Below are positions 1-49,351 of a stretch of 49,351 bases of DNA, piece by piece. The stretch lies in assembly GCA_038078755.1 (NCBI GenBank), contig JBBTSQ010000025.1, positions 7,099 to 56,449 of the forward strand. Reading direction: 5' to 3'. The notes below the pieces were generated by a model that did not search any database, was not told the DNA's origin, and was given only the letters and a program-made list of their open reading frames with translations. This DNA comes from Patescibacteria group bacterium. Its GTDB lineage: Bacteria > Patescibacteriota > Minisyncoccia > Phycocordibacterales > JBAYGS01. A program made the position numbers and the translations under genes. Positions within the stretch are counted from its first letter, which is position 1. Every line of letters starts with the position of its first letter.

Positions 1-33
1 TCGCTTCGCGACCGCTCGACTTATCTCCTCTTA

Positions 34-375
34 TTATTGTGAGTTGTCTGTTGTTGGTTGTGGGTTTATTTCCTCCGTACTCGTCGCAGGAAGCACCTCT
101 AATCCACCATCAGTATCGAACTTCGTCTTCAAATCATCCACATTTTTACTAAAATTATCCGAGAATTGGGAGAATGATTTTTTGAGCGTATCAAACGGCC
201 CCGGCGCATCAACAGCGGGCAATGTATCCGTATTAGGAGTGGAAAAAGTCAGGGCGCGATTGGTCGAAAGCCATATACCAATAATCGCCACCACCAACAC
301 GATCGTCGTACCGATAGCAATCCGCTCGCGCACCACCGCTGGCTTATTTCGTACGTTTTGTAAAAAATCAGACAT
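34..375 (-). CDS. small membrane-anchored hypothetical protein (113 aa)
   Basis: ATG ORF with one TM helix (IAIGTTIVLVVAIIGIWL). The C-terminal tail PQPTTDNSQ is encoded by an A/C-only word tract (about 35-70). No family recognised. Confidence 0.45.
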   Translation of the reverse strand: MSDFLQNVRNKPAVVRERIAIGTTIVLVVAIIGIWLSTNRALTFSTPNTDTLPAVDAPGPFDTLKKSFSQFSDNFSKNVDDLKTKFDTDGGLEVLPATSTEEINPQPTTDNSQ

Positions 376-424
376 TTTTTGCTCTCCCCATTTAGAAATT
401 AGGAATTATAATTTAGAAATTGTG

Positions 425-1054
425 TTAGATTCTATCTAACACTACAACCTCGGCTTCTTTGCCTTCCAAATCTTTTTTCTTGAGCGTCAATTTATCTATC
501 GGCTTCACTCCCTCCTCGCCCGCTTCTTTCAAAAACGCTTTGAGCTCCTTACTTCCCGCCTCGCCATAGTGCATCGGAATAATCAGCTTTGGCTCGAGCG
601 CCACCGCAAGCTTGTACGCTTCTGCAGGAGAAAGCACCCCGTCGCCGCCGATCGGCACAAACAAAATATCAATATCATCGATCGCCCCTTTTGCATCAGA
701 TGAAAGCTCGGCACCGAGCGCACCCAAAAAACATAAGTTCATATTTTCAAGCGTCACACTATAGATAGTATTGATACGCTCTTCACCGCCTTCCAAAGAT
801 TTCGATGGCACGCCTTTGATAAACACACCTTTGACCTCATATTCTCCGGGACCGACAATCGCAAACGGCGTGCGATCGCCGTGAGTCACTTGCTCAATAC
901 CGTTGTAGTCGCGAGTATTGAGTGACACCAACGCAATGTCCGCCCCAAAACGCGTCTGGGGCAATTTTGATTCTTTGGAAATGGGATTAAAGGCTAGAAT
1001 CTTCTCGCCAAACTGCACCTTAAAAAATTCAGAGCCGTGGTAGGTGATGATCAT
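425..1054 (-). CDS. MBL-fold metal-dependent hydrolase (UPF0173-like)
   Basis: 209 aa. The N-terminus MIITYHGSEFFKVQFGEKILAFNP and the later LFVPIGG..PMHYG pattern are typical of the small beta-lactamase-fold hydrolase family. Confidence 0.65.
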   Translation of the reverse strand: MIITYHGSEFFKVQFGEKILAFNPISKESKLPQTRFGADIALVSLNTRDYNGIEQVTHGDRTPFAIVGPGEYEVKGVFIKGVPSKSLEGGEERINTIYSVTLENMNLCFLGALGAELSSDAKGAIDDIDILFVPIGGDGVLSPAEAYKLAVALEPKLIIPMHYGEAGSKELKAFLKEAGEEGVKPIDKLTLKKKDLEGKEAEVVVLDRI

Positions 1055-1120
1055 GATACTAAGAGTATAATAAAAAAACTGACAACATACAACTTACAAT
1101 CAGAAAAAAGGAGAAAGTAT

Positions 1121-1158
1121 GGAAAAAGAAAAAACGCGACCGTTGAGTTGGTCGCGTT
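1121..1158 (-). terminator. rho-independent terminator of the 1185-1823 ORF
   Basis: Stem AACGCGACC/GGTCGCGTT, followed on the minus strand by a T-run. Confidence 0.6.
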
Positions 1159-1184
1159 GCGAGACAGTGTCACATGTTTCGATT

Positions 1185-1823
1185 CTATTTCCAGAGAGCA
1201 CTGTCCGGAGCTCGGGAAAAGACACTGAGAGGTTCCTGACACAACCAAAAAGTGAGGATAAACGGACCTGCTCCATCAGCATTAGCCGTATGTGCTCGTA
1301 AGTGAGCCTTCAGCTCATCCACAGAAAGAGGTCTACACCCCAGCCGTTTTGTCGGCTGAGCGTTTGTCCCCAAACGAGTTTTGATGATTTTGTTTTTTGG
1401 TAGCTGATCAAACCGCTTGGAGATAAACCCTTCGATGTCGGTTACAACCGCCACATCCCGAATTGGACCCAACAGGGGCTTGTGCTGATTCAGCAGTCTG
1501 CGCGGGGGGTGATAAAAGTCTGCGTGTGGAATGATCTGATCAGTGACCAACACAGTGTAGCTAGCACCACCATCAACCGATGGCGACAGTAGCCACACAT
1601 GTTTCTGATCATCACTGGCCAAGAGCTTAAAAGAATTGACCGAATCACCTTCGAAACGAAGAATCGCTCGAAAGGTATCTGACGAAGCAGAAACAAACGA
1701 AGCCCACTCACCTTCACGGTAATAACGAATCTCTACCACGACGGAAAAGGAAACAGGAACATCCGCCCTTATCCCCTTGTCCATCCGCACCAACATCTGC
1801 GTGACATTGAACGTGTATTGCAT
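1185..1823 (-). CDS. orphan hypothetical protein (212 aa)
   Basis: Long ATG ORF with its own consensus promoter and terminator. No motif recognised. Confidence 0.5.
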   Translation of the reverse strand: MQYTFNVTQMLVRMDKGIRADVPVSFSVVVEIRYYREGEWASFVSASSDTFRAILRFEGDSVNSFKLLASDDQKHVWLLSPSVDGGASYTVLVTDQIIPHADFYHPPRRLLNQHKPLLGPIRDVAVVTDIEGFISKRFDQLPKNKIIKTRLGTNAQPTKRLGCRPLSVDELKAHLRAHTANADGAGPFILTFWLCQEPLSVFSRAPDSALWK

Positions 1824-1850
1824 AATTTTTTAAGAACCTTTCTATCTTCT

Positions 1851-1880
1851 ATTATACTATAGTATGTACCAATTTGTCAA
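1851..1880 (-). promoter_or_regulatory. sigma70-type promoter TTGACA-18-TATAAT for the 1185-1823 ORF
   Basis: The minus strand reads TTGACAaattggtacatactatagTATAAT, then GAAAGG about 12 nt before the ATG. Confidence 0.6.
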
Positions 1881-1895
1881 GTAAATTGGTGGTGT

Positions 1896-1930
1896 GTCAA
1901 AATAGCCTTATAAAACAAGGCTATTTTGAC
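1896..1930. repeat. 35-nt palindromic hairpin, family shared with 45008-45042
   Basis: GTCAAAATAGCCTT-ataaaac-AAGGCTATTTTGAC, a perfect 14-bp stem lying 15 nt upstream of the -35 box. Confidence 0.8.
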
Positions 1931-2025
1931 GAAAATTGGGCTATACAAAATTAATTCGATTAATTTTGTCGCCCGAATCCACCTAGGTGGATTTTAGGGA
2001 GATGAAATTGAAAGCAGGTTGGCGG

Positions 2026-2069
2026 GGCCAATAAGGCGAGTTTTGTCGACAAAACTCGCCTTATTGGCC
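2026..2069. repeat. perfect 44-nt palindrome
   Basis: GGCCAATAAGGCGAGTTTTGTC|GACAAAACTCGCCTTATTGGCC in a divergent intergenic region. Two more hairpins lie at about 1944-1969 and 1975-1994. Confidence 0.85.
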
Positions 2070-2119
2070 ATTTCTGTCGTCTGTGCTCTGACGTCTCTTG
2101 TCTTTCCCCCCCCCCTCGA

Positions 2120-2147
2120 TTGACACCTCCCCACTTTTGAGTATACT
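2120..2147 (+). promoter_or_regulatory. candidate promoter TTGACA-16-TATACT upstream of rpsA
   Basis: Sequence cgaTTGACAcctccccacttttgagTATACT. It implies a leader of about 250 nt before the rpsA ATG at 2401. Confidence 0.5.
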
Positions 2148-2400
2148 AAACGCTCATCCATTAATAGTCCGGAGTTTGGATAACGCCGTTGGTGACATGG
2201 GTCTTGTGTGCCGATTCTCGCCACCATCGACCAGTAATAACTTGGGGTTTCCAGTTGGATGCAATTCGCGAAGCAAGCGAGTATCACGACCAAAATGTAT
2301 ATGGAAATACATTGCGGGAGCGAACGGAGCTTGCGACAAAGAAGTGCGCCGACTGGAAGCTCCAGGACTCAAAACGGAAGCCAGATTCTGAAATAATAAT

Positions 2401-3627
2401 ATGGTATTAGGAATTTTTTCACGCAAGAAAAAGGAAGAAGTAAAAGCAGAGGCAGAAGTTGTTGCAGAATCTGCAGTTGCTGAATCATCAAAAAAGGAAT
2501 CTGCGCCAAAGGCAAAGGTTGCAAAAGCAAAAATTGAGGAGTCGGCCGAAGCGGTCATTCCCCAAAAACTGACCATGATGGATCAGCTGTTGTCTGACAG
2601 TGCAAATCCTCCGGCAATCGGCGACTTGGTTGAAGGTCCGGTCATTGCCATCGACAAATCTGGCGTCTATGTCGACCTTGCCCCAATCGGCACGGGCATT
2701 ATCTACGGTCGTGAATACATCAACGCCCGCGACATCATCAAAAAGATCAACATCGGTGATACCATCGCCGCAAAAGTAGTCGATACCGAACACAAAGAAG
2801 GCTACATCGAGTTGTCACTCAAAGAGGCTCGCCAAGCATTGATCTGGAGCGAAGCAGAAGATATTATCAAGAACAAAACCCTAGTTGAGCTTACCGTAAA
2901 AGAAGCCAACAAGGGTGGTTTGATCATGGAATGGCAAGGTATTGTCGGTTTCCTCCCTGCATCTCAACTCAAGGCAGACCACTACCCTCGCGTACAGGAT
3001 GGCGACAAAGATCGCATTCTTGAAGAATTGCGCAAATTGGTCGGCACACGCCTCACTGTCTCGATCATTGGTTCAGATCCGAAAGAGGGTAAATTGATCT
3101 TCTCTGAAAAGAGTCCGGTAGAAAAGGAGAAGGAGAAAATGACCGTCAAGTATAGTGTTGGCGATGAATTGGTCGGCGAAGTGACTGGTCTCGTAGACTT
3201 TGGTATCTTCGTGAAAGTCGAAGAAGGTCTGGAAGGCTTGGTACATATTTCTGAAATTGATTGGGCGCTCGTCGAGAATCCAAAAACACTCTACAAGATT
3301 GGCGACAAGGTGCGCGTGAAAGTGATTGAGGTCAAGGATGGTAAAGTATCGCTTTCAATCAAAGCGCTCAAGGAAAATCCATGGAAAGAAGCAGCCAAGA
3401 AATACAAGAAGGAACAAGCGGTAACTGGCGTGATTATCAAATTCAACAAACACGGCGCACTCGCTTCTATTGAAGAAGGTGTAGCGGGCCTCGTGCATGT
3501 GTCAGAGTTTGGTAGTGAAGACGTGCTTCGCAAAAAGCTCGAACTCGGCAAAACCTATCCGTTCAAGATTACGCTCTTTGATCCAAAAGAGCAGAAGATG
3601 ACGCTGTCGTTTGCCGGAACGAAGTAG
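2401..3627 (+). CDS. rpsA: 30S ribosomal protein S1 (four S1 domains)
   Basis: Repeated S1 OB-fold signatures (GDLVEGPVIAIDKSGVYVDL, GDELVGEVTGLVDFGIFVKV, AVTGVIIKFNKHGALASI). It has a K/E/A-rich N-terminal extension, so the start could be later (MMDQLL). Confidence 0.9.
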   Translation: MVLGIFSRKKKEEVKAEAEVVAESAVAESSKKESAPKAKVAKAKIEESAEAVIPQKLTMMDQLLSDSANPPAIGDLVEGPVIAIDKSGVYVDLAPIGTGIIYGREYINARDIIKKINIGDTIAAKVVDTEHKEGYIELSLKEARQALIWSEAEDIIKNKTLVELTVKEANKGGLIMEWQGIVGFLPASQLKADHYPRVQDGDKDRILEELRKLVGTRLTVSIIGSDPKEGKLIFSEKSPVEKEKEKMTVKYSVGDELVGEVTGLVDFGIFVKVEEGLEGLVHISEIDWALVENPKTLYKIGDKVRVKVIEVKDGKVSLSIKALKENPWKEAAKKYKKEQAVTGVIIKFNKHGALASIEEGVAGLVHVSEFGSEDVLRKKLELGKTYPFKITLFDPKEQKMTLSFAGTK

Positions 3628-3653
3628 TAAAATTAAGAAAAGGTGAAAAGAGA

Positions 3654-3697
3654 AAACCCCCTGCGACGGCCCATTTAGGCACGTCGCAGGGGGTTTT
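3654..3697. terminator. bidirectional terminator hairpin
   Basis: AAACCCCCTGCGAC...GTCGCAGGGGGTTTT between the convergent rpsA and 3703-3891 ORFs. Confidence 0.8.
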
Positions 3698-3702
3698 GCT
3701 TT

Positions 3703-3891
3703 TCAAAAGCACTGGCTGAAGAGATGCACAGCAAGCGCGCCCAAAAGCACGGTGGGTGGCAGTATGCCGAACACTACACAGATCACCTTGTGATCTCGCC
3801 GCTCACACTCACGCGTCTCGATCACCGCATACCACAGCCAGCCGAAGACACCGACAGTAAACACTACCCACCTCCACACATCGTAATTCAT
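3703..3891 (-). CDS. small two-TM hypothetical protein (62 aa)
   Basis: ATG ORF with two hydrophobic segments, flanked by terminators. Weak support. Confidence 0.35.
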   Translation of the reverse strand: MNYDVWRWVVFTVGVFGWLWYAVIETRECERRDHKVICVVFGILPPTVLLGALAVHLFSQCF

Positions 3892-3960
3892 ACAAAACCT
3901 TTCTCAAAGATGTTCTACTCTAATCAAAGCATACCCAACAAAATCACACAATCAAAAGAA

Positions 3961-3996
3961 AAAGCCCCGCCCTCGAGAGTACTCGGGGCGGGGCTT
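3961..3996 (-). terminator. GC-rich terminator hairpin after the 4004-4954 ORF
   Basis: AAAGCCCCGCCC...GGGGCGGGGCTT. Confidence 0.65.
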
Positions 3997-4003
3997 CGCG
4001 TGA

Positions 4004-4954
4004 TCATTTTTCGGCAATCTCCGACACTTCCCTCTTAAGCCAAAACTGCGTCAGCTCGGAAAGTTTTGCGATTCCTGCGAAAAGACTCAAACCCTGAATC
4101 GGCGAATCAACGTTGTGCGGGCTAAACTCAAATCCACATCGCCCGCCAGCTACCCGATCAAATGACCCGTCGATTCCAGTAGCGTTTCCCGGACAACTGA
4201 AATGAATCCCCCGGGCATCCAAACACTTGTGAAATGCGTACGGATCAGACGGCTTACCCATCATAGTGGCATAAGCGATCATCACCGCTTCCGACACTTC
4301 GCATATCAGCGCATCTTGTCGCGCCTGAGGCAAACTTTTGATGTAGTCCACCGCATCAGGACTGAGTACCCCAAAGACACCCGATCCTGATTGTCCCGGT
4401 TCGGCATTACACCGCACCGTGAGTGTCTGCCACTGAGTAGTCGGAAGATCAATTTCGGGAGGAAGATCCAGTATCCACAAGAGAATCACCAAACTCGATT
4501 GCAAAGCGTGAGCAGAGGTCCAATCACACTCTCTTTTCTTGCCAGAGCCATTACAGCTATAGCATTTGGCGCCAGACAATGGCTGTTTTTTCTGCCCATC
4601 GCAATACTGGCAAGCCTCGTGCGTATCAAACCAGATCACCGGCACCTTTGCCCAATATTCCACAAATGGGTCGCCTGATCTGCGGGGTTGTTTGACCAAT
4701 GCGCGATTGAAACCAAAGGTATCAGCAGAAAATGATCCGCAAAATTCGGAGTTGAGCAAGTCACCTCTCAGACCGTACATCTTCTCGAGATGCGCGACTA
4801 CCGGCGCAGTCGACGAGACATCTTCGAGCCCTGCCAGATACGCTTCGTGAATGCGAACGATGATCGTCGTATCCGAGCTTCGCCACCGCAGTTGATACCA
4901 ACACGCAATCGACTCATCCAAAAGCATCCGCGTCTTCCTCTGTGCAGAGTTCAT
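4004..4954 (-). CDS. orphan protein with DnaJ-type CxxCxGxG zinc-finger motifs (316 aa)
   Basis: Start re-chosen at the ATG giving MNSAQRK, because the longer ORF reads through a word tract. Contains CQYCDGQKK...CYSCNGSGKK. Locally GC-rich, with many shadow ORFs. Confidence 0.55.
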   Translation of the reverse strand: MNSAQRKTRMLLDESIACWYQLRWRSSDTTIIVRIHEAYLAGLEDVSSTAPVVAHLEKMYGLRGDLLNSEFCGSFSADTFGFNRALVKQPRRSGDPFVEYWAKVPVIWFDTHEACQYCDGQKKQPLSGAKCYSCNGSGKKRECDWTSAHALQSSLVILLWILDLPPEIDLPTTQWQTLTVRCNAEPGQSGSGVFGVLSPDAVDYIKSLPQARQDALICEVSEAVMIAYATMMGKPSDPYAFHKCLDARGIHFSCPGNATGIDGSFDRVAGGRCGFEFSPHNVDSPIQGLSLFAGIAKLSELTQFWLKREVSEIAEK

Positions 4955-5005
4955 TGTGTACCTTTCTTTGTAAAGTTCAAATTCTAGATACACTCTACTC
5001 CTTTT

Positions 5006-5135
5006 AAGAAAAACTAACAACAAACAACTCACCACCAACAATCAGAGTGAAAAGGATCGATTATTCACTTCAAATACTCGATTCTTTTCACTTTCAGATC
5101 CTGTTGTATGTTGTCAGTGGTAAGTTGTAAGTTTG
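5006..5135. repeat. inverted pair of A/C-only word tracts around a 15-bp hairpin
   Basis: Forward arm AAAAACTAACAACAAACAACTCACCACCAACAATCAGAG. Reverse arm TCAGATCCTGTTGTATGTTGTCAGTGGTAAGTTGTAAG. Central stem AGTGAAAAGGATCGA/TCGATTCTTTTCACT with one mismatch. Confidence 0.85.
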
Positions 5136-5137
5136 TC

Positions 5138-5755
5138 CTACAACCCATTAAACTCACTCATTGCTTTGTCGCGACCGTGCTCGACGAGGACAGAGAGGCC
5201 TTCAGCAACTTTCTTTGCAGACTTTTTAATCAGTTCTAATTCGGCTTTTTTGAATGGGTCGACAATAAAATCACCGATCAATTTTTCTCCGGACGGTTTT
5301 TTTAATTTGCCCGATGCAGTTGAAGGCGAAATCCCCATTCGTACCCGCACAAACGCTTCCGTGCCGATCGCTTTAATAATCGACTCGACGCCCTTGTGTC
5401 CACCAGAACTTTTATTAAAAGAAATTTTAAACTTACCAATTGGAATATCGAGGTCATCGTGAATCACCACCAGATTTTCTGCCACACCCCCTTTGAAAAC
5501 TTTAGACTTCGCCACTTTGACCAGAGACTTCACCGAAAGCCCCGACTTATTCATAAAAGTCTCGGGTTCAACAAGTGTTACTTTGTTTTTTGCCACACCC
5601 CCTTTCGAGACCGACGCATTTATTTTTTTATCCAACACAAAGTCATCTGCTGAAATAGATTTGGCAAATACACCCAGCACAATCCTGCCCGCGTTATGAC
5701 GAGTGAGCGCGTATTCCTCTCCGGGATTTCCGAGACCAACGATGATGTAGTGCAT
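5138..5755 (-). CDS. pth: peptidyl-tRNA hydrolase
   Basis: MHYIIVGLGNPGEEYALTRHNAG N-terminal signature. ORF-track residues 1-32 (5756-5851) are read-through of a stop-free word tract. Confidence 0.9.
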   Translation of the reverse strand: MHYIIVGLGNPGEEYALTRHNAGRIVLGVFAKSISADDFVLDKKINASVSKGGVAKNKVTLVEPETFMNKSGLSVKSLVKVAKSKVFKGGVAENLVVIHDDLDIPIGKFKISFNKSSGGHKGVESIIKAIGTEAFVRVRMGISPSTASGKLKKPSGEKLIGDFIVDPFKKAELELIKKSAKKVAEGLSVLVEHGRDKAMSEFNGL

Positions 5756-5760
5756 AGGGG

Positions 5761-5858
5761 GAGTATATAACAAACAACTAACAACACACAACAGACCAGA
5801 AACCGACAACCCACAACAAATAACTGACAACTCACAACATACAACAAACAATCAGAAG
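5761..5858. repeat. long A/C-only word tract
   Basis: CAAACAACTAACAACACACAACAGACCAGAAACCGACAACCCACAACAAATAACTGACAACTCACAACATACAACAAACAATCAGAAG. Confidence 0.85.
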
Positions 5859-5871
5859 AGAAAATTCCCCG

Positions 5872-6195
5872 AAATTAGGTTAAAGGCTCAACCCTGAATA
5901 GCCTGTCGGGTTGAGCCTTTAACCTAATTTTAACTAAAAACCACTAAAAATACTGCATCAAAAATCGTGTGATAATTCTCTAAACGGCCTTGCAGTAGAG
6001 CCATGAAATGCTCGAACGGCTCACCGAAGCACCATATGTATCGAACGTATGGGTAAAGAGTAATAGGGTGTTACTGGTTCTTTTATGTAGTATGCTTGTA
6101 AGTAATAAGCATGGTGCTCGGTGAGCCGTTTAGCACTTCTACGTTCCAGTTGAGCCGTTTTTTGGCGAAAAAGCCAAAAAACGGCTCAACCGAGC
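5872..6195. repeat. GAGCC/GGCTC modular hairpin repeat, copy A
   Basis: 23-bp perfect stem AAATTAGGTTAAAGGCTCAACCC/GGGTTGAGCCTTTAACCTAATTT (5872-5930), then a body shared with copies B and C (TAGAGCCATGAAATGC..GAACGGCTCAC). It ends in an 18-bp stem GTTGAGCCGTTTTTTGGC/GCCAAAAAACGGCTCAAC. Confidence 0.8.
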
Positions 6196-6295
6196 CAATA
6201 AATCCCCCATTGTGCAAAATATCGATCGGTAGTACAATAGCGCCACTCTCTGCTGTATTTCTGACAGGCACGATTGGTTTCCTAGCCCATATTGT

Positions 6296-6901
6296 ATGTC
6301 TCTCGACCCCATCTCACCCACCCCAACCGAATCGCTCACCCATCCCACTCGCAAAAGTGAGTGGCAAGAACTCCTCCGTTTTGCGCTCACCGTACTTATT
6401 GTTGTCGTTCCTATCAGACTCTATGTTGTCCAGCCATTTATCGTCTCTGGCGAATCAATGCACCCAACTTTTAGTGATGGCGAATACCTCATCGTTGATG
6501 AAGTAAGTTACCGTTTCCAAAAACCAACCCGAGGCGAGACTATTATTTTCCGCCCACCACTTAATACCAAAAAATTCTACATCAAACGTATCGTCGGACT
6601 GCCGAAAGAGACTATCTCAATCTCCGACACAAAAGTTATCATCAAAAATGCCGACAATCCGGACGGATTCATTCTCGACGAATCATATGTCAAAGTCCCG
6701 TGGTCAAGCACACTCACCAAAACGCTCGGCGACAATGAATACTTTGTCATGGGCGACAATCGATCCGCCAGCTCGGATTCACGAGTGTGGGGAGCATTGC
6801 CAGAGGACAACATTATCGGCCGACCGCTCGTCCGTCTGTATCCATTGAAAACCATCGAGGCATTTCCGGGCACAAGCATGCAAAAGACGTCTACCAATTA
6901 A
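6296..6901 (+). CDS. lepB: signal peptidase I
   Basis: N-terminal TM, SGESMHPTF serine box and GDNRSASSDSR box. Confidence 0.9.
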   Translation: MSLDPISPTPTESLTHPTRKSEWQELLRFALTVLIVVVPIRLYVVQPFIVSGESMHPTFSDGEYLIVDEVSYRFQKPTRGETIIFRPPLNTKKFYIKRIVGLPKETISISDTKVIIKNADNPDGFILDESYVKVPWSSTLTKTLGDNEYFVMGDNRSASSDSRVWGALPEDNIIGRPLVRLYPLKTIEAFPGTSMQKTSTN

Positions 6902-6911
6902 CTCGCGCCGT

Positions 6912-8144
6912 ATGAAAAAACAGAAAAAAACAATCACGCCAAAAGAATCAAACACTGCCTACAGCGACATCGACACGGCAGCCGAAGTGGCGGTCTACTA
7001 CGGCTTCACTCCGCAAAAAACGCCCACCATCAAAAAAGATGACATGGCGCAAGCAAAACACATTGAAAGCGCGGACGAAAAAAAGGCACTTCCTCTCGGC
7101 TGGGACACCTTAAGTCTCGAGGGACAATCAGCGCTCATCCGCGAATACGTCGATAACAATTGGCATAATTTACCGCAACCGCTCACCCACTATCACAAGG
7201 GGCCGTTTGCCATCGACGGCAAACCGGCAAAAAAAGAAAGTCGAGAGATGGAATGCTATCTTGAAATCATCGGCACGCACAAAAGCATCGCCGAAGCGAT
7301 TATTATCGAGACCGCCATCGCCATTTTGAAAGAAGAAGGTTATGACGATCTCCATCTTGAGATTAATAGTATCGGCGATCGAGAATCATTTTCTCGTTTT
7401 ACCAAAGAACTGACTGCCTACTATCGAAAGCATATCAATGACCTCCCCGCCGCGTGCAGACAAGCGATGAAATCGAGTGTCTTCAGTCTCTTGTCGTGCA
7501 GTGAACATGAGACGTGTAAAAAATTGGCGGTAGATGCACCGCAATCAATCAGCTTTCTCTCTGAAGCCAGCCGGCATCATTTTCAAGAAATTTTGGAGTA
7601 TTTAGAGACGCTCGATATTCCCTACACTATCCAAAATTTACTAGTCGGCAATCCGAGTTTTTCATCGGGGCCAGTATTTGAAATCAGAAATGATGGTTGT
7701 GCGCGAGGTAAAGGCGTCGCCCCGCTTGCGGTCGGCTGTCGATACGACGGTCTGGCCAAAAAGCTCGGCGCCAAAAAAGAAATTCTGGGCGCGTGCGCCG
7801 TGCTCCATTTCAAAAAGCCGACCGGTGAAAAAGCCAATCATAAAGTCAAAAAACCGGAAGTGTATTTCATCCAGCTTGGGTTTGAAGCGAAACTAAAAAG
7901 TCTCAAAGTGATCGAGGTACTCCGCCAAGCCAAGATCCCAGTGCATCAAGCGCTCTGTCGCGATCGCATGGCCACCCAAATCGCCATCGCCGAGAAATCA
8001 AAAGTGCCATTCCTCTTGATTATGGGACTGAAAGAAGCGATGGAAAACGCGGTCATCGTGCGCGACATGACCGACCGATCACAAAACACAATCAAAATTG
8101 AAGATGTGCCGGCGTATCTGAAGAAGTTGAAAGCGCAGAAGTAG
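6912..8144 (+). CDS. histidyl-tRNA synthetase family protein, divergent (HisRS/HisZ-like)
   Basis: HisRS-like order INSIGD...PVFE...GCRYDGL, plus a C-terminal anticodon-binding-like domain (VYFIQLG..FLLIMG). Several class II catalytic motifs look substituted. Confidence 0.65.
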   Translation: MKKQKKTITPKESNTAYSDIDTAAEVAVYYGFTPQKTPTIKKDDMAQAKHIESADEKKALPLGWDTLSLEGQSALIREYVDNNWHNLPQPLTHYHKGPFAIDGKPAKKESREMECYLEIIGTHKSIAEAIIIETAIAILKEEGYDDLHLEINSIGDRESFSRFTKELTAYYRKHINDLPAACRQAMKSSVFSLLSCSEHETCKKLAVDAPQSISFLSEASRHHFQEILEYLETLDIPYTIQNLLVGNPSFSSGPVFEIRNDGCARGKGVAPLAVGCRYDGLAKKLGAKKEILGACAVLHFKKPTGEKANHKVKKPEVYFIQLGFEAKLKSLKVIEVLRQAKIPVHQALCRDRMATQIAIAEKSKVPFLLIMGLKEAMENAVIVRDMTDRSQNTIKIEDVPAYLKKLKAQK

Positions 8145-8175
8145 GAAGTATAAAGTAAAAAGTATGAAGCACGAG

Positions 8176-8214
8176 AAAAGCCCCCGAAATTGCTCCGCAA
8201 TTTCGGGGGCTTTT
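8176..8214 (+). terminator. rho-independent terminator
   Basis: AAAAGCCCCCGAAATTGC-tcc-GCAATTTCGGGGGCTTTT. Confidence 0.8.
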
Positions 8215-8328
8215 CCCTTCAACGGCTCACTGCTTTAAAAGAATGCCCCAGCACCTTTGGCACAAAGGCGTTGGGGCATTCTTTTTTCTGAGCCTCTGTA
8301 GAGCCATAAAATCATCTTTTTAAATTAC

Positions 8329-8357
8329 TTGACTTTTTGTGTGACTTGGTATATACT
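8329..8357 (+). promoter_or_regulatory. promoter TTGACT-17-TATACT
   Basis: TTGACTttttgtgtgacttggtaTATACT upstream of the 8436 ORF. Confidence 0.55.
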
Positions 8358-8435
8358 ACACACCAGAAAGGTACCGAAGTGCGAATCATCGCCGTTGCCA
8401 AAAGCGCCTGCTTTTGGACTTCAGACTCTTGTTCT

Positions 8436-8789
8436 ATGAAAAACCTACACATCTTTTTCTGTTTTCTCTCGGTTCTACTGATAGGGATCAATCTCCTAAT
8501 GCTGATAGATACAGATGGCCGAATCTGGTTGGTGTTGAGCTTTATTCTAACTCTCGGATTCACTTTTGAACGCGATGAACCTGTCACAACGACACTTCTG
8601 AGCTTCTTCTGGATGATGACACTGGGTGCTGTTACAGCACGTAATTTTCAACACCCACTTGAAGTGAGCACTGGTACTTTCGTATTTGTATGTTTTGGAT
8701 TTGTGTTTATGTGCTTTTCGTTCATTCATGGTTTTCGCTCCCTGATTAATTCAACACCGAGGATCGGTGTGCAGGAATCAGCCAATTGA
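8436..8789 (+). CDS. small polytopic membrane protein (117 aa)
   Basis: Start re-chosen at the ATG giving MKNLHIFF. Three to four hydrophobic helices. Followed by a terminator. Confidence 0.45.
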   Translation: MKNLHIFFCFLSVLLIGINLLMLIDTDGRIWLVLSFILTLGFTFERDEPVTTTLLSFFWMMTLGAVTARNFQHPLEVSTGTFVFVCFGFVFMCFSFIHGFRSLINSTPRIGVQESAN

Positions 8790-8806
8790 CCACCCCTAGA
8801 CTCCCT

Positions 8807-8838
8807 CGCCGTCCGGCTTCCGGACGGCGTTTTCTTTT
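8807..8838 (+). terminator. rho-independent terminator
   Basis: CGCCGTCCG-gcttc-CGGACGGCG followed by TTTTCTTTT. Confidence 0.75.
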
Positions 8839-8904
8839 CCCCTCTTCCAACCTCCCTCCCTAAGCACGCAGGGCGGTTTGATTCCTCTTATCAACAGCGA
8901 GCGA

Positions 8905-9046
8905 GAATCACTTCTGGTGTATGTCGCGGAGTTTCGCCAGCATGGTCTGTCAAGAGATGTGTCTGCACATAATCTTGACAGTGACGAAACGAGCGTAGGA
9001 AAAGCCGGTGCTGGCCGGCTTTATCCGCGTACGCCAGAAGTGATTC
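8905..9046 (+). ncRNA. candidate structured RNA or MITE-like element (three-way junction, about 142 nt)
   Basis: 19-nt terminal arms GAATCACTTCTGGTGTATG / CGTACGCCAGAAGTGATTC whose two differences are G-U compatible only on the plus strand. Inner stems are CTGTCAAGA/TCTTGACAG, GTTTCG/CGAAAC and AAAGCCGG/CCGGCTTT. Confidence 0.4.
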
Positions 9047-9056
9047 GAGGGAGCAT

Positions 9057-9085
9057 TTGCATCAAACCACTCTGCGTGCTATACT
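9057..9085 (+). promoter_or_regulatory. promoter TTGCAT-17-TATACT for rpsU
   Basis: TTGCATcaaaccactctgcgtgcTATACT, 10 nt before the rpsU ATG. Confidence 0.6.
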
Positions 9086-9095
9086 CTCCCCCACT

Positions 9096-9344
9096 ATGGC
9101 TATCAACGTAGAAATCACCAAAAACGCATCAGAAACAGGACTGTCAGTCCTGCGCCGTTTTACCAAGCGCGTCCAAGGCTCGGGTATCATCCCGCGCGTA
9201 AGATCACTTCGCTACAATCAGCGCGTGCTCTCCCACTACAAAAATAAAATGAAAACGCTTGAAGGCATCAAGAACCGAGCAGAAAAAGCGGAGTTGATGA
9301 AGCAGGGCAAGCTCGTAGAAGAACCAAGAAAGCGCGGTCGTTAA
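9096..9344 (+). CDS. rpsU: 30S ribosomal protein S21
   Basis: 82-aa basic protein, MAINVEITKN..LRRFTKRV..; start set at the ATG at 9096. Confidence 0.85.
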   Translation: MAINVEITKNASETGLSVLRRFTKRVQGSGIIPRVRSLRYNQRVLSHYKNKMKTLEGIKNRAEKAELMKQGKLVEEPRKRGR

Positions 9345-9463
9345 AATAAGCAAAACAACATCATCTACTTCGTTGCTTCGCTCGTTTGCTCCTGCAACGT
9401 ATTTGTATACGTTTTAGTCGCAAAGCTCGCTCGCGCCTCGTATCTAAAATTGTTTTGCTTATT
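9345..9463. repeat. long intergenic hairpin with 14-bp perfect outer stem
   Basis: AATAAGCAAAACAA (9345-9358) pairs with TTGTTTTGCTTATT (9450-9463). Inner stem AACGTAT/ATACGTT. Confidence 0.75.
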
Positions 9464-9473
9464 TACACACCAC

Positions 9474-9869
9474 ATGACGAGTCCCGACAATTTTCACATA
9501 CACATCAAAACAAAAAGCAACCCGTCACCTGACCGGTTGCTTTTTGCTTCTATCAAAGAAGCGATCTTAGGGAAAGACTATGACCTTGCGGTCATTCTCA
9601 CAACGCCAAAAGAAACCCAAAGGCTCAATCGCGATTACCGACAGAAAGATTCCCCCACCGACATCTTGAGTTTTCCAATTAATTCATTCGAGGGTGAAAT
9701 CTACCTCGACATTGAAACCGCCAAAGTCGAGGCGCCAAAATTTGACCGTCCGATTGAAAACTTTTTGCCATTCTTATTTATCCACGGATGCCTCCATTTG
9801 AAAGGAATGGCACATGGTAGTACAATGGAGAAGATCGAGGCCAAATTTCGAAAAGAATTTGGCATCTAA
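9474..9869 (+). CDS. ybeY: rRNA maturation endoribonuclease YbeY
   Basis: HGCLHLKGMAHG zinc-binding H-x3-H-x5-H motif; 131 aa. Confidence 0.85.
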   Translation: MTSPDNFHIHIKTKSNPSPDRLLFASIKEAILGKDYDLAVILTTPKETQRLNRDYRQKDSPTDILSFPINSFEGEIYLDIETAKVEAPKFDRPIENFLPFLFIHGCLHLKGMAHGSTMEKIEAKFRKEFGI

Positions 9870-9874
9870 ATGAT

Positions 9875-9970
9875 CAATTAACAATTTCCAATTTTCAATC
9901 AATTTTCAATCACATAATTTAAATATTTCTTAGTTGATTGAAAATTTGATAATTGATAATTTGAAATTAC
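9875..9970. repeat. imperfect AT-rich inverted word tract (TTCCAATTTTCAAT class)
   Basis: Left arm CAATTAACAATTTCCAATTTTCAATCAATTTTCAATCAC. Right arm GTTGATTGAAAATTTGATAATTGATAATTTGAAATTAC. Confidence 0.75.
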
Positions 9971-9982
9971 TACCCCGTAGTC

Positions 9983-11161
9983 ATGGCACGCAACATCGCA
10001 GTCGGCATTGATATCGGTACCTACCAGATCAAGGTGGTCGTGGCAGAGCTCGGTAAAGAAAAGACCACTCCGCATATTATCGGAATGGGTTTTGCCGAGT
10101 CCAAAGGCTTGCGCCATGGCTATATTGTAAACGGCAGTGATGCGATAAAAAGTATCAAGCAGGCCGTCTCCCAAGCCGAGAAAATCGCTAAAGTGCCGAT
10201 CAAACGTGCTCACATTTCGGTCGGTGGTATTGGACTATCATCGATTACCTCAAACGGTGTTACCACCGTGACTCGCGCCGATCTCGAAATCACCGATCTC
10301 GATATCAAAAAAGCTATCGAAGTGAGTAAAAATGAAATTCCGCAATCTTTTTCACTCAATCGCCGAATCCTCCATACTATCCCGCTTGAATACAAAATTG
10401 ATGGCCAAAAAGTGTTTGGCAAACTGCAAGGAATGAAGGGGGCGAAGCTCGAAGTCAAAACACTATTCATCACTTCGCTTGAGCAACATTTGGAAGAGCT
10501 AATTTCCGTAGTGGAAGAAGCGGGAGTGGAAATCGAAGACGCTATTGCCGCGCCGATTGCATCAAGTCTCGTCACCCTTTCTAAACAACAAAAAACTGCT
10601 GGGTGTATATTGGCAAACATCGGCTCCGAGACGGTATCTATCGCTGTGTTTGAAAACAATATTCCAGCATCACTCGAAGTCTTCCCATTTGGATCGACCG
10701 ATATCACCAACGACATCGCCCTTGGCCTCAAAGTATCACTCGAAGAAGCCGAACGTCTAAAAGTGGGTGGTACCATCGACTCCAACCAGTCTCGCAAAAA
10801 ACTCGACGAGATTATCGTGGCGCGCTTGTCAGACATTTTCGAACTGATCGAAGCGCATCTGAAAAAAATCGGGCGCAACGGTCTTTTGCCTGCCGGCATC
10901 ATCATCACCGGTGGCGGATCAGGTATTGCCACCATCGAAGACTTTGCCAAAGCCTCGCTCAAACTCCCATCACGCATCGGCAATATCGCTTTTGGTCCAA
11001 GCTTGGGCGATCGCTTTAAAGACGCGACATGGTCGGTGGCATATGGTCTCTGCATCTTGGGACTTTCTGGAGAATCTGACGGGATGAAACATGGCGCTGG
11101 ATTACAAGGCAAAGAGGTTATTACAAATGTTGGCAGATGGTTTAAACAGTTTTTACCCTGA
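9983..11161 (+). CDS. ftsA: cell division protein FtsA
   Basis: Actin-like ATPase: VGIDIGTYQIKVVVAE phosphate-1 motif and IIITGGGSGI. Confidence 0.9.
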   Translation: MARNIAVGIDIGTYQIKVVVAELGKEKTTPHIIGMGFAESKGLRHGYIVNGSDAIKSIKQAVSQAEKIAKVPIKRAHISVGGIGLSSITSNGVTTVTRADLEITDLDIKKAIEVSKNEIPQSFSLNRRILHTIPLEYKIDGQKVFGKLQGMKGAKLEVKTLFITSLEQHLEELISVVEEAGVEIEDAIAAPIASSLVTLSKQQKTAGCILANIGSETVSIAVFENNIPASLEVFPFGSTDITNDIALGLKVSLEEAERLKVGGTIDSNQSRKKLDEIIVARLSDIFELIEAHLKKIGRNGLLPAGIIITGGGSGIATIEDFAKASLKLPSRIGNIAFGPSLGDRFKDATWSVAYGLCILGLSGESDGMKHGAGLQGKEVITNVGRWFKQFLP

Positions 11162-11204
11162 GTACAGGGAGAATTAAGAATCAAGAATTATGATTCATGA
11201 ATAA

Positions 11205-11235
11205 CTGCCCCGTCTAGCTTCGCTAGACGGGGCAG
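11205..11235. terminator. terminator hairpin after ftsA
   Basis: CTGCCCCGTCTAGC-ttc-GCTAGACGGGGCAG. Confidence 0.75.
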
Positions 11236-11254
11236 TTTGAATATTTTGCTAAAG

Positions 11255-11282
11255 AAAAATCCGCTCGAGCGCAAGGCTTGAG
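11255..11282 (-). terminator. terminator-like hairpin, direct repeat of 11899-11928
   Basis: AAAAATCCGCTCGAGCGCAAGGCTTGAG. Two further hairpins stack at about 11290-11330 and 11346-11380. Confidence 0.55.
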
Positions 11283-11390
11283 TATAAAGTATAGAGAATC
11301 CCCCGAAATCACAAAGCGATTTCGGGGGATTCTCTGTGTGTAATAAAAAAATCCATCGAATGATACACTCGATGGATTCTACGAAAACTA

Positions 11391-11837
11391 TCAATTGATT
11401 CGAGCTGGCCACATGTGAGCTGGTTTGTCTAAAAGCTCCGCAGGGATGTTCGGTAAAAGGAAATCATCATCAACCTCGGTAATCATACAGCGAGCAAGCC
11501 CCACTCCAACAGCATCACCAGAGTATTGACCAATCCACGTGTTACCGTGCTTCACAGTAAAAGAATACTTGATGATATCCTTACGTCTGTCGTAATGTTT
11601 CGTAAACGATACCTCGCGATCGCTCACAGAGATATCTTTGAGCACTGACTCACCACAGGTATCCAACATATATCCCCTGAGGTTGTTCCTCGATTGTCGT
11701 TGGTCGGAAAAAATTATTCCCGCAAACATGGTTTGAAACAAACCTTCATTGATGGTAACCACGGCACCCTCGATAGGCACACAAGCCAGTCCAAGATACT
11801 GCCGGTTTTGAAAGAACACACCTTGAATCAAGAACAT
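11391..11837 (-). CDS. orphan hypothetical protein (148 aa) inside the ftsA-ftsZ spacer
   Basis: ATG ORF antisense to the division genes, bracketed by near-identical 25-nt repeats. No motif recognised. Confidence 0.45.
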   Translation of the reverse strand: MFLIQGVFFQNRQYLGLACVPIEGAVVTINEGLFQTMFAGIIFSDQRQSRNNLRGYMLDTCGESVLKDISVSDREVSFTKHYDRRKDIIKYSFTVKHGNTWIGQYSGDAVGVGLARCMITEVDDDFLLPNIPAELLDKPAHMWPARIN

Positions 11838-11898
11838 AAATAAACCTTTCTTTTTGTATCCTTTCTAACAATACTCTCACCAAGACAAAAGTCAATAA

Positions 11899-11928
11899 AA
11901 AAATCCGCTCGAGCACAAGGCTGAGCGG
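11899..11928 (-). terminator. rho-independent terminator, direct repeat of 11255-11282
   Basis: The minus strand reads CCGCTCAGCCTTGTGCTCGAGCGGATTTTTTT. Confidence 0.6.
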
Positions 11929-11963
11929 AAAATGGAAACCTGTGGTTAGGAGGGTGGTGACCG

Positions 11964-12179
11964 TCATCCCCACTGACCATTATTGACAGCATAACTGTGA
12001 TTCACAGTACAATGGGAATTACTATCGTTCCTAAACCAGCACCCGCCGTGAATACAAACGACCGATGGCAACTCGTGTATAGATTTGTATTCCACACACT
12101 CTGGCGTGATTTCTAGGCCACGCGGGCTCCAACGTATAGTTACTACGTCTTCATAGCCTCCCACCTGATTTTGCGACAA
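11964..12179 (-). CDS. small Cys/His-containing hypothetical ORF (71 aa, TTG start)
   Basis: Only an ORF with a non-ATG start. Weak support. Confidence 0.25.
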   Translation of the reverse strand: MSQNQVGGYEDVVTIRWSPRGLEITPECVEYKSIHELPSVVCIHGGCWFRNDSNSHCTVNHSYAVNNGQWG

Positions 12180-12422
12180 CCTCCACAGGCATCCGCTACC
12201 AGTCTACAGATATCAGATAAAAAGTAAAGCCAAAGCATGAAACAAAACTAAGCAAAATCAAGGCTTTCCTTTTTAAACGCTGGTGGTATCATTGGAGAAA
12301 CAAGTTCTGCGTTATTGGGAAATAGCGTAGGCGGTCTCACGAAAAATCAGAAATGTTTTCGTGGTAGTTCTGTATCTGCGGAATATACTAGCCTCGACGA
12401 GAGTAATTTTTTCATAATTATC

Positions 12423-13616
12423 ATGCCACATATCACACCAGAAGTAGAAACATTTGCCCGCATCAAAGTGTTGGGCGTTGGCGGTTCGGGCAAGAACGCC
12501 TTGAATCATATGGTCAACTCCAAAGTGCGCGGAGTTGAATTCATCGCGGTCAATACTGATGCGCAAGACCTCCATAATTCTCTCGCCAAACGAAAGATTC
12601 ACATTGGTAAAAACTTGACCCGAGGACTCGGCACCGGTATGAATCCGGAGCTCGGCAAGCGAGCGGTTGAAGAGACCAAGGAAGAAATCCAAGAAGCGAT
12701 CAAGGGCGCGGATATGGTCTTTATCGCCGGAGGAATGGGTGGTGGTACCTGCACCGGTGCGGCGCCGGTGGTTGCCAAGACTGCCAAAGAGCTCGGGGCG
12801 CTGACTGTGGCAGTGGTCACCAAGCCGTTCTTTTTTGAAGGTGTGCAAAGAATGCGTCTCGCTGAAGCAGGATTGGAAGAGCTCCGAAAATCAGTCGACG
12901 CAATCATTGTTATTCCCAATGATCGCCTCCTCGCCTCAATTTCCAAAGATACCACCGCCAAAGCCGCCTTTGCCATGTGCGACGAAGTGCTCAAGCAAGC
13001 GGTAGAAGGCATTTCAGACTTGATCACCACTCCCGGTATCATCAATATCGACTTCGCTGATATTCGCGCCGTGATGGACAACGCCGGAAGCGCCTTGATG
13101 GGCATCGGCACCGCCTCTGGTGAAAAGCGCGCTGAAGAAGCCGCCAAAGCCGCTATCAATTCTCCCCTCTTGGACCTTTCAGTCAATGGCGCCAAAGGCG
13201 TGCTGTTCTCGATTGCCGGCGGAGATGATCTGACCATGTTTGAAATCCAAGAAGCGGCAAAAGTGATTACTGAATCAATCGACCCCGGAGCAAAAGTGAT
13301 TTTCGGTACCGTACGCGATGAGAAACTAAAGAAAAACGAAATTCGTGTAACAGTTATTGCTTCTGGTTTCCCAGAAAGTGTGATGCGTCGATCACTCTTT
13401 GGCGACAATGCTGACAAACAAGGCAAGATGTTTACCGTCGGTGCTACGGTGACCCCCGCTCCTGCCATAATAGAAAAGCCAGCGCCAAAAACAGAGCCAA
13501 CAAAGATGGCCGAGCTAGCAAAAAGTGTTGTTGACGATAAAAAATCTGCTCGCACTGACGACGATGATGATTGGGGCGCGGTACCGGCCTTTTTGAGACG
13601 ATCGAAGCTCAAGTAG
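12423..13616 (+). CDS. ftsZ: cell division GTPase FtsZ
   Basis: GVGGSGKNALNHM and GGMGGGTCTGAAPVVA tubulin signature, with the conserved C-terminal peptide DDDDDWGAVPAFLRR. Start set at the ATG giving MPHITPE. Confidence 0.95.
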   Translation: MPHITPEVETFARIKVLGVGGSGKNALNHMVNSKVRGVEFIAVNTDAQDLHNSLAKRKIHIGKNLTRGLGTGMNPELGKRAVEETKEEIQEAIKGADMVFIAGGMGGGTCTGAAPVVAKTAKELGALTVAVVTKPFFFEGVQRMRLAEAGLEELRKSVDAIIVIPNDRLLASISKDTTAKAAFAMCDEVLKQAVEGISDLITTPGIINIDFADIRAVMDNAGSALMGIGTASGEKRAEEAAKAAINSPLLDLSVNGAKGVLFSIAGGDDLTMFEIQEAAKVITESIDPGAKVIFGTVRDEKLKKNEIRVTVIASGFPESVMRRSLFGDNADKQGKMFTVGATVTPAPAIIEKPAPKTEPTKMAELAKSVVDDKKSARTDDDDDWGAVPAFLRRSKLK

Positions 13617-13659
13617 AAGCTAGATTCAAGAATTAAGATTCATGATTCATGAATAAGAC

Positions 13660-13890
13660 CTAAACCAGTGAGCCTTTAAACTAATTTTCACCAAAAAACG
13701 TTAAAAATCGCCTCGTCAAAAACCGTGTCAACATTTCCCAAACGGCGTTGCCATTAAGGCACAGAATGCCTGAACGGCTCACTGGTTTTGGCCTCAAAAG
13801 GAGTGAGCCGTTCAGTGCTTTTAAGCCTACATAGAGCCACGCCACAGGAAAAAGTGTAAAATATGTTGCAACAGAGCCATTTTTGACATC
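13660..13890. repeat. GAGCC/GGCTC modular hairpin repeat, copy B
   Basis: Carries only the right arm of the terminal hairpin (GAGCCTTTAAACTAATTTT), then the shared body with a 13-bp stem CTGAACGGCTCAC/GTGAGCCGTTCAG, ending ACAGAGCCATTTTTGAC. Confidence 0.75.
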
Positions 13891-13900
13891 TTCAATAGTC

Positions 13901-13933
13901 ATAAAAAATACCGACCATTTCTGGTCGGTATTT
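13901..13933 (-). terminator. rho-independent terminator of the 13944-14528 ORF
   Basis: AATACCGACCA-tttc-TGGTCGGTATT with a T-run on the minus strand. Confidence 0.7.
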
Positions 13934-13943
13934 GCGTAACGAT

Positions 13944-14528
13944 TCAAGTTTCGAGCTTGAGCGACAGGTTTCCTTGAAGAATTTTCTTCTCAAGTTCACC
14001 GAAAAAAATGGCGACCGATGAGTGGCCCATAAAAAACGCCCCTCGGTCATACATCATATGACCAAAACCATCACAAAACCGTCCGGCAATTTCATCTTCT
14101 GAAGGCGGGCACTTACACCTCTGCTGTGCAAACATAGTCCACAACGCACGCACATGAGCATTACTCCCCCACAAGATTGCCCCCACATCGGTCAAGAAGT
14201 CTTGGCCGAGCGTAATACGATCATGTGAATGGCGAACCCACACCACCCACAGAGGATTCTTTTCGTCAGGCGCTTGGAGTATGAGGTGGACCGACCACCA
14301 ATCATCAGCATGCCCCGCCATTGCCGAAAAATTACGGGCATCAAACTCAAAATGTTTGATGGTTGACTGCAGAGCTGGCACATGTCGAAACGTTCGGGCA
14401 TGATCCATGACAACGACACACCATGCAGGCAAGATTCTCTGCCAGTGAATGGGAATTCTGCCATACATACGCGTTACGAATCGCTCAACCTCATATCCAT
14501 CTTGAGTTTCAGTTGTGATAACCTTCAT
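13944..14528 (-). CDS. orphan hypothetical protein (194 aa)
   Basis: Start re-chosen at the ATG giving MKVITTETQDG. Trp/His-rich, no family recognised. Confidence 0.5.
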   Translation of the reverse strand: MKVITTETQDGYEVERFVTRMYGRIPIHWQRILPAWCVVVMDHARTFRHVPALQSTIKHFEFDARNFSAMAGHADDWWSVHLILQAPDEKNPLWVVWVRHSHDRITLGQDFLTDVGAILWGSNAHVRALWTMFAQQRCKCPPSEDEIAGRFCDGFGHMMYDRGAFFMGHSSVAIFFGELEKKILQGNLSLKLET

Positions 14529-14606
14529 ACAACTCCCCTTTCCCTTTTCTAAGTGCAGTTCTACAAAAACAGTAGCAAAGACGATACAAAAAAGCAACGA
14601 AGAGAG

Positions 14607-14705
14607 AAAACTAACAATTCACAACACACAACTAACAACAAAACCTCTACCACTCACCTGTATTATTTTTCTGATTGTACGTTGTAAGTTGTAAGTTGTT
14701 TGTTA
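14607..14705. repeat. inverted pair of A/C-only word tracts
   Basis: Forward AAAACTAACAATTCACAACACACAACTAACAACAAAACC. Reverse TCTGATTGTACGTTGTAAGTTGTAAGTTGTTTGTT, which runs into a TATAAT box. Confidence 0.85.
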
Positions 14706-14752
14706 TAATTGGTCTCATACTTGTATTTGCTTCTATTCATAATTCTTAAATC

Positions 14753-15691
14753 ATGAATCTTGATTCTTCTTTGTACGATCTCGCAATTGTTGGCGGCGGG
14801 CCAGCAGGTGCCGCCGCCGGAGTCTACGCGTCGCGCAAACGCTTGAAGACGGTCTTTATCACCAAAGATTTTCAAGGCCAGAGTGCTGTCTCCGAAGGCA
14901 TTGAAAATTGGATCGGTAGTGTCAAAATATCCGGCACCGATCTCGCTAAAAATCTCGAAACGCATCTTCGTGCCTACGCGGGAGATGTTGTCACCATCAA
15001 AACAGGTGAACTCTGCGAATCGGTCTCAAAAATTCCCGAAGGCTTTTCCATCAAAACAAAAACTGCTGAATACCGCGCAAAAACAGTCTTAATCACCACC
15101 GGCAGTTTCCGCCGGAAACTTGAGGTGAAGGGCGCTGACATTTTTGAACACAAGGGGCTCACCTATTGCGCCACTTGCGACGGCCCACTCTTTGCCGATG
15201 CAGATGTAGTGGTGGTCGGCGGTGGCAACGCCGCCTTTGAAACCTGTGCCCAACTCCTCGCCTATTGCAAAAGTGTTACCCTCATCAATCGCAGTAATGA
15301 TTTCCGTGCCGATCCGGTGACTGTCGAAAAGGTTTTGAAAAATCCAAAAATGCGAGCAATCAAAAACGCTATTCCAACCGAAGTTAAGGGTGATAAATTT
15401 GTCACAGCATTTGTCTATACCGACGCAACTACTCAAAAGCTCGTTGAAATCCCAACGACTGGCATTTTTGTGGAAATTGGACTGCTCCCAAATACCAGTT
15501 TTGTAAAATATGTCGTCACGCTCGATAAATGGAATCATATCGTTGTTGACCCACGCACCCAGCGAGCAAGTACACTCGGCATCTGGGGAGCTGGGGACTG
15601 TACGGATGGTTTGTATCATCAAAACAATATCGCCGCCGGAGATGCCGTGAAAGCGCTTGAAGATATTTATAATTTTTTACACACACAGTAG
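14753..15691 (+). CDS. trxB: thioredoxin-disulfide reductase
   Basis: GGGPAG FAD motif, CATCDG redox centre and VVGGGNAA NADPH motif. Confidence 0.9.
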   Translation: MNLDSSLYDLAIVGGGPAGAAAGVYASRKRLKTVFITKDFQGQSAVSEGIENWIGSVKISGTDLAKNLETHLRAYAGDVVTIKTGELCESVSKIPEGFSIKTKTAEYRAKTVLITTGSFRRKLEVKGADIFEHKGLTYCATCDGPLFADADVVVVGGGNAAFETCAQLLAYCKSVTLINRSNDFRADPVTVEKVLKNPKMRAIKNAIPTEVKGDKFVTAFVYTDATTQKLVEIPTTGIFVEIGLLPNTSFVKYVVTLDKWNHIVVDPRTQRASTLGIWGAGDCTDGLYHQNNIAAGDAVKALEDIYNFLHTQ

Positions 15692-15788
15692 GGAGAGATT
15701 TATGATTCATGATTCATGATTTATGAATAAAGAAAAAGCTTCGACTCTGTACTTTCTACTTTTTACTTAATACTGTATACTTAGATAT

Positions 15789-16217
15789 ATGACACTACCT
15801 ACAATGCAGAAAAAAGAATATGTTGCGTTTATATTTGCCCACTTCGCGCTCTTTGTGGTGTTCGTGTGGTTTGGTTCACTGAAATTTTTTGACTTAAGTC
15901 CTGCCAACCCCCTCGTTGATGCCCTCCTCAAAGAAACCTTGCCGTTCATTTCTTTCAACACCTTCATTATGATTTTGGGTGGATGGGAGGTGCTGATCGG
16001 TGTTCTGTTTATCATCCCAAAGATGGAGAAAATAGCACTGATCCTTTTGATTCCGCATATGGTGGTGACCATTATGCCTCTGTTTCTTTTGCCTGATATT
16101 GCGTGGAAAGGATTTTTAACCCCAACCCTTGAGGGTCAGTACATTATTAAAAACATCGTTATCATCGCTCTCGCCGCCTCTATGTTTGCGGATTTGAGGA
16201 AGAAGCATTTGAAATAG
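15789..16217 (+). CDS. DoxX/YkgB-like (DUF417-like) membrane protein
   Basis: 142 aa with four TM helices. The FVWFGSLKFFDLSPANPLV pattern resembles that family from memory. Confidence 0.45.
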   Translation: MTLPTMQKKEYVAFIFAHFALFVVFVWFGSLKFFDLSPANPLVDALLKETLPFISFNTFIMILGGWEVLIGVLFIIPKMEKIALILLIPHMVVTIMPLFLLPDIAWKGFLTPTLEGQYIIKNIVIIALAASMFADLRKKHLK

Positions 16218-16288
16218 TCTTGGGAAAGAATCTTTATTCGATCCTAATTACATGGAAACACGTCCTCAATAAAAAGTTGAAGGGTTAT

Positions 16289-17167
16289 TTAAAATATGTG
16301 TTCATCCCTATATGGAATTTCAACCTCTTTTAAAATTCCACTATCCCAGTTATAGAAGTATATCTTAGCCTGATGGAGATTTTCTTCTTGGACTTTGAAC
16401 GCTTCTTCTTGAGTTATATTATCTCCCACTAAAATTAAAATTAATTGACTGACACCTAGCGGCGCAAGTTTTGTCTTCTTTCTAGCGATTATAAATCTTA
16501 TGGCCTCATAATTTTTTGAGGATATATACTTTATCTCTATTGCCGTTGGTTTCTTACTATTTTTTAAATATACCACCCCATCGACAATAACACTCTTTTC
16601 ATGATTAGTTATTTTAACTTGAGATTTATATCTATCTGCATATCTGTCAATCAAATTAGTTTGTACCACTTCTTCTATTCGATATATCTTTTGGTATCTC
16701 TTAATAACCTCCTCTTTTGTGGACTTAGGAACAACTTTGTGAACTCCAGTTTCTACATTCAAAGGCTTATCTTTTGTCACCAAACCCTCAATGACTTTAT
16801 CATCCTCCTTGGTCTCCTTTATTCTTTGTTGTTTTATCTCAGATTCAGTGGCACCCTTTATTTTTACTGGCTCACCTTTTACACCACCAGGACCAACCTC
16901 CGTCATTCTATTTCTAATAAAATGATCTATCGCCTCGTGATGTTTTTGAAGTAAAACTAAGCAAATAATGAGAATAGAAGCCGGCCACGATACTAGAACT
17001 AATTTTGTATAATCATTTATTACTAAAAGAAGTTCTGAAATCCTGATTCTCCCACTAAACAGATCAACCATTATCGAGGTGAGTATAAACCAAAAAAAGA
17101 AAGTAAAAATAGCACAAAATGTTTGTTTAATTATTTCTTTAGAAGATTCTGTATTATCTTTTTCCAT
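16289..17167 (-). CDS. membrane-anchored protein with C-terminal PD-(D/E)XK-like nuclease motif (292 aa)
   Basis: Two N-terminal TM helices. The C-terminal segment IEEVV...VIVDGVVYLKNSKKPTAIEIKY gives D-x14-E-x-K. The ORF starts 16 nt after the tRNA-Glu 3' end. Confidence 0.5.
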   Translation of the reverse strand: MEKDNTESSKEIIKQTFCAIFTFFFWFILTSIMVDLFSGRIRISELLLVINDYTKLVLVSWPASILIICLVLLQKHHEAIDHFIRNRMTEVGPGGVKGEPVKIKGATESEIKQQRIKETKEDDKVIEGLVTKDKPLNVETGVHKVVPKSTKEEVIKRYQKIYRIEEVVQTNLIDRYADRYKSQVKITNHEKSVIVDGVVYLKNSKKPTAIEIKYISSKNYEAIRFIIARKKTKLAPLGVSQLILILVGDNITQEEAFKVQEENLHQAKIYFYNWDSGILKEVEIPYRDEHIF

Positions 17168-17183
17168 AAATACTTAAAACCTG

Positions 17184-17255
17184 TGACCCTACGGGGAATC
17201 GAACCCCGATTACAGCCTTGAAAAGGCCGTGTCCTAACCGTTAGACGATAGGGCC
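17184..17255 (-). tRNA. tRNA-Glu (anticodon UUC)
   Basis: GGCCCTATCGTCTAACGGTTAGGACACGGCCTTTTCAAGGCTGTAATCGGGGTTCGATTCCCCGTAGGGTCA. Cloverleaf with loop CTTTCAA; no encoded CCA. Confidence 0.85.
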
Positions 17256-17351
17256 ATACCGAAATGATACTATAGCATTTTTATTATTTATAGGGAAGTG
17301 AAATATGCTTGAGCGGTTGAATAATATAGTGTAATATATACCCAAAGATTC

Positions 17352-18365
17352 ATGTTATCTACTTACATACAATCAAATAAAGATTCTAGTGATTTCTTGA
17401 TAAAAGCCAAACTAGCCACCGGCTCATGGCAAATATTATCCAAAATAACAGGGGTGTCCCCAAGAACTCTTCGTAATTGGTACTTATGCCAATCTTCCAT
17501 ACCCCTCGATAGTCTCAAACTACTAAGTAACCACTTGGGAGTGTCTCTGCCCAAATATAAAGCAATCGACATATTGAGACTAAAAAGAAACGCTGCAAAG
17601 AGAGGCGGCCTAAGACGCATAGCACTTTATGGTAACCCCGGGACAATCACAGGGAGGATAAAAGGTGCATTAAGATCAATAAGGACGCAATCGAAAAATC
17701 CCTATTCACCTTTTATTCAGAAAAAAATCAGCATACCCAAACGTTCATCCCAATTAGCTGAATTTGTTGGAATTTTATTAGGAGATGGTCATGTTGGTAA
17801 ACGACAAATTATAATTTCAATAGGGGCGGACGAATATGGCTATACAAAGTATATTTCTAATTTAAGCTTCAAATTATTTCAGTACCGCCCATCGATAAAA
17901 AAGAAAAACGGAGTAGAGGTGTACACACTAGTCTTTTCTCGTACAGCCCTGGTGACATATATAAAAAAGATCGGACTAACTGATTCACACAAAGTAAAAT
18001 CGCAAAGTAATACTCCCCTTTGGATTCGAAATAACAAGAATTATTCCAAGGCGTGTGTCCGAGGATTATTTGACACTGATGGCTCGTTTTTTATTGATAG
18101 ACACTTAATAAAAAATTCGCTATATTACAATGCGGGTATTGCGTTCACTAATTACTCACTGCCACTACTTAAATTTTTCTACTTTACACTGGTCGCTCGA
18201 GGATTCCATCCAACAGTATCGAGTGGTAAAAATGTGTTTCTGCGACGAGATAACGAAATACGCTACTTTTTCAAAGACATTGGGAGTAATAACCCTAAAC
18301 ATTTAAGAAAATTTAGTGAATTTGTAAACAAATATCCCAAAGGAAAGGTACCGAAGAGGTCATAA
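17352..18365 (+). CDS. double-motif LAGLIDADG homing endonuclease with N-terminal HTH
   Basis: LAEFVGILLGDGHV and CVRGLFDTDGSF motifs. HTH-like ILSKITGVSPRTLRNWY. The last 24 nt overlap tRNA-Ser. Confidence 0.85.
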   Translation: MLSTYIQSNKDSSDFLIKAKLATGSWQILSKITGVSPRTLRNWYLCQSSIPLDSLKLLSNHLGVSLPKYKAIDILRLKRNAAKRGGLRRIALYGNPGTITGRIKGALRSIRTQSKNPYSPFIQKKISIPKRSSQLAEFVGILLGDGHVGKRQIIISIGADEYGYTKYISNLSFKLFQYRPSIKKKNGVEVYTLVFSRTALVTYIKKIGLTDSHKVKSQSNTPLWIRNNKNYSKACVRGLFDTDGSFFIDRHLIKNSLYYNAGIAFTNYSLPLLKFFYFTLVARGFHPTVSSGKNVFLRRDNEIRYFFKDIGSNNPKHLRKFSEFVNKYPKGKVPKRS

Positions 18366-18431
18366 CGGCGCCGACTCGAAATCGGATGGTCGGGTCAAAC
18401 CGGCACGAGGGTTCGAATCCCTCCCTTTCCG
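18342..18431 (+). tRNA. tRNA-Ser (anticodon CGA), long variable arm
   Basis: Acceptor GGAAAGG/CCTTTCC, anticodon loop CTCGAAA, T arm GAGGGTTCGAATCCCTC. Confidence 0.8.
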
Positions 18432-18463
18432 CAGAAACAAAAACCTGCTATCCTGTGCACTAC

Positions 18464-18536
18464 GCGCGGTTAGCTCAGTTGGTAGAGCATCCCCTTGACG
18501 TGGGGAGGGTCAGAGGTTCAAGTCCTCTATCGCGCA
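18464..18536 (+). tRNA. tRNA-Val (anticodon GAC)
   Basis: GCGCGGTTAGCTCAGTTGGTAGAGCATCCCCTTGACGTGGGGAGGGTCAGAGGTTCAAGTCCTCTATCGCGCA. Confidence 0.9.
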
Positions 18537-18563
18537 CCCGAAAAGCGAAGCTAGAAACCACAA

Positions 18564-19796
18564 ATGCTCATCCTCGGCATCGAAACCTCCTGCGACGAAA
18601 CCGCAGTGTGCATAGTATCCGCAACCGGCGATAAAAATTCACCTGTTTTTTCTATACTCGGAAATGCCCTTAATTCCCAGACCAAAATTCACGAGCAATA
18701 CGGCGGCGTCTTCCCCGCTCTGGCAAAACGTGAGCATTCAAAAAATTTGATTCCTTTGTTTAAAAAAGTATTAGAAGAATCAGGTTTTGAAAAAAAACTA
18801 ACAACAAACAACTCACAACAAACAACCAGAGAAGAAATTAAAAAGATGCTCGAAAAAGAACCCGAGTTACTCGAACAATTTTTACACTATCTTCCAACCA
18901 TCGAAAAACCTCCCATCGACGCCATCGCGGTCACCGTCGGTCCAGGACTCGAACCAGCACTCTGGGTTGGTATCAATTTCGCTCGCGCACTTTCCCTCGC
19001 GTGGGGCATTCCAATCATTCCAGTCAATCACATGGAGGGGCACATCATTTCTGTTTTGGTAAACAGAAATGAAATTTCCAATACCCAATTCCCAATTTCC
19101 AATTCAAAAACTAAAGACTATCAACCAATAACTAATAACTCCCCCGTCCTTTTCCCCGCTCTCGCCCTCCTCATCTCCGGAGGTCACACCGAACTCATCT
19201 TGATTGAAAGCTGGGGGAAATACAGCAACATCGGACAGACGAGAGACGACGCAGTGGGCGAAGCGTTTGATAAGGTAGCTCGAATGCTTGGTCTGCCATA
19301 CCCAGGTGGTCCTCAAATTTCCGCACTAGCAGAAATTTCGCGGAACAATGCAGAACAAACGCAGACCAATTTCAAACTTCCTCGCCCAATGCTCCACACT
19401 AAAGATTTTGATTTTTCTTTTTCCGGACTCAAGACTGCGGTGCTCTATCTCCTGAAAGACATTGGTACACCCACCAAAGCAGACAGAGAAACAATCGCCA
19501 GAGAATTTGAAGATGCGGTCACCGAAGTACTTGTCACCAAAACAAAGAAAGCACTAGAACGATATGGGGCACAAACACTGATCATTGGTGGTGGAGTAAT
19601 TGCTAACACACACATCCGGAAAGCATTTGAAAAAATGGTGACCGAATATCCGGACACAGGGCTTTTCTTCCCCAATCTCGCTTTGTCGACCGACAACGCA
19701 GTGATGATTGCCTGCGCCGGCTATATGCAACATCTGACCAAACCTTCAGAATCCACTCGAACGCCACTTGTCGCAAAAGGAAATTTAAGCTTCTAA
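18564..19796 (+). CDS. tsaD: tRNA N6-adenosine threonylcarbamoyltransferase TsaD with two low-complexity insertions
   Basis: GIETSCDETAV, VNHMEGH and ISGGHTELI motifs. At 410 aa it is about 70 aa longer than typical TsaD. Confidence 0.9.
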   Translation: MLILGIETSCDETAVCIVSATGDKNSPVFSILGNALNSQTKIHEQYGGVFPALAKREHSKNLIPLFKKVLEESGFEKKLTTNNSQQTTREEIKKMLEKEPELLEQFLHYLPTIEKPPIDAIAVTVGPGLEPALWVGINFARALSLAWGIPIIPVNHMEGHIISVLVNRNEISNTQFPISNSKTKDYQPITNNSPVLFPALALLISGGHTELILIESWGKYSNIGQTRDDAVGEAFDKVARMLGLPYPGGPQISALAEISRNNAEQTQTNFKLPRPMLHTKDFDFSFSGLKTAVLYLLKDIGTPTKADRETIAREFEDAVTEVLVTKTKKALERYGAQTLIIGGGVIANTHIRKAFEKMVTEYPDTGLFFPNLALSTDNAVMIACAGYMQHLTKPSESTRTPLVAKGNLSF

Positions 19797-19838
19797 ACCA
19801 ATGGCAAAATAGGCTCATTTTTGCTACTATGACCTAAT

Positions 19839-22040
19839 ATGGCAGAAGATAAGACATATCAAGAACCAGATATCCCAAAAGCGTTTTTGAAACCCTACAA
19901 CGCAGATGAACACGAGACTCGTATCTACAAGCTCTGGCAGGAGAGCGGTTTTTTTAATCCAGACAATCTTCCCGACCGACACAAGAAGCCCTTCACCATC
20001 GTGATGCCACCACCAAATGCCAACGGCAACCTCCATGTTGGCCACGCCCTCGCTATCACCCTCGAAGACATTATGATCCGGTTCAAACGTATGCAGGGTT
20101 TCAAGACCCTCTGGGTGCCGGGAGCCGACCACGCTGGTTTTGAGACACAAATCGTGTACGAGAAAAAATTGGAAAAAGAGGGTCGATCTCGATTTAAAAT
20201 GGATCCGCAGGACCTCTACAAAGAGATCCTTGCTTTCACCCTGGAAAACAAAGGTACTATGGAAGCACAGGTGCGCGCACTCGGCGCTTCGTGCGATTGG
20301 TCGCGAGAGAAATTCACCCTCGATCCAGATGTCGTGGCCGAGACACATCGTACCTTCAAGAAAATGTATGATGACGGACTGGTGTACCGCGGTTCACGCA
20401 TAGTGAACTGGTGTAGCAAGCACGCCACTTCCCTTTCCGACGTGGAGACCGAGAGCAAAGAAAAAATCGACCCGTTTTATTATTTCAAATACGGCCCCTT
20501 CACCATCGGTACAGCAAGGCCCGAGACAAAGTTCGGCGACAAGTACGTGGTAATGCATCCGGAAGATACACGCTACGCTGAATACAAGCAAGGTCAGCAG
20601 ATCGAGCTCGAATGGATCAACGGCCCAATCACTGCAACTGTCATCAAAGATGAAGCAATCGACATGGAATTTGGTACGGGTGTGATGACCATCACCCCAT
20701 GGCACGATGCGGTGGATTTTGGCATTGCCGAAAGACACAAGCTCGACCGAGAGCAAATTATCGATATGCGAGGCAAGCTCCTCCCTATCGCTGGCGAATT
20801 TGCTGGTATGAAGATCACCGAAGCACGGCCAAAGATTGTCGAGAAGCTCAAAGCCAAGGGCTTGCTGGTGAAAGTCGATGAGAAATACGTGCACAATGTC
20901 CCCGTCTGCTACAAATGCGAGACGGCTATCGAACCGCAGATTCTCCCACAATGGTTCGTCAAGATGCAACCACTCGCGGAGAAGGCAATCAAGGCCGTGG
21001 AAGCCGGCGAGGTAGTCTTCCAGCCCGACAATTATCGCAAGATCTTCCTCTACTGGATGAACAACACCCTCGATTGGAACATTTCCCGCCAGATTGTCTG
21101 GGGCATTCCGATACCTGCAAAAATTTGTGATTCATGTAGTTTTGCCGAACCTGATTTGGAAAATACATTGACCACCTGTCCAAAATGTAAAAATATGCTC
21201 CGTGCCGACACCGACACCTTCGACACATGGTTCTCCTCCGGCCAGTGGCCACTCCTCTCGCTTAGCTATTCAAAAGGTGCCGATTGGAAGTCTTTCTATC
21301 CGACAGATGTGATGGAGACCGGCTCCGATCTCATTTTCAAATGGATCCCGCGCATGGTCATCTTCGGCCTCTACCTCGTAGGCAAGGTGCCGTTCCACAC
21401 AGTGTACCTACACGGCTTGGTGAACGACGCTTCCGGCAAGAAGATGAGCAAGAGTAAAGGCAACGTGATCAATCCGACCGACCTCATCGTGAAGTACGGC
21501 ACCGACGCGCTTCGCATTGGCCTCATTGTGGGCAACACTCCAGGCACCGACCTTTCACTTTCAGAAAATAAAATAAAAGGCTACAAAAATTTCGGCAACA
21601 AGCTCTGGAATATCACTCGCTTTGTATTAACCAGCTGTCAGGGGATGGAAAAAATGACCCTCGACGTCCCCAACAAAGATATTTTGACTGATGAAGACAA
21701 AAAACTGATTTCAGAACTTCACGCACTGGTCGCCGATGCCACACACGATATTGAAGAATACCGATTCTATCTGGCAGCGGAAAAAATCTACCACTACGTC
21801 TGGCATACGTTTGCCGATGTGATTATTGAAGCATCAAAGGCAAAAATTGCGGGAGCCGACATATCCGCGAAACAATCTTGCCAATATACCCTGTTCTATA
21901 TTCTGATCACTTGTGTCAAACTGCTCCACCCGTTTATGCCATTTGTGACCGAAACCATTTGGGAACATCTGCCGATTGCAGACAAACAACTACTCATGAT
22001 TGAAAAATGGCCAGTATTAGAAGAAGGAAGTATGAAGTAA
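19839..22040 (+). CDS. valS: valine--tRNA ligase (short form without C-terminal coiled coil)
   Basis: PPPNANGNLHVGHA (HIGH) and KMSKSKGN motifs, with an editing-domain region; 733 aa. Confidence 0.9.
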   Translation: MAEDKTYQEPDIPKAFLKPYNADEHETRIYKLWQESGFFNPDNLPDRHKKPFTIVMPPPNANGNLHVGHALAITLEDIMIRFKRMQGFKTLWVPGADHAGFETQIVYEKKLEKEGRSRFKMDPQDLYKEILAFTLENKGTMEAQVRALGASCDWSREKFTLDPDVVAETHRTFKKMYDDGLVYRGSRIVNWCSKHATSLSDVETESKEKIDPFYYFKYGPFTIGTARPETKFGDKYVVMHPEDTRYAEYKQGQQIELEWINGPITATVIKDEAIDMEFGTGVMTITPWHDAVDFGIAERHKLDREQIIDMRGKLLPIAGEFAGMKITEARPKIVEKLKAKGLLVKVDEKYVHNVPVCYKCETAIEPQILPQWFVKMQPLAEKAIKAVEAGEVVFQPDNYRKIFLYWMNNTLDWNISRQIVWGIPIPAKICDSCSFAEPDLENTLTTCPKCKNMLRADTDTFDTWFSSGQWPLLSLSYSKGADWKSFYPTDVMETGSDLIFKWIPRMVIFGLYLVGKVPFHTVYLHGLVNDASGKKMSKSKGNVINPTDLIVKYGTDALRIGLIVGNTPGTDLSLSENKIKGYKNFGNKLWNITRFVLTSCQGMEKMTLDVPNKDILTDEDKKLISELHALVADATHDIEEYRFYLAAEKIYHYVWHTFADVIIEASKAKIAGADISAKQSCQYTLFYILITCVKLLHPFMPFVTETIWEHLPIADKQLLMIEKWPVLEEGSMK

Positions 22041-22068
22041 AATGTATAAAGTATAAAGCCTAATACAA

Positions 22069-22105
22069 AAAAGACCAGAAATTGCTTCGCAATTTCTGGT
22101 CTTTT
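22069..22105 (+). terminator. rho-independent terminator after valS, nested in AGTATAAAG / CTTCATACTT word arms
   Basis: GACCAGAAATTGC-ttc-GCAATTTCTGGTC followed by TTTT. Confidence 0.8.
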
Positions 22106-22254
22106 CCCCGTTTTAACACTTCATACTTCATACTTCATACGTTATTTCGACGAGCGAGAAGCACGTGGATGAGTACTCTCGTACACAGTGTTCGAGTCGA
22201 AGTCGAATCAACAGGCAACTGTTTTTTGTTTCAGTTGCCTGTTATACTTCCCCT

Positions 22255-22962
22255 ATGGACACTGCTCCTGACATACTCCTCTATGCGGCGCTCGGTGGCA
22301 TTCTCCCCGCCATCTTTTGGCTCTGGTGTTGGCTCCATGAAGATCGACATCCCGAACCGCGCGCCGTCCTCCTATCGGTTTTCGTATGTGGTATGGTGGC
22401 AGTACCAGTCGCCGGATTGCTTCAAAAAGCCGTGGGTCCAATGCTTTCCGGAAAATGGCCGTTGATTTTTGCGTGGGCCGCCATCGAGGAAATTCTCAAA
22501 TTTCTTGCCGCGTACCTACCCGCCCTCACCCGTCGATATTTCGATGAGCCTGTCGACGCGATGATCTACCTTATCACTGCGGCGCTCGGCTTTGCAGCCC
22601 TTGAAAATACCCTATTCATTACCTCCTCACTTTTGCACTACAGCCCAATCGAGAGCTTGGTGACAGGCAATTTGCGTTTTATCGGAGCAAGTCTACTGCA
22701 CGTCCTCACCTCGGGAGTAGTGGGTGCGGTCATCGCCATCGAATTTTATAAAGGGCGGTTTAAGCGTGAAGTGGCAACGGTCATCGGACTTATCCTCTCT
22801 ACCGGTTTGCATGCTGTCTTTAATTTTTTTATAATGGATGCACAAGGTACCGAAGTGTTCAGAGTGTTTTATGGAGTGTGGATCGCGATTGTACTACTCC
22901 TCATTGTCTTTAGTCGAATCAAGCGAATATCTAAACCAACATTTTCTCCAGTCGTTCATTAA
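22255..22962 (+). CDS. prsW: PrsW-family intramembrane protease
   Basis: AAIEEILKF, ALENTLF and HVLTSGVVGA motifs on a polytopic protein. Start set at MDTAPDIL. Confidence 0.7.
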   Translation: MDTAPDILLYAALGGILPAIFWLWCWLHEDRHPEPRAVLLSVFVCGMVAVPVAGLLQKAVGPMLSGKWPLIFAWAAIEEILKFLAAYLPALTRRYFDEPVDAMIYLITAALGFAALENTLFITSSLLHYSPIESLVTGNLRFIGASLLHVLTSGVVGAVIAIEFYKGRFKREVATVIGLILSTGLHAVFNFFIMDAQGTEVFRVFYGVWIAIVLLLIVFSRIKRISKPTFSPVVH

Positions 22963-22974
22963 TTTTATATCATT

Positions 22975-23427
22975 ATGTCAAAAACAAAACGCTCATTTTT
23001 TGAAAGACTGACCGGCGGAGTGCCGGTCGAAGAAGACAGCACCGAGACGACTGCGACCGGCAAAACAGTCGCCAAATTTGAAGAAAGCGATGGCGAGGGT
23101 GAATTGTCGGTTGATGTGCATCAGACACCCTCTGAAGTGGTCATTCGGGCGATGGTTGCCGGCGTGCGACCAGAAGATCTAGATGTGGTGATTACCCGAG
23201 ATATGGTGACCATCAAATGCAAACGAGAAAATGTCCACACGGTCGCTGATGAGGATTATTTTTTCCGTGAGTTATATTGGGGTTCTTTTTCTCGCACCAT
23301 CCTCCTGCCCCAAGAAGTCGAACCAGACGAAGCAGACGCAACCGAAAAGAACGGCCTACTCACTATTAGATTGCCGAAGATAAATAAGGGGAGACAGACG
23401 AAGCTCAAGATTAAGTCGGGGAATTAA
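22975..23427 (+). CDS. Hsp20/alpha-crystallin small heat-shock protein
   Basis: 150 aa with an alpha-crystallin domain, ending ..NGLLTIRLPK. Confidence 0.85.
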   Translation: MSKTKRSFFERLTGGVPVEEDSTETTATGKTVAKFEESDGEGELSVDVHQTPSEVVIRAMVAGVRPEDLDVVITRDMVTIKCKRENVHTVADEDYFFRELYWGSFSRTILLPQEVEPDEADATEKNGLLTIRLPKINKGRQTKLKIKSGN

Positions 23428-23516
23428 AAATGATTCATGAATTATGATTTATGATTCACGATTCATAAATGGCGATGAAATTGAGATTTAAGAATTAAGA
23501 ACCAAACCCTACATAG

Positions 23517-23548
23517 AAAAAACGGTTGAGGACTTGCCTCAACCGTTT
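23517..23548. terminator. bidirectional terminator hairpin
   Basis: AAAAAACGGTTGAGG-acttg-CCTCAACCGTTT. Confidence 0.75.
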
Positions 23549-23564
23549 CGAATTTCCGAAAGCC

Positions 23565-24188
23565 TCAGACAAACGCCACCATGCGATCGGGCGGGATGAT
23601 CGGAGGCATCGGGCGACCGGACACATAGGCTGCTTCCGCCTCAAGATCACGTTGCTCACGAACAGTCAGTAACCGTCTTTCACGGGGCGGCCAAAACGCC
23701 CAGTGATTCTGGGGTTGGAAGGGATAGATGTCCACCGAGACCTTGGTTGGGATCCGGTTGCCTACCACACCCCCACTCGTCACTTTGACCACCCGATCAA
23801 ACATCAGAAGTTCCGGTGTGTGTTTGATATGTTCACACCACCACGCCTTAACCTCTTCGATCTTGGCAGTGATTGACATCCAATCCACTTTTTCGCCGGA
23901 CTGATCCGCGCGATCGGCCAGGTGCCAAAAGATCTCAAAATGTTCTTCATACCAGCGATTGGGGTCGCCGTCAAAGTAAGGATCAGTGATTAGCCGTTCC
24001 TCGAGAGTATCCCGACCATCGTTACGAATCGTCTCGAGGTCGAGAGTATGGAACGGTCGGAAGGCAACGTATTCAAGCGTGTGTCGAACAAAATCACGCT
24101 CGACATCCACTCGTCCATCCGGCCCATTGATTGCCTGGATAAGCCACGGACACTGCCCGACCAATTCTTTCCACTTGTGCCATTTCAT
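23565..24188 (-). CDS. orphan hypothetical protein (207 aa)
   Basis: Start re-chosen at the ATG giving MKWHKW, preceded by AAGGAG. The longer ORF would cover its own promoter. Trp-rich, no family recognised. Confidence 0.5.
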   Translation of the reverse strand: MKWHKWKELVGQCPWLIQAINGPDGRVDVERDFVRHTLEYVAFRPFHTLDLETIRNDGRDTLEERLITDPYFDGDPNRWYEEHFEIFWHLADRADQSGEKVDWMSITAKIEEVKAWWCEHIKHTPELLMFDRVVKVTSGGVVGNRIPTKVSVDIYPFQPQNHWAFWPPRERRLLTVREQRDLEAEAAYVSGRPMPPIIPPDRMVAFV

Positions 24189-24273
24189 ACTGACTCCTTT
24201 CGCCATATAGGCTTTGGATTGTGAAGAACGCCGGCTTGGGGTGTACCCAATATCAACCGTATGTTCTATGTGT

Positions 24274-24302
24274 ATTATAGCATATCTGAATATAAAATGC
24301 AA
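24274..24302 (-). promoter_or_regulatory. promoter TTGCAT-17-TATAAT
   Basis: The minus strand reads TTGCATtttatattcagatatgcTATAAT. It is preceded by the palindrome AAGAATATGACTCTATAGAGCCATATTCTT. Confidence 0.55.
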
Positions 24303-24351
24303 GTATTTAATGCAAAAAGATAAGAATATGGCTCTATAGAGTCATATTCTA

Positions 24352-24390
24352 AGACAACAGCTCAACCAGGGACTGGTTGAGCTGTTGTCT
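24352..24390. repeat. perfect 17-bp hairpin
   Basis: AGACAACAGCTCAACCA-gggac-TGGTTGAGCTGTTGTCT. Confidence 0.8.
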
Positions 24391-24403
24391 GCAATCACCT
24401 TGG

Positions 24404-24569
24404 GTGCTGGGACCCAGGTGGCCGAAGACGGCCGGATCGGTCACGACTCTTGCCTCGTCGTCACTCGGCAAGGTCTCGACCCCAGCTCGCGGTTTCGCTT
24501 ACTAGCGAAACATCGCTCCGCTTTTCGAACCTGGGTCGCGAGCAAAGTAGTTTGCTCGCTTCCCAGCAC
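24404..24569 (+). other. tRNA-Phe-derived mirror element (tRNA-like multi-helix segment)
   Basis: The left end is an exact 16-nt copy of the tRNA-Phe 3' end. The right end is the inverted T-loop/acceptor part, interrupted by hairpin GCGAGCAAAGTAGTTTGCTCGC and preceded by hairpin GTTTCGCT..AGCGAAAC. Confidence 0.6.
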
Positions 24570-24608
24570 AAAATACAAAATCCGCCGATAAGGCGGATTT
24601 TGTATTTT
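24570..24608. terminator. perfect 17-bp bidirectional hairpin abutting the tRNA-Phe 3' end
   Basis: AAAATACAAAATCCGCC-gataa-GGCGGATTTTGTATTTT. Confidence 0.75.
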
Positions 24609-24609
24609 G

Positions 24610-24682
24610 TGCTGGGACCCAGGTTCGAACTGGGGACCCTTCCCTCTTCAGGGGAATGCTCTACCAACTGAGCTATCCCAGC
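24610..24682 (-). tRNA. tRNA-Phe (anticodon GAA)
   Basis: GCTGGGATAGCTCAGTTGGTAGAGCATTCCCCTGAAGAGGGAAGGGTCCCCAGTTCGAACCTGGGTCCCAGCA. Confidence 0.9.
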
Positions 24683-24775
24683 GTTATTAACTTACAACAA
24701 ACAACTGACAATCCAGACGCTTTGGTCGGGACTCCAACCAAAGCGTCGGAGCTTACAATTAAAAATACAATAACA

Positions 24776-25063
24776 TTATCTTCCGATTGATTTCAAAATC
24801 TCCGGAATGTCGGCAAACTGACTCTGCGCGCTTTTGACCGTACTGATACCGTCATTGACACCACTATAGACTTGTCCGAGCTGCTCCAAGTACGGCTGAA
24901 TAAAATAGTACGAACCAAATGACAGGCCCAAGATGACCAACCAGTAGAACAAACGCATAATCGAAGAAATTCGCGCGCTATTTCTAATCTTACGCAATAA
25001 CGTATTGTTCTCCTGCGTCAACGAAAGCGTCCGCTCTAACAATGATCGTTCCTCTGGGGTCAT
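24776..25063 (-). CDS. small membrane protein (95 aa)
   Basis: Start at the ATG giving MTPEERSLLERT; one or two TM helices (LFYWLVILGLSFGSYYFI). Confidence 0.45.
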   Translation of the reverse strand: MTPEERSLLERTLSLTQENNTLLRKIRNSARISSIMRLFYWLVILGLSFGSYYFIQPYLEQLGQVYSGVNDGISTVKSAQSQFADIPEILKSIGR

Positions 25064-25246
25064 GGGAATGAATATAGCATAATTGGAGACGACAGACAAT
25101 AAGACATTTAATACCTCGCCCATTAACAACCCATAGCACCAAGAAGATCATTCCAAAAAAGTCGAGTGAATTATTCTGAATACACCAATGAAAAAGACTC
25201 CCCTCACAACTACTTGCGGGGAAGCCTTGATGTACGCACAAGATGC

Positions 25247-25585
25247 TCAAGCTGTCAGGAGGAGTCTCTTAAATTTTGATTGCCATCTGGGACTATTTTG
25301 CCACTCATATCCCTTGGAACGCAACACCTCAGCAATATTTACCATCGTACGCGACCCAATCTCAGAAGCAGGGATACCCAGTAACTGAGGAAACTGTTTC
25401 TTGAGAGCTGGGATAACACAATCCCGCATCACCTGAGTAAAACCGGTTACAGAGTAGTAGTTGATACCAGGAAAGAGTGCGGAAACGAGTGGTATCAGCG
25501 CGTCAATACTTTTGTCCTTATCCTTCAAGGCGTCGTGTTTTTTGTCATTGACAAGCCACCAAATTACTACTATTTTGCATTTCAT
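25247..25585 (-). CDS. hypothetical protein (112 aa)
   Basis: ATG ORF; no motif recognised. Confidence 0.4.
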   Translation of the reverse strand: MKCKIVVIWWLVNDKKHDALKDKDKSIDALIPLVSALFPGINYYSVTGFTQVMRDCVIPALKKQFPQLLGIPASEIGSRTMVNIAEVLRSKGYEWQNSPRWQSKFKRLLLTA

Positions 25586-25711
25586 TTGATACCTCCGGTT
25601 TTGGGTTTAGGAATGTACTTACTTGAACCACAATAGTCCAAGATAGATTCCATTAAGATCATAGCATAAAGAAACAATTCTGTCCACCCAAAATTTAGCT
25701 TTATACATTTG

Positions 25712-25783
25712 TGCCCTCGGCCAGAGTTGCACTGACATTAGACCCTTAGGACGGGCCGGTTCTATCTGTTGAACTACGAGGGC
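25712..25783 (-). tRNA. atypical tRNA-Arg (anticodon CCU) candidate
   Basis: GCCCTCGTAGTTCAACAGATAGAACCGGCCCGTCCTAAGGGTCTAATGTCAGTGCAACTCTGGCCGAGGGCA. All four stems are good, but the D-loop lacks GG and the T-loop reads TGCAACT. Confidence 0.5.
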
Positions 25784-25825
25784 AATTAGCTACACCTGAG
25801 ACTATACCACTGATTCTCGTGAATT

Positions 25826-25861
25826 AAAAAGCCCCGTTCTGCGAAGCAGGACGGGGCTTTT
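25826..25861 (-). terminator. terminator after the nrdH-like gene
   Basis: AAAAGCCCCGTTCTGC-gaa-GCAGGACGGGGCTTTT. Confidence 0.75.
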
Positions 25862-25868
25862 CATGAAC

Positions 25869-26105
25869 CTATTTAACCCCCAGTACTGACTTCAATTCTC
25901 CCTCATCAAATCCCACCGTAAGCTTGCCGTCTATCTCAATCACCGGAACCCCCATCTGTCCGCTTTTCTCCACCATCTCCTTTCGCTTCTCCATATCAGT
26001 CGCCACATTATGTTCGGTGTACGCGATATTATGTTGCTTGAAAAACTCTTTTGCCATACCACAATAGTGACAAGTCGGGGTTGAATAGATAGTTACAGTT
26101 GCCAT
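25869..26105 (-). CDS. glutaredoxin-like protein (NrdH/Grx family)
   Basis: 78 aa with a CHYC redox motif after the first beta strand (TIYSTPTCHYCGMAKEFF). Confidence 0.8.
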   Translation of the reverse strand: MATVTIYSTPTCHYCGMAKEFFKQHNIAYTEHNVATDMEKRKEMVEKSGQMGVPVIEIDGKLTVGFDEGELKSVLGVK

Positions 26106-26162
26106 AAATGTTTACTTATATAATTTAATGAATAAGCTGGAATAGTATAGCATACATACTAT

Positions 26163-26285
26163 CTGTGCGGGTACCGGGAATCGACTATTACATAGTCAGG
26201 TGCTTTTCTCGTTTCGCAGACGAAACATAGAAAAGCCTTCCGATTCCCGCCGGAAGCAAAGCAGTTTGCTTCCTCACTCACACAG
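26163..26285 (+). other. tRNA-Gly-derived mirror element, homologous in design to 24404-24569
   Basis: Left arm CTGTGCGGGTACCGGGAATCG resembles the reverse complement of the tRNA-Gly 3' end. Right arm is TCCGATTCCCGCC + hairpin GGAAGCAAAGCAGTTTGCTTCC + TCACTCACACAG. Internal hairpin GTTTCG-caga-CGAAAC. Confidence 0.6.
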
Positions 26286-26308
26286 TCATTCGCTTCGCTC
26301 ATTACCTG

Positions 26309-26379
26309 TGCGAGTGGCGGGAATCGGACCCGCGCCCGATGCTTGGGAAGCACCAGTACTACCACTATACTACACTCGC
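26309..26379 (-). tRNA. tRNA-Gly (anticodon CCC)
   Basis: GCGAGTGTAGTATAGTGGTAGTACTGGTGCTTCCCAAGCATCGGGCGCGGGTCCGATTCCCGCCACTCGCA. Confidence 0.85.
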
Positions 26380-26419
26380 AACGTCATCATCCTAACATAC
26401 AGAAGTCGCCCCAAACAAT

Positions 26420-26794
26420 CTACCGTCGGAAAAGGCTTTTCAGTGCATCAAACGCGCTCGCCTTGGCTGGAACTACTTGCGTAGTCGTCCCCCGATCAAC
26501 TAACACCAGCATCTGTTCTCCTTCTTTTACCATGCCAAATTTCGTACGGATATCTGCCTCAATCCCCTCCTTTGTCTTTAGACGAGCAATGTCATTTTCT
26601 AATTGCCCTTTTCGAGACGACAACTCGCTGTGTTCACGCGCAACATCTTGATAGGCAGTGGTGCTCACCTGATATTTTTGATAGGCGCTGTAGGATGCTT
26701 TAGCGAGTATTCCCACAAGCACTACAAGTAGTACCACCGACAGTCGGGAGTATACTATTCGGCGAACTTTCTTACGGTGTTCAAACTCACGCAT
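26420..26794 (-). CDS. septum formation initiator (FtsB/DivIC family)
   Basis: N-terminal TM plus coiled coil, and a KEGIEADIRTKFGMVKEGEQ segment typical of the family. Confidence 0.65.
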   Translation of the reverse strand: MREFEHRKKVRRIVYSRLSVVLLVVLVGILAKASYSAYQKYQVSTTAYQDVAREHSELSSRKGQLENDIARLKTKEGIEADIRTKFGMVKEGEQMLVLVDRGTTTQVVPAKASAFDALKSLFRR

Positions 26795-27070
26795 AGGGTA
26801 AGTATAACAGGGAAGTACAAAGTAAAAAGTATGAAGTATGGGGAGAAAACCAAAAGATCAAATAACGACAACACCCCGCATTGGCAAAAAATGAAATGTT
26901 CGCTATACTACCCAGATGATTTTCAACAAGAAACACAAGAAGACGATCACCGTTATTTGGAGTATTGTTTGTGTCTTTATCATTATTAGTATGGTACTGC
27001 TCTATATCCCATCTCTCTGGCGATAGTACAAAAAAGTAAAGATTGCCTTCACAGACCGTAATCACAAGAA

Positions 27071-27106
27071 AAAACCACTTAGATGCAAATACACCTAAGT
27101 GGTTTT
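27071..27106 (-). terminator. terminator hairpin
   Basis: AAAACCACTTAG...CTAAGTGGTTTT overlapping the stop of the 27105-27359 ORF. Confidence 0.65.
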
Positions 27107-27359
27107 ACCAACGGGGATCTTTAACAAATGCCGTTCTGCGACTTGCGCGACGCAGAGTCAGGTGTCTTCCATCGCTTTTCACACTTCCACTACTCTCGGC
27201 ATCGGCACCAAATTGAGCAATGAACGCTTTTGCGATTTTTGATTGATGACATCGACACATCGTATCATCATTGGTCGCAGAGAGTATCGTGCAACATCCC
27301 GGATACTTACAAATCCGTTCGGGTGATTCGACTGGAGTAGATTTAACAGATCGTTCCAT
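27105..27359 (-). CDS. small Cys-rich (zinc-ribbon-like) protein (84 aa)
   Basis: Start at MERSVK. Contains CKYPGCC...CRCH. Lies downstream of lepA on the same strand. Confidence 0.4.
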   Translation of the reverse strand: MERSVKSTPVESPERICKYPGCCTILSATNDDTMCRCHQSKIAKAFIAQFGADAESSGSVKSDGRHLTLRRASRRTAFVKDPRW

Positions 27360-27484
27360 ACATCCTCCGTAGCAAAGTAATGAACCATATCCAGTCAAAA
27401 CAGTACTCCTATAGAGAGTAGAAGTCAACTATAATTTTTAGATCTGACCCGTCTTCTTATCTCTCTTGCTTCTGCTCTAGCATC

Positions 27485-29284
27485 TCATTCCCCCGTCCGC
27501 ATCATCTTCAAAAAGACGTCTTGTGGAATGTTCACCGTTCCACGATCCTTCATTCGTTTTTTACCCTCTTTTTGTGCCTCGCGCAATTTCATTTTTCGGG
27601 TAATGTCCCCGCCATACAAATAGCCCGTCACATCTTTCTTCATTGCAGACAATGTACGTGAAGACAAAATCCGCCCCATTGCTTTGCCTTGGATTTTAGT
27701 AGTAAACATCTGTCTTGGAAGCACATTAAAAAGTCGTTCCACTGCTTTCTCTGCGTCTTCTTGTGCTCGTTTACGAGAGACTACGCGGGTAAAGGCCGGC
27801 ACTGGCTCATCAGCAACCAAAATATCCAGTCGCACCACATCCGCCTCTCGCATTCCCTCCATTGCATACGAAATCGAAGCGAAACCAGAAGACACACTTT
27901 TGAGCTCATCAAAAAAGTTACGCATCAACTCGCGCAATGGCATCATCACCGTCACCGAATTGCGATTGTCTCCAAAATTTTCGGTCTCCCCAATCTCTGC
28001 CTCGTGCTCAAAAAGCTTTTGCAACACATCTCCCAAATATCGCATTGGGGTAATAATCTTCACCTTTGCCCATGGTTCAAAAATTTGCTCCACCAAATGC
28101 TCCTCCGGGAATTTTGATGGCGAGTATACTGTCTCGACTTTCCCCCCACGCAGATGCACTTCATAGGTAATGGTCGGACTAGTAATCACCAACTTGAGAT
28201 TAAATTCTCGTCGCAATCGTTCAGTGATAATCTCAAGATGCAACATTCCAAGAAATCCGCACCGAAAGCCCCGTCCGAGTGTGCCTGAAGATTCTTCTTC
28301 GTGGGTAAAGGATGAATCAGAAAGGCGAAGCTTTCCCAGCGCCTGTTTCAAAAAATCAAAATCATCCTGACTTTCAGGATAAATAGACGCCCACACCACC
28401 GGATTGGGACTCATATAGCCTGGAAAGGGTAACAATGGGTCCTTAAGCGCTGCCACGGTGTCACCCACCGAGGCAATCCCGGGTTGTTTAATGCCAGTCA
28501 CAATATACCCAATCTCGCCTTCACCAAGCGATTCCACTGGCACTTCGTGTGGAGAAAAAATCCCTGTTTCAAGTGCAAAAAATTTCTCGTCAGCGACTTT
28601 AAAAAGTAAGGCGTCACCTTTTGAAATCTTCCCGCCGAATACCCGAACATAGACCGTCACCCCGCGGTGGTTTGAGTATTGAAAATCAAAAACGAGTGAT
28701 CGAAATTGCCCCGAACTTTCTGTCTCGTGTTTGGGCGCCGGCACGCGAGTAATAATTTCATTCAAAAGCTCAATCACTCCTTGTCCGGTCTTGCCCGATA
28801 CTTCGAGAATATCCGAAAGTGGCACGCCAAGTAGAAGCGCGATTTCTTCTTTGACCTCCGCTACTCGTGCGAGCGGTGAATCAATTTTCGACACCACCGG
28901 TACAATGGTCAGTCCCGCCTCACGTGCCATCCCAAGAGTGGTCAAGGTCTGCGCCTGCACTCCCTGTGTGGCATCGACTAACAAAATTGAACCCTCGACC
29001 GCTTTGAGCGCCCGAGATACTTCGTACGAAAAGTCGATGTGTCCGGGAGTATCGATCAAATTCATCACATACTCCTGACCATCTTTAGTGTGCTTCATTC
29101 GCACTGGTTGCATTTTGATGGTAATCCCTCGCTCGCGCTCAAGCTCCATACTATCAAGCACCTGCGCCATCATTTTGCGCTTTTCAATGGTGTGCGTCAG
29201 CTCAAGCATCCGGTCGGCAAGCGTCGACTTGCCGTGGTCAATGTGAGCAATAATGCTGAAATTTCTGATAAAACGAGATTCCAT
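27485..29284 (-). CDS. lepA: translation elongation factor 4 (LepA)
   Basis: AHIDHGKST and DTPGHIDF GTPase motifs with a LepA C-terminal domain; 599 aa. Confidence 0.95.
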   Translation of the reverse strand: MESRFIRNFSIIAHIDHGKSTLADRMLELTHTIEKRKMMAQVLDSMELERERGITIKMQPVRMKHTKDGQEYVMNLIDTPGHIDFSYEVSRALKAVEGSILLVDATQGVQAQTLTTLGMAREAGLTIVPVVSKIDSPLARVAEVKEEIALLLGVPLSDILEVSGKTGQGVIELLNEIITRVPAPKHETESSGQFRSLVFDFQYSNHRGVTVYVRVFGGKISKGDALLFKVADEKFFALETGIFSPHEVPVESLGEGEIGYIVTGIKQPGIASVGDTVAALKDPLLPFPGYMSPNPVVWASIYPESQDDFDFLKQALGKLRLSDSSFTHEEESSGTLGRGFRCGFLGMLHLEIITERLRREFNLKLVITSPTITYEVHLRGGKVETVYSPSKFPEEHLVEQIFEPWAKVKIITPMRYLGDVLQKLFEHEAEIGETENFGDNRNSVTVMMPLRELMRNFFDELKSVSSGFASISYAMEGMREADVVRLDILVADEPVPAFTRVVSRKRAQEDAEKAVERLFNVLPRQMFTTKIQGKAMGRILSSRTLSAMKKDVTGYLYGGDITRKMKLREAQKEGKKRMKDRGTVNIPQDVFLKMMRTGE

Positions 29285-29317
29285 AGGGCAATACTAACAG
29301 AAATTGATAAAAAGGAA

Positions 29318-29571
29318 AGAATGGCTACACAGAGCCATATTTTTGACTTTCTGCCGTGGCGTGGCTCAACATAGCCATAAAAGTGCTGAACGGCTCACTC
29401 CCGCACAGTTTGCGGAAGTGAGCCGTTCAGGCATTTCATGGCTCTACTACAATACCGTTTGGAAAATTTTGATACGGTTTTTGACGAGGTGATTTTTAGC
29501 GCTTTTTGGTAAAAATTAGTTTAAAGGCTCAACCCTAAATAGCCTGTCGGGTTGAGCCTTTAAACTAATTT
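29318..29571. repeat. GAGCC/GGCTC modular hairpin repeat, copy C (body inverted relative to copy A)
   Basis: Terminal 23-bp stem AAATTAGTTTAAAGGCTCAACCC/GGGTTGAGCCTTTAAACTAATTT at 29513-29571. Body stem AGTGAGCCGTTCAG/CTGAACGGCTCACT. Opposite end ACAGAGCCATATTTTTGAC. Confidence 0.8.
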
Positions 29572-29645
29572 CGGTGAATTTTCCTTCTGGTTGTCAGTTG
29601 TTTGTTGTGAGTTGTGAGTCTGTTCTCTATCTCCCATCCGCATCC

Positions 29646-30629
29646 TCACTCCTCATCATCTGTCCCCGAAATAGTTTCTGGGTGTTGCATCTTTACTGAC
29701 ACGGTATCAGTAATATCATCAATTTCTCCACGAAAAATCCCCGCGATATTATGCCATGACTGTTTAATGCGATGATCGGTCACTCGGTCTTGAAGCACGT
29801 TGTACGTGCGAATTTTTTCTGAACGATCAGCAGTGCCGATCTGCTCTTTACGAGCTGAAGCGAATTTTTGCGCCTCTTGCTGTTCATACAACACCTCAAG
29901 TTTTGCCTGCAAAATGGACAGTGCTTTTTCACGATTCTTCGCCTGACTGCGTTCGGATGTACACCGGACATCAATACCGGTAGGTCGATGGATCAATCGC
30001 ACTGCTGTCTCTACCTTGTTGACGTTCTGCCCTCCCGCCCCGCCGGAGCGAGAAAATTCCATATCGAGATCAGCGGGATTAATTTGAAATTTGTGTTTTT
30101 TGCGTATCGGCAAAATCGCCACTGACGCGGTGGAGGTATGTACCCTACCAATCTTTTCAGTTGCCGGCACTCGTTGAATGCGATGTACCCCCGTCTCATA
30201 TCGCAATTTTTCGTACACTCCCTTGCCCTTAATTTCAAAACTGGCTTCTTTGTAGCCATCAAGATTGGCCAGTGACTCCGCCATTTTCATACAGGTCCAA
30301 CCTTTGGAGAGCGCGTACTTTTGATATATCTCCGAAAGTTCCCGCGCAAACAGCGCCGCTTCATCACCCCCCGCCCCCGCTCGCACTTCAAGAATAATTT
30401 CATTAGGTAACTCTTCTTCTACCTGTTCAGAGGCGACAATGTCTTCCATTTGTTTCAATAACTCTTTTTTCTGTTGTTCGAGCGTTGCGAGCTCTTCTAC
30501 AGCCAATTCCCGCATTGATGGATCGGTCTTCGACAATTCCAAAAGATGCGCTTCTTCCTTGAGCGCCGTCTCGTATGCCTCTGCCAAATACATCGTCTTT
30601 GGATTTTTTTTGAATTCCTCGATAGTCAT
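29646..30629 (-). CDS. prfA: peptide chain release factor 1
   Basis: PAT tripeptide (RVPATE) and GGQ ([11 protein letters not shown]). ATG start at 30629 preferred over the upstream TTG. Confidence 0.9.
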
Positions 30630-30691
30630 AATCGTTTCGCCAGAAATGGAAAAACTCAAAGCACGTCGCTTTGAGTTTTTCGTGAGATTCG

Positions 30692-30922
30692 TTATTTCTT
30701 CTTTGTGGCGGCCTTGGTCGATGTCTTGGTGGCGCGAGCCTTGAATTTCTCCACTCGGCCGGCAGAGTCGATCACCTTGTCATTGCCCGTAAAATACGGG
30801 TGGCAGGCGCTACAAATTTCCACTTCAATCTTTGGCATCGTAGAACCAAAGGCAAATGCCGTCCCGCACGCGCAGGTAATGGCTGATTTCTCTGTATATG
30901 TTGGGTGAATATCTACTTTCAT
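30692..30922 (-). CDS. rpmE: 50S ribosomal protein L31 (zinc-binding type)
   Basis: [23 protein letters not shown]. Confidence 0.9.
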
Positions 30923-31024
30923 AGCGGGTAGTATAGCATAGGAATGAAAAGGGTGCAACGGGGCAATACATACGACGAAGTATAGAGAAAAAGAGACAAA
31001 ATAATTAAAAAGACCTACCGAAGA

Positions 31025-32452
31025 CTACCGCGAAGCCAGCAAAATTGAATCGATCATCTCTTCTTGAATCTTGGTCACCCACTTCATGGCGCTCACGCCG
31101 TAGGTATTGGCACGGGAGGATTGGGTGCATTTTTTACCGGAATAATACCGACAGGCGGCATTTTTTTCGGCAGAATAGGTTTGAGCACCGGCGCCTAAAT
31201 CCGCAAGATAAAGTGACGCAGCAACGATTGCATGCTCTGGATTCCATGGATCAGCAAGGGCTGGCGAAACACCCATGATGCCACCCACCCGTTTCTTATA
31301 CAATTCCCAAGTTGAAGCGATAAATTGGGCGGGGCCCATAGCGCCACCCCATCCGACCGGACTACCGCCACTATAATCGACAATCCAACACGACACTTTG
31401 GTGTTGGTATAATCTCTGCCCAAATTAGAGGTCAACTCAATAAACGGTACGACATCTCGATTCGGGTTCATCACTCGAATCTTTGCATCGCCGGAATTGG
31501 CGCCAACACCACCGCCGGTATTTTTGTCTCGCAAAAAGCATTGGCCAATATTTTTACCGAAGCTGGCAGTACTATAATCGTAACTCGACTCTTGCATCAA
31601 AATACCGAGCACAAATGCTGGCCGTACGCCGGTCGTCCGAGCGGCTTTGACCGCGTAATCATACGCGTCTCCAAACGGGATTCCTTCACCGTCTTGAAAT
31701 TTAAATAACTTGGAGCGAATTTTTGCCACTTTAGCTTTTTGGTCGAGCACAATCTTTTGAGCAGAGGTGTATTCACTGGTCTTGAGCGCAAGTAATGTCT
31801 TTTTTTCGGCTTTTTTTCGATCGATCAAACGTTTTTGAGCTTCGACTGCTTGTCGAGCATCCAGTTCTTTGTCTTTTCGATCTTCGAGTGTGGCTTTTTC
31901 AGCTTCAGTCTGCTTTTTTTGTGTTCGCACTTCATCAAGCACCACGACCAATTCTCGATTGAGTGTTTGAAATTGATCAACCTCTGTATAAAATGTCGAA
32001 AAACTTTTCTGACCAAGCACTACTGACGGAAGTGATACGGCATCTTTATCATTTAATATCTTAATAATCCGTCCCACTGATTCAGTATTTTTATCTATCT
32101 TAGATTCCAAGCCTGACACGGTCGTACTCTTGACTTTAATATCACGAGTAAGCTGATCAATGATTCGGTTCTGCACTTTTATTTTCTGTTCGGCAATCTT
32201 AATCTGCGTATCAATGACCTTAATCTCACTTTCAATTGAATCTTTTTCTCCTTTGATTTTTGCGCTACTTTCTTGAAGGGTAGCGAGTCCCGCGCACTCG
32301 GCTCTGGCTTGAGCGTCTGCTTGTGCCGAACTACTCGCACAGAAATCCGCAATAGGGTCACTCGCGGCTTTCAGTACATCGGGAGTTATGAGTATTCCCA
32401 ATACTATGAAGAAAACTGCCTCTCGGGCTACCAATCGGACGAAACGATACAT
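31025..32452 (-). CDS. secreted coiled-coil protein with C-terminal lysozyme-like (SLT/transglycosylase) domain
   Basis: N-terminal TM/signal sequence, a heptad-rich region of about 250 aa, then LGILMQESSY and GAMGPAQFIASTW motifs. Confidence 0.6.
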   Translation of the reverse strand: MYRFVRLVAREAVFFIVLGILITPDVLKAASDPIADFCASSSAQADAQARAECAGLATLQESSAKIKGEKDSIESEIKVIDTQIKIAEQKIKVQNRIIDQLTRDIKVKSTTVSGLESKIDKNTESVGRIIKILNDKDAVSLPSVVLGQKSFSTFYTEVDQFQTLNRELVVVLDEVRTQKKQTEAEKATLEDRKDKELDARQAVEAQKRLIDRKKAEKKTLLALKTSEYTSAQKIVLDQKAKVAKIRSKLFKFQDGEGIPFGDAYDYAVKAARTTGVRPAFVLGILMQESSYDYSTASFGKNIGQCFLRDKNTGGGVGANSGDAKIRVMNPNRDVVPFIELTSNLGRDYTNTKVSCWIVDYSGGSPVGWGGAMGPAQFIASTWELYKKRVGGIMGVSPALADPWNPEHAIVAASLYLADLGAGAQTYSAEKNAACRYYSGKKCTQSSRANTYGVSAMKWVTKIQEEMIDSILLASR

Positions 32453-32577
32453 CACTACAGTATACGGGAAAATCCGAGCAAAAGAAACCAAACAGGCGCT
32501 TGTTATATTTAAGATAATGGCTCAACGGAATGCCGTCTTCATAGTACTCTGATTCAACAATTCCGCTCAATCTCGCC

Positions 32578-34254
32578 CTACAATTGACCAATTTCCTCTG
32601 TCACAATTCCCGTCTTCCAAATCTTGCGATGCAATGTAGTCCACATTTCAGACAATTCCGGACTATTAAGAGCTTTGAGTATCCCTACCCATGCCACAAT
32701 ACCAATGATTGCTGAACAGAATGCCTGCAAAAATAAACCGAGCGTGGTTGTAAGCGAAAATATCGTACTAAAATAATTCAAAGAAAGATAGGTTACAAAC
32801 CCCATAATAATTGATGCCGAAACGCTCTGGAAAAAAGTCTCTCGAAGCGGGATCAGACGAATCGGACTGTGCGGTTTCAAACCCCACCACAAATAGAGCG
32901 CGTTTACACTCATTCCGATAGTAAACGCGAGAGGTAAGACCAGTATTTTGGTGCCCGCCACATCCGACACCCGAAAGAGCGCTTCGAGAAAATAATGAAA
33001 CGAAGGAATAGTGACAAATAGATGTGACAAACCGATGCTCGACAGGATAATAATAAGCGTCGAGTATACCGATATCTGTAACGGCCGTCGGGTTTCTCCT
33101 CGCGCATAATATGCCCTGACAAATAACAACACCAGACTTTGCGCCACTACCGACACGACAAATAGTGCCAATGTCGCAGCCGTCAGACGAGTGTCAGACC
33201 ATGTAAATTCTCCCGCTCCAAGCACCACGCGCACAATATGGGCGCGCAGAACAATAAAAAGGAGTGTTATGGGGATTGACCAGAACAAGATGTGTCGAGC
33301 GGCAGTAGCCAATTGCGTGAAGAAAGCGCTTGTATTGCCATCAGTATGCAACTTTGATAACGCCGGAAAAGCAGCCAGAGAATAACTCACTCCAATAATC
33401 GACAGTGGGACTGATTGCAAATTCAAGGCAAACGTGAACACCGCGATCGAGCCTTCGGCCATTTGTGACGCGAGTGACATTAAAAATAAGATAGCAATTT
33501 GAGACAATCCGAGAGTAAGTGTGCGTGGGAGCGATACCGCCATCACTTCAGTAAATACTCGATAACTGCCACGAAACACCAACTGTGGCATTCGACCAAT
33601 TGCTCGAACCGATGGTACCTGCACCAACACATGGAGTAACGCCCCAAAGACCACCCCATAGACCAAGCCCTTCGTACCAATTTTCGGATACAACACGACA
33701 ATACCGAAAATAATCCCGAGATTGTAAACGAGCGGACTCAATGCGTATACTACAAATCGCCGATAGGCTTGAGTAATACTGCCCAGACAATTTGAAAGAC
33801 CGAGCAGTATCGGCGAGAACAAAAGGATGCGAGTAAACAGTGTTAATTGAATATGATCATCACCAGTTATTCCCGGGAAAAACCAGAGAGTCAATGCGGG
33901 AGAAAGCCACCACGCAAGAGCACCGACACAGACAATGACCGCCAGAAAGGCTGTGGCAAGTTGACTGACAAACTGTCGAGATTCAGCTTCACTATTTTTC
34001 GCCCGATCCAATAAAAAGGGTACAAGGACTGACACTGAAACAATCGAGCCGACAGAAATAAACAACAGATCAGGGATTCGAAAGGCGGCATAGTAGATAT
34101 CGAGTGTTGCCCCTGCCCCAAACGTATACGCAAGCAAGCGATCACGAAACAGCGCGAGAAGTTGCGAAAGAATAGCAAAAAATCCCAAGAGATACGCTGC
34201 CTCATGAAGGTTACCTATCTCTTTACCCAAGAGTGACAGGATTCTCTTTACCAT
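32578..34254 (-). CDS. murJ: lipid II flippase MurJ
   Basis: 558 aa with about 14 TM helices. The N-terminus LLAYTFGAGATLDIYYAAFRIPDLLF is typical of MviN/MurJ. Confidence 0.85.
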   Translation of the reverse strand: MVKRILSLLGKEIGNLHEAAYLLGFFAILSQLLALFRDRLLAYTFGAGATLDIYYAAFRIPDLLFISVGSIVSVSVLVPFLLDRAKNSEAESRQFVSQLATAFLAVIVCVGALAWWLSPALTLWFFPGITGDDHIQLTLFTRILLFSPILLGLSNCLGSITQAYRRFVVYALSPLVYNLGIIFGIVVLYPKIGTKGLVYGVVFGALLHVLVQVPSVRAIGRMPQLVFRGSYRVFTEVMAVSLPRTLTLGLSQIAILFLMSLASQMAEGSIAVFTFALNLQSVPLSIIGVSYSLAAFPALSKLHTDGNTSAFFTQLATAARHILFWSIPITLLFIVLRAHIVRVVLGAGEFTWSDTRLTAATLALFVVSVVAQSLVLLFVRAYYARGETRRPLQISVYSTLIIILSSIGLSHLFVTIPSFHYFLEALFRVSDVAGTKILVLPLAFTIGMSVNALYLWWGLKPHSPIRLIPLRETFFQSVSASIIMGFVTYLSLNYFSTIFSLTTTLGLFLQAFCSAIIGIVAWVGILKALNSPELSEMWTTLHRKIWKTGIVTEEIGQL

Positions 34255-34263
34255 AGAACCGAT

Positions 34264-36348
34264 TTATTTTTTCTTTTGAGTAGCATCCTTACTGACGGTT
34301 GGAGACGATTGCGGTCTGACCTTGTTTATTTCAGCAAGAAACGTCTTTGCGTCTTCGTAATCAGGCTTAAGTGAGAGTGCTACCTGTACCGCTTCTTTGG
34401 CAAGAGCGATGTTGCCAGCAGTTGCTTCAAGACGCGCGGTCAGAAGATAGATAAGTGGATTTTGTGAATTACGTTTGACCGCTTCGGCATAATCCGCCTT
34501 GGCACTTTCGTATGCATTGGGTATATTCAGCGGGATTACCAACTCATACACACGCGCGCGAGTAAGATAATTCTGGTAATTGGTTGCGTCGTACGCCACC
34601 GCTTGATTGGCGGCAGTATTGGCAAACCGGAACAGGGTCTCAAATTGAGCTCGAACCTCTTCAGCCTTTGCGGACGAGAGATCAGTGTTGAGCATCGCGA
34701 CCAATTGGGCCACATAGAAATCAGCAATGGCTCGCAAGTACAAATCGTTTTGACCGATTTTAAATGCCTTAACCAGATGCTGTTCACCCGCAACCGGATC
34801 ATTGGCACCGAACGCAGTTGCCCCTTTCCTGAAGTGATACGATGCCACTGATTTCTGCAGATACACATATCCAAGTGTCACCAAGGCAATAAGTGCCGCG
34901 ACAAATCCAAGTGTTGTAAATAATGTAGCGAGTGAACGACTGTTCATGGCCATCGAAGTACTCTGTATTACTCCTTCTCGAGATAGTGCGGCAAAATATA
35001 AACCAGTCACCGCAAAAGTAAGCACCATTGCCAAGATACCCGGAACATAGATCACCATTGATACCCACAGAAATGCAGTGGCGAAAAGAAGCGCCAAGGT
35101 CACTCCCCGACCCCGAGCGTCACCAGCAGGTTTTCGCAACACTCGCACCATACTAGCAACTAAAAATACCAAGAAGACTGCCCAACCGAGCGCGCCGACG
35201 ATTCCAGTGGTGATCAGTGCTGTTGGCACGAAACCAATACCATACGAGAAATCAACATTCCAGAACGGCCACGCATTAATCCCCTGCGGTTTGTTTGCAT
35301 TCCATGCAGATGAAAAGCGGTTTGGACCAACACCAAATACCGGGTCAACCTTGAGAGTTGCTACTACAATCTCTCCAGTCGATGTCCATGACGGGCGAAC
35401 TTCGACTTGAGAGATTGCCAGTTTTTCAGTCACTCGAGCGGTAAACGGCTGTGTAGAAAATACCGCGAGGTTGTCGAGAATAAAGAAGACTGATACAAGC
35501 AAAACGGCGACTGCGAGATACGGCACTTTTCGATAAACAGGCGTAGTTGTCTCTGAATCAGGGGATGAGGTTAGTCGAGAAAAGAACTGGTAGAGGGCAA
35601 AACCAATCGCAAAGATAGCGACCATTACCCACACCATAAATGAATTCACCGTCACCAACATGCAAAGTGACACAAGTAACAAAATGTACAATACAATTCG
35701 CACAAAAATCGTATGCGTCAACCGAGTCAACAATATAAGCGCAGTGATGGTTCCGAAGCCAAACAAAATAGATAAATCATACCACTTGCCAAATGTGTTG
35801 TGAGTGATATCGGTAAACACTCCCATACTTAAAAACGTCGGTCCGAATCCAAATCGAAGTGCATGAAATAGGCCGAGAATGAGCGGGGTCGATAGAATGA
35901 TAGCAAGCAAAGAAAGCGATCGTCCGGTGCTTCGGAAGAGATATGCAACAAGTGCAGTCAGCGTAGTGAGTGTGAGCACAAATCCGAATGTGCCAACCTC
36001 AAATCCGTAGCCAACTAGCCCAGTAGTCGGGTGCGCAGATGCCAACGCAGAGATTCCGTAGATTACTGGTAACGCCCAAAGTGACCACACCAACGGGGAT
36101 TTCGAGATCGTCATTTTTCGATCTTGCAATCGAGCACAGATGACCAAAAGCGCCGCCACACAGACAACGACAACCAGTGTAGTTATTTTCAAAAATTCAA
36201 ACAAAACAAATGGGGACGGAATAAACAGAAGTGGAAGTATAAATAGACCGATAGACAAGACAATAATCGCGACGTGTTCAAATCGAGAGAACGTCTTCAC
36301 ACTAACTGATGTTTCATTTGACATAGATACGTAAAAATAACGGCTCAC
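34264..36348 (-). CDS. O-antigen-ligase-like polytopic membrane protein with C-terminal TPR-like repeats
   Basis: More than 10 TM helices followed by soluble helical repeats. The start may be the ATG at 36324 rather than the GTG at 36348. Confidence 0.55.
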   Translation of the reverse strand: MSRYFYVSMSNETSVSVKTFSRFEHVAIIVLSIGLFILPLLFIPSPFVLFEFLKITTLVVVVCVAALLVICARLQDRKMTISKSPLVWSLWALPVIYGISALASAHPTTGLVGYGFEVGTFGFVLTLTTLTALVAYLFRSTGRSLSLLAIILSTPLILGLFHALRFGFGPTFLSMGVFTDITHNTFGKWYDLSILFGFGTITALILLTRLTHTIFVRIVLYILLLVSLCMLVTVNSFMVWVMVAIFAIGFALYQFFSRLTSSPDSETTTPVYRKVPYLAVAVLLVSVFFILDNLAVFSTQPFTARVTEKLAISQVEVRPSWTSTGEIVVATLKVDPVFGVGPNRFSSAWNANKPQGINAWPFWNVDFSYGIGFVPTALITTGIVGALGWAVFLVFLVASMVRVLRKPAGDARGRGVTLALLFATAFLWVSMVIYVPGILAMVLTFAVTGLYFAALSREGVIQSTSMAMNSRSLATLFTTLGFVAALIALVTLGYVYLQKSVASYHFRKGATAFGANDPVAGEQHLVKAFKIGQNDLYLRAIADFYVAQLVAMLNTDLSSAKAEEVRAQFETLFRFANTAANQAVAYDATNYQNYLTRARVYELVIPLNIPNAYESAKADYAEAVKRNSQNPLIYLLTARLEATAGNIALAKEAVQVALSLKPDYEDAKTFLAEINKVRPQSSPTVSKDATQKKK

Positions 36349-36419
36349 GCTTTTAATAATGGTGTAAGTATACTACAAAAATAATTGGTCAACTAGGGAT
36401 AAGGTGCAAAATCAAATTA

Positions 36420-36520
36420 ACAATTTACAACAAACAACTGACGACATGAGGGAAAGGGAGAAGTGAGGGACGGGTCGCGTCGCGACCCGTCCCTCTGATT
36501 GTTTGTTGTGAGTTACCCAT
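36420..36520. repeat. inverted pair of A/C-only word tracts around a GC palindrome
   Basis: CAATTTACAACAAACAACTGACGAC ... GAGGGACGGGTCGCG/CGCGACCCGTCCCTC ... TCTGATTGTTTGTTGTGAGTTA. Confidence 0.85.
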
Positions 36521-36522
36521 TC

Positions 36523-36552
36523 TTGCTTCTTATCTTACCTTTATGGTATAAT
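36523..36552 (+). promoter_or_regulatory. promoter TTGCTT-18-TATAAT for rnpB
   Basis: The TATAAT box ends 6 nt before the predicted RNase P RNA 5' end. Confidence 0.55.
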
Positions 36553-36558
36553 ACTTAT

Positions 36559-37005
36559 GGGTAATAGGTAGTTACTCGATTGTGCAATATGCCCAATCGG
36601 GAGGAAAGTCCGAACACGTCCGTGCGAAACCTGCCTATCGGTAGGTAGAGTGCGGAGGATGGTAGCGGGTAACCCCCGTCGGGAGCAATCCTCGAGGTGC
36701 GAACAGCAACGTCTGATTCCGAAAGGATAGGAATTCCGCGCAAGCGGAATGTCTTGGTGGCAACGCCAAGCTGCAACGGCCAAACCCTTACCTACGTGCA
36801 AGACCGTATCCCAGTGTGGAGCACTGGGAATGTCAAATTATCAATGCTCAATTTTCAACAGCCAGTGCTTGAAAAGTGAACACTTGAAATTGGTACTTCC
36901 AACGCTCTACATTGGTTTGAGTCGCCAGAGCCATGTGGCAACACACGGCCCAGACAAATGACTACCTTAGGCGCAAGCCTAACAGAATTCGGCTTATCGT
37001 TACCC
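36559..37005 (+). ncRNA. rnpB: RNase P RNA, bacterial type A, with an AT-rich extension
   Basis: GGGAGGAAAGTCCGAACAC (CR-I) and AGACAAATGACTACC...ACAGAATTCGGCTTATCG (CR-IV/V). P1 pairing GGGTAA/TTACCC. Confidence 0.9.
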
Positions 37006-37052
37006 AGCATCAAAAATCGCTCTTCAAACGAGCGATTTTTGCTTTCAAAAGA

Positions 37053-37355
37053 TTACACGAGTAGCTTGACTGCGTACGAGACGGTGTCTCCCGCCCAAAT
37101 GTCTTCTGCTTTTCTTACTTTTGCCTTGAGCGGTAAAAGATACGCGCTCGCTCTCCTGTCCGGAAAAATCGAACTCTTCCAGATCGTCTTACCGATAGTG
37201 ACCGACACCGGAAGTGATCCCCACCCTTTTGCCAGTCGTCCGTATTTTTCTTTTATTGTACCTGATTCTTTTTTCGGCACAATCAAAAAATGCCAGCCCG
37301 CCATCCCTGGGTAGAGCAACACTTTGGACGTTAGTTTGTATGATTTAGAAGACAT
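37053..37355 (-). CDS. DUF1905 domain protein
   Basis: 100 aa. The W-H-F..VP pattern (MAGWHFLIVPKKESGTIKEKYG) and the TIGKTIWKSSIFP..LPLKAKVRK layout resemble DUF1905. Confidence 0.65.
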   Translation of the reverse strand: MSSKSYKLTSKVLLYPGMAGWHFLIVPKKESGTIKEKYGRLAKGWGSLPVSVTIGKTIWKSSIFPDRRASAYLLPLKAKVRKAEDIWAGDTVSYAVKLLV

Positions 37356-37474
37356 CTCCCGCCAATTGTACCACTTTCAAAATGAGGCACTGTCCCGACC
37401 TTGAGCAAAAGACTTTTTTCTGCTACCGTTGTGACATCAGTGTAAAGATTTCTTTCTCTGACTGTCTTTTCTAA

Positions 37475-37505
37475 AAATTGCGCATCTATCTAATGGTACG
37501 GTGCC
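37475..37505 (+). pseudogene. duplicated 5' fragment of tRNA-Gln
   Basis: AATTGCGCATCTATCTAATGGTACGG versus AATTGCGGGATCATCTAATGGTAGGA at the real gene, including 4 nt of upstream flank. Confidence 0.5.
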
Positions 37506-37628
37506 TGTTTTTAAAGAGCGGAGCGACTATAAAAACCAGCGCATACCGATGAGTGGAGCGAATCGGTAATCCGCCACAAAAGGTGATAGTATGGATACAG
37601 TAAGTTAGCATATTTAAAGTTATATAAT

Positions 37629-37699
37629 TGCGGGATCATCTAATGGTAGGATAGTCGCCTCTGAAGCGATTCATCTTGGTTCGAATCCAAGTCCCGCAG
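37629..37699 (+). tRNA. tRNA-Gln (anticodon CUG)
   Basis: TGCGGGATCATCTAATGGTAGGATAGTCGCCTCTGAAGCGATTCATCTTGGTTCGAATCCAAGTCCCGCAG, with the U1-A72 pair typical of bacterial tRNA-Gln. Confidence 0.85.
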
Positions 37700-37829
37700 C
37701 TCGAGGAGTGAGAGCGACGAAGATACCGAGTAGAGCACTTGCTCGGTGCAAACTAAGCGTAAAAATCGCGTCGAAATGAGTACATTTTCGACGTAGACTA
37801 TTAGCTTTTTACGCAGGAAAAATATCTCA

Positions 37830-38081
37830 ATGTATTTCACCTACATTCTTAGATGCGCTGACAACACTCTGTATGTTGGGTGCACAAACAATCTCCCCCG
37901 CCGTCTGCACCAGCACAATAATTCTAAACGAGGAGCCCACTATACCAAAATACGCAGACCGGTTACTTTGAAATATAAAGAAGAATTTGCCACACTGAAA
38001 GAAGCTCGCTCCCGCGAAAGAGAGATAAAAAGCTGGACCAGACAAAAGAAATTAAATTTGATAACATTAAGCCATCTTTGA
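37830..38081 (+). CDS. stand-alone GIY-YIG nuclease family protein (83 aa)
   Basis: MYFTYILRCADNTLYVGCTNNLPRRLHQH...REREIK. Confidence 0.8.
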   Translation: MYFTYILRCADNTLYVGCTNNLPRRLHQHNNSKRGAHYTKIRRPVTLKYKEEFATLKEARSREREIKSWTRQKKLNLITLSHL

Positions 38082-38114
38082 GATAGGTTCAAACTATAAA
38101 AGTATAATTACCCT

Positions 38115-38750
38115 ATGCGAAAAATTATCACCACAACCTTTGTGACATTGGACGGCGTCATGCAAGCGCCCGGCGGACCGGAGGAGGACACTTCGAACGG
38201 TTTTAAACACGGCGGCTGGCAAGCGGCGGTGCCCATGGACGAGATGATGGGTGCCACTCTCTCGAAAGGTATGAACGCCCCGTTTGAACTACTTCTCGGC
38301 AAGACCACCTACAACATTTTTGCTTCGTATTGGCCCCACGCAAAGGTGGACAACGAAGTGGCCGTGCCGTTCAACCGCACGAGAAAATACGTCGTGTCGC
38401 ATTCATCTTTCAAGCCTGCGTGGAACAACTCGGTCTGCATCACGGGCGACCTGCCTGACCGGCAGGCAGGTGTGGTGGAACAGATCAAAAAGCTCAAGCA
38501 AGAAGATGGTCCAAACCTGTGGGTCTGGGGCAGTGGCGACCTCATTCAGACATTGCTCAAGGCACACCTCATCGACCAAATGCAGGTCTGGATCTATCCG
38601 CTCACCATCGGCAGTGGCAAGAAGCTTTTTGCCAATGGAACCCAAGCCGAGAAATTCAAACTCATTGAATCCAAGATCTCCAGCACCGGCGTGATCCTCG
38701 CCACCTACGAGCCTGCGGGCGGTTTCAAGACCGGGAGGGTGGATGAGTAA
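38115..38750 (+). CDS. dihydrofolate reductase family protein (RibD C-terminal-like)
   Basis: MRKIITTTFVTLDGVMQAPGGPEED..GGW and the later VWGSGDL pattern. Confidence 0.7.
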   Translation: MRKIITTTFVTLDGVMQAPGGPEEDTSNGFKHGGWQAAVPMDEMMGATLSKGMNAPFELLLGKTTYNIFASYWPHAKVDNEVAVPFNRTRKYVVSHSSFKPAWNNSVCITGDLPDRQAGVVEQIKKLKQEDGPNLWVWGSGDLIQTLLKAHLIDQMQVWIYPLTIGSGKKLFANGTQAEKFKLIESKISSTGVILATYEPAGGFKTGRVDE

Positions 38751-38804
38751 GTCGATATGAATACTAATCAGTTTGGGGTAGACTCGGACTCCAAGAAGTA
38801 TCAC

Positions 38805-39257
38805 ATGACAACAAAACAAATCACATTCACTGGACTGATAATTATTCCAATTCTTGCTTTGGGGTGGACTGTTTTCAGTTCTTTCTCACAGAAATCATCA
38901 ATACGGCAAGAGGGTATCATAAATACCGTAGGGCAAGTTGGCAATAATACTGTAAATAATAATTATCCGGAAACATCAATCGAAAAAGTTTTGCCTATAT
39001 TGTTAAATTCAAAATCTCTTAACTCTTACGTGCAGGAGTATGAAGTTAAGCTTGCCTATCCAAATCCTAGTACGATGTTAAATGTAACGAGTAGTGACAC
39101 AAGGATTCGAATTTCAGATATTAAACAGCAAAATTTTGGGGGTGGTATATCTGTATTTAAGGATTCAGGTATTACTTTTCCACATACCATTTTTCATGTC
39201 ACATTCATGACTGATAAAGAGGTTGGCCCTGATAGTGTCTGGTTCAACGTGAGATAA
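38805..39257 (+). CDS. membrane-anchored hypothetical protein (150 aa), AT-rich
   Basis: Start at MTTKQ with an N-terminal TM (LIIIPILALGWTVF). No family recognised. Confidence 0.4.
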   Translation: MTTKQITFTGLIIIPILALGWTVFSSFSQKSSIRQEGIINTVGQVGNNTVNNNYPETSIEKVLPILLNSKSLNSYVQEYEVKLAYPNPSTMLNVTSSDTRIRISDIKQQNFGGGISVFKDSGITFPHTIFHVTFMTDKEVGPDSVWFNVR

Positions 39258-39320
39258 TTTTCAAGAGCAGATAAATTTGTGCGTTTAGGTAAGACCCAAT
39301 ACATTGTCAAAAAACCTATC

Positions 39321-39671
39321 ATGAAAAAACACCGCATCTACACAATGATCTTCGCCAGCGTCTATCCTTTTTATGTCGCCAAGGCAAAGAAAAAAGGCCG
39401 CACGAAGGCGGAGGTCGACGAGATCATTCGTTGGCTCACGGGATACAGCCAAAAAAAGCTGGAAGCGCAGATGAAAAAGCAGATAACTATCGAGACCTTC
39501 ATTGCCGAAGCGCCCAAACTCAATCCCTTGCGGTCTTTGGTCAAAGGTATTGTCTGCGGTGTCCATGTCGAAGACATTAAAGACCCGATTATGCGCGAAA
39601 TTCGCTACCTGGATAAACTAATCGACGAATTGGCAAAAGGCAGAACAATGGAAAAAATTTTGCGGAAGTGA
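39321..39671 (+). CDS. DUF2200 domain protein
   Basis: [42 protein letters not shown] matches my memory of DUF2200. Confidence 0.65.
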
Positions 39672-39733
39672 AACCTTGGAGATTAGATTCTATGGGCATA
39701 TTGTAATTAGAAAATTAACTTAAAAACAACTGT

Positions 39734-39985
39734 ATGACCAAAAAGAGACTTGCTGGCGGTGCGGTGCATAAATTGCCAGAGGATTTAGAGAAAGCTATCG
39801 TGTCTGTGCCGAAAGCGCGGGCAATTTGGGACAACATTACTCCGCTCGCGCGCAATGAGTGGATATGCTGGGTTATTTCCGGCAAGAAAGAAGAAACGAG
39901 AGGCATCCGTATCCAAAAAGCCATCTCAAAACTCAAAGGCGGAATGCGTAGGCCTTGCTGTTGGGAGGGTTGCACTCATCGTTAG
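39734..39985 (+). CDS. YdeI/OmpD-associated family protein
   Basis: 83 aa, LPEDLEKAI...W..ITPLARNEWICWV..AKKEETR..RI. Confidence 0.6.
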   Translation: MTKKRLAGGAVHKLPEDLEKAIVSVPKARAIWDNITPLARNEWICWVISGKKEETRGIRIQKAISKLKGGMRRPCCWEGCTHR

Positions 39986-40087
39986 GCAACCCTCATATTT
40001 TTTGATAGTACTATAAGGTGGCGCCTGGTAGTAGATGCGTTTTCTGATTTACAAAAAAGCCGATTTTTCTGCCAAAACCGGTGATTT

Positions 40088-40165
40088 AAAGTTAAAGGCT
40101 CAATCCGCCGCGGCGGATTGAGCCTTTAACTTTTTCCAGCCCTCTACAGAGCCATTTTTGACTCT
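40088..40165. repeat. GAGCC/GGCTC modular hairpin repeat, compact copy D
   Basis: Perfect 40-nt palindrome GTTAAAGGCTCAATCCGCCG|CGGCGGATTGAGCCTTTAAC, followed by CTACAGAGCCATTTTTGAC. Confidence 0.8.
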
Positions 40166-40179
40166 TTAATCCAAACTCA

Positions 40180-41847
40180 CTACTTCCTCTTTCCCTTCCC
40201 ATTTCCCCGAGCAATCGAAGCCTTCACAAAGGCGGTAAATAATGGGTGTGGGTGGAGCGGGCGGGCTTTGAGCTCGGGGTGGAATTGGGTGCCGAGGAAA
40301 AATGGATGGGTATCGGTTGAAAGTTCGGCAATTTCGCACAGTGACCCATCCGGCGAGGTACCCGAAAACACCAGCCCGGCTGAAGCAAGCTCGCCGACAT
40401 AGGCCGGATTGACTTCGTAGCGATGACGGTGACGTTCTGAAATAGTATCGACACCGTAAGCTTTTTCGGCAAGAGAACCTTTGACGAGATGCGCATGGTA
40501 AGCGCCGAGTCGCATTGAGGCGCCATATCTGCCTTCCGCCAAATGCTTCTTTTGCTCGGGCATAATGTCGATCACCACTTTTTCTGCGTTGGGATTGATT
40601 TCGGCGGTGTTGGCATCCTTAAAGCCCAGCACGTTTCGAGCATATTCGATCACCAGTAGTTGCATACCATAACAAAGTCCAAAATATGGGATTTTGTGTA
40701 TGCGAGCATATTCAATCGCTTTCAATTTTCCTAGAATCCCCGACTCACCAAACCCGCCCGGCACCAATATGCCGTCAAATTTTTTCAGCTCATCCACTTT
40801 CTTTTTCTTGTCCTCAAACTCTTTCGCATTGACCCATGTCAAATTGGCTTTGACCCCGAGATTGTAGGCAGAATATTTGATCGCCTCAATCACCGACAAA
40901 TACGCGTCTGAAAGTACAAAGTCTCCAGTATCAAAATATTTTCCCACCACCGCGATATTGACTTCGCCGACGGTATTTTTGGTCTTGTGTATAAAATTGC
41001 GCCACGGCACTAAACCATCTTCTTTATTTTTGCTTTTGAGTTTCAAACGCTTGAGCACAATCTGCGCTAATTTATCTTTTTCAAAATTGATCGGCACGTC
41101 ATAGACACTATCGATATCCGGCGCCGAGATGACATGGTCAGCAAAGACGTTGCACGACACCGCGATTTTCTCTTTACGCTTGTGATCGAGGGGCGACCTA
41201 CTTCGAGCGATCAAGATATCGGGCTGGACGCCGTAGGAGTTGAGCTGACGGACCGCGTTTTGGGTCGGCCGAGTCTTCATTTCGCCCAAGGTGCTTGGAA
41301 TCGGCAAGTAGCTCACCATAATAAACAGCACATCGTTGGGATATTTTATTTTCAGCGTTCGAGCCGCCTCAATAAACAAAATATTTTGATAGTCCCCGAT
41401 CGTGCCACCGATTTCAATAATCGAGATATTGTTTCCCTCGTTGTCTGCTGATTTTTCAATCCGGCGGATAATCTCGCCAGTGATATGCGGGATCGCTTCC
41501 ACACATTTTCCTTTGTAACCTAAATTACGCTCGCGGTCGATCACGTGCTTGTAGATCATACCGCTCGTGATGTAATTATCATTCGTTAAATCGGTCTCAA
41601 GAAAGCGCTCATAATTGCCCATATCTTGATCGGTCTCAAGACCGGAATCGAGCACAAAGACCTCGCCATGTTCGGTCGGATTCATCGTACCCGCATCGAC
41701 ATTCAAATACGGGTCAATTTTAATCGGGTTTACATTAAACCCTTTCGCTTGTAGGACTTTGCCGAGAGAGGCGGTGGCGATGCCTTTACCGACGCCCGAC
41801 ATCACCCCACCGATGACGAAAATGTATTTGTGGTTCTTTTTGCGCAT
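40180..41847 (-). CDS. pyrG: CTP synthase
   Basis: GGVMSGVGKG N-terminal motif and C-terminal glutaminase GLCYGMQ...HRHRYE. Confidence 0.95.
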   Translation of the reverse strand: MRKKNHKYIFVIGGVMSGVGKGIATASLGKVLQAKGFNVNPIKIDPYLNVDAGTMNPTEHGEVFVLDSGLETDQDMGNYERFLETDLTNDNYITSGMIYKHVIDRERNLGYKGKCVEAIPHITGEIIRRIEKSADNEGNNISIIEIGGTIGDYQNILFIEAARTLKIKYPNDVLFIMVSYLPIPSTLGEMKTRPTQNAVRQLNSYGVQPDILIARSRSPLDHKRKEKIAVSCNVFADHVISAPDIDSVYDVPINFEKDKLAQIVLKRLKLKSKNKEDGLVPWRNFIHKTKNTVGEVNIAVVGKYFDTGDFVLSDAYLSVIEAIKYSAYNLGVKANLTWVNAKEFEDKKKKVDELKKFDGILVPGGFGESGILGKLKAIEYARIHKIPYFGLCYGMQLLVIEYARNVLGFKDANTAEINPNAEKVVIDIMPEQKKHLAEGRYGASMRLGAYHAHLVKGSLAEKAYGVDTISERHRHRYEVNPAYVGELASAGLVFSGTSPDGSLCEIAELSTDTHPFFLGTQFHPELKARPLHPHPLFTAFVKASIARGNGKGKRK

Positions 41848-41865
41848 GAAAATAAATCAAAATGT

Positions 41866-41888
41866 AAAAATCAAAAAGCAAAATGATA
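41866..41888 (+). repeat. left 23-nt inverted repeat bracketing the four-helix-bundle gene
   Basis: AAAAATCAAAAAGCAAAATGATA; 21 of 23 positions match the reverse complement of 42274-42296. Confidence 0.7.
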
Positions 41889-41914
41889 CTGTAAAAGTAA
41901 TAAATAGAAATGCA

Positions 41915-42286
41915 TCATCTTTTTCCTTTGAGGGTAATAATACTTGAAGCGAGCATGTTTGCGATCTGGACCAATTCACCGGACAGTGCGCTAATCTGAG
42001 CCGCAGGGCCCTTTTGCGTATCCCTAAGTAAATCAAGCCAGATTTTTGACTCATTTGCCGATTTGAGCGAATGAGTAAAGAAGTTTATGAAATCTCTGCG
42101 AGAACTCGCCGATTGTGCTTCCACATAATTTGCAAGAACACTGGTACCGCTCCGAAGTAACTGCTTTCCTAACACTCCGCAAGTGGAATCTTTAGGCAGT
42201 GTATCAATAAACGCAATGAGATGCAAAACCCATCGATACAAACGATTCTTGAATTCACTTTTAAATTTTGCCCTATCATTTTGCAC
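41915..42286 (-). CDS. four-helix-bundle protein (23S rRNA intervening-sequence protein / Avd-like family)
   Basis: 123 aa, GTG start, LRSGTSVLANYVEAQSASSRRDFINFF motif. Confidence 0.8.
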   Translation of the reverse strand: MQNDRAKFKSEFKNRLYRWVLHLIAFIDTLPKDSTCGVLGKQLLRSGTSVLANYVEAQSASSRRDFINFFTHSLKSANESKIWLDLLRDTQKGPAAQISALSGELVQIANMLASSIITLKGKR

Positions 42287-42296
42287 TTTGATTTTT
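42274..42296 (-). repeat. right 23-nt inverted repeat (overlaps the gene start)
   Basis: The reverse complement reads AAAAATCAAAGTGCAAAATGATA. Confidence 0.7.
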
Positions 42297-42313
42297 GAAT
42301 TTTAATTTTACTA

Positions 42314-43237
42314 TTATACCTTCAAATAACGTGTGACTGCCAGTGCGCTTGAAATCGCGCCCAGCACCACCCCTACCCCTACGAGAATAAGGAAAAATTG
42401 TCCGAAGTGAGCGAAGTAGTATGTATAGATATTTATTCCCGAAAAAAAGTTGGCGGTAGCAGAACCAAGCCACCTCGTCAGCGGAAAGAAGATCGCGAGG
42501 GTCAAGATACCGGAAGCAAAGCCATAAAGTATGCCTGATACCACAAATGGCCCTCGCACATATTTGTTGCTCGCGCCGACCAGTTTCATTACCGATATTT
42601 CTTCTCGAGAGATGTAGATAATCAAACGAATCGTATTGAAAGCAATGATGATCGAGATGAGGCAAAGGGCGATAGCGATCGCAAGACCGATTTTCTCTGA
42701 ACCATCGATCAGACGAGTGAGCTTGTCTATTGCCTCTTTATTTTGATAGTAGTTCACCTTGTCGATACCGGAAGAACCGTCAGCAAGCGCCAATTTACCT
42801 TTGAGAAAAGTGGCGATACCAGCGTATTCTGATGGATTCTTGGCTTTAATGTTGAGCACTGCGCCGAGCGGATTTTCAGATAATTCATCGAGAGCCTGAA
42901 GCGTCAACTGATCGTCGGCGTGCCGAGTCTTGAAATCGGTCAAGGCCTGCTCGCGAGAGGTATAAGTCACCTCGGCCACTTCCGGCAAAGTTTCGAGAGT
43001 TTTTTGCAAAGCCAGAATGTCGGTTTCCGGCGCGGTGGTGGTAAAGTAGACATTGATATCCACCTTGTCTTTGATTTGTGTAAGTGAGCCCTGAAGCAGC
43101 GCGCTTGAAAAGATAGTCGTACCCACCACAAAAAGTGTAACGGTCATCACCAACACCGAAGAGAGTGACACAAACCCATTGCGCCAGAAATTGACAAACC
43201 CCGCCTTGCACACTCGTTTTATTTTGGTCCAAATCAT
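42314..43237 (-). CDS. ftsX: cell division permease FtsX
   Basis: 307 aa: N-terminal TM, large loop, then three C-terminal TM helices. Directly downstream of ftsE. Confidence 0.85.
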   Translation of the reverse strand: MIWTKIKRVCKAGFVNFWRNGFVSLSSVLVMTVTLFVVGTTIFSSALLQGSLTQIKDKVDINVYFTTTAPETDILALQKTLETLPEVAEVTYTSREQALTDFKTRHADDQLTLQALDELSENPLGAVLNIKAKNPSEYAGIATFLKGKLALADGSSGIDKVNYYQNKEAIDKLTRLIDGSEKIGLAIAIALCLISIIIAFNTIRLIIYISREEISVMKLVGASNKYVRGPFVVSGILYGFASGILTLAIFFPLTRWLGSATANFFSGINIYTYYFAHFGQFFLILVGVGVVLGAISSALAVTRYLKV

Positions 43238-43273
43238 CGGTTTAGAAATTAGATATTAGTAATTAGAAATTTC

Positions 43274-43954
43274 TTAAAGTGCATATTTCCCTTCTTTATC
43301 ATCCCGCACTACCTTGCCATTTTCAAGCGTGATCACTCGGCGTTTGAGCGAATCGATAATACCCTTGTTGTGGGTGGTCAAAATCACCGTGGTGCCTAAG
43401 TCATTAATTTTTTTCAAAATCTGGACGATCTCGTGCGTATTGATCGGGTCGAGATTGCCAGTCGGCTCATCGGCAATAATAATATCCGGCTGATTGACGA
43501 TGGCCCGTGCGATGGCCACTCGTTGTTTTTCACCACCCGAAAGCTCGTGCGGAAAACTCATCATCTTGTGACTTAAATCAACTAAATTAAGTACATGTGG
43601 CACATCGGCGGCGATATCTTCATCACTCTTCCCCGCCGCTTCCATCGCAAAAGCGATATTTTCGTACGCGGTCTTGTGTGGGAGTAGTCGGAAATCTTGA
43701 AAAATTGCTCCGATTCGACGACGCAGTAAATTAATATCTGTACGCTTGAGCTGATGCACATCGGTTGATTCAAAAGAGACGACGCCTTCTGTCGGGCTTT
43801 CTTCTGCCAAGATTAATTTAAGTAGCGTTGTCTTGCCGGCCCCCGAATGTCCGACAATCGACACAAATTCTTTCGGCGATATCGAAAGTGTCACCTCCGC
43901 CAAGGCCACAGAATTATCGGCATATTTTTTTGATACTTTGTCGAAGTGGATCAT
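43274..43954 (-). CDS. ftsE: cell division ATP-binding protein FtsE
   Basis: Walker A GHSGAGKTT, signature LSGGEKQR, Walker B IIIADEPT. Confidence 0.9.
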   Translation of the reverse strand: MIHFDKVSKKYADNSVALAEVTLSISPKEFVSIVGHSGAGKTTLLKLILAEESPTEGVVSFESTDVHQLKRTDINLLRRRIGAIFQDFRLLPHKTAYENIAFAMEAAGKSDEDIAADVPHVLNLVDLSHKMMSFPHELSGGEKQRVAIARAIVNQPDIIIADEPTGNLDPINTHEIVQILKKINDLGTTVILTTHNKGIIDSLKRRVITLENGKVVRDDKEGKYAL

Positions 43955-44074
43955 AGGGATATTCTAACATATTTAAGAATGATTTAAGAATCAAGATGTA
44001 TGATTTAAGAATAATATAAAAAATCCCCCGACCGCACACAAGGTGCAATAGAGGGATACGAAGGGAACAAGGGG

Positions 44075-44881
44075 TCAAGACACAAGGGAACACTCGACTG
44101 CCTCACGAGCCCCGATGCAGGAGTCGCGATTGTCAGAATAGTACCAGCTGAAGCGGACCTCCGAGCTGCCCGGATGCCAGTAACCATGCGCAACCTTGCC
44201 GTCGGGAAGCCTGTTGTTCGGGAAACGCGTCCATGTTTCGGAATCCAAGAAGCCTTTGGTCGCTTTGAAGTAGGTGGCGAAGGCGATGACGTAGCCACGC
44301 AGATCGAGGAAGGTGCGCTTGGTAGCGACCATCTCGTCGGCGGAGAGACCCATCGTGTCTTCGGTCGGCCGTGCTGACCGTTCGATGAACCGGAGCGTGG
44401 GGCGTCCGGTAGCTTCACTGCCACTATAACGCGTCACATCCGTCTCCTCCCAAATGTTGGCGATCGACTTTTGGGACTTGAGAGCCTTCTCCACTGCCTC
44501 GCGGTTGGTGAGGGTGCCGGGGTCATAGACCGCGATCACCTCTTTTTTCCACGGGAGAGTTTCCGGCATCATGAACTGCTTCAAGAGGTCGGGGCGATGG
44601 CCGAAGTATTGCTCGGCGAAGTCCTCGGCTTCTTTGATCGCCTGCGCTGCATTGGTATCGGCGAAGGCGAAGCGAGGAGCTTCCACCTTCGGTGCTTCCG
44701 GCTCGGTAAGACCGAAGCCTCGACGCAGAGCGTCGGGAATCTCGGGAAGATGCTTCTCCCAATATTCGAGCTCTTCTCGATTGAGCGAGGTTGCCACATT
44801 CGCGGCGATTTTCTGACCAAGGAGAAACCCGCGAGCAACAAGCTTCGCGTCTCCTGTTTCCATCAAGGGTATACCATTCAT
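44075..44881 (-). CDS. orphan hypothetical protein (268 aa), GC-rich
   Basis: Start at the ATG giving MNGIPLMETG. Has its own consensus promoter, with many shadow ORFs around it. No family recognised. Confidence 0.5.
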   Translation of the reverse strand: MNGIPLMETGDAKLVARGFLLGQKIAANVATSLNREELEYWEKHLPEIPDALRRGFGLTEPEAPKVEAPRFAFADTNAAQAIKEAEDFAEQYFGHRPDLLKQFMMPETLPWKKEVIAVYDPGTLTNREAVEKALKSQKSIANIWEETDVTRYSGSEATGRPTLRFIERSARPTEDTMGLSADEMVATKRTFLDLRGYVIAFATYFKATKGFLDSETWTRFPNNRLPDGKVAHGYWHPGSSEVRFSWYYSDNRDSCIGAREAVECSLVS

Positions 44882-44962
44882 GGTGTTTCCTTTCCTTTTT
44901 GTTTGATTTTCCAAGGAACAGGCGAATTTTCGGCACAATGCCTCAATTTCTGTTCTGCGTAT

Positions 44963-44992
44963 ATTATATCATACTTGATAGAGAAAAGTCAA
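44963..44992 (-). promoter_or_regulatory. promoter TTGACT-18-TATAAT for the 44075-44881 ORF
   Basis: The minus strand reads TTGACTtttctctatcaagtatgaTATAAT. Confidence 0.6.
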
Positions 44993-45007
44993 GCATTTTA
45001 TGGGTAT

Positions 45008-45042
45008 GTCAAAATACCCTTGTAAAACAAGGGTATTTTGAC
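45008..45042. repeat. 35-nt palindromic hairpin, family shared with 1896-1930
   Basis: GTCAAAATACCCTTG-taaaa-CAAGGGTATTTTGAC. It lies 15 nt from the -35 box and 8 nt after the prfB stop. Confidence 0.8.
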
Positions 45043-45049
45043 ATAATAA

Positions 45050-45946
45050 CTAAGACAAATTTTTTTCGGCCGAGATAAACAGTTCGATGTCCCCTTCGAG
45101 CACCTTGTCTACTTGAGAGGTCTCGACGTCCGTGCGATGGTCTTTGACCATTTTGTATGGATGCGTGACGTACGAGCGGATTTGGTTACCCCACTCAATT
45201 GCAGTGGTTTTGCTAATATACATTCCCTTCTCACGGGCGATACGTTCTTCTTCGCGGAGTTTGTAGAGCTTGGCTTTCAAGATTTGTAATCCTTTTTCTT
45301 TGTTCTGCCCCTGACTGCGTTCGGAAGTGACATGTACAGAAAGTTTGGTTGGCAGATGCACAATGCGTACAGCCGTCTCACGCTTGTTTACATTTTGTCC
45401 GCCAGGACCGCCGGCACGAGCGGTAGTCACCTCCAGCTCATCTTCAGGAATATCCATTTCATTTGTCTTTTCAAATTTTGGAATCACCTCCACCATCGAA
45501 AATGATGTGTGGCGGAGCTGTTTGGCATTAAACGGCGAAATACGCACGAGACGATGGACACCGGATTCGTGTTTGAGCGTGCCGTAGATACCTGCCCGAC
45601 TACGTTCAGGCGGGTTTTTCCCTGAAATTTCAATCGTCACATTTCGGTAGCCTCCGTGATCGTTGGTATTTTCATGAATAGTGCTATAGCCCCAGCCTTT
45701 TTGGGCGATATATTTCTGATACATATGGAGAAGCATCCCCGAAAAATCTTCAGCGTCATCCCCGCCCGCTCCGGAGAAAATAGTCATAATAGCGTCACCT
45801 TTGTCATATTTTCCGCCACCTTCGATTTCTGATTTAAGGTCACTGATAGCCTTGAGAGTGGCTTGTGCCCGATTTTTGTCGGCCCAAAAATCGGGCGCAG
45901 AAAGCGTCGCTTCGAGATCTGCTAATTGTTTCTTTTTGTCATCCAT
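45050..45946 (-). CDS. prfB: peptide chain release factor 2 (short, no programmed frameshift)
   Basis: SPF tripeptide (RISPFNAK) and GGQ ([10 protein letters not shown]). A single uninterrupted ORF starting [12 protein letters not shown]. Confidence 0.9.
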
Positions 45947-46066
45947 TACAAACAACACTATACCAAAGATTGATTAAAAAGGTAGGTTTGCCCAGCACCT
46001 GTAGCCCAAAGGTGCTGGGTCCTCAATTTTACAACCACAGCATCGGAATGCGTGTGGGTAAAATTG

Positions 46067-46106
46067 GGAAAAGAAAACCGCCTAGCACCGTTATGGTGCT
46101 AGGCGG
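46067..46106 (-). terminator. rho-independent terminator on the minus strand
   Basis: The minus strand reads CCGCCTAGCACC-ataa-GGTGCTAGGCGG followed by TTTTCTTTTCC. Confidence 0.7.
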
Positions 46107-46461
46107 AAAAGCCTGCCGAGGCGAGTGTTAATGCAGTGACTGATGGTTGTGGGAGAGACAACCAGGGGGAGCGTATCCGGCAGAAGGCTCAGTCGGGATG
46201 CACTCAAGATGGACGTGTCGATTTTACACACCACCAAGGATCAACCGAGAACAGACATGCAAGACATCTTTTCTCTTTACCGGGAGAATACACTCCCGAG
46301 GTTATTCAACGACCCGCCTCGACAGAAAAATTCAAAACAAAGAACAGGCTACGGAGACTAGCTTGATGTAGCCTGATTAGGAAACACCGGCTTTACCCGA
46401 TTATCCCTCAAGTCTCCGTAGCAAAATTAGTATACGATATCTGCAAAAAGATGCAACTGAC
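46107..46461 (-). ncRNA. unassigned candidate non-coding RNA region downstream of the tRNA-Thr pair
   Basis: No credible ORF on the minus strand, while all three plus-strand frames are stop-free for about 215 nt. 11-bp stem CTACGGAGACT/AGTCTCCGTAG. Bounded by tRNA-Thr and a terminator. Confidence 0.35.
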
Positions 46462-46537
46462 TGGAGCCGAAGACCAGAATCGAACTGGTGACCTACCGAT
46501 TACGAATCGGTTGCTCTACCAACTGAGCTACTTCGGC
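46462..46537 (-). tRNA. tRNA-Thr (anticodon CGU), CCA encoded
   Basis: GCCGAAGTAGCTCAGTTGGTAGAGCAACCGATTCGTAATCGGTAGGTCACCAGTTCGATTCTGGTCTTCGGCTCCA. Confidence 0.9.
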
Positions 46538-46568
46538 GTACACATATATTACTACACTTAAAATTTTG

Positions 46569-46641
46569 AGCCGTTGAGCAGGATTGAACTGCTGACCTCG
46601 TCATTACCAATGACGTGCTCTACCAACTGAGCTACAACGGC
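46569..46641 (-). tRNA. tRNA-Thr (anticodon GGU)
   Basis: GCCGTTGTAGCTCAGTTGGTAGAGCACGTCATTGGTAATGACGAGGTCAGCAGTTCAATCCTGCTCAACGGCT. Confidence 0.9.
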
Positions 46642-46877
46642 AATAATTTTGATTTCAAAAACTTTCTACCCGCGGCTGATTTTAAATACAATTCATGTTT
46701 CCGAGCTTCTACAGAAGTATCATACTCTTTTGTATAAACAACTACCAGATTCTTCATTGCACTCGTAGTCCGAGTGTGTCCACCCCTATGTTCCCCTAGA
46801 CGACGAGAAAGATTGGTTGTCATACCCTTATACAACAAACCCCTCTCATCTTCCAAAACATAGACTGTATATCTCAT
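46632..46877 (-). CDS. stand-alone GIY-YIG nuclease family protein (81 aa)
   Basis: MRYTVYVLEDERGLLYKGMTTNLSRRLGEH...ARKHELYLK. The stop codon lies inside the first 10 nt of tRNA-Thr(GGU). Confidence 0.8.
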   Translation of the reverse strand: MRYTVYVLEDERGLLYKGMTTNLSRRLGEHRGGHTRTTSAMKNLVVVYTKEYDTSVEARKHELYLKSAAGRKFLKSKLLPL

Positions 46878-46890
46878 TAACTTAATGTAT

Positions 46891-46950
46891 CAACTGAGCC
46901 CCGCCCGTACCGGACTACCGTCTTCGGTACGTTCGGGCGGGTACAACGGC
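46891..46950 (-). pseudogene. duplicated 5' end of tRNA-Thr(GGU) split by a 42-nt GC hairpin
   Basis: CAACTGAGC + CCCGCCCGTACCGGACTACCGTCTTCGGTACGTTCGGGCGGG + TACAACGGC, versus the contiguous CAACTGAGCTACAACGGC at 46624-46641. Confidence 0.7.
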
Positions 46951-47042
46951 TTTATTTTGCGAACTTCGTAAGAGTACTACAATCACTCAATATTTTCAAT
47001 CAAAAGAAAAACCGCGTCGCTTTGCAACACGGTTTTGAAAAA

Positions 47043-47714
47043 CTAGCATTTGCCTCGCCAAGGAACAAAGTTTTCGGAGACACATTGCAATTGTCCCGGA
47101 GCTCCTCTTGCGATACCATCCCCATACACCGTCACGGAGGCATTTTGAATCACCCCCGCTTTGTATCGCGTCAGCGCTTCGTCGATAGAAAACCGATGCA
47201 CCAGGCGTTGAAACAAAATCAACCAGTGAGCATGAACAACCATCAGCACATTTTGTCCGGCATAGTCCCGACTCAACGTGCCCAAAAAGCTGTGAATCCG
47301 AAGTTCGATGTCCGGCCAATTCTCACCACCAATCGGTCGATAGTGATACAAGCCTTCGCGCTCTTTACGGGCGGACTCGTGTGGAAAATCTCGATCGATT
47401 TGGTCCTTGGTCATTGTGTGCCAAATACCACGCTGAGCCTCAGCGAGTCGCGGATCTTCGTACACCGAAGAAGTTCCCGGATACATAATCTTCATCGTTT
47501 CTTTTGAACGAGTGTAGTAAGAAACATACCGAACATCAAACGGACCGTACGTTTCTCGAAGAAATGCCCCCGTAATCTTTGCCTGTTCCCGACCTCGGAC
47601 AGTAAGCTTGTATTCGTGAGTTGACACATCATACTGTGCCCGCTCATCAACACTAAGCACATTACCTTCAGATTCTGCGTGTCTAACCAGGACCAACTGT
47701 CTAGGCCATGCCAT
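47043..47714 (-). CDS. histidine phosphatase family protein (phosphoglycerate-mutase-like)
   Basis: LVLVRHAESEGN catalytic RHG-type motif and a later VVHAHW. Confidence 0.8.
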   Translation of the reverse strand: MAWPRQLVLVRHAESEGNVLSVDERAQYDVSTHEYKLTVRGREQAKITGAFLRETYGPFDVRYVSYYTRSKETMKIMYPGTSSVYEDPRLAEAQRGIWHTMTKDQIDRDFPHESARKEREGLYHYRPIGGENWPDIELRIHSFLGTLSRDYAGQNVLMVVHAHWLILFQRLVHRFSIDEALTRYKAGVIQNASVTVYGDGIARGAPGQLQCVSENFVPWRGKC

Positions 47715-47793
47715 ATTTTTCCTTTCTTTTTATAGAACATTACTCTATACCCACTTTACTCGAGACACCCAAAAAGTCAACTTTAAAAAACGG

Positions 47794-49059
47794 CTAGCTA
47801 ACAGTCGGCAACGTCACTGTGAAAGTCGTTCCTTTTCCTATTGACGACATAAAAGTGATCTTACCGTTATGCAATTCAACAATCTTTTTGGTGCTGTAGA
47901 GCCCCACCCCACTTTCGTTGGGATCAACCGCGATAGCATTCGGTGCTCGATACAAGCGTTGGAAGACATATTGCTGGGCTGCTTCGGGTATACCAATACC
48001 TGAATCCGTGACAGTAAGCACCGCGTCTCCCGATTGATCACGACTTACCGATACAAATACCTTACCTTTTGGAGAATAGCGAATGGCATTGTCGACAATA
48101 TTCATCAACGCCGGTAATAATAATTTTCGATCGGCGGAAACCATGAGATGATCCGTAGTGGTTTGGAACTGCACCGGTACGCCAGAGCTTATTGAAAGAT
48201 GCCCTAGCTCTTGCACTACCGATTTGACCAGGGCGACAAAATCGATCTTTTCCAATTTCAACTTGAGCCCTTGCGCCCCAAGCTCGGCAGTCTTAAGCAT
48301 CTCATTGACAATCCCGATCGCTTCTTCAATCCGAGAGAAACTGGTCGTGAGTGTCTCCGACACATCTTTAGGTAAATCTTTGTGGGTGAGCACTTCTTCA
48401 AATCCCCACCGCGAGGCGGTCAGCGGGTTTCTCAATTGGTGTGACGCCACGGTCAAAAAGTCTGTCTTGAGCTGATCGACTTCGACCATTTCATTCAATT
48501 TTCGCTGGGCTTCATCACGTTCGTATTTTTGTCGAAGAGTGTTGTCGACAATCTGATACGCATAATACGCGATGGTACCCAAAATTACCGTATTAAAGAT
48601 GTGTTCAGTCCACACTTCATACGTCAGCGCGCTCGTTGCGTCAAAAAAAATGAATGAACCGAAAACAATAGTACTAATCAGTCCGACCACCTTCGTCGCT
48701 CGTGCATCGAGATCAACTACCGAGGCTAAGAGTGGAAACATCAATAAAAAGACAAGCGAGCTATGAATCCCTCCGGAGATATATACGAGCGAGAGGAAAA
48801 ATGCCACCCAGACATACCGGCTCAAGGTGTAGTAAATCTTTTTTTGGAAATGTTCTTGGAAATAAAATAATAGAGCATGGAAAATAAAAATGCAGAGACA
48901 GAGCAAAAAGACCACCTGGGGATCACCCATAAACACAAATGCGGATGGAATATACAGTAGCGCTCCTAAAATCAAAAAAATAACTACCAATCCAGAAATC
49001 TGGGTGACATAATAAAACTGTCTCAATTTCCAATCAGCTTTTGATGATGGGTACTGCAT
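47794..49059 (-). CDS. membrane sensor histidine kinase (no cognate regulator in window)
   Basis: About 6 TM helices, H-box FLTVASHQLRNPL, N box NAIRYSP, G boxes DSGIGIP and GVGLY. Confidence 0.85.
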   Translation of the reverse strand: MQYPSSKADWKLRQFYYVTQISGLVVIFLILGALLYIPSAFVFMGDPQVVFLLCLCIFIFHALLFYFQEHFQKKIYYTLSRYVWVAFFLSLVYISGGIHSSLVFLLMFPLLASVVDLDARATKVVGLISTIVFGSFIFFDATSALTYEVWTEHIFNTVILGTIAYYAYQIVDNTLRQKYERDEAQRKLNEMVEVDQLKTDFLTVASHQLRNPLTASRWGFEEVLTHKDLPKDVSETLTTSFSRIEEAIGIVNEMLKTAELGAQGLKLKLEKIDFVALVKSVVQELGHLSISSGVPVQFQTTTDHLMVSADRKLLLPALMNIVDNAIRYSPKGKVFVSVSRDQSGDAVLTVTDSGIGIPEAAQQYVFQRLYRAPNAIAVDPNESGVGLYSTKKIVELHNGKITFMSSIGKGTTFTVTLPTVS

Positions 49060-49351
49060 AATACAATCAATATTAAAAGGCTAGTCTGTTTGCGTATAGT
49101 ATATCGCGAAAAAAGAGAGTGTGCGAGATCGGGAGGTACAGACAAGAGACAACAGAACACAGACGGTAGACAAGAAAATAAAGTTTTGCCTCGTCCGTAC
49201 CCCTCGGCAGAGCTGTTCCCTCGAGACTTAACTGGGTATGAGACGAGGCGACGGGAAAAACTTTGTTGTAGGAGAGTCGGCTCCGCCGACACTCCTCATT
49301 CGTTGCGGATCACACCCCGAGGCAGAGCTACGGGGTATTCTCCGCAGATAC

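Follow-up and report, generated by a model that had tools for sequence, protein, structure and literature searches.

Behind the 3′ end of the tRNA-Gly(CCC) gene in the window (the whole 49,351-nt stretch of DNA that was analysed) lie an inverted copy and a second, direct copy of that end, with hairpins between them, and a sister arrangement lies behind tRNA-Phe(GAA). What such an arrangement is, and how its arms come to match the neighbouring gene, is the question that this locus raises. An earlier note had read the two loci as mirrors of tRNA ends carrying the same two inserted hairpin modules and had ascribed them to a templated or site-specific process rather than to independent duplications. 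On the evidence below, we lean towards the reading that what lies behind tRNA-Gly is one integrated member of a family of small, ORF-less cassettes of CPR (candidate phyla radiation, Patescibacteria) that insert at the 3′ ends of genes.

Results

Layout of the Gly element and its sister

Since both host tRNAs are encoded on the minus strand, each element lies 3′ of its tRNA, on the tRNA's own strand, contrary to the placement first proposed. In the tRNA sense, the order is gene end X, one or more hairpins, inverted X′, a three-way-junction core, and a second, direct X; at the two window loci it runs as spacer, X′a, hairpin, X′b, core, and direct copy (Table 1). The arms and both hairpin modules of the Gly mirror are all present where the earlier note had placed them.

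Table 1. Features of the tRNA-Gly and tRNA-Phe elements, in the sense of the host tRNA
Feature	Position	Strand	Sequence or fold	Basis
tRNA-Gly(CCC), host gene	26308–26379	−		ARAGORN; Rfam tRNA model, 62.7 bits
Spacer (apex), tRNA-Gly to inverted copy	26286–26307	−	contains GAGCGAAGCGA	
X′a of Gly element, inverted acceptor 3′ strand and trailer	26274–26285	−	CUGUGUGAGUGA	
HP1 of Gly element	26252–26273	−	GGAAGCAAA-CUGC-UUUGCUUCC	direct reading, folding, pattern match
X′b of Gly element, inverted T loop and T-stem 3′ strand	26239–26251	−	GGCGGGAAUCGGA	complementarity to tRNA
P2 helix of Gly element	26203–26235	−	CUUUUCU/AGAAAAG, AU bulge	folding; pattern match; RNAalifold, 14 type-A copies
P2 tip hairpin of Gly element	26211–26226	−	GUUUCG-UCUG-CGAAAC	within P2
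P3 of Gly element, short hairpin with GUA triloop	26183–26197	−	GACUAU-GUA-AUAGUC	folding
Distal direct copy of X, displaced ancestral tRNA-Gly 3′ end	26163–26183	−	CGAUUCCCGGUACCCGCACAG	
tRNA-Phe(GAA), host of sister element	24609–24682	−		ARAGORN; Rfam tRNA model
Apex hairpin of Phe element, terminator-like	24570–24608	−	A tract, GGCGGA stem, U tract	repeat search and folding
X′a of Phe element	24561–24569	−	GUGCUGGGA	direct reading; palindrome search
HP1 of Phe element	24538–24559	−	GCGAGCAAA-CUAC-UUUGCUCGC	repeat search, folding, pattern match
X′b of Phe element, inverted T loop and T-stem 3′ strand	24524–24537	−	GACCCAGGUUCGAA	14-nt exact match
Type-B core of Phe element, P2 and P3	24438–24523	−		model R1, 97.9 bits, minus strand only
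P4 of Phe element, extra hairpin	24420–24433	−	GGCCG-UCUU-CGGCC	folding; compensatory C-G to U-A in L015
Distal direct copy of tRNA-Phe 3′ end	24404–24419	−	ACCUGGGUCCCAGCAC	16/16 identical to 24609–24624

The proximal X of the Gly locus is the 3′ part of tRNA-Gly(CCC) itself, from the T loop to the trailer. The right arm, TCCGATTCCCGCC (26239–26251), is complementary at 13 of 13 positions (100%) to 26316–26328 within tRNA-Gly; this X′b forms the 5′ strand of the closing helix, and its AAUCGGA, the mirror of the odd T loop UCCGAUU, marks it as a reverse complement and not as a sense copy. The hairpin at 26252–26273, read on the plus strand as GGAAGCAAA-gcag-TTTGCTTCC, is directly followed by TCACTCACACAG (26274–26285), and the corresponding X′a has two mismatches to the present tRNA-Gly end, while the version of X′a at another locus, L017, fits the L017 tRNA. 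The spacer is homologous to those of L017 and of a further locus, L015, and GCGAAGC-type apices are similar in additional loci. The left arm (26160–26183) repeats, over 24 nt in direct orientation and at 83% identity, the stretch 26303–26326, which on the minus strand holds the 3′ end of tRNA-Gly and its trailer. It had been taken for a diverged copy of the present tRNA-Gly; it is instead the 3′ end of the ancestral allele seen at L017 and L198, abutting the ancestral flank.

The core of the Gly element is of type A (model R2 on 26170–26273, 106.7 bits) and that of the Phe element, 1.7 kb away, of type B. In the Gly element, P2 differs from its L015 counterpart by a compensatory G-C to A-U change, and across the 14 type-A copies all five pairs of P3 covary. 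The Gly region folds far better than shuffles on both strands (z = −4.9, minus; −6.1, plus), and a terminator scan of the element gave a single weak site (26256–26237).

The Phe region stands out further from its shuffles (z = −10.4 and −9.7). Its P2 contains a GNA/GA internal loop, an AU bulge, and GUUUCG..CGAAAC, and its P3 pairs GGGGUCG with GUGACC around a variable inner hairpin. A perfect palindrome of 26 bp, reaching into tRNA-Phe, is centred on the apex hairpin, which to the eye looks like a bidirectional terminator; the stem of this hairpin is the same in L015 and its loop is different. Between the window and L015 Phe elements, all stems are identical, with compensatory changes in P3 and P4, and the outer flanks cannot be aligned. 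By this comparison, the Phe element, arms included, is under strong purifying selection over deep divergence. The flank behind the distal copy is unlike the present trailer of tRNA-Phe, and an exact-pattern scan of metagenomes returned no empty tRNA-Phe site and hence no filled/empty pair for this locus.

The sharing of two hairpin modules, on which the earlier note rested, is borne out. The hairpin core common to both elements, AGCAAAGNAGTTTGCT, occurs exactly only at 24541–24556 and 26255–26270 in the window, and GTTTCG(N)CGAAAC only at 24492–24511 and 26211–26226; 0.08 matches to the latter are expected by chance, and none of 100 shuffles contained two. Neither arms nor modules were found at the other seven tRNAs of the window. 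The suspicion that the modules are generic terminators fails, since in the window only the Gly and Phe loci carry them and, across the sequence collections, they accompany a conserved covarying core and locus-specific arms. They are, however, not separate modules put into a mirror but helices HP1, P2, and P3 of one structured unit, and the hairpin core thought to be conserved has a variable, covarying stem: in HP1 across the family only the CUGC loop is conserved, being present in 55 of about 85 copies. A loop–loop pairing of this CUGC loop with the internal loop of P2 was considered and discarded, as it shows no covariation.

A family of elements at gene 3′ ends

The same cores were found at more than 150 loci, and the named records are nearly all metagenome-assembled genomes (MAGs) of CPR. 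A genome scan gave 54 loci, about 45 of them from CPR MAGs, and in about 32 the motif follows a same-strand tRNA at a distance of 7 to 200 nt; an independent, core-only scan of metagenomes gave 120 loci. Among the 107 core copies that could be assessed, 76 lie behind a same-strand tRNA or tmRNA, with 29 anticodon species represented, and only one has an opposite-strand tRNA alone. Judged by record titles, at least 10 candidate phylum-level lineages carry the family. The Gly and Phe elements are members of one family whose arms copy the neighbouring gene, as the earlier note had supposed, but the specificity for tRNA that it implied does not hold: tmRNA, topA (TopA), rpsI (S9), and rplE (L5) also serve as hosts. 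Nor is the full mirror the rule. In the mirror subtype, the conserved hairpin does split the inverted copy at the acceptor/T-stem junction, whereas the commonest subtype has merely a short inverted copy.

The unit is about 120 to 250 nt long and lacks an ORF, with 120 to 250 nt separating the repeats, and copy number is low: two in 49 kb here, and mostly one or two matches to the pattern in a genome record. Tandem arrays of elements occur behind single tRNAs. The idea that the newest copy in an array lies nearest the tRNA was dropped, as proximal and distal copies showed no consistent order of model scores, a comparison limited in part by mixed core types within arrays. Regulation of the downstream gene in cis is unlikely, because downstream genes vary by locus and some are on the other strand.

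Template switching that corrects quasipalindromes is a well-established source of mutation, and the long perfect palindromes centred on terminator-like hairpins, at the Phe apex and at L058, are what would be expected if such hairpins had been lengthened by replication template switching at tRNA genes. A purely mutational or chance palindrome is nevertheless hardly credible, being already contradicted by conservation at the level of the family: it can give neither the same covarying cores at more than 150 loci nor a distal direct copy nor the foreign topA end described below.

Strand-specific fold of the core

In the type-B core, 94% of cells are paired, against 75% in shuffles and 27 to 45% in slid controls, and 27 of 31 pairs show changes on both sides (covariation score 0.489 versus 0.159). 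RNAalifold on 14 type-A copies found 15 of 24 pairs compensatory. All full-length model matches fall on the strand of the host gene; on the antisense strand, the models match only the palindromic tip hairpin, and G·U wobbles in the core outnumber A·C (165 versus 51), so that the antisense was rejected as the functional strand. Of 84 sequences, 79 retain one particular G·U pair, and the conserved core also holds tandem G·A motifs. The conserved cores are not terminators.

The folded strand would be RNA co-transcribed with the tRNA, or else a folded single DNA strand. The G·U evidence does not settle the choice between RNA and single-stranded DNA because the G·T wobble is tolerated in DNA as well. 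Efficient transcription of the core is likewise not assured, because a terminator-like hairpin precedes it in the mirror copies and a scan found no promoter-like site for the element.

These features could also belong to a class of host small-RNA genes, not mobile themselves, that ride on tRNA, tmRNA, and ribosomal-protein transcripts and are released by RNase Z or RNase P-type cleavage. The arms would then be functional, X′ and X forming a closing helix that in the mirrors becomes an acceptor/T-arm-like minihelix, and new copies would arise by rare local duplication. The constant orientation directly behind highly expressed genes, the conserved G·U pair, the tandem G·A motifs and the heavy covariation, the small number of copies with no mobility gene linked, and the strong purifying selection on the whole unit, arms included, over deep divergence are all in keeping with such a class; so is the folding of the mirror copies, which in the tRNA sense gives an acceptor-like stem, a branch hairpin, and a T-stem-like helix. 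On the other side, local duplication fails to account for cores behind 29 tRNA species as well as topA, rpsI, and rplE, tandem accretion is left unexplained, the compact commonest subtype and the copies at protein genes are not tRNA-like, and several copies that are intact in other respects have a degenerate closing helix (L053 and, in the acceptor part, the Gly copy of the window). We consider a host RNA gene of this kind possible, if rather unlikely.

Arms and junction

X′ perfectly complements the first 11 to 18 nt of the proximal X and covaries with it. An exact match of at least 9 nt between X′ and upstream DNA is present in 46% of copies, against 4.7% of swapped-partner controls, and a direct repeat of at least 9 nt in 39%, against 2.8% of controls. 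In 18 of 28 cases, the distance between the start of the X′ match and the repeat boundary is constant, and the repeat is 5 to 80 nt long across loci. The arms differ at every host gene, and at six topA loci X′ follows the proximal copy. The junction sequences themselves vary with the host gene (TT|CGAA, CA|CAAAG, GA|CGAAAAC), with a motif NN|C(G/A)AA recurring in the T loop, tRNA trailer, topA, and rpsI, and GUGAC, at the 3′ end of the core, is similar to the bases that precede the junction in the host, GGGAC or GGCAC in topA. The arms would track the tRNA as copies of it, with the match maintained by selection for pairing and probably also by repeat conversion.

The same observations would fit a guide-directed homing element in which X′ acts as a programmable guide at the junction, the core is a catalytic or protein-recruiting module (as a ribozyme, or as a hairpin with a nick site at which a structure-specific enzyme, of HUH type or other, would act), and the replacement end makes insertion harmless. 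The perfect, covarying complementarity of X′ over 11 to 18 nt from the junction, the recurrence of the junction motif, the likeness of GUGAC to the host bases at topA, and a proximal gene end of foreign origin all suit such an element. Complementarity could, however, equally follow from the topology of insertion, as in an integron cassette; a carried guide explains homing to the same gene and not the acquisition of 30 or more different targets; and the core bears no likeness to any Rfam ribozyme or guide RNA. We know of no catalytic activity or partner protein for the core, and judge guide-directed homing quite unlikely.

Filled and empty sites

Three comparisons of filled with empty alleles show that the distal X is the ancestral gene end. 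At L198, an empty tRNA-Gly site, the tRNA end and its flank equal the distal arm of the window and the flank behind it (..TATGCTATACTATT), and the distal copy is identical also to the L017 tRNA end. The flanks of L199 and L019 are about 99% identical, and what separates the two loci is an element of 177 nt that has a perfect X′ of 18 nt and a repeat of 15 nt. At topA, the empty allele L200 encodes a protein 93% identical to that of L099, with a C-terminus, CSSKICP.HNPHK, that fits the distal copy of L099 and not the in-frame proximal copy CSNKTCAMHNPHK; the proximal in-frame copy at topA is foreign.

The earlier call of a templated or site-specific process therefore stands as far as an insertion-type process is concerned, which the filled and empty alleles bear out; between arms templated at insertion and arms that the element brings with it, the replacement end of foreign origin at topA speaks for the latter. 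A host RNA gene spread by local duplication would leave unexplained both this foreign end, with the ancestral end displaced, and the 177-nt presence or absence between nearly identical strains. Against a gain of cassettes, precise deletion between the direct repeats could also yield filled/empty pairs. It also speaks against the cassette reading that the whole tRNA-Gly of the window, and not X alone, is unlike the L017 allele (it is identical to the L015 tRNA-Gly at 72 of 72 positions), and an extra allelic-replacement event is therefore needed.

Searches for known classes and partner genes

With Rfam 15 at the gathering threshold, only tRNAs (and 16S in L125) were reached in the window and ten further loci, and at E ≤ 10 the region 24300–26450 gave merely chance matches of hairpin type. 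ARAGORN and RF00005 found the nine true tRNAs of the window and nothing at 26163–26307 or 24404–24608, even at E ≤ 10. The 5′ arms, being reverse complements that take in the T loop and the genomic trailer, led us to reject a tRNA pseudogene or tandem tRNA duplicate. An intron was rejected as well: judging from the sequence, a spliced tRNA-Gly would set distal CCCGG UACCCGC against the 5′ strands GCGGG and GCGAGUG, with mispairs, while the unspliced proximal tRNA-Gly is perfect. Literature searches, including one with the exact hairpin sequence, returned no description of the family, which is apparently undescribed.

No gene family recurred near the elements in more than five loci (all-against-all clustering of 647 ORFs from 47 loci), and no recombinase, nuclease, or reverse transcriptase linked to the modules, of the kind whose co-occurrence the earlier note had suggested looking for, recurred in those 47 neighbourhoods; by Pfam, none is among ten ORFs of the window that were searched. 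HUH nucleases and integrases linked to the copies were absent from the 47 loci and from these window ORFs, an IntI integrase or attI platform from the 49-kb window and the 8-kb neighbourhoods, and tnpA/tnpB/iscB-type ORFs from the vicinity of the copies; the HEARO model had no match. An IS200/IS605-derived element with a TnpB/IscB guide RNA was rejected, since a direct repeat is present and no partner ORF is nearby. No GTTRRRY was found at the element boundaries in a search for RYYYAAC/GTTRRRY core sites. A MITE or REP-type repeat was rejected, given host-specific arms, a repeat of 5 to 80 nt, and low copy number, and so was a phage or prophage origin, the element being essentially absent from viral contigs (one chance-like match in a first scan and zero in a second).

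These searches also bear on the possibility that the loci are scars of integrase islands or prophages, such as attL/attR remnants or a CIME-like relic, with the hairpins as leftover arm sites or terminators. A direct repeat that runs from the T loop past the tRNA 3′ end, as in att sites of T-loop-class integrases, a proximal copy that completes the gene while the old one is displaced, and tandem arrays would all be expected of such scars. Yet relics would not share, across CPR classes, a 90- to 110-nt core in which 27 of 31 pairs covary, nor be under purifying selection; there is no integrase nearby and no presence in viral contigs, an inverted X′ is foreign to att scars, and the core breaks the would-be crossover region. 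Scars are accordingly a very improbable explanation.

Discussion

The unit that we read as a cassette has four parts: a copy of the last 15 to 80 nt of the host gene (X), which now completes the gene; one or two hairpins, apex/terminator-like and/or HP1 with its CUGC loop; X′, complementary to the start of X or, in mirror copies such as Gly and Phe, to all of it; and the conserved three-way-junction core of P2 and P3. It would have been placed directly 5′ of the host's original X, which was thereby displaced downstream, giving a direct repeat that subsequently decayed. The route that we infer is recombination of a circular or folded single-stranded [X – hairpin – X′ – core] with the chromosomal X, where X′ would pair with X and close the junction; the crossover might fall at the P3/closing-helix junction, NN|C(G/A)AA, excision would join ..CCCGCCACTCGCAC directly to AGATAGTATG, and the integrating enzyme would be encoded away from the element. 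The topology would resemble that of an integron cassette with attC, or the Campbell integration of a tRNA-targeting island. Against a cassette speak the lack of a linked recombinase, HUH nuclease, or reverse transcriptase and of any free or circular form among the sequences seen, the low copy number, and the maintenance of orthologs under purifying selection, which suits a host-useful RNA gene at least equally; the acquisition of X and X′ for a new host gene also lacks an explanation.

Among the closest parallels are the tRNA/tmRNA islands and prophages of tyrosine integrases of the T-loop sublocation class, compared here from descriptions in the literature. These too target tRNA and tmRNA, have a repeat that extends from the T loop beyond the 3′ end of the gene, complete the gene with an element-borne copy while the ancestral end is displaced, and accrete in tandem at one gene. 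The present elements, however, measure 120 to 250 nt and not kilobases, have no integrase inside or nearby, carry X′ and a covarying core exactly at the junction, and occur also at the coding 3′ ends of topA, rpsI, and rplE.

Junction logic is shared rather with integron cassettes and attC, and with single-strand integration of the CTX-phage type, in which the first bases of the cassette complement the segment (R″) preceding its hairpin. The other strand of an integron cassette hairpin is made of the first bases of the next unit, and the topology of the elements matches this; as in attC, structure is conserved above sequence, the fold is strand-specific, and a perfect upstream and an imperfect downstream match are expected after insertion. 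Unlike integron cassettes, the elements lack RYYYAAC/GTTRRRY, IntI, an attI platform, and an ORF, their only cargo is a replacement gene end, the segment that pairs differs from one host gene to another, and they are scattered at gene ends and not gathered in one array.

MITEs and REP/BIME resemble the elements in being small, non-coding, and hairpin-rich, in lying at gene 3′ ends, and in having no enzyme of their own, but the arms here are locus-specific host copies in place of conserved terminal repeats, what is conserved is the interior, which shows compensatory changes and a fixed G·U pair, copies are few per genome, and the repeat spans 5 to 80 nt where those families make a fixed short duplication. 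As for tRNA-like or tRNA-linked RNAs (the tRNA-like domain of tmRNA, YrlA, and mascRNA-type RNAs), an RNA from a mirror copy would likewise stack an acceptor-like on a T-stem-like helix, and within a tRNA transcript its ends could be set by tRNA-processing enzymes; the elements are nonetheless missed by tRNA, tmRNA, and YrlA models, their 5′ strands are reverse complements that include the trailer, and the T loop is paired or replaced by the core. Self-processed elements that are co-transcribed with a strongly expressed host RNA gene, such as R2 (28S rDNA, with an HDV-like ribozyme), and the derivatives of IS200/IS605 with guide RNAs taken from the flank share with the elements a place in or behind highly transcribed stable-RNA genes, in host orientation, and a junction helix built from host-derived sequence. 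They differ in that the elements have no reverse transcriptase, TnpA, or TnpB nearby and no match to an HDV-like or other ribozyme, and show a long direct repeat of the host end, which those systems do not make.

The very small genomes of CPR bacteria are considered poor in mobile elements and known non-coding RNAs. The present family, which has no Rfam model, would rank among the most widespread structured non-coding elements of CPR, and its architecture unites island-like targeting of tRNA ends, the junction logic of integron cassettes, and an interior like that of a functional RNA. We put forward as a tentative and, in our estimate, unlikely idea that it represents a new class of enzyme-less, guide-bearing cassettes, in which the core would be catalytic or enzyme-recruiting and X′ a programmable guide, and which would bring a replacement 3′ end that is sometimes recoded. 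If so, essential tRNA, tmRNA, topA, and ribosomal-protein genes would be invaded harmlessly by a new guide- or structure-directed route of DNA insertion in CPR; should X′ be a guide, or the core a catalytic or recognition site, the insertion mechanism would be new and of interest for engineering. Even if the elements are merely RNA genes, the tRNA 3′ trailers of CPR bear a conserved RNA. The family also accounts for odd repeats and pseudo-3′-ends that confuse the annotation of tRNA, tmRNA, and topA in CPR MAGs, and covariance models for locating further copies are now at hand.

Mirror elements in the window

The arms and hairpins that the earlier note had described at tRNA-Gly were all found, at the positions collected in the table, and the hairpin core that it held to be common to tRNA-Gly and tRNA-Phe has exact matches in the window at these two loci only. 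The motif GTTTCG..CGAAAC likewise has no further match in the window beyond the two loci (chance expectation, 0.08 matches), and shuffled sequence folds far less well than either region. The window has a G+C content of 45.8% and nine tRNA genes, and such arms were looked for but not found at the remaining seven.

We denote the copied 3' end of the host gene as X and its inverted copy as X'; the X that completes the present gene is the proximal copy, and the second direct X beyond the core is the distal copy. For the Gly element, the minus-strand order is tRNA, 22-nt spacer, X'a (acceptor 3' strand and trailer in reverse complement), HP1 (a hairpin with a CUGC loop), X'b (T loop and T-stem 3' strand, likewise in reverse complement), the core helices P2, which bears the GUUUCG..CGAAAC tip, and P3, a GUA-triloop hairpin, and lastly the tRNA 3' end once more, in direct orientation. 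The AAUCGGA of X'b mirrors the unusual T loop of this tRNA, which marks X'b as a genuine reverse complement instead of a sense copy. The parts of the Phe element are arranged alike, except that a terminator-like apex hairpin stands before X', the core is larger, and a further hairpin, P4, is present.

Positions of features in the window and in related loci of other genomes and metagenomes (L numbers)
Feature	Position	Strand	Remark
tRNA-Gly(CCC)	window 26308-26379; L015 4404-4476; L017 4446-4517	minus (window)	T loop UCCGAUU, with C at the place of the near-universal U55
tRNA-Phe(GAA)	window 24609-24682	minus	
24-nt repeat	window 26160-26183, 26303-26326		83% identical
Complementary arms	window 26239-26251, 26316-26328		no mismatch
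16-nt hairpin core	window 24541-24556, 26255-26270		common to both loci
Type C copies or remnants	L199 796-972; L069 about 6290-6440; L015 7540-7572		
Two core copies	L125 2826-4801		directly 3' of tRNA-Ile
Long perfect palindrome	L044 about 7100-7219		contig end
337-aa ORF	window 17352-18365	plus	end overlaps start of tRNA-Ser (18342)
Perfect 18-bp hairpin	window 24352-24390		after Phe element
14-bp palindrome	window 24323-24350		after Phe element
213-aa ORF	window 23565-24206	minus	next after these palindromes
~110-nt insertion	L199 about 1015-1150		just upstream of glutaredoxin gene
Bidirectional terminator-like hairpin	window 25825-25863; L015 6152-6200; L017 4975-5012; L019 4322-4362		kept in all four
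378-aa oxidoreductase gene	L015 4661-5797		L015 only

Hosts, taxa, and core types

A genome-collection scan for both window motifs in series returned 54 loci, about 45 of them from MAGs of the candidate phyla radiation; approximately four chance matches are expected by arithmetic, and those in Enterococcus, Lachnospiraceae, Prevotella, and one Bathyarchaeota MAG are chance-like. The taxa, named as in the record titles, comprise Paceibacterota, Kaiser-, Nomura-, Lloyd-, Kerfeld-, Wolfe-, Taylor-, and Yonathbacteria, "Saccharibacteria," and Parcubacteria. Metagenomes, scanned in a second search that did not depend on HP1, gave at least 120 loci; about 25 of those listed are chance matches in G+C-rich coding DNA.

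A same-strand tRNA stands 7-200 nt ahead of the motif in about 32 genome-scan loci (at least 13 isotypes). Among the matches listed, a same-strand tRNA or tmRNA precedes 76 of 107 assessable core copies, with 29 anticodon species, while an opposite-strand tRNA alone accounts for one. The arms do track the neighboring tRNA, as had been proposed, matching at each locus whichever tRNA stands there. The hosts are not confined to tRNAs: copies also lie 3' of tmRNA genes, immediately beyond the ribosomal protein S9 stop codon, close to where the L5 gene ends, and within DNA topoisomerase I (topA) genes at their 3' end, the protein-gene hosts being confirmed by Pfam.

Type A, to which the Gly element belongs, has a small core with the GUA-triloop hairpin. 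In type B, that of the Phe element, P2 carries a 5'-GNA/3'-GA internal loop and an AU bulge and is followed by P3 (GGGGUCG..GUGACC). Type C, whose core contains ..GGGGTCGG.., TTAGAAACCGTGGGTTTCTAAAGAG, and GAGGTATCGAGGAGCGAGCGAGAT, keeps the layout X - apex - X' - core - X without HP1; a 33-nt remnant of it lies between copies 2 and 3 of the tRNA-Phe end in L015. Among the matches listed, the commonest form is compact: X' pairs across HP1 with the last tRNA bases and trailer and is followed at once by P2 and P3 and then by a short repeat (CACAA..). The HP1 stem varies and covaries (AGCCAA/UUGGCU, AGCGAA/UUCGCU, GUGCC/GGCAC, and others, in the metagenome matches listed), and 55 of about 85 listed copies retain its CUGC loop. 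Tandem arrays are frequent, A plus B pairs among them.

In L125, the tRNA-Ile ahead of the two core copies itself follows a 16S rRNA gene, so both copies would belong to an rRNA-tRNA transcript. The L044 palindrome has HP1 on each arm and a terminator-like center, which suggests two elements placed head to head, the contig stopping before the second core.

Conservation of the folded strand

Among those listed, matches to the covariance model of the type B core (R1) number 46 in loci of the genome scan and 94 in loci from metagenomes. Every full-length match is on the strand of the host gene, and opposite-strand matches cover the palindromic tip hairpin only. In 84 distinct type B sequences from the matches listed, whose alignments were fitted to the model and are therefore biased towards structure, the paired fraction of cells is 94%, as against 75% in column shuffles and 27-45% with slid partners; both-sided changes occur at 27 of 31 pairs, the covariation score is 0.489 versus 0.159, G·U pairs outnumber A·C (165 versus 51), and one G·U pair at the P3 base is kept in 79 sequences. 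Independently, MAFFT with RNAalifold recovered P2 as well as the P3 hairpin, with 16 of 22 pairs compensatory. For type A the figure is 15 of 24, with G·U pairs present too, and the Gly element reaches 106.7 bits with the type A model (R2); E-values of both models are rough, having been obtained with shortened calibration. No Rfam 15 family matches the element.

The flanking DivIC proteins of the window and L015 are only 68% identical and the outer flanks of their Phe elements are not alignable, yet all stems are identical except for fully compensatory changes in P3 and P4, other differences being confined to loops; the whole unit, arms included, is thus under purifying selection. A strand-specific, conserved fold containing G·U pairs points to a single strand as the selected entity; the simplest candidate is an RNA transcribed together with the host gene, a folded DNA strand being the alternative. 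In mirror copies, the terminator-like apex stands ahead of the core in the direction of transcription.

Inverted copies and empty sites

At topA loci, the in-frame C-terminus and stop codon are followed by HP1, an 11-12-nt X', the core, and a second copy of the coding end, which is a diverged version of the last ~75 nt of coding sequence and still an ORF. At all six loci, X' is fully complementary to the 11-12 nt with which the proximal copy opens, even as this stretch differs from locus to locus (GACAAAAACAA, CACCAAAACTA, GACAAAAACGA, CACCAAAACGA, CACAAAAACAA, and GACGAAAACAAT), and the distal copy fits X' less well. Among 106 copies from the matches listed, X' matches upstream DNA over at least 9 exact nt in 46% (4.7% in swapped-partner controls), and 39% have a direct repeat of 9 nt or more (2.8% in the controls); in 18 of the 28 cases that were informative, the repeat starts at a fixed offset from the X' match start. 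In the T loop, tRNA trailer, topA, and rpsI alike, the junction is NN|C(G/A)AA. We give little credence to mutational palindromes, and a guide-directed mechanism seems rather improbable.

Empty alleles indicate which copy came first. In L198, whose DivIC is 77% identical to that of the window, an L017-type tRNA-Gly is followed directly by ..AGACAAAGTTTTTATGCTATACTATT, which matches the distal arm and flank of the window, so that the distal arm is the ancestral tRNA end. L199 and L019 have identical tRNAs and ~99% identical flanks and differ by an element in L199, which is of type C, 177 nt long, and has a perfect X' of 18 nt and a repeat of 15 nt. L200 has no element, and its TopA shares 93% identity with that of L099; the L200 C-terminus, ..CSSKICPMHNPHK.., fits the distal copy of L099 (..CSSKICPNHNPHK..), not the in-frame proximal one (..CSNKTCAMHNPHK..). 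These comparisons show the distal copy to be the original host gene end, and the proximal copy now completing topA to be foreign. An exact-pattern metagenome scan found no empty site for the tRNA-Phe locus. The Gly locus of the window is a mosaic, with an L015-type tRNA and X'b and a distal arm of L017/L198 type; the whole tRNA differs from that of L017 within ~97% identical flanks, which implies an additional allelic replacement.

We lean towards a small integrative cassette that encodes a structured RNA or folded strand; a class of non-mobile host RNA genes is a less likely reading. A unit of X, hairpin, X', and core would recombine with the chromosomal X at its left edge, leaving X - hairpin - X' - core - X, in which the distal X is ancestral and the proximal X perfectly paired to X'. 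The topology is like that of integron cassettes with attC and of islands that target tRNAs by Campbell integration, but the element differs from both in having no conserved core sites, integrase, cargo genes, or presence in viral contigs. No integrase was found among the window ORFs tested or in the neighborhoods of 47 loci, two scans of viral contigs yielded one chance-like match and zero matches, and we give little credence to att scars. The part of the literature that was searched holds no description of these elements.

Neighboring features

The 337-aa ORF, between tRNA-Glu and tRNA-Ser, has a LAGLIDADG_3 homing-endonuclease-like domain (E = 7e-6) and a weak MerR-type HTH. The 213-aa ORF has no Pfam match and is missing from the syntenic L015 locus, where HSP20 stands directly instead. 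The separate insertion in L199 has 15-nt terminal inverted repeats (AACTTCTGTAATTAG), looks MITE-like, and is missing from the ~99% identical L019. A strong terminator-like hairpin (AAAAGCCCCGU..ACGGGGCUUUU) separates the glutaredoxin gene from tRNA-Arg. The oxidoreductase gene of L015, FAD-dependent, is flanked by the Gly element on one side and the glutaredoxin gene on the other; gene content varies directly beside the element.

Follow-up and report, generated by a model that had tools for sequence, protein, structure and literature searches.

Direct repeats of a tRNA segment around foreign DNA are a hallmark of tRNA-targeting integrative elements. In phages and ICEs that use tRNA genes as attachment sites the insert carries the displaced tRNA segment, the gene remains intact, and a direct repeat flanks the inserted DNA; such elements are kilobases long, rely on integrases of the tyrosine or serine type, and as a rule restore the 3' end of the gene. 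The element considered here resembles them in these repeats and in the intact gene, but it restores the 5' part of the tRNA, is about 0.3 kb long, and encodes a nuclease only. Free-standing GIY-YIG homing endonucleases are also found in T-even phages, notably SegB in the tRNA gene cluster of T4. SegB, at about 220 aa and with a DNA-binding domain, differs from the 81-aa catalytic core encoded here, and we know of no partial tRNA duplication, ORF/tRNA overlap, or palindromes associated with it. The segB gene is phage-borne, whereas the Patescibacteria family is chromosomal and absent from IMG/VR. The likeness lies in a GIY-YIG nuclease gene situated among tRNA genes, and SegB is described as cutting recipient DNA and thereby favouring its own inheritance along with that of the tRNA sequence beside it; that co-conversion logic matches the Patescibacteria loci in which a foreign intact tRNA lies beside a displaced relic (PMC2330249).

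Stand-alone GIY-YIG proteins of the UPF0213 type (YhbQ/YazA; 1zg2, 1ywl) and the Slx1 domain (6seh) are similar in size to the protein described below, and have the motifs Y..Y.G, R..EH, and E in common with it. Branched DNA is the substrate of Slx1, a structure-specific nuclease, and by analogy this specificity would suit palindromes able to extrude as cruciforms and insertion at helix boundaries. To our knowledge tRNA docking, duplication, or mobility has not been described for UPF0213 or Slx1 proteins, and the resemblance may hint at the substrate rather than at orthology with the same role. In the mitochondrial atp6 gene of Allomyces, a mobile GIY-YIG ORF inserted together with a foreign replacement of the gene terminus and the resident part was left as a relic; this ORF co-occurs with small mobile GC-rich hairpins (GC clusters or double-hairpin elements). 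That case, however, is mitochondrial, concerns the 3' end of a protein gene without tRNA cloverleaf positions, and any link between ORF and hairpins is unproven there. Short, GC-rich palindromes found in both orientations, nested, and possibly mobilised in trans by a single enzyme gene also recall REP/RAYT, MITEs, and Rickettsia palindromic elements, but the Patescibacteria palindromes have no target-site duplication, are confined to tRNA-derived helix boundaries, and are not dispersed; the partner enzyme of REP and MITE elements is an HUH or DDE transposase, whereas the gene associated here encodes a GIY-YIG nuclease.

We analysed a stretch of 49,351 nt from a Patescibacteria contig (JBBTSQ010000025.1), referred to here as the window. 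Positions 46568-47002 are probably one copy of a widespread, homing-like GIY-YIG element of Patescibacteria that is nested in tRNA genes. A full-text literature search found no published description of this architecture, and its recurring layout points to a tRNA-targeting selfish element that is apparently undescribed.

Anatomy of the tRNA-Thr(GGU) locus

A preliminary description of this DNA had placed a GIY-YIG ORF against tRNA-Thr(GGU), with a copy of the tRNA 5' end beyond the ORF start that is split by a 42-nt hairpin, and all of these coordinates were confirmed (Table 1). The two relic halves match the tRNA in orientation and order, the first half comprising the acceptor 5' strand together with U8 and A9. 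Over 46878-46899, which is the 5' UTR of the ORF, 16 of 22 positions agree with the tRNA without gaps. Weaker similarity continues beyond nt 18, where CATTAAGTTAATGA resembles tRNA nt 31-44, so that the relic amounts to a degraded copy of about nt 1-44 and contains the ATG of the ORF. The 5' part of the tRNA, from nt 1 to about nt 40, is thus present twice at the locus. Of the 18-nt target-like duplication proposed earlier, the exact split repeat stands, but it belongs to this decayed copy of about 40 nt and is not a target-site duplication. At the other end, the ORF overlaps the tRNA by 10 nt and its TAG stop codon is U8-A9-G10 (nt 8-10).

Table 1. Features of the locus (window positions 46568-47036)
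Feature	Position	Strand	Details
Intrinsic terminator of the histidine-phosphatase gene	47008..47036	-	13-bp stem then T-run; also kept in L130 and L028
Promoter-like block	46963..47002	-	TTGAAA 46993-46998, 17-nt spacer, TACTCT 46970-46975
Relic tRNA-Thr(GGU), nt 1-9	46942..46950	-	GCCGTTGTA; exact copy of nt 1-9 of the intact tRNA
GC palindrome, 42 nt	46900..46941	.	Between relic nt 9 and 10, linker/D-stem boundary
Relic tRNA, nt 10-18	46891..46899	-	GCTCAGTTG; exact copy; decayed remainder ATACATTAAGTTA extends to 46878
GIY-YIG ORF, 81 aa	46632..46877	-	Last codons and stop TAG are tRNA nt 1-10
Intact (docked) tRNA-Thr(GGU)	46568/9..46641	-	ARAGORN and Rfam, 69.8 bits

The split tRNA duplicate is real and not a chance similarity: none of 200,000 shuffled versions of the upstream 400 nt contains a split exact copy of nt 1-18. 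The region recurs without a difference in 10 contigs that were assembled independently from groundwater metagenomes of Hainich, and it is therefore not an assembly artefact. Rfam reports only tRNAs at the gathering threshold, and nothing else credible at E<=1. The promoter-like block has identical hexamers and spacing 5' of the relic in three related loci (L130, L028, and L135), and we infer that it is the original tRNA-Thr promoter, now probably serving the relic, the ORF, and the tRNA; because a consensus promoter scan did not flag the block, this role rests on conservation. The terminator of the histidine-phosphatase gene marks the upstream edge of the transcription unit.

The palindrome has an 8-bp outer stem (CCCGCCCG/CGGGCGGG), an AAC bulge, and a 6-bp inner stem (GTACCG/CGGTAC), and reads CCCGCCCG-AAC-GTACCG-loop-CGGTAC-GGGCGGG in the sense of the ORF. 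Its centroid energy is -26.9 kcal/mol, although the z-score of the 86-nt fold is only -1.65 because the segment is GC-rich.

The 81-aa product matches the Pfam GIY-YIG family (PF01541; E=5e-10, 40 bits against a cutoff of 22.6), and residues Y6, Y16, G18, R26, H30, and E62, which correspond to catalytic or metal-binding positions, are invariant among 60 homologues. An AF2 model (pLDDT 93) predicts the beta-beta-alpha-beta-alpha-alpha order of a GIY-YIG fold, with 1zg2, 1ywl, and Slx1 (6seh) as the best Foldseek matches, and profile comparison with the PDB gives 1ywl (3.6e-9), 1zg2 (1.6e-8), and then Slx1. By profile and predicted fold, the protein is a putative nuclease of the Slx1/UPF0213 branch. 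Pfam sees the catalytic domain only, and the absence of an appended DNA-binding domain argues against a classical sequence-specific homing endonuclease. The gene evolves with a dN/dS of 0.05-0.21. The product has no matches in PHROGs, PADLOC, or NCBIfam, and the family has no relatives in IMG/VR viral contigs, which speaks against a phage origin of the ORF. When 185,579 species were scanned with one genome each, 415 stretches were confirmed, a patchy distribution for the subfamily; the broader protein family comprises 2,782 clusters at 50% identity (E<=1e-10).

Docking and palindromes across Patescibacteria

In 76 of 80 homologous Patescibacteria loci a same-strand tRNA lies at the 3' end of the ORF (within -45 to +130 nt of its stop codon), compared with about 2 of 80 expected from the tRNA density of these loci, and most docked loci also have a split tRNA duplicate; the loci are phylogenetically non-independent, and the counts therefore overstate the number of events. 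The ORF stop is tRNA nt 8-10 in 48 of the 80, and further ORFs stop at different codons inside the tRNA. At least eight amino-acid types are represented among the docked tRNAs, including Ala, Thr, Phe, Asp, Ile, Val, Arg, and Lys. This enrichment of GIY-YIG homologues beside tRNAs, mostly with similar duplicates, is what the preliminary description had looked to as a check, and it lends support both to its proposal that a cassette entered at the 5' end of the tRNA or recombined with it, and to the mobile, tRNA-targeted lifestyle it had suggested.

Several comparisons suggest mobility. The nearest ORF relative is at the same tRNA type in just 41 of 81 cases, ORFs that are about 81% identical in nucleotide sequence are found at Phe and Thr tRNAs with unrelated flanks, and in several ORF pairs the core of ORF plus tRNA is more alike than the flanks. 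Several genomes have more than one copy at different tRNAs (L038/L073, L031/L076, L074, L082), and some have tandem copies. The acceptor part of the relic is identical to that of the intact tRNA in 40 of 62 loci and differs in about 12-15, and the relic segment past the hairpin is far more diverged than the acceptor part across these 62. At three loci (L044, L058, and L076) the 5' acceptor strand of an upstream relic pairs with the 3' acceptor strand of a downstream relic, and this upstream strand differs from the intact tRNA between them.

A CCCGCCCG...CGGGCGGG palindrome is present in the upstream partial copy of 64 of the 76 docked tRNAs, compared with 2 of 37 other tRNAs at the same loci; 138 kb of unrelated Patescibacteria loci contain no such palindrome, and the window contains a single CCCGCCCG-type hairpin in 49 kb. 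Nearly all (55 of 57) are placed after tRNA nt 9, 12-14, or 20-23, the helix boundaries of the D-arm, which suggests that the nuclease reads DNA structure. They occur in either orientation, one to three per locus, some of them nested, and the distance from hairpin to ATG is fairly constant at 10-30 nt. The hairpin is a component of the system, drawn from a conserved palindrome family, and not an incidental interruption. The hairpins share terminal inverted repeats, dual orientation, and nesting with MITE and REP elements, whereas the genome-wide dispersal of those elements is not seen, and no target-site duplication flanks the hairpins in the loci compared.

Relatives of the window locus

The strain L130 is about 98% identical and retains the ORF with three differences, all synonymous; what distinguishes it from the window is a further relic of 85 nt, again split by a hairpin at 9|10. 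The ORF is also retained in L028, a more distant syntenic relative, where the relic resembles the acceptor of the window's tRNA, unlike L028's own intact tRNA. More generally, the ORF is kept in syntenic relatives whose RF2 gene is 69-91% identical to that of the window (45053-45946). Another syntenic relative, L135, has no ORF but has a relic, other GC hairpins, and an intact tRNA behind the same promoter. A comparison of orthologous loci had been proposed as a check on insertion, with an ORF-less relative that still carries the split duplicate as the finding against it; L135 is formally such a relative. Its state is better explained by deletion of the ORF than by a lack of insertion, although this is not proven: its similarity to the start and end of the ORF is reached by 15 and 98 of 500 shuffles, respectively, which is not significant, and an ORF remnant is therefore kept as a suggestion only. 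The contig of L132 begins inside the tRNA and is uninformative about the ORF.

No empty site was found, meaning a locus where this promoter precedes an intact tRNA-Thr(GGU) with no relic in between. Among 39 metagenome-contig loci of histidine-phosphatase relatives none is syntenic and none has a downstream tRNA or GIY-YIG gene, and in the distant RF2 relatives (L134, L136-L140) the tRNA-Thr(GGU) locus is not adjacent. Neither empty and occupied alleles nor recent transposition was seen, as all 13 contigs with an identical histidine phosphatase and all 14 with an identical ORF have the same structure, and all 16 contigs with the homologue P0018 share a single context. The element at the window locus is old, fixed, and vertically inherited, and not a recent insertion.

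Models for insertion and spread

In the reading we favour, the element would spread by nuclease-initiated, recombination-dependent insertion into tRNA genes, in a process resembling homing with co-conversion of adjacent tRNA sequence. Because the cassette would bring its own substitute for the 5' part, or for the whole tRNA, the host would retain a working tRNA, and the displaced resident fragment would be left behind as a relic. At the window locus the upstream copy still lies behind the conserved promoter and, interrupted by the palindrome, acts as the 5' UTR of the ORF, which runs into the intact tRNA, uses its stop codon, and probably borrows its promoter. The palindromes would be short companion elements at cloverleaf helix boundaries of the redundant copy. 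ORF and tRNA would be co-transcribed, and processing by RNase P at tRNA nt 1 would cut the ORF off from its stop codon and so limit nuclease expression. The window copy is an ancient, fixed, and vertically transmitted example, under purifying selection and still being remodelled. An essential gene would in this way be invaded without being killed, by duplication of its 5' part and borrowing of its promoter and stop codon.

Two features sit uneasily with homing of the known kind. In the intact tRNA beside the ORF the D-arm and anticodon-arm sequences are complete, and only the relic is disrupted; since the presumed cleavage sites are retained, a simple homing model leaves donor immunity unaccounted for. 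The protein also has no extended DNA-binding module of the I-TevI or Seg type. A tentative version of the model, possible but on balance doubtful, is a hitherto undescribed class of structure-guided mobile element in which a minimal Slx1-like nuclease would read the cloverleaf or cruciform of a tRNA gene, cut at helix boundaries, and paste in cassette and palindromes. Cleavage would be at 9|10, 13|14, 21|22, and about 43|44 rather than by recognition of a long sequence, and the ORF cassette, with its replacement tRNA part or whole, would be inserted at these cuts, and GC palindromes would travel with it non-autonomously. With the resident tRNA put out of action, the host would come to rely on the cassette copy, a form of tRNA replacement or addiction. 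Recognition of structure could therefore enable one small enzyme to colonise many tRNA species.

It is also conceivable, albeit unlikely, that the GC palindromes are the primary mobile agents, inserting in the manner of MITEs at helix boundaries of tRNA genes and surviving only in redundant partial tRNA copies, with the GIY-YIG protein either a nuclease acting in trans or an independent occupant whose insertion merely makes dead tRNA copies that tolerate palindromes. The occurrence of palindromes in both orientations and nested would be expected of such agents, as would the related ORFs of L022 and L044, which share a hairpin subtype that occupies a different tRNA position in each, with a hairpin-to-ATG segment specific to the tRNA at hand. 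Hairpin-bearing relics also exist without an ORF (L073 at 5600-5950, L072, L135, and the second relic of L130), further hairpins occupy T and anticodon arms and relics that follow the intact tRNA, and one, at L053, lies in apparently non-tRNA sequence. However, hairpins are nearly confined to GIY-YIG loci, neither a target-site duplication nor another candidate enzyme was seen, and the hairpin of L033 lies in a relic still identical to the intact tRNA, which is hard to reconcile with slow, independent colonisation. A staggered-cut model, in which tRNA nt 1 to the hairpin position is itself a target-site duplication, fits the identical pre-hairpin segments and fails at loci whose relics and intact tRNA differ in origin.

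Long vertical retention and strong purifying selection are equally expected of a host-beneficial gene, and the ORF could be a domesticated repair nuclease of the Slx1/UPF0213 type, with relic and hairpin acting in cis as an RNA leader for mRNA stability or for the tuning of processing and expression, and the duplications arising by slippage. The dN/dS of 0.05-0.2, the persistence of the ORF in the syntenic relatives, the conserved promoter 5' of the relic, the steady hairpin-to-ATG distance, and the absence of the family from viral contigs all agree with this, but we consider it improbable: closely related ORFs have different partner tRNAs and unrelated flanks, some genomes have multiple and tandem copies, the subfamily is patchy, the ORF is gone from L135, and a defined RNA leader would not be expected to vary in hairpin orientation, number, nesting, and downstream placement. 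Far less credible is that the repeats are attL/attR remnants of a decayed integrase-driven prophage or island with the GIY-YIG gene as a passenger. Direct repeats of a tRNA segment do flank the inserted DNA, but they derive from the 5' rather than the 3' end, are separated by about 310 nt that encode the 81-aa ORF and no tyrosine or serine recombinase, and the family has no relatives in viral contigs; because the layout recurs in more than 60 genomes, independent decay to the same minimal state is implausible, and this uniform minimal architecture effectively refutes the att-remnant origin. Nor is the ORF part of a tRNA intron (group I or bulge-helix-bulge), as a complete tRNA follows it, the interrupted copy has no 3' half, and Rfam finds no intron at E<=1.

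If the homing-like reading is correct, the element would be a compact (about 0.3 kb) and very widespread addition to the short list of selfish elements in Patescibacteria, and would provide a function and a testable substrate for the long-unassigned stand-alone UPF0213/Slx1-like GIY-YIG proteins. Reading of DNA structure by the nuclease would bear on why tRNA genes are hot spots for mobile DNA. In practical terms, the elements cause assemblies to break at tRNA D-arms, raise the number of ORF calls, and give rise to tRNA pseudogenes open to misreading by annotators. The arrangement is not invariably on the 5' side: at the tRNA-Met locus L082 it is on the 3' side, with the palindrome after the ORF, which contradicts a role of the palindrome as an 'anti-excision lock'.

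A GIY-YIG ORF docked on tRNA-Thr(GGU)

The preliminary description had placed a small GIY-YIG ORF against tRNA-Thr(GGU), with a hairpin-split copy of the tRNA 5' end beyond the ORF start, and on reading of window 46300-47300 all of its coordinates were borne out. The ORF stop codon, TAG, coincides with nt 8-10 of the tRNA (nt numbers are tRNA coordinates throughout). The palindrome that interrupts the upstream partial copy, or relic, reads CCCGCCCG-AAC-GTACCG-loop-CGGTAC-GGGCGGG in the sense of the ORF, has a centroid energy of -26.9 kcal/mol, and has no counterpart of its type elsewhere in the window. An exact split copy of the tRNA 5' end did not arise by chance in any of 200,000 shuffles, and ten independent Hainich groundwater assemblies are identical in sequence across the element region. 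Because the upstream gene ends in an intrinsic terminator, the relic, ORF and tRNAs begin a new transcription unit.

Features of the tRNA-Thr(GGU) element and its upstream boundary (window positions)
Feature	Position	Strand	Basis or remark
Intact tRNA-Thr(GGU)	46568-46641	minus	ARAGORN and Rfam
81-aa ORF	46632-46877	minus	Pfam GIY-YIG domain, E=5e-10
Copy of tRNA nt 10-18	46891-46899		upstream of ORF, order as in tRNA
42-nt palindrome	46900-46941		between the copies of nt 1-9 and nt 10-18
Copy of tRNA nt 1-9	46942-46950		upstream of ORF, order as in tRNA
Intrinsic terminator of upstream gene	47008-47036		

The AF2 model of the 81-aa protein is confident (pLDDT 93), and Y6, Y16, G18, R26, H30 and E62 are invariant in GIY-YIG homologues. 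Among solved structures, the UPF0213 proteins BH0048 and EF2693 come closest in both sequence and fold, with the Slx1 nuclease domain next, and the protein has no DNA-binding extension. It is under selection, with dN/dS of 0.05-0.21 among homologue pairs, which shows that selection keeps up a working protein. A search of viral contigs turned up no relatives of the window ORF, which also has no match in PHROGs, PADLOC or NCBIfam. The wider family at 50% identity comprises 17,798 clusters (E<=1e-3), or 2,782 at E<=1e-10. Many of its representatives are 100-125 aa long with the domain starting at residue 20-40, as would be expected if gene callers had carried the ORF start upstream across relic and palindrome.

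The docked architecture recurs at many tRNA types

Dozens of homologues share 50-75% identity with the window ORF, almost all in Patescibacteria. A scan of one genome per species gave 415 confirmed relatives, and the best 80 loci were analysed. At 76 of these 80 a same-strand tRNA starts -45 to +130 nt from the ORF stop, whereas the tRNA density of those loci predicts about 2. The stop codon is exactly nt 8-10 of the tRNA at 48 of the 80 loci, and at two more it is off by one nt in ARAGORN's start; other ORFs stop deeper in the tRNA (nt 13-15, nt 21-23, anticodon loop) or a few nt upstream. The partner tRNAs include Ala, Thr, Phe, Asp, Ile, Val, Arg and Lys, among others. At one locus (L071, 3227-3304) ARAGORN labelled the docked tRNA 'tRNA-Stop', read its anticodon as TTA and set its start one nt early; the call may be out of register, or the tRNA suppressor-like.

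When upstream regions were aligned to their own tRNA, most loci shared the window layout of a partial 5' tRNA copy ahead of the ORF, broken in most loci by one to three GC palindromes of a single family (CCCGCCCG...CGGGCGGG). Hairpins of this family lie <=160 nt upstream of the ORF at 64/76 docked tRNAs, compared with 2/37 other tRNAs of the same loci, and none was found in 138 kb of unrelated Patescibacteria loci. By a stricter, sequence-free measure, a perfect 7-bp GC stem is present in 60/80 upstream regions versus 4.4% of 1,905 background windows.

The hairpins are positioned at helix boundaries, with 55 of the 57 that align well lying after nt 9 (12), nt 12-14 (9) or nt 20-23 (34), the three boundaries of the D-arm helices; other hairpins are at anticodon-arm and T-arm positions. 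Both orientations are seen, with the asymmetric AAC(G) bulge on either side, and hairpins are nested one inside another at L044, L055 and L077; since both orientations and nesting occur, we argue that hairpins are inserted at the DNA level. Orientation and site are associated (9F/1R at nt 9, 2F/6R at nt 13, 24F/8R at nt 21; Fisher p = 0.006, a statistic that ignores shared ancestry), which is only a hint of site dependence. The distance from hairpin to ATG varies with site (medians of 25, 28 and 16 nt for the nt 9, 13 and 21 classes), and the relic/ORF junction falls at about nt 34-44 in every class. The duplicated unit is therefore the 5' part of the tRNA through the anticodon arm, within which the hairpin is a distinct feature. 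L053 has a 36-nt palindrome of this family (2069-2104) in sequence with no apparent tRNA origin; it may be inside a coding region, 36 nt being 12 codons.

More distant GIY-YIG subfamilies (36-43% identity) follow this design at tRNA-fMet, where the palindrome is minimal (CCCGCCCGGGCGGG), and also show a mirror arrangement of intact tRNA-Met, ORF and hairpin-split 3' relic, at times in tandem (L074, L082, L089). At L082 (745-1660, 1682-2400) and L074 (1640-2160) these subfamilies are docked at initiator-type and elongator tRNA-Met, and include tandem duplicated units of ORF plus split 3' relic; the minimal palindrome there is 14-16 nt (CCCGCCCGGGCGGG or TCCCGCCTGGGCGGGA). Upstream of prfB in L073 (5600-5950), intact tRNA-Thr(CGU) comes straight after a relic of nt 1-21 with a nested double palindrome, with no ORF between; this looks like a derivative of such an element without its ORF.

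Locus history and probable movement between tRNAs

Relatives of the locus were found by a search with the window RF2 protein (prfB product, 45053-45946), to which the RF2 identities below refer. In L130 (RF2 91% aa), gene order is the same and the region is ~98% identical in nucleotides (24 mismatches in 1,120), with three ORF differences, all synonymous. The single structural difference is a local indel, an extra 85 nt in L130 between ORF and intact tRNA, consisting of GCCGTTGTA, a palindrome unlike the window's, GCTCAGTTGGT and ~35 nt of tRNA-like sequence in decay. These 85 nt form a second relic, which a hairpin divides at the same 9|10 site and a 10-nt direct repeat flanks. A syntenic Taylorbacteria MAG (L028, RF2 ~69% by tblastx) has an intact ORF at 63% aa identity and a degenerate hairpin at a different position from the window's, and its relic (GTCGTTGTAGCT) is closer to the window's tRNA acceptor than to its own intact tRNA (GCCAAGA). 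L135 (RF2 78%) shares the conserved promoter block (TTGAAA, 17 nt, TAYTCT), after which come a relic of nt 1-15, two GC hairpins other than the window's, ~37 nt and intact tRNA-Thr(GGU), with no ORF; apparent remnants of the ORF's two ends are not significant there. The comparison of these three loci with the window shows the element to be ancient at this site, maintained in some lineages, probably lost in one, and still undergoing remodelling. Neither a clean empty site, among the relatives and contigs examined, nor a recent ORF transposition, among the contigs, was found.

The nearest ORF relative is at the same tRNA type in 41/81 cases versus 18% expected; ORF lineages tend to keep their tRNA type, yet have switched repeatedly. 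The ORFs at a tRNA-Phe (L022) and a tRNA-Thr (L044) are 81% identical in nucleotides with unrelated flanks, the core is more alike than the flanks in several pairs (for example L047/L055, 90% versus 70% or no match), and some genomes hold several copies at different tRNAs. Three loci (L044, L058, L076) are of replacement type: at each, a second relic lies downstream of the intact tRNA, its 3' acceptor strand complementary to the 5' acceptor strand of the upstream relic, and both relic strands differ from the intact tRNA's. An 'ORF + tRNA' cassette thus lies inside an older, now split resident tRNA with the same anticodon. Of 62 loci, 40 have a relic acceptor strand identical to that of the intact tRNA, and in ~12-15 the two clearly differ. 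The relic is usually perfect before the hairpin and decayed after it, an asymmetry in keeping with homing-like events that each take the pre-hairpin part afresh from the recipient.

Proposed mechanism and other tRNA-associated features

We propose that the tRNA promoter transcribes the whole unit, that the nuclease would start insertion and recombination with a donor copy complete it, and that tRNA sequence would be co-converted in the process, resembling SegB-type homing. Given the Slx1-like fold and the helix-boundary sites, cleavage may follow DNA structure. An RNase P cut at nt 1 would strip the ORF of its stop codon and so limit expression. The main rivals to this nuclease-driven reading are that the palindromes are the primary mobile agent, or that the ORF encodes a domesticated nuclease and is preceded by a structured RNA leader. 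No description of the arrangement was found in full-text literature searches, the nearest published item being T4 SegB in a tRNA cluster (PMC2330249). We rate the window element as a free-standing, nuclease-driven selfish element targeting tRNA genes, a variant not found described; if structure-guided targeting is confirmed, it could prove a distinct class.

In several short-read assemblies the break falls precisely within the D-arm of the tRNA, 18 nt past the ORF end, as contig ends (L004, L005, L006, L009) or starts (L131, L132). The probable cause is a 19-20-nt string, TGCTCTACCAACTGAGCTA, common to four window tRNA genes (Thr, Thr, Phe, Val), which may hide such elements in fragmented MAGs.

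Non-coding 'mirror' elements are present downstream of tRNA-Phe (24404-24608) and tRNA-Gly (~26170-26307) in the window, where a terminator-like hairpin follows the tRNA; next come the tRNA 3' end as an inverted copy, a hairpin-rich stretch of ~100 nt and a direct copy of the 3' end. The inverted copy at tRNA-Phe (GTGCTGGGA, hairpin, GACCCAGGTTCGAA) is split at the acceptor stem/T stem boundary. Rfam gave no credible family match to these elements. A similar element of ~160-250 nt follows tRNA-Thr(GGU) in L132 (55-320) and L135 (916-1078) and is absent at that place in the window and L130, a presence/absence polymorphism of a second tRNA-associated element class that duplicates the tRNA 3' end. 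Between tRNA-Thr(CGU) and prfB lie ~500 nt of non-coding sequence (45960-46460) that match no Rfam family at E<=1. L130 conserves this stretch and L132 part of it, and it contains a perfect 12-nt inverted repeat (46348-46359 / 46411-46422) in which L132 appears to carry a compensatory change.
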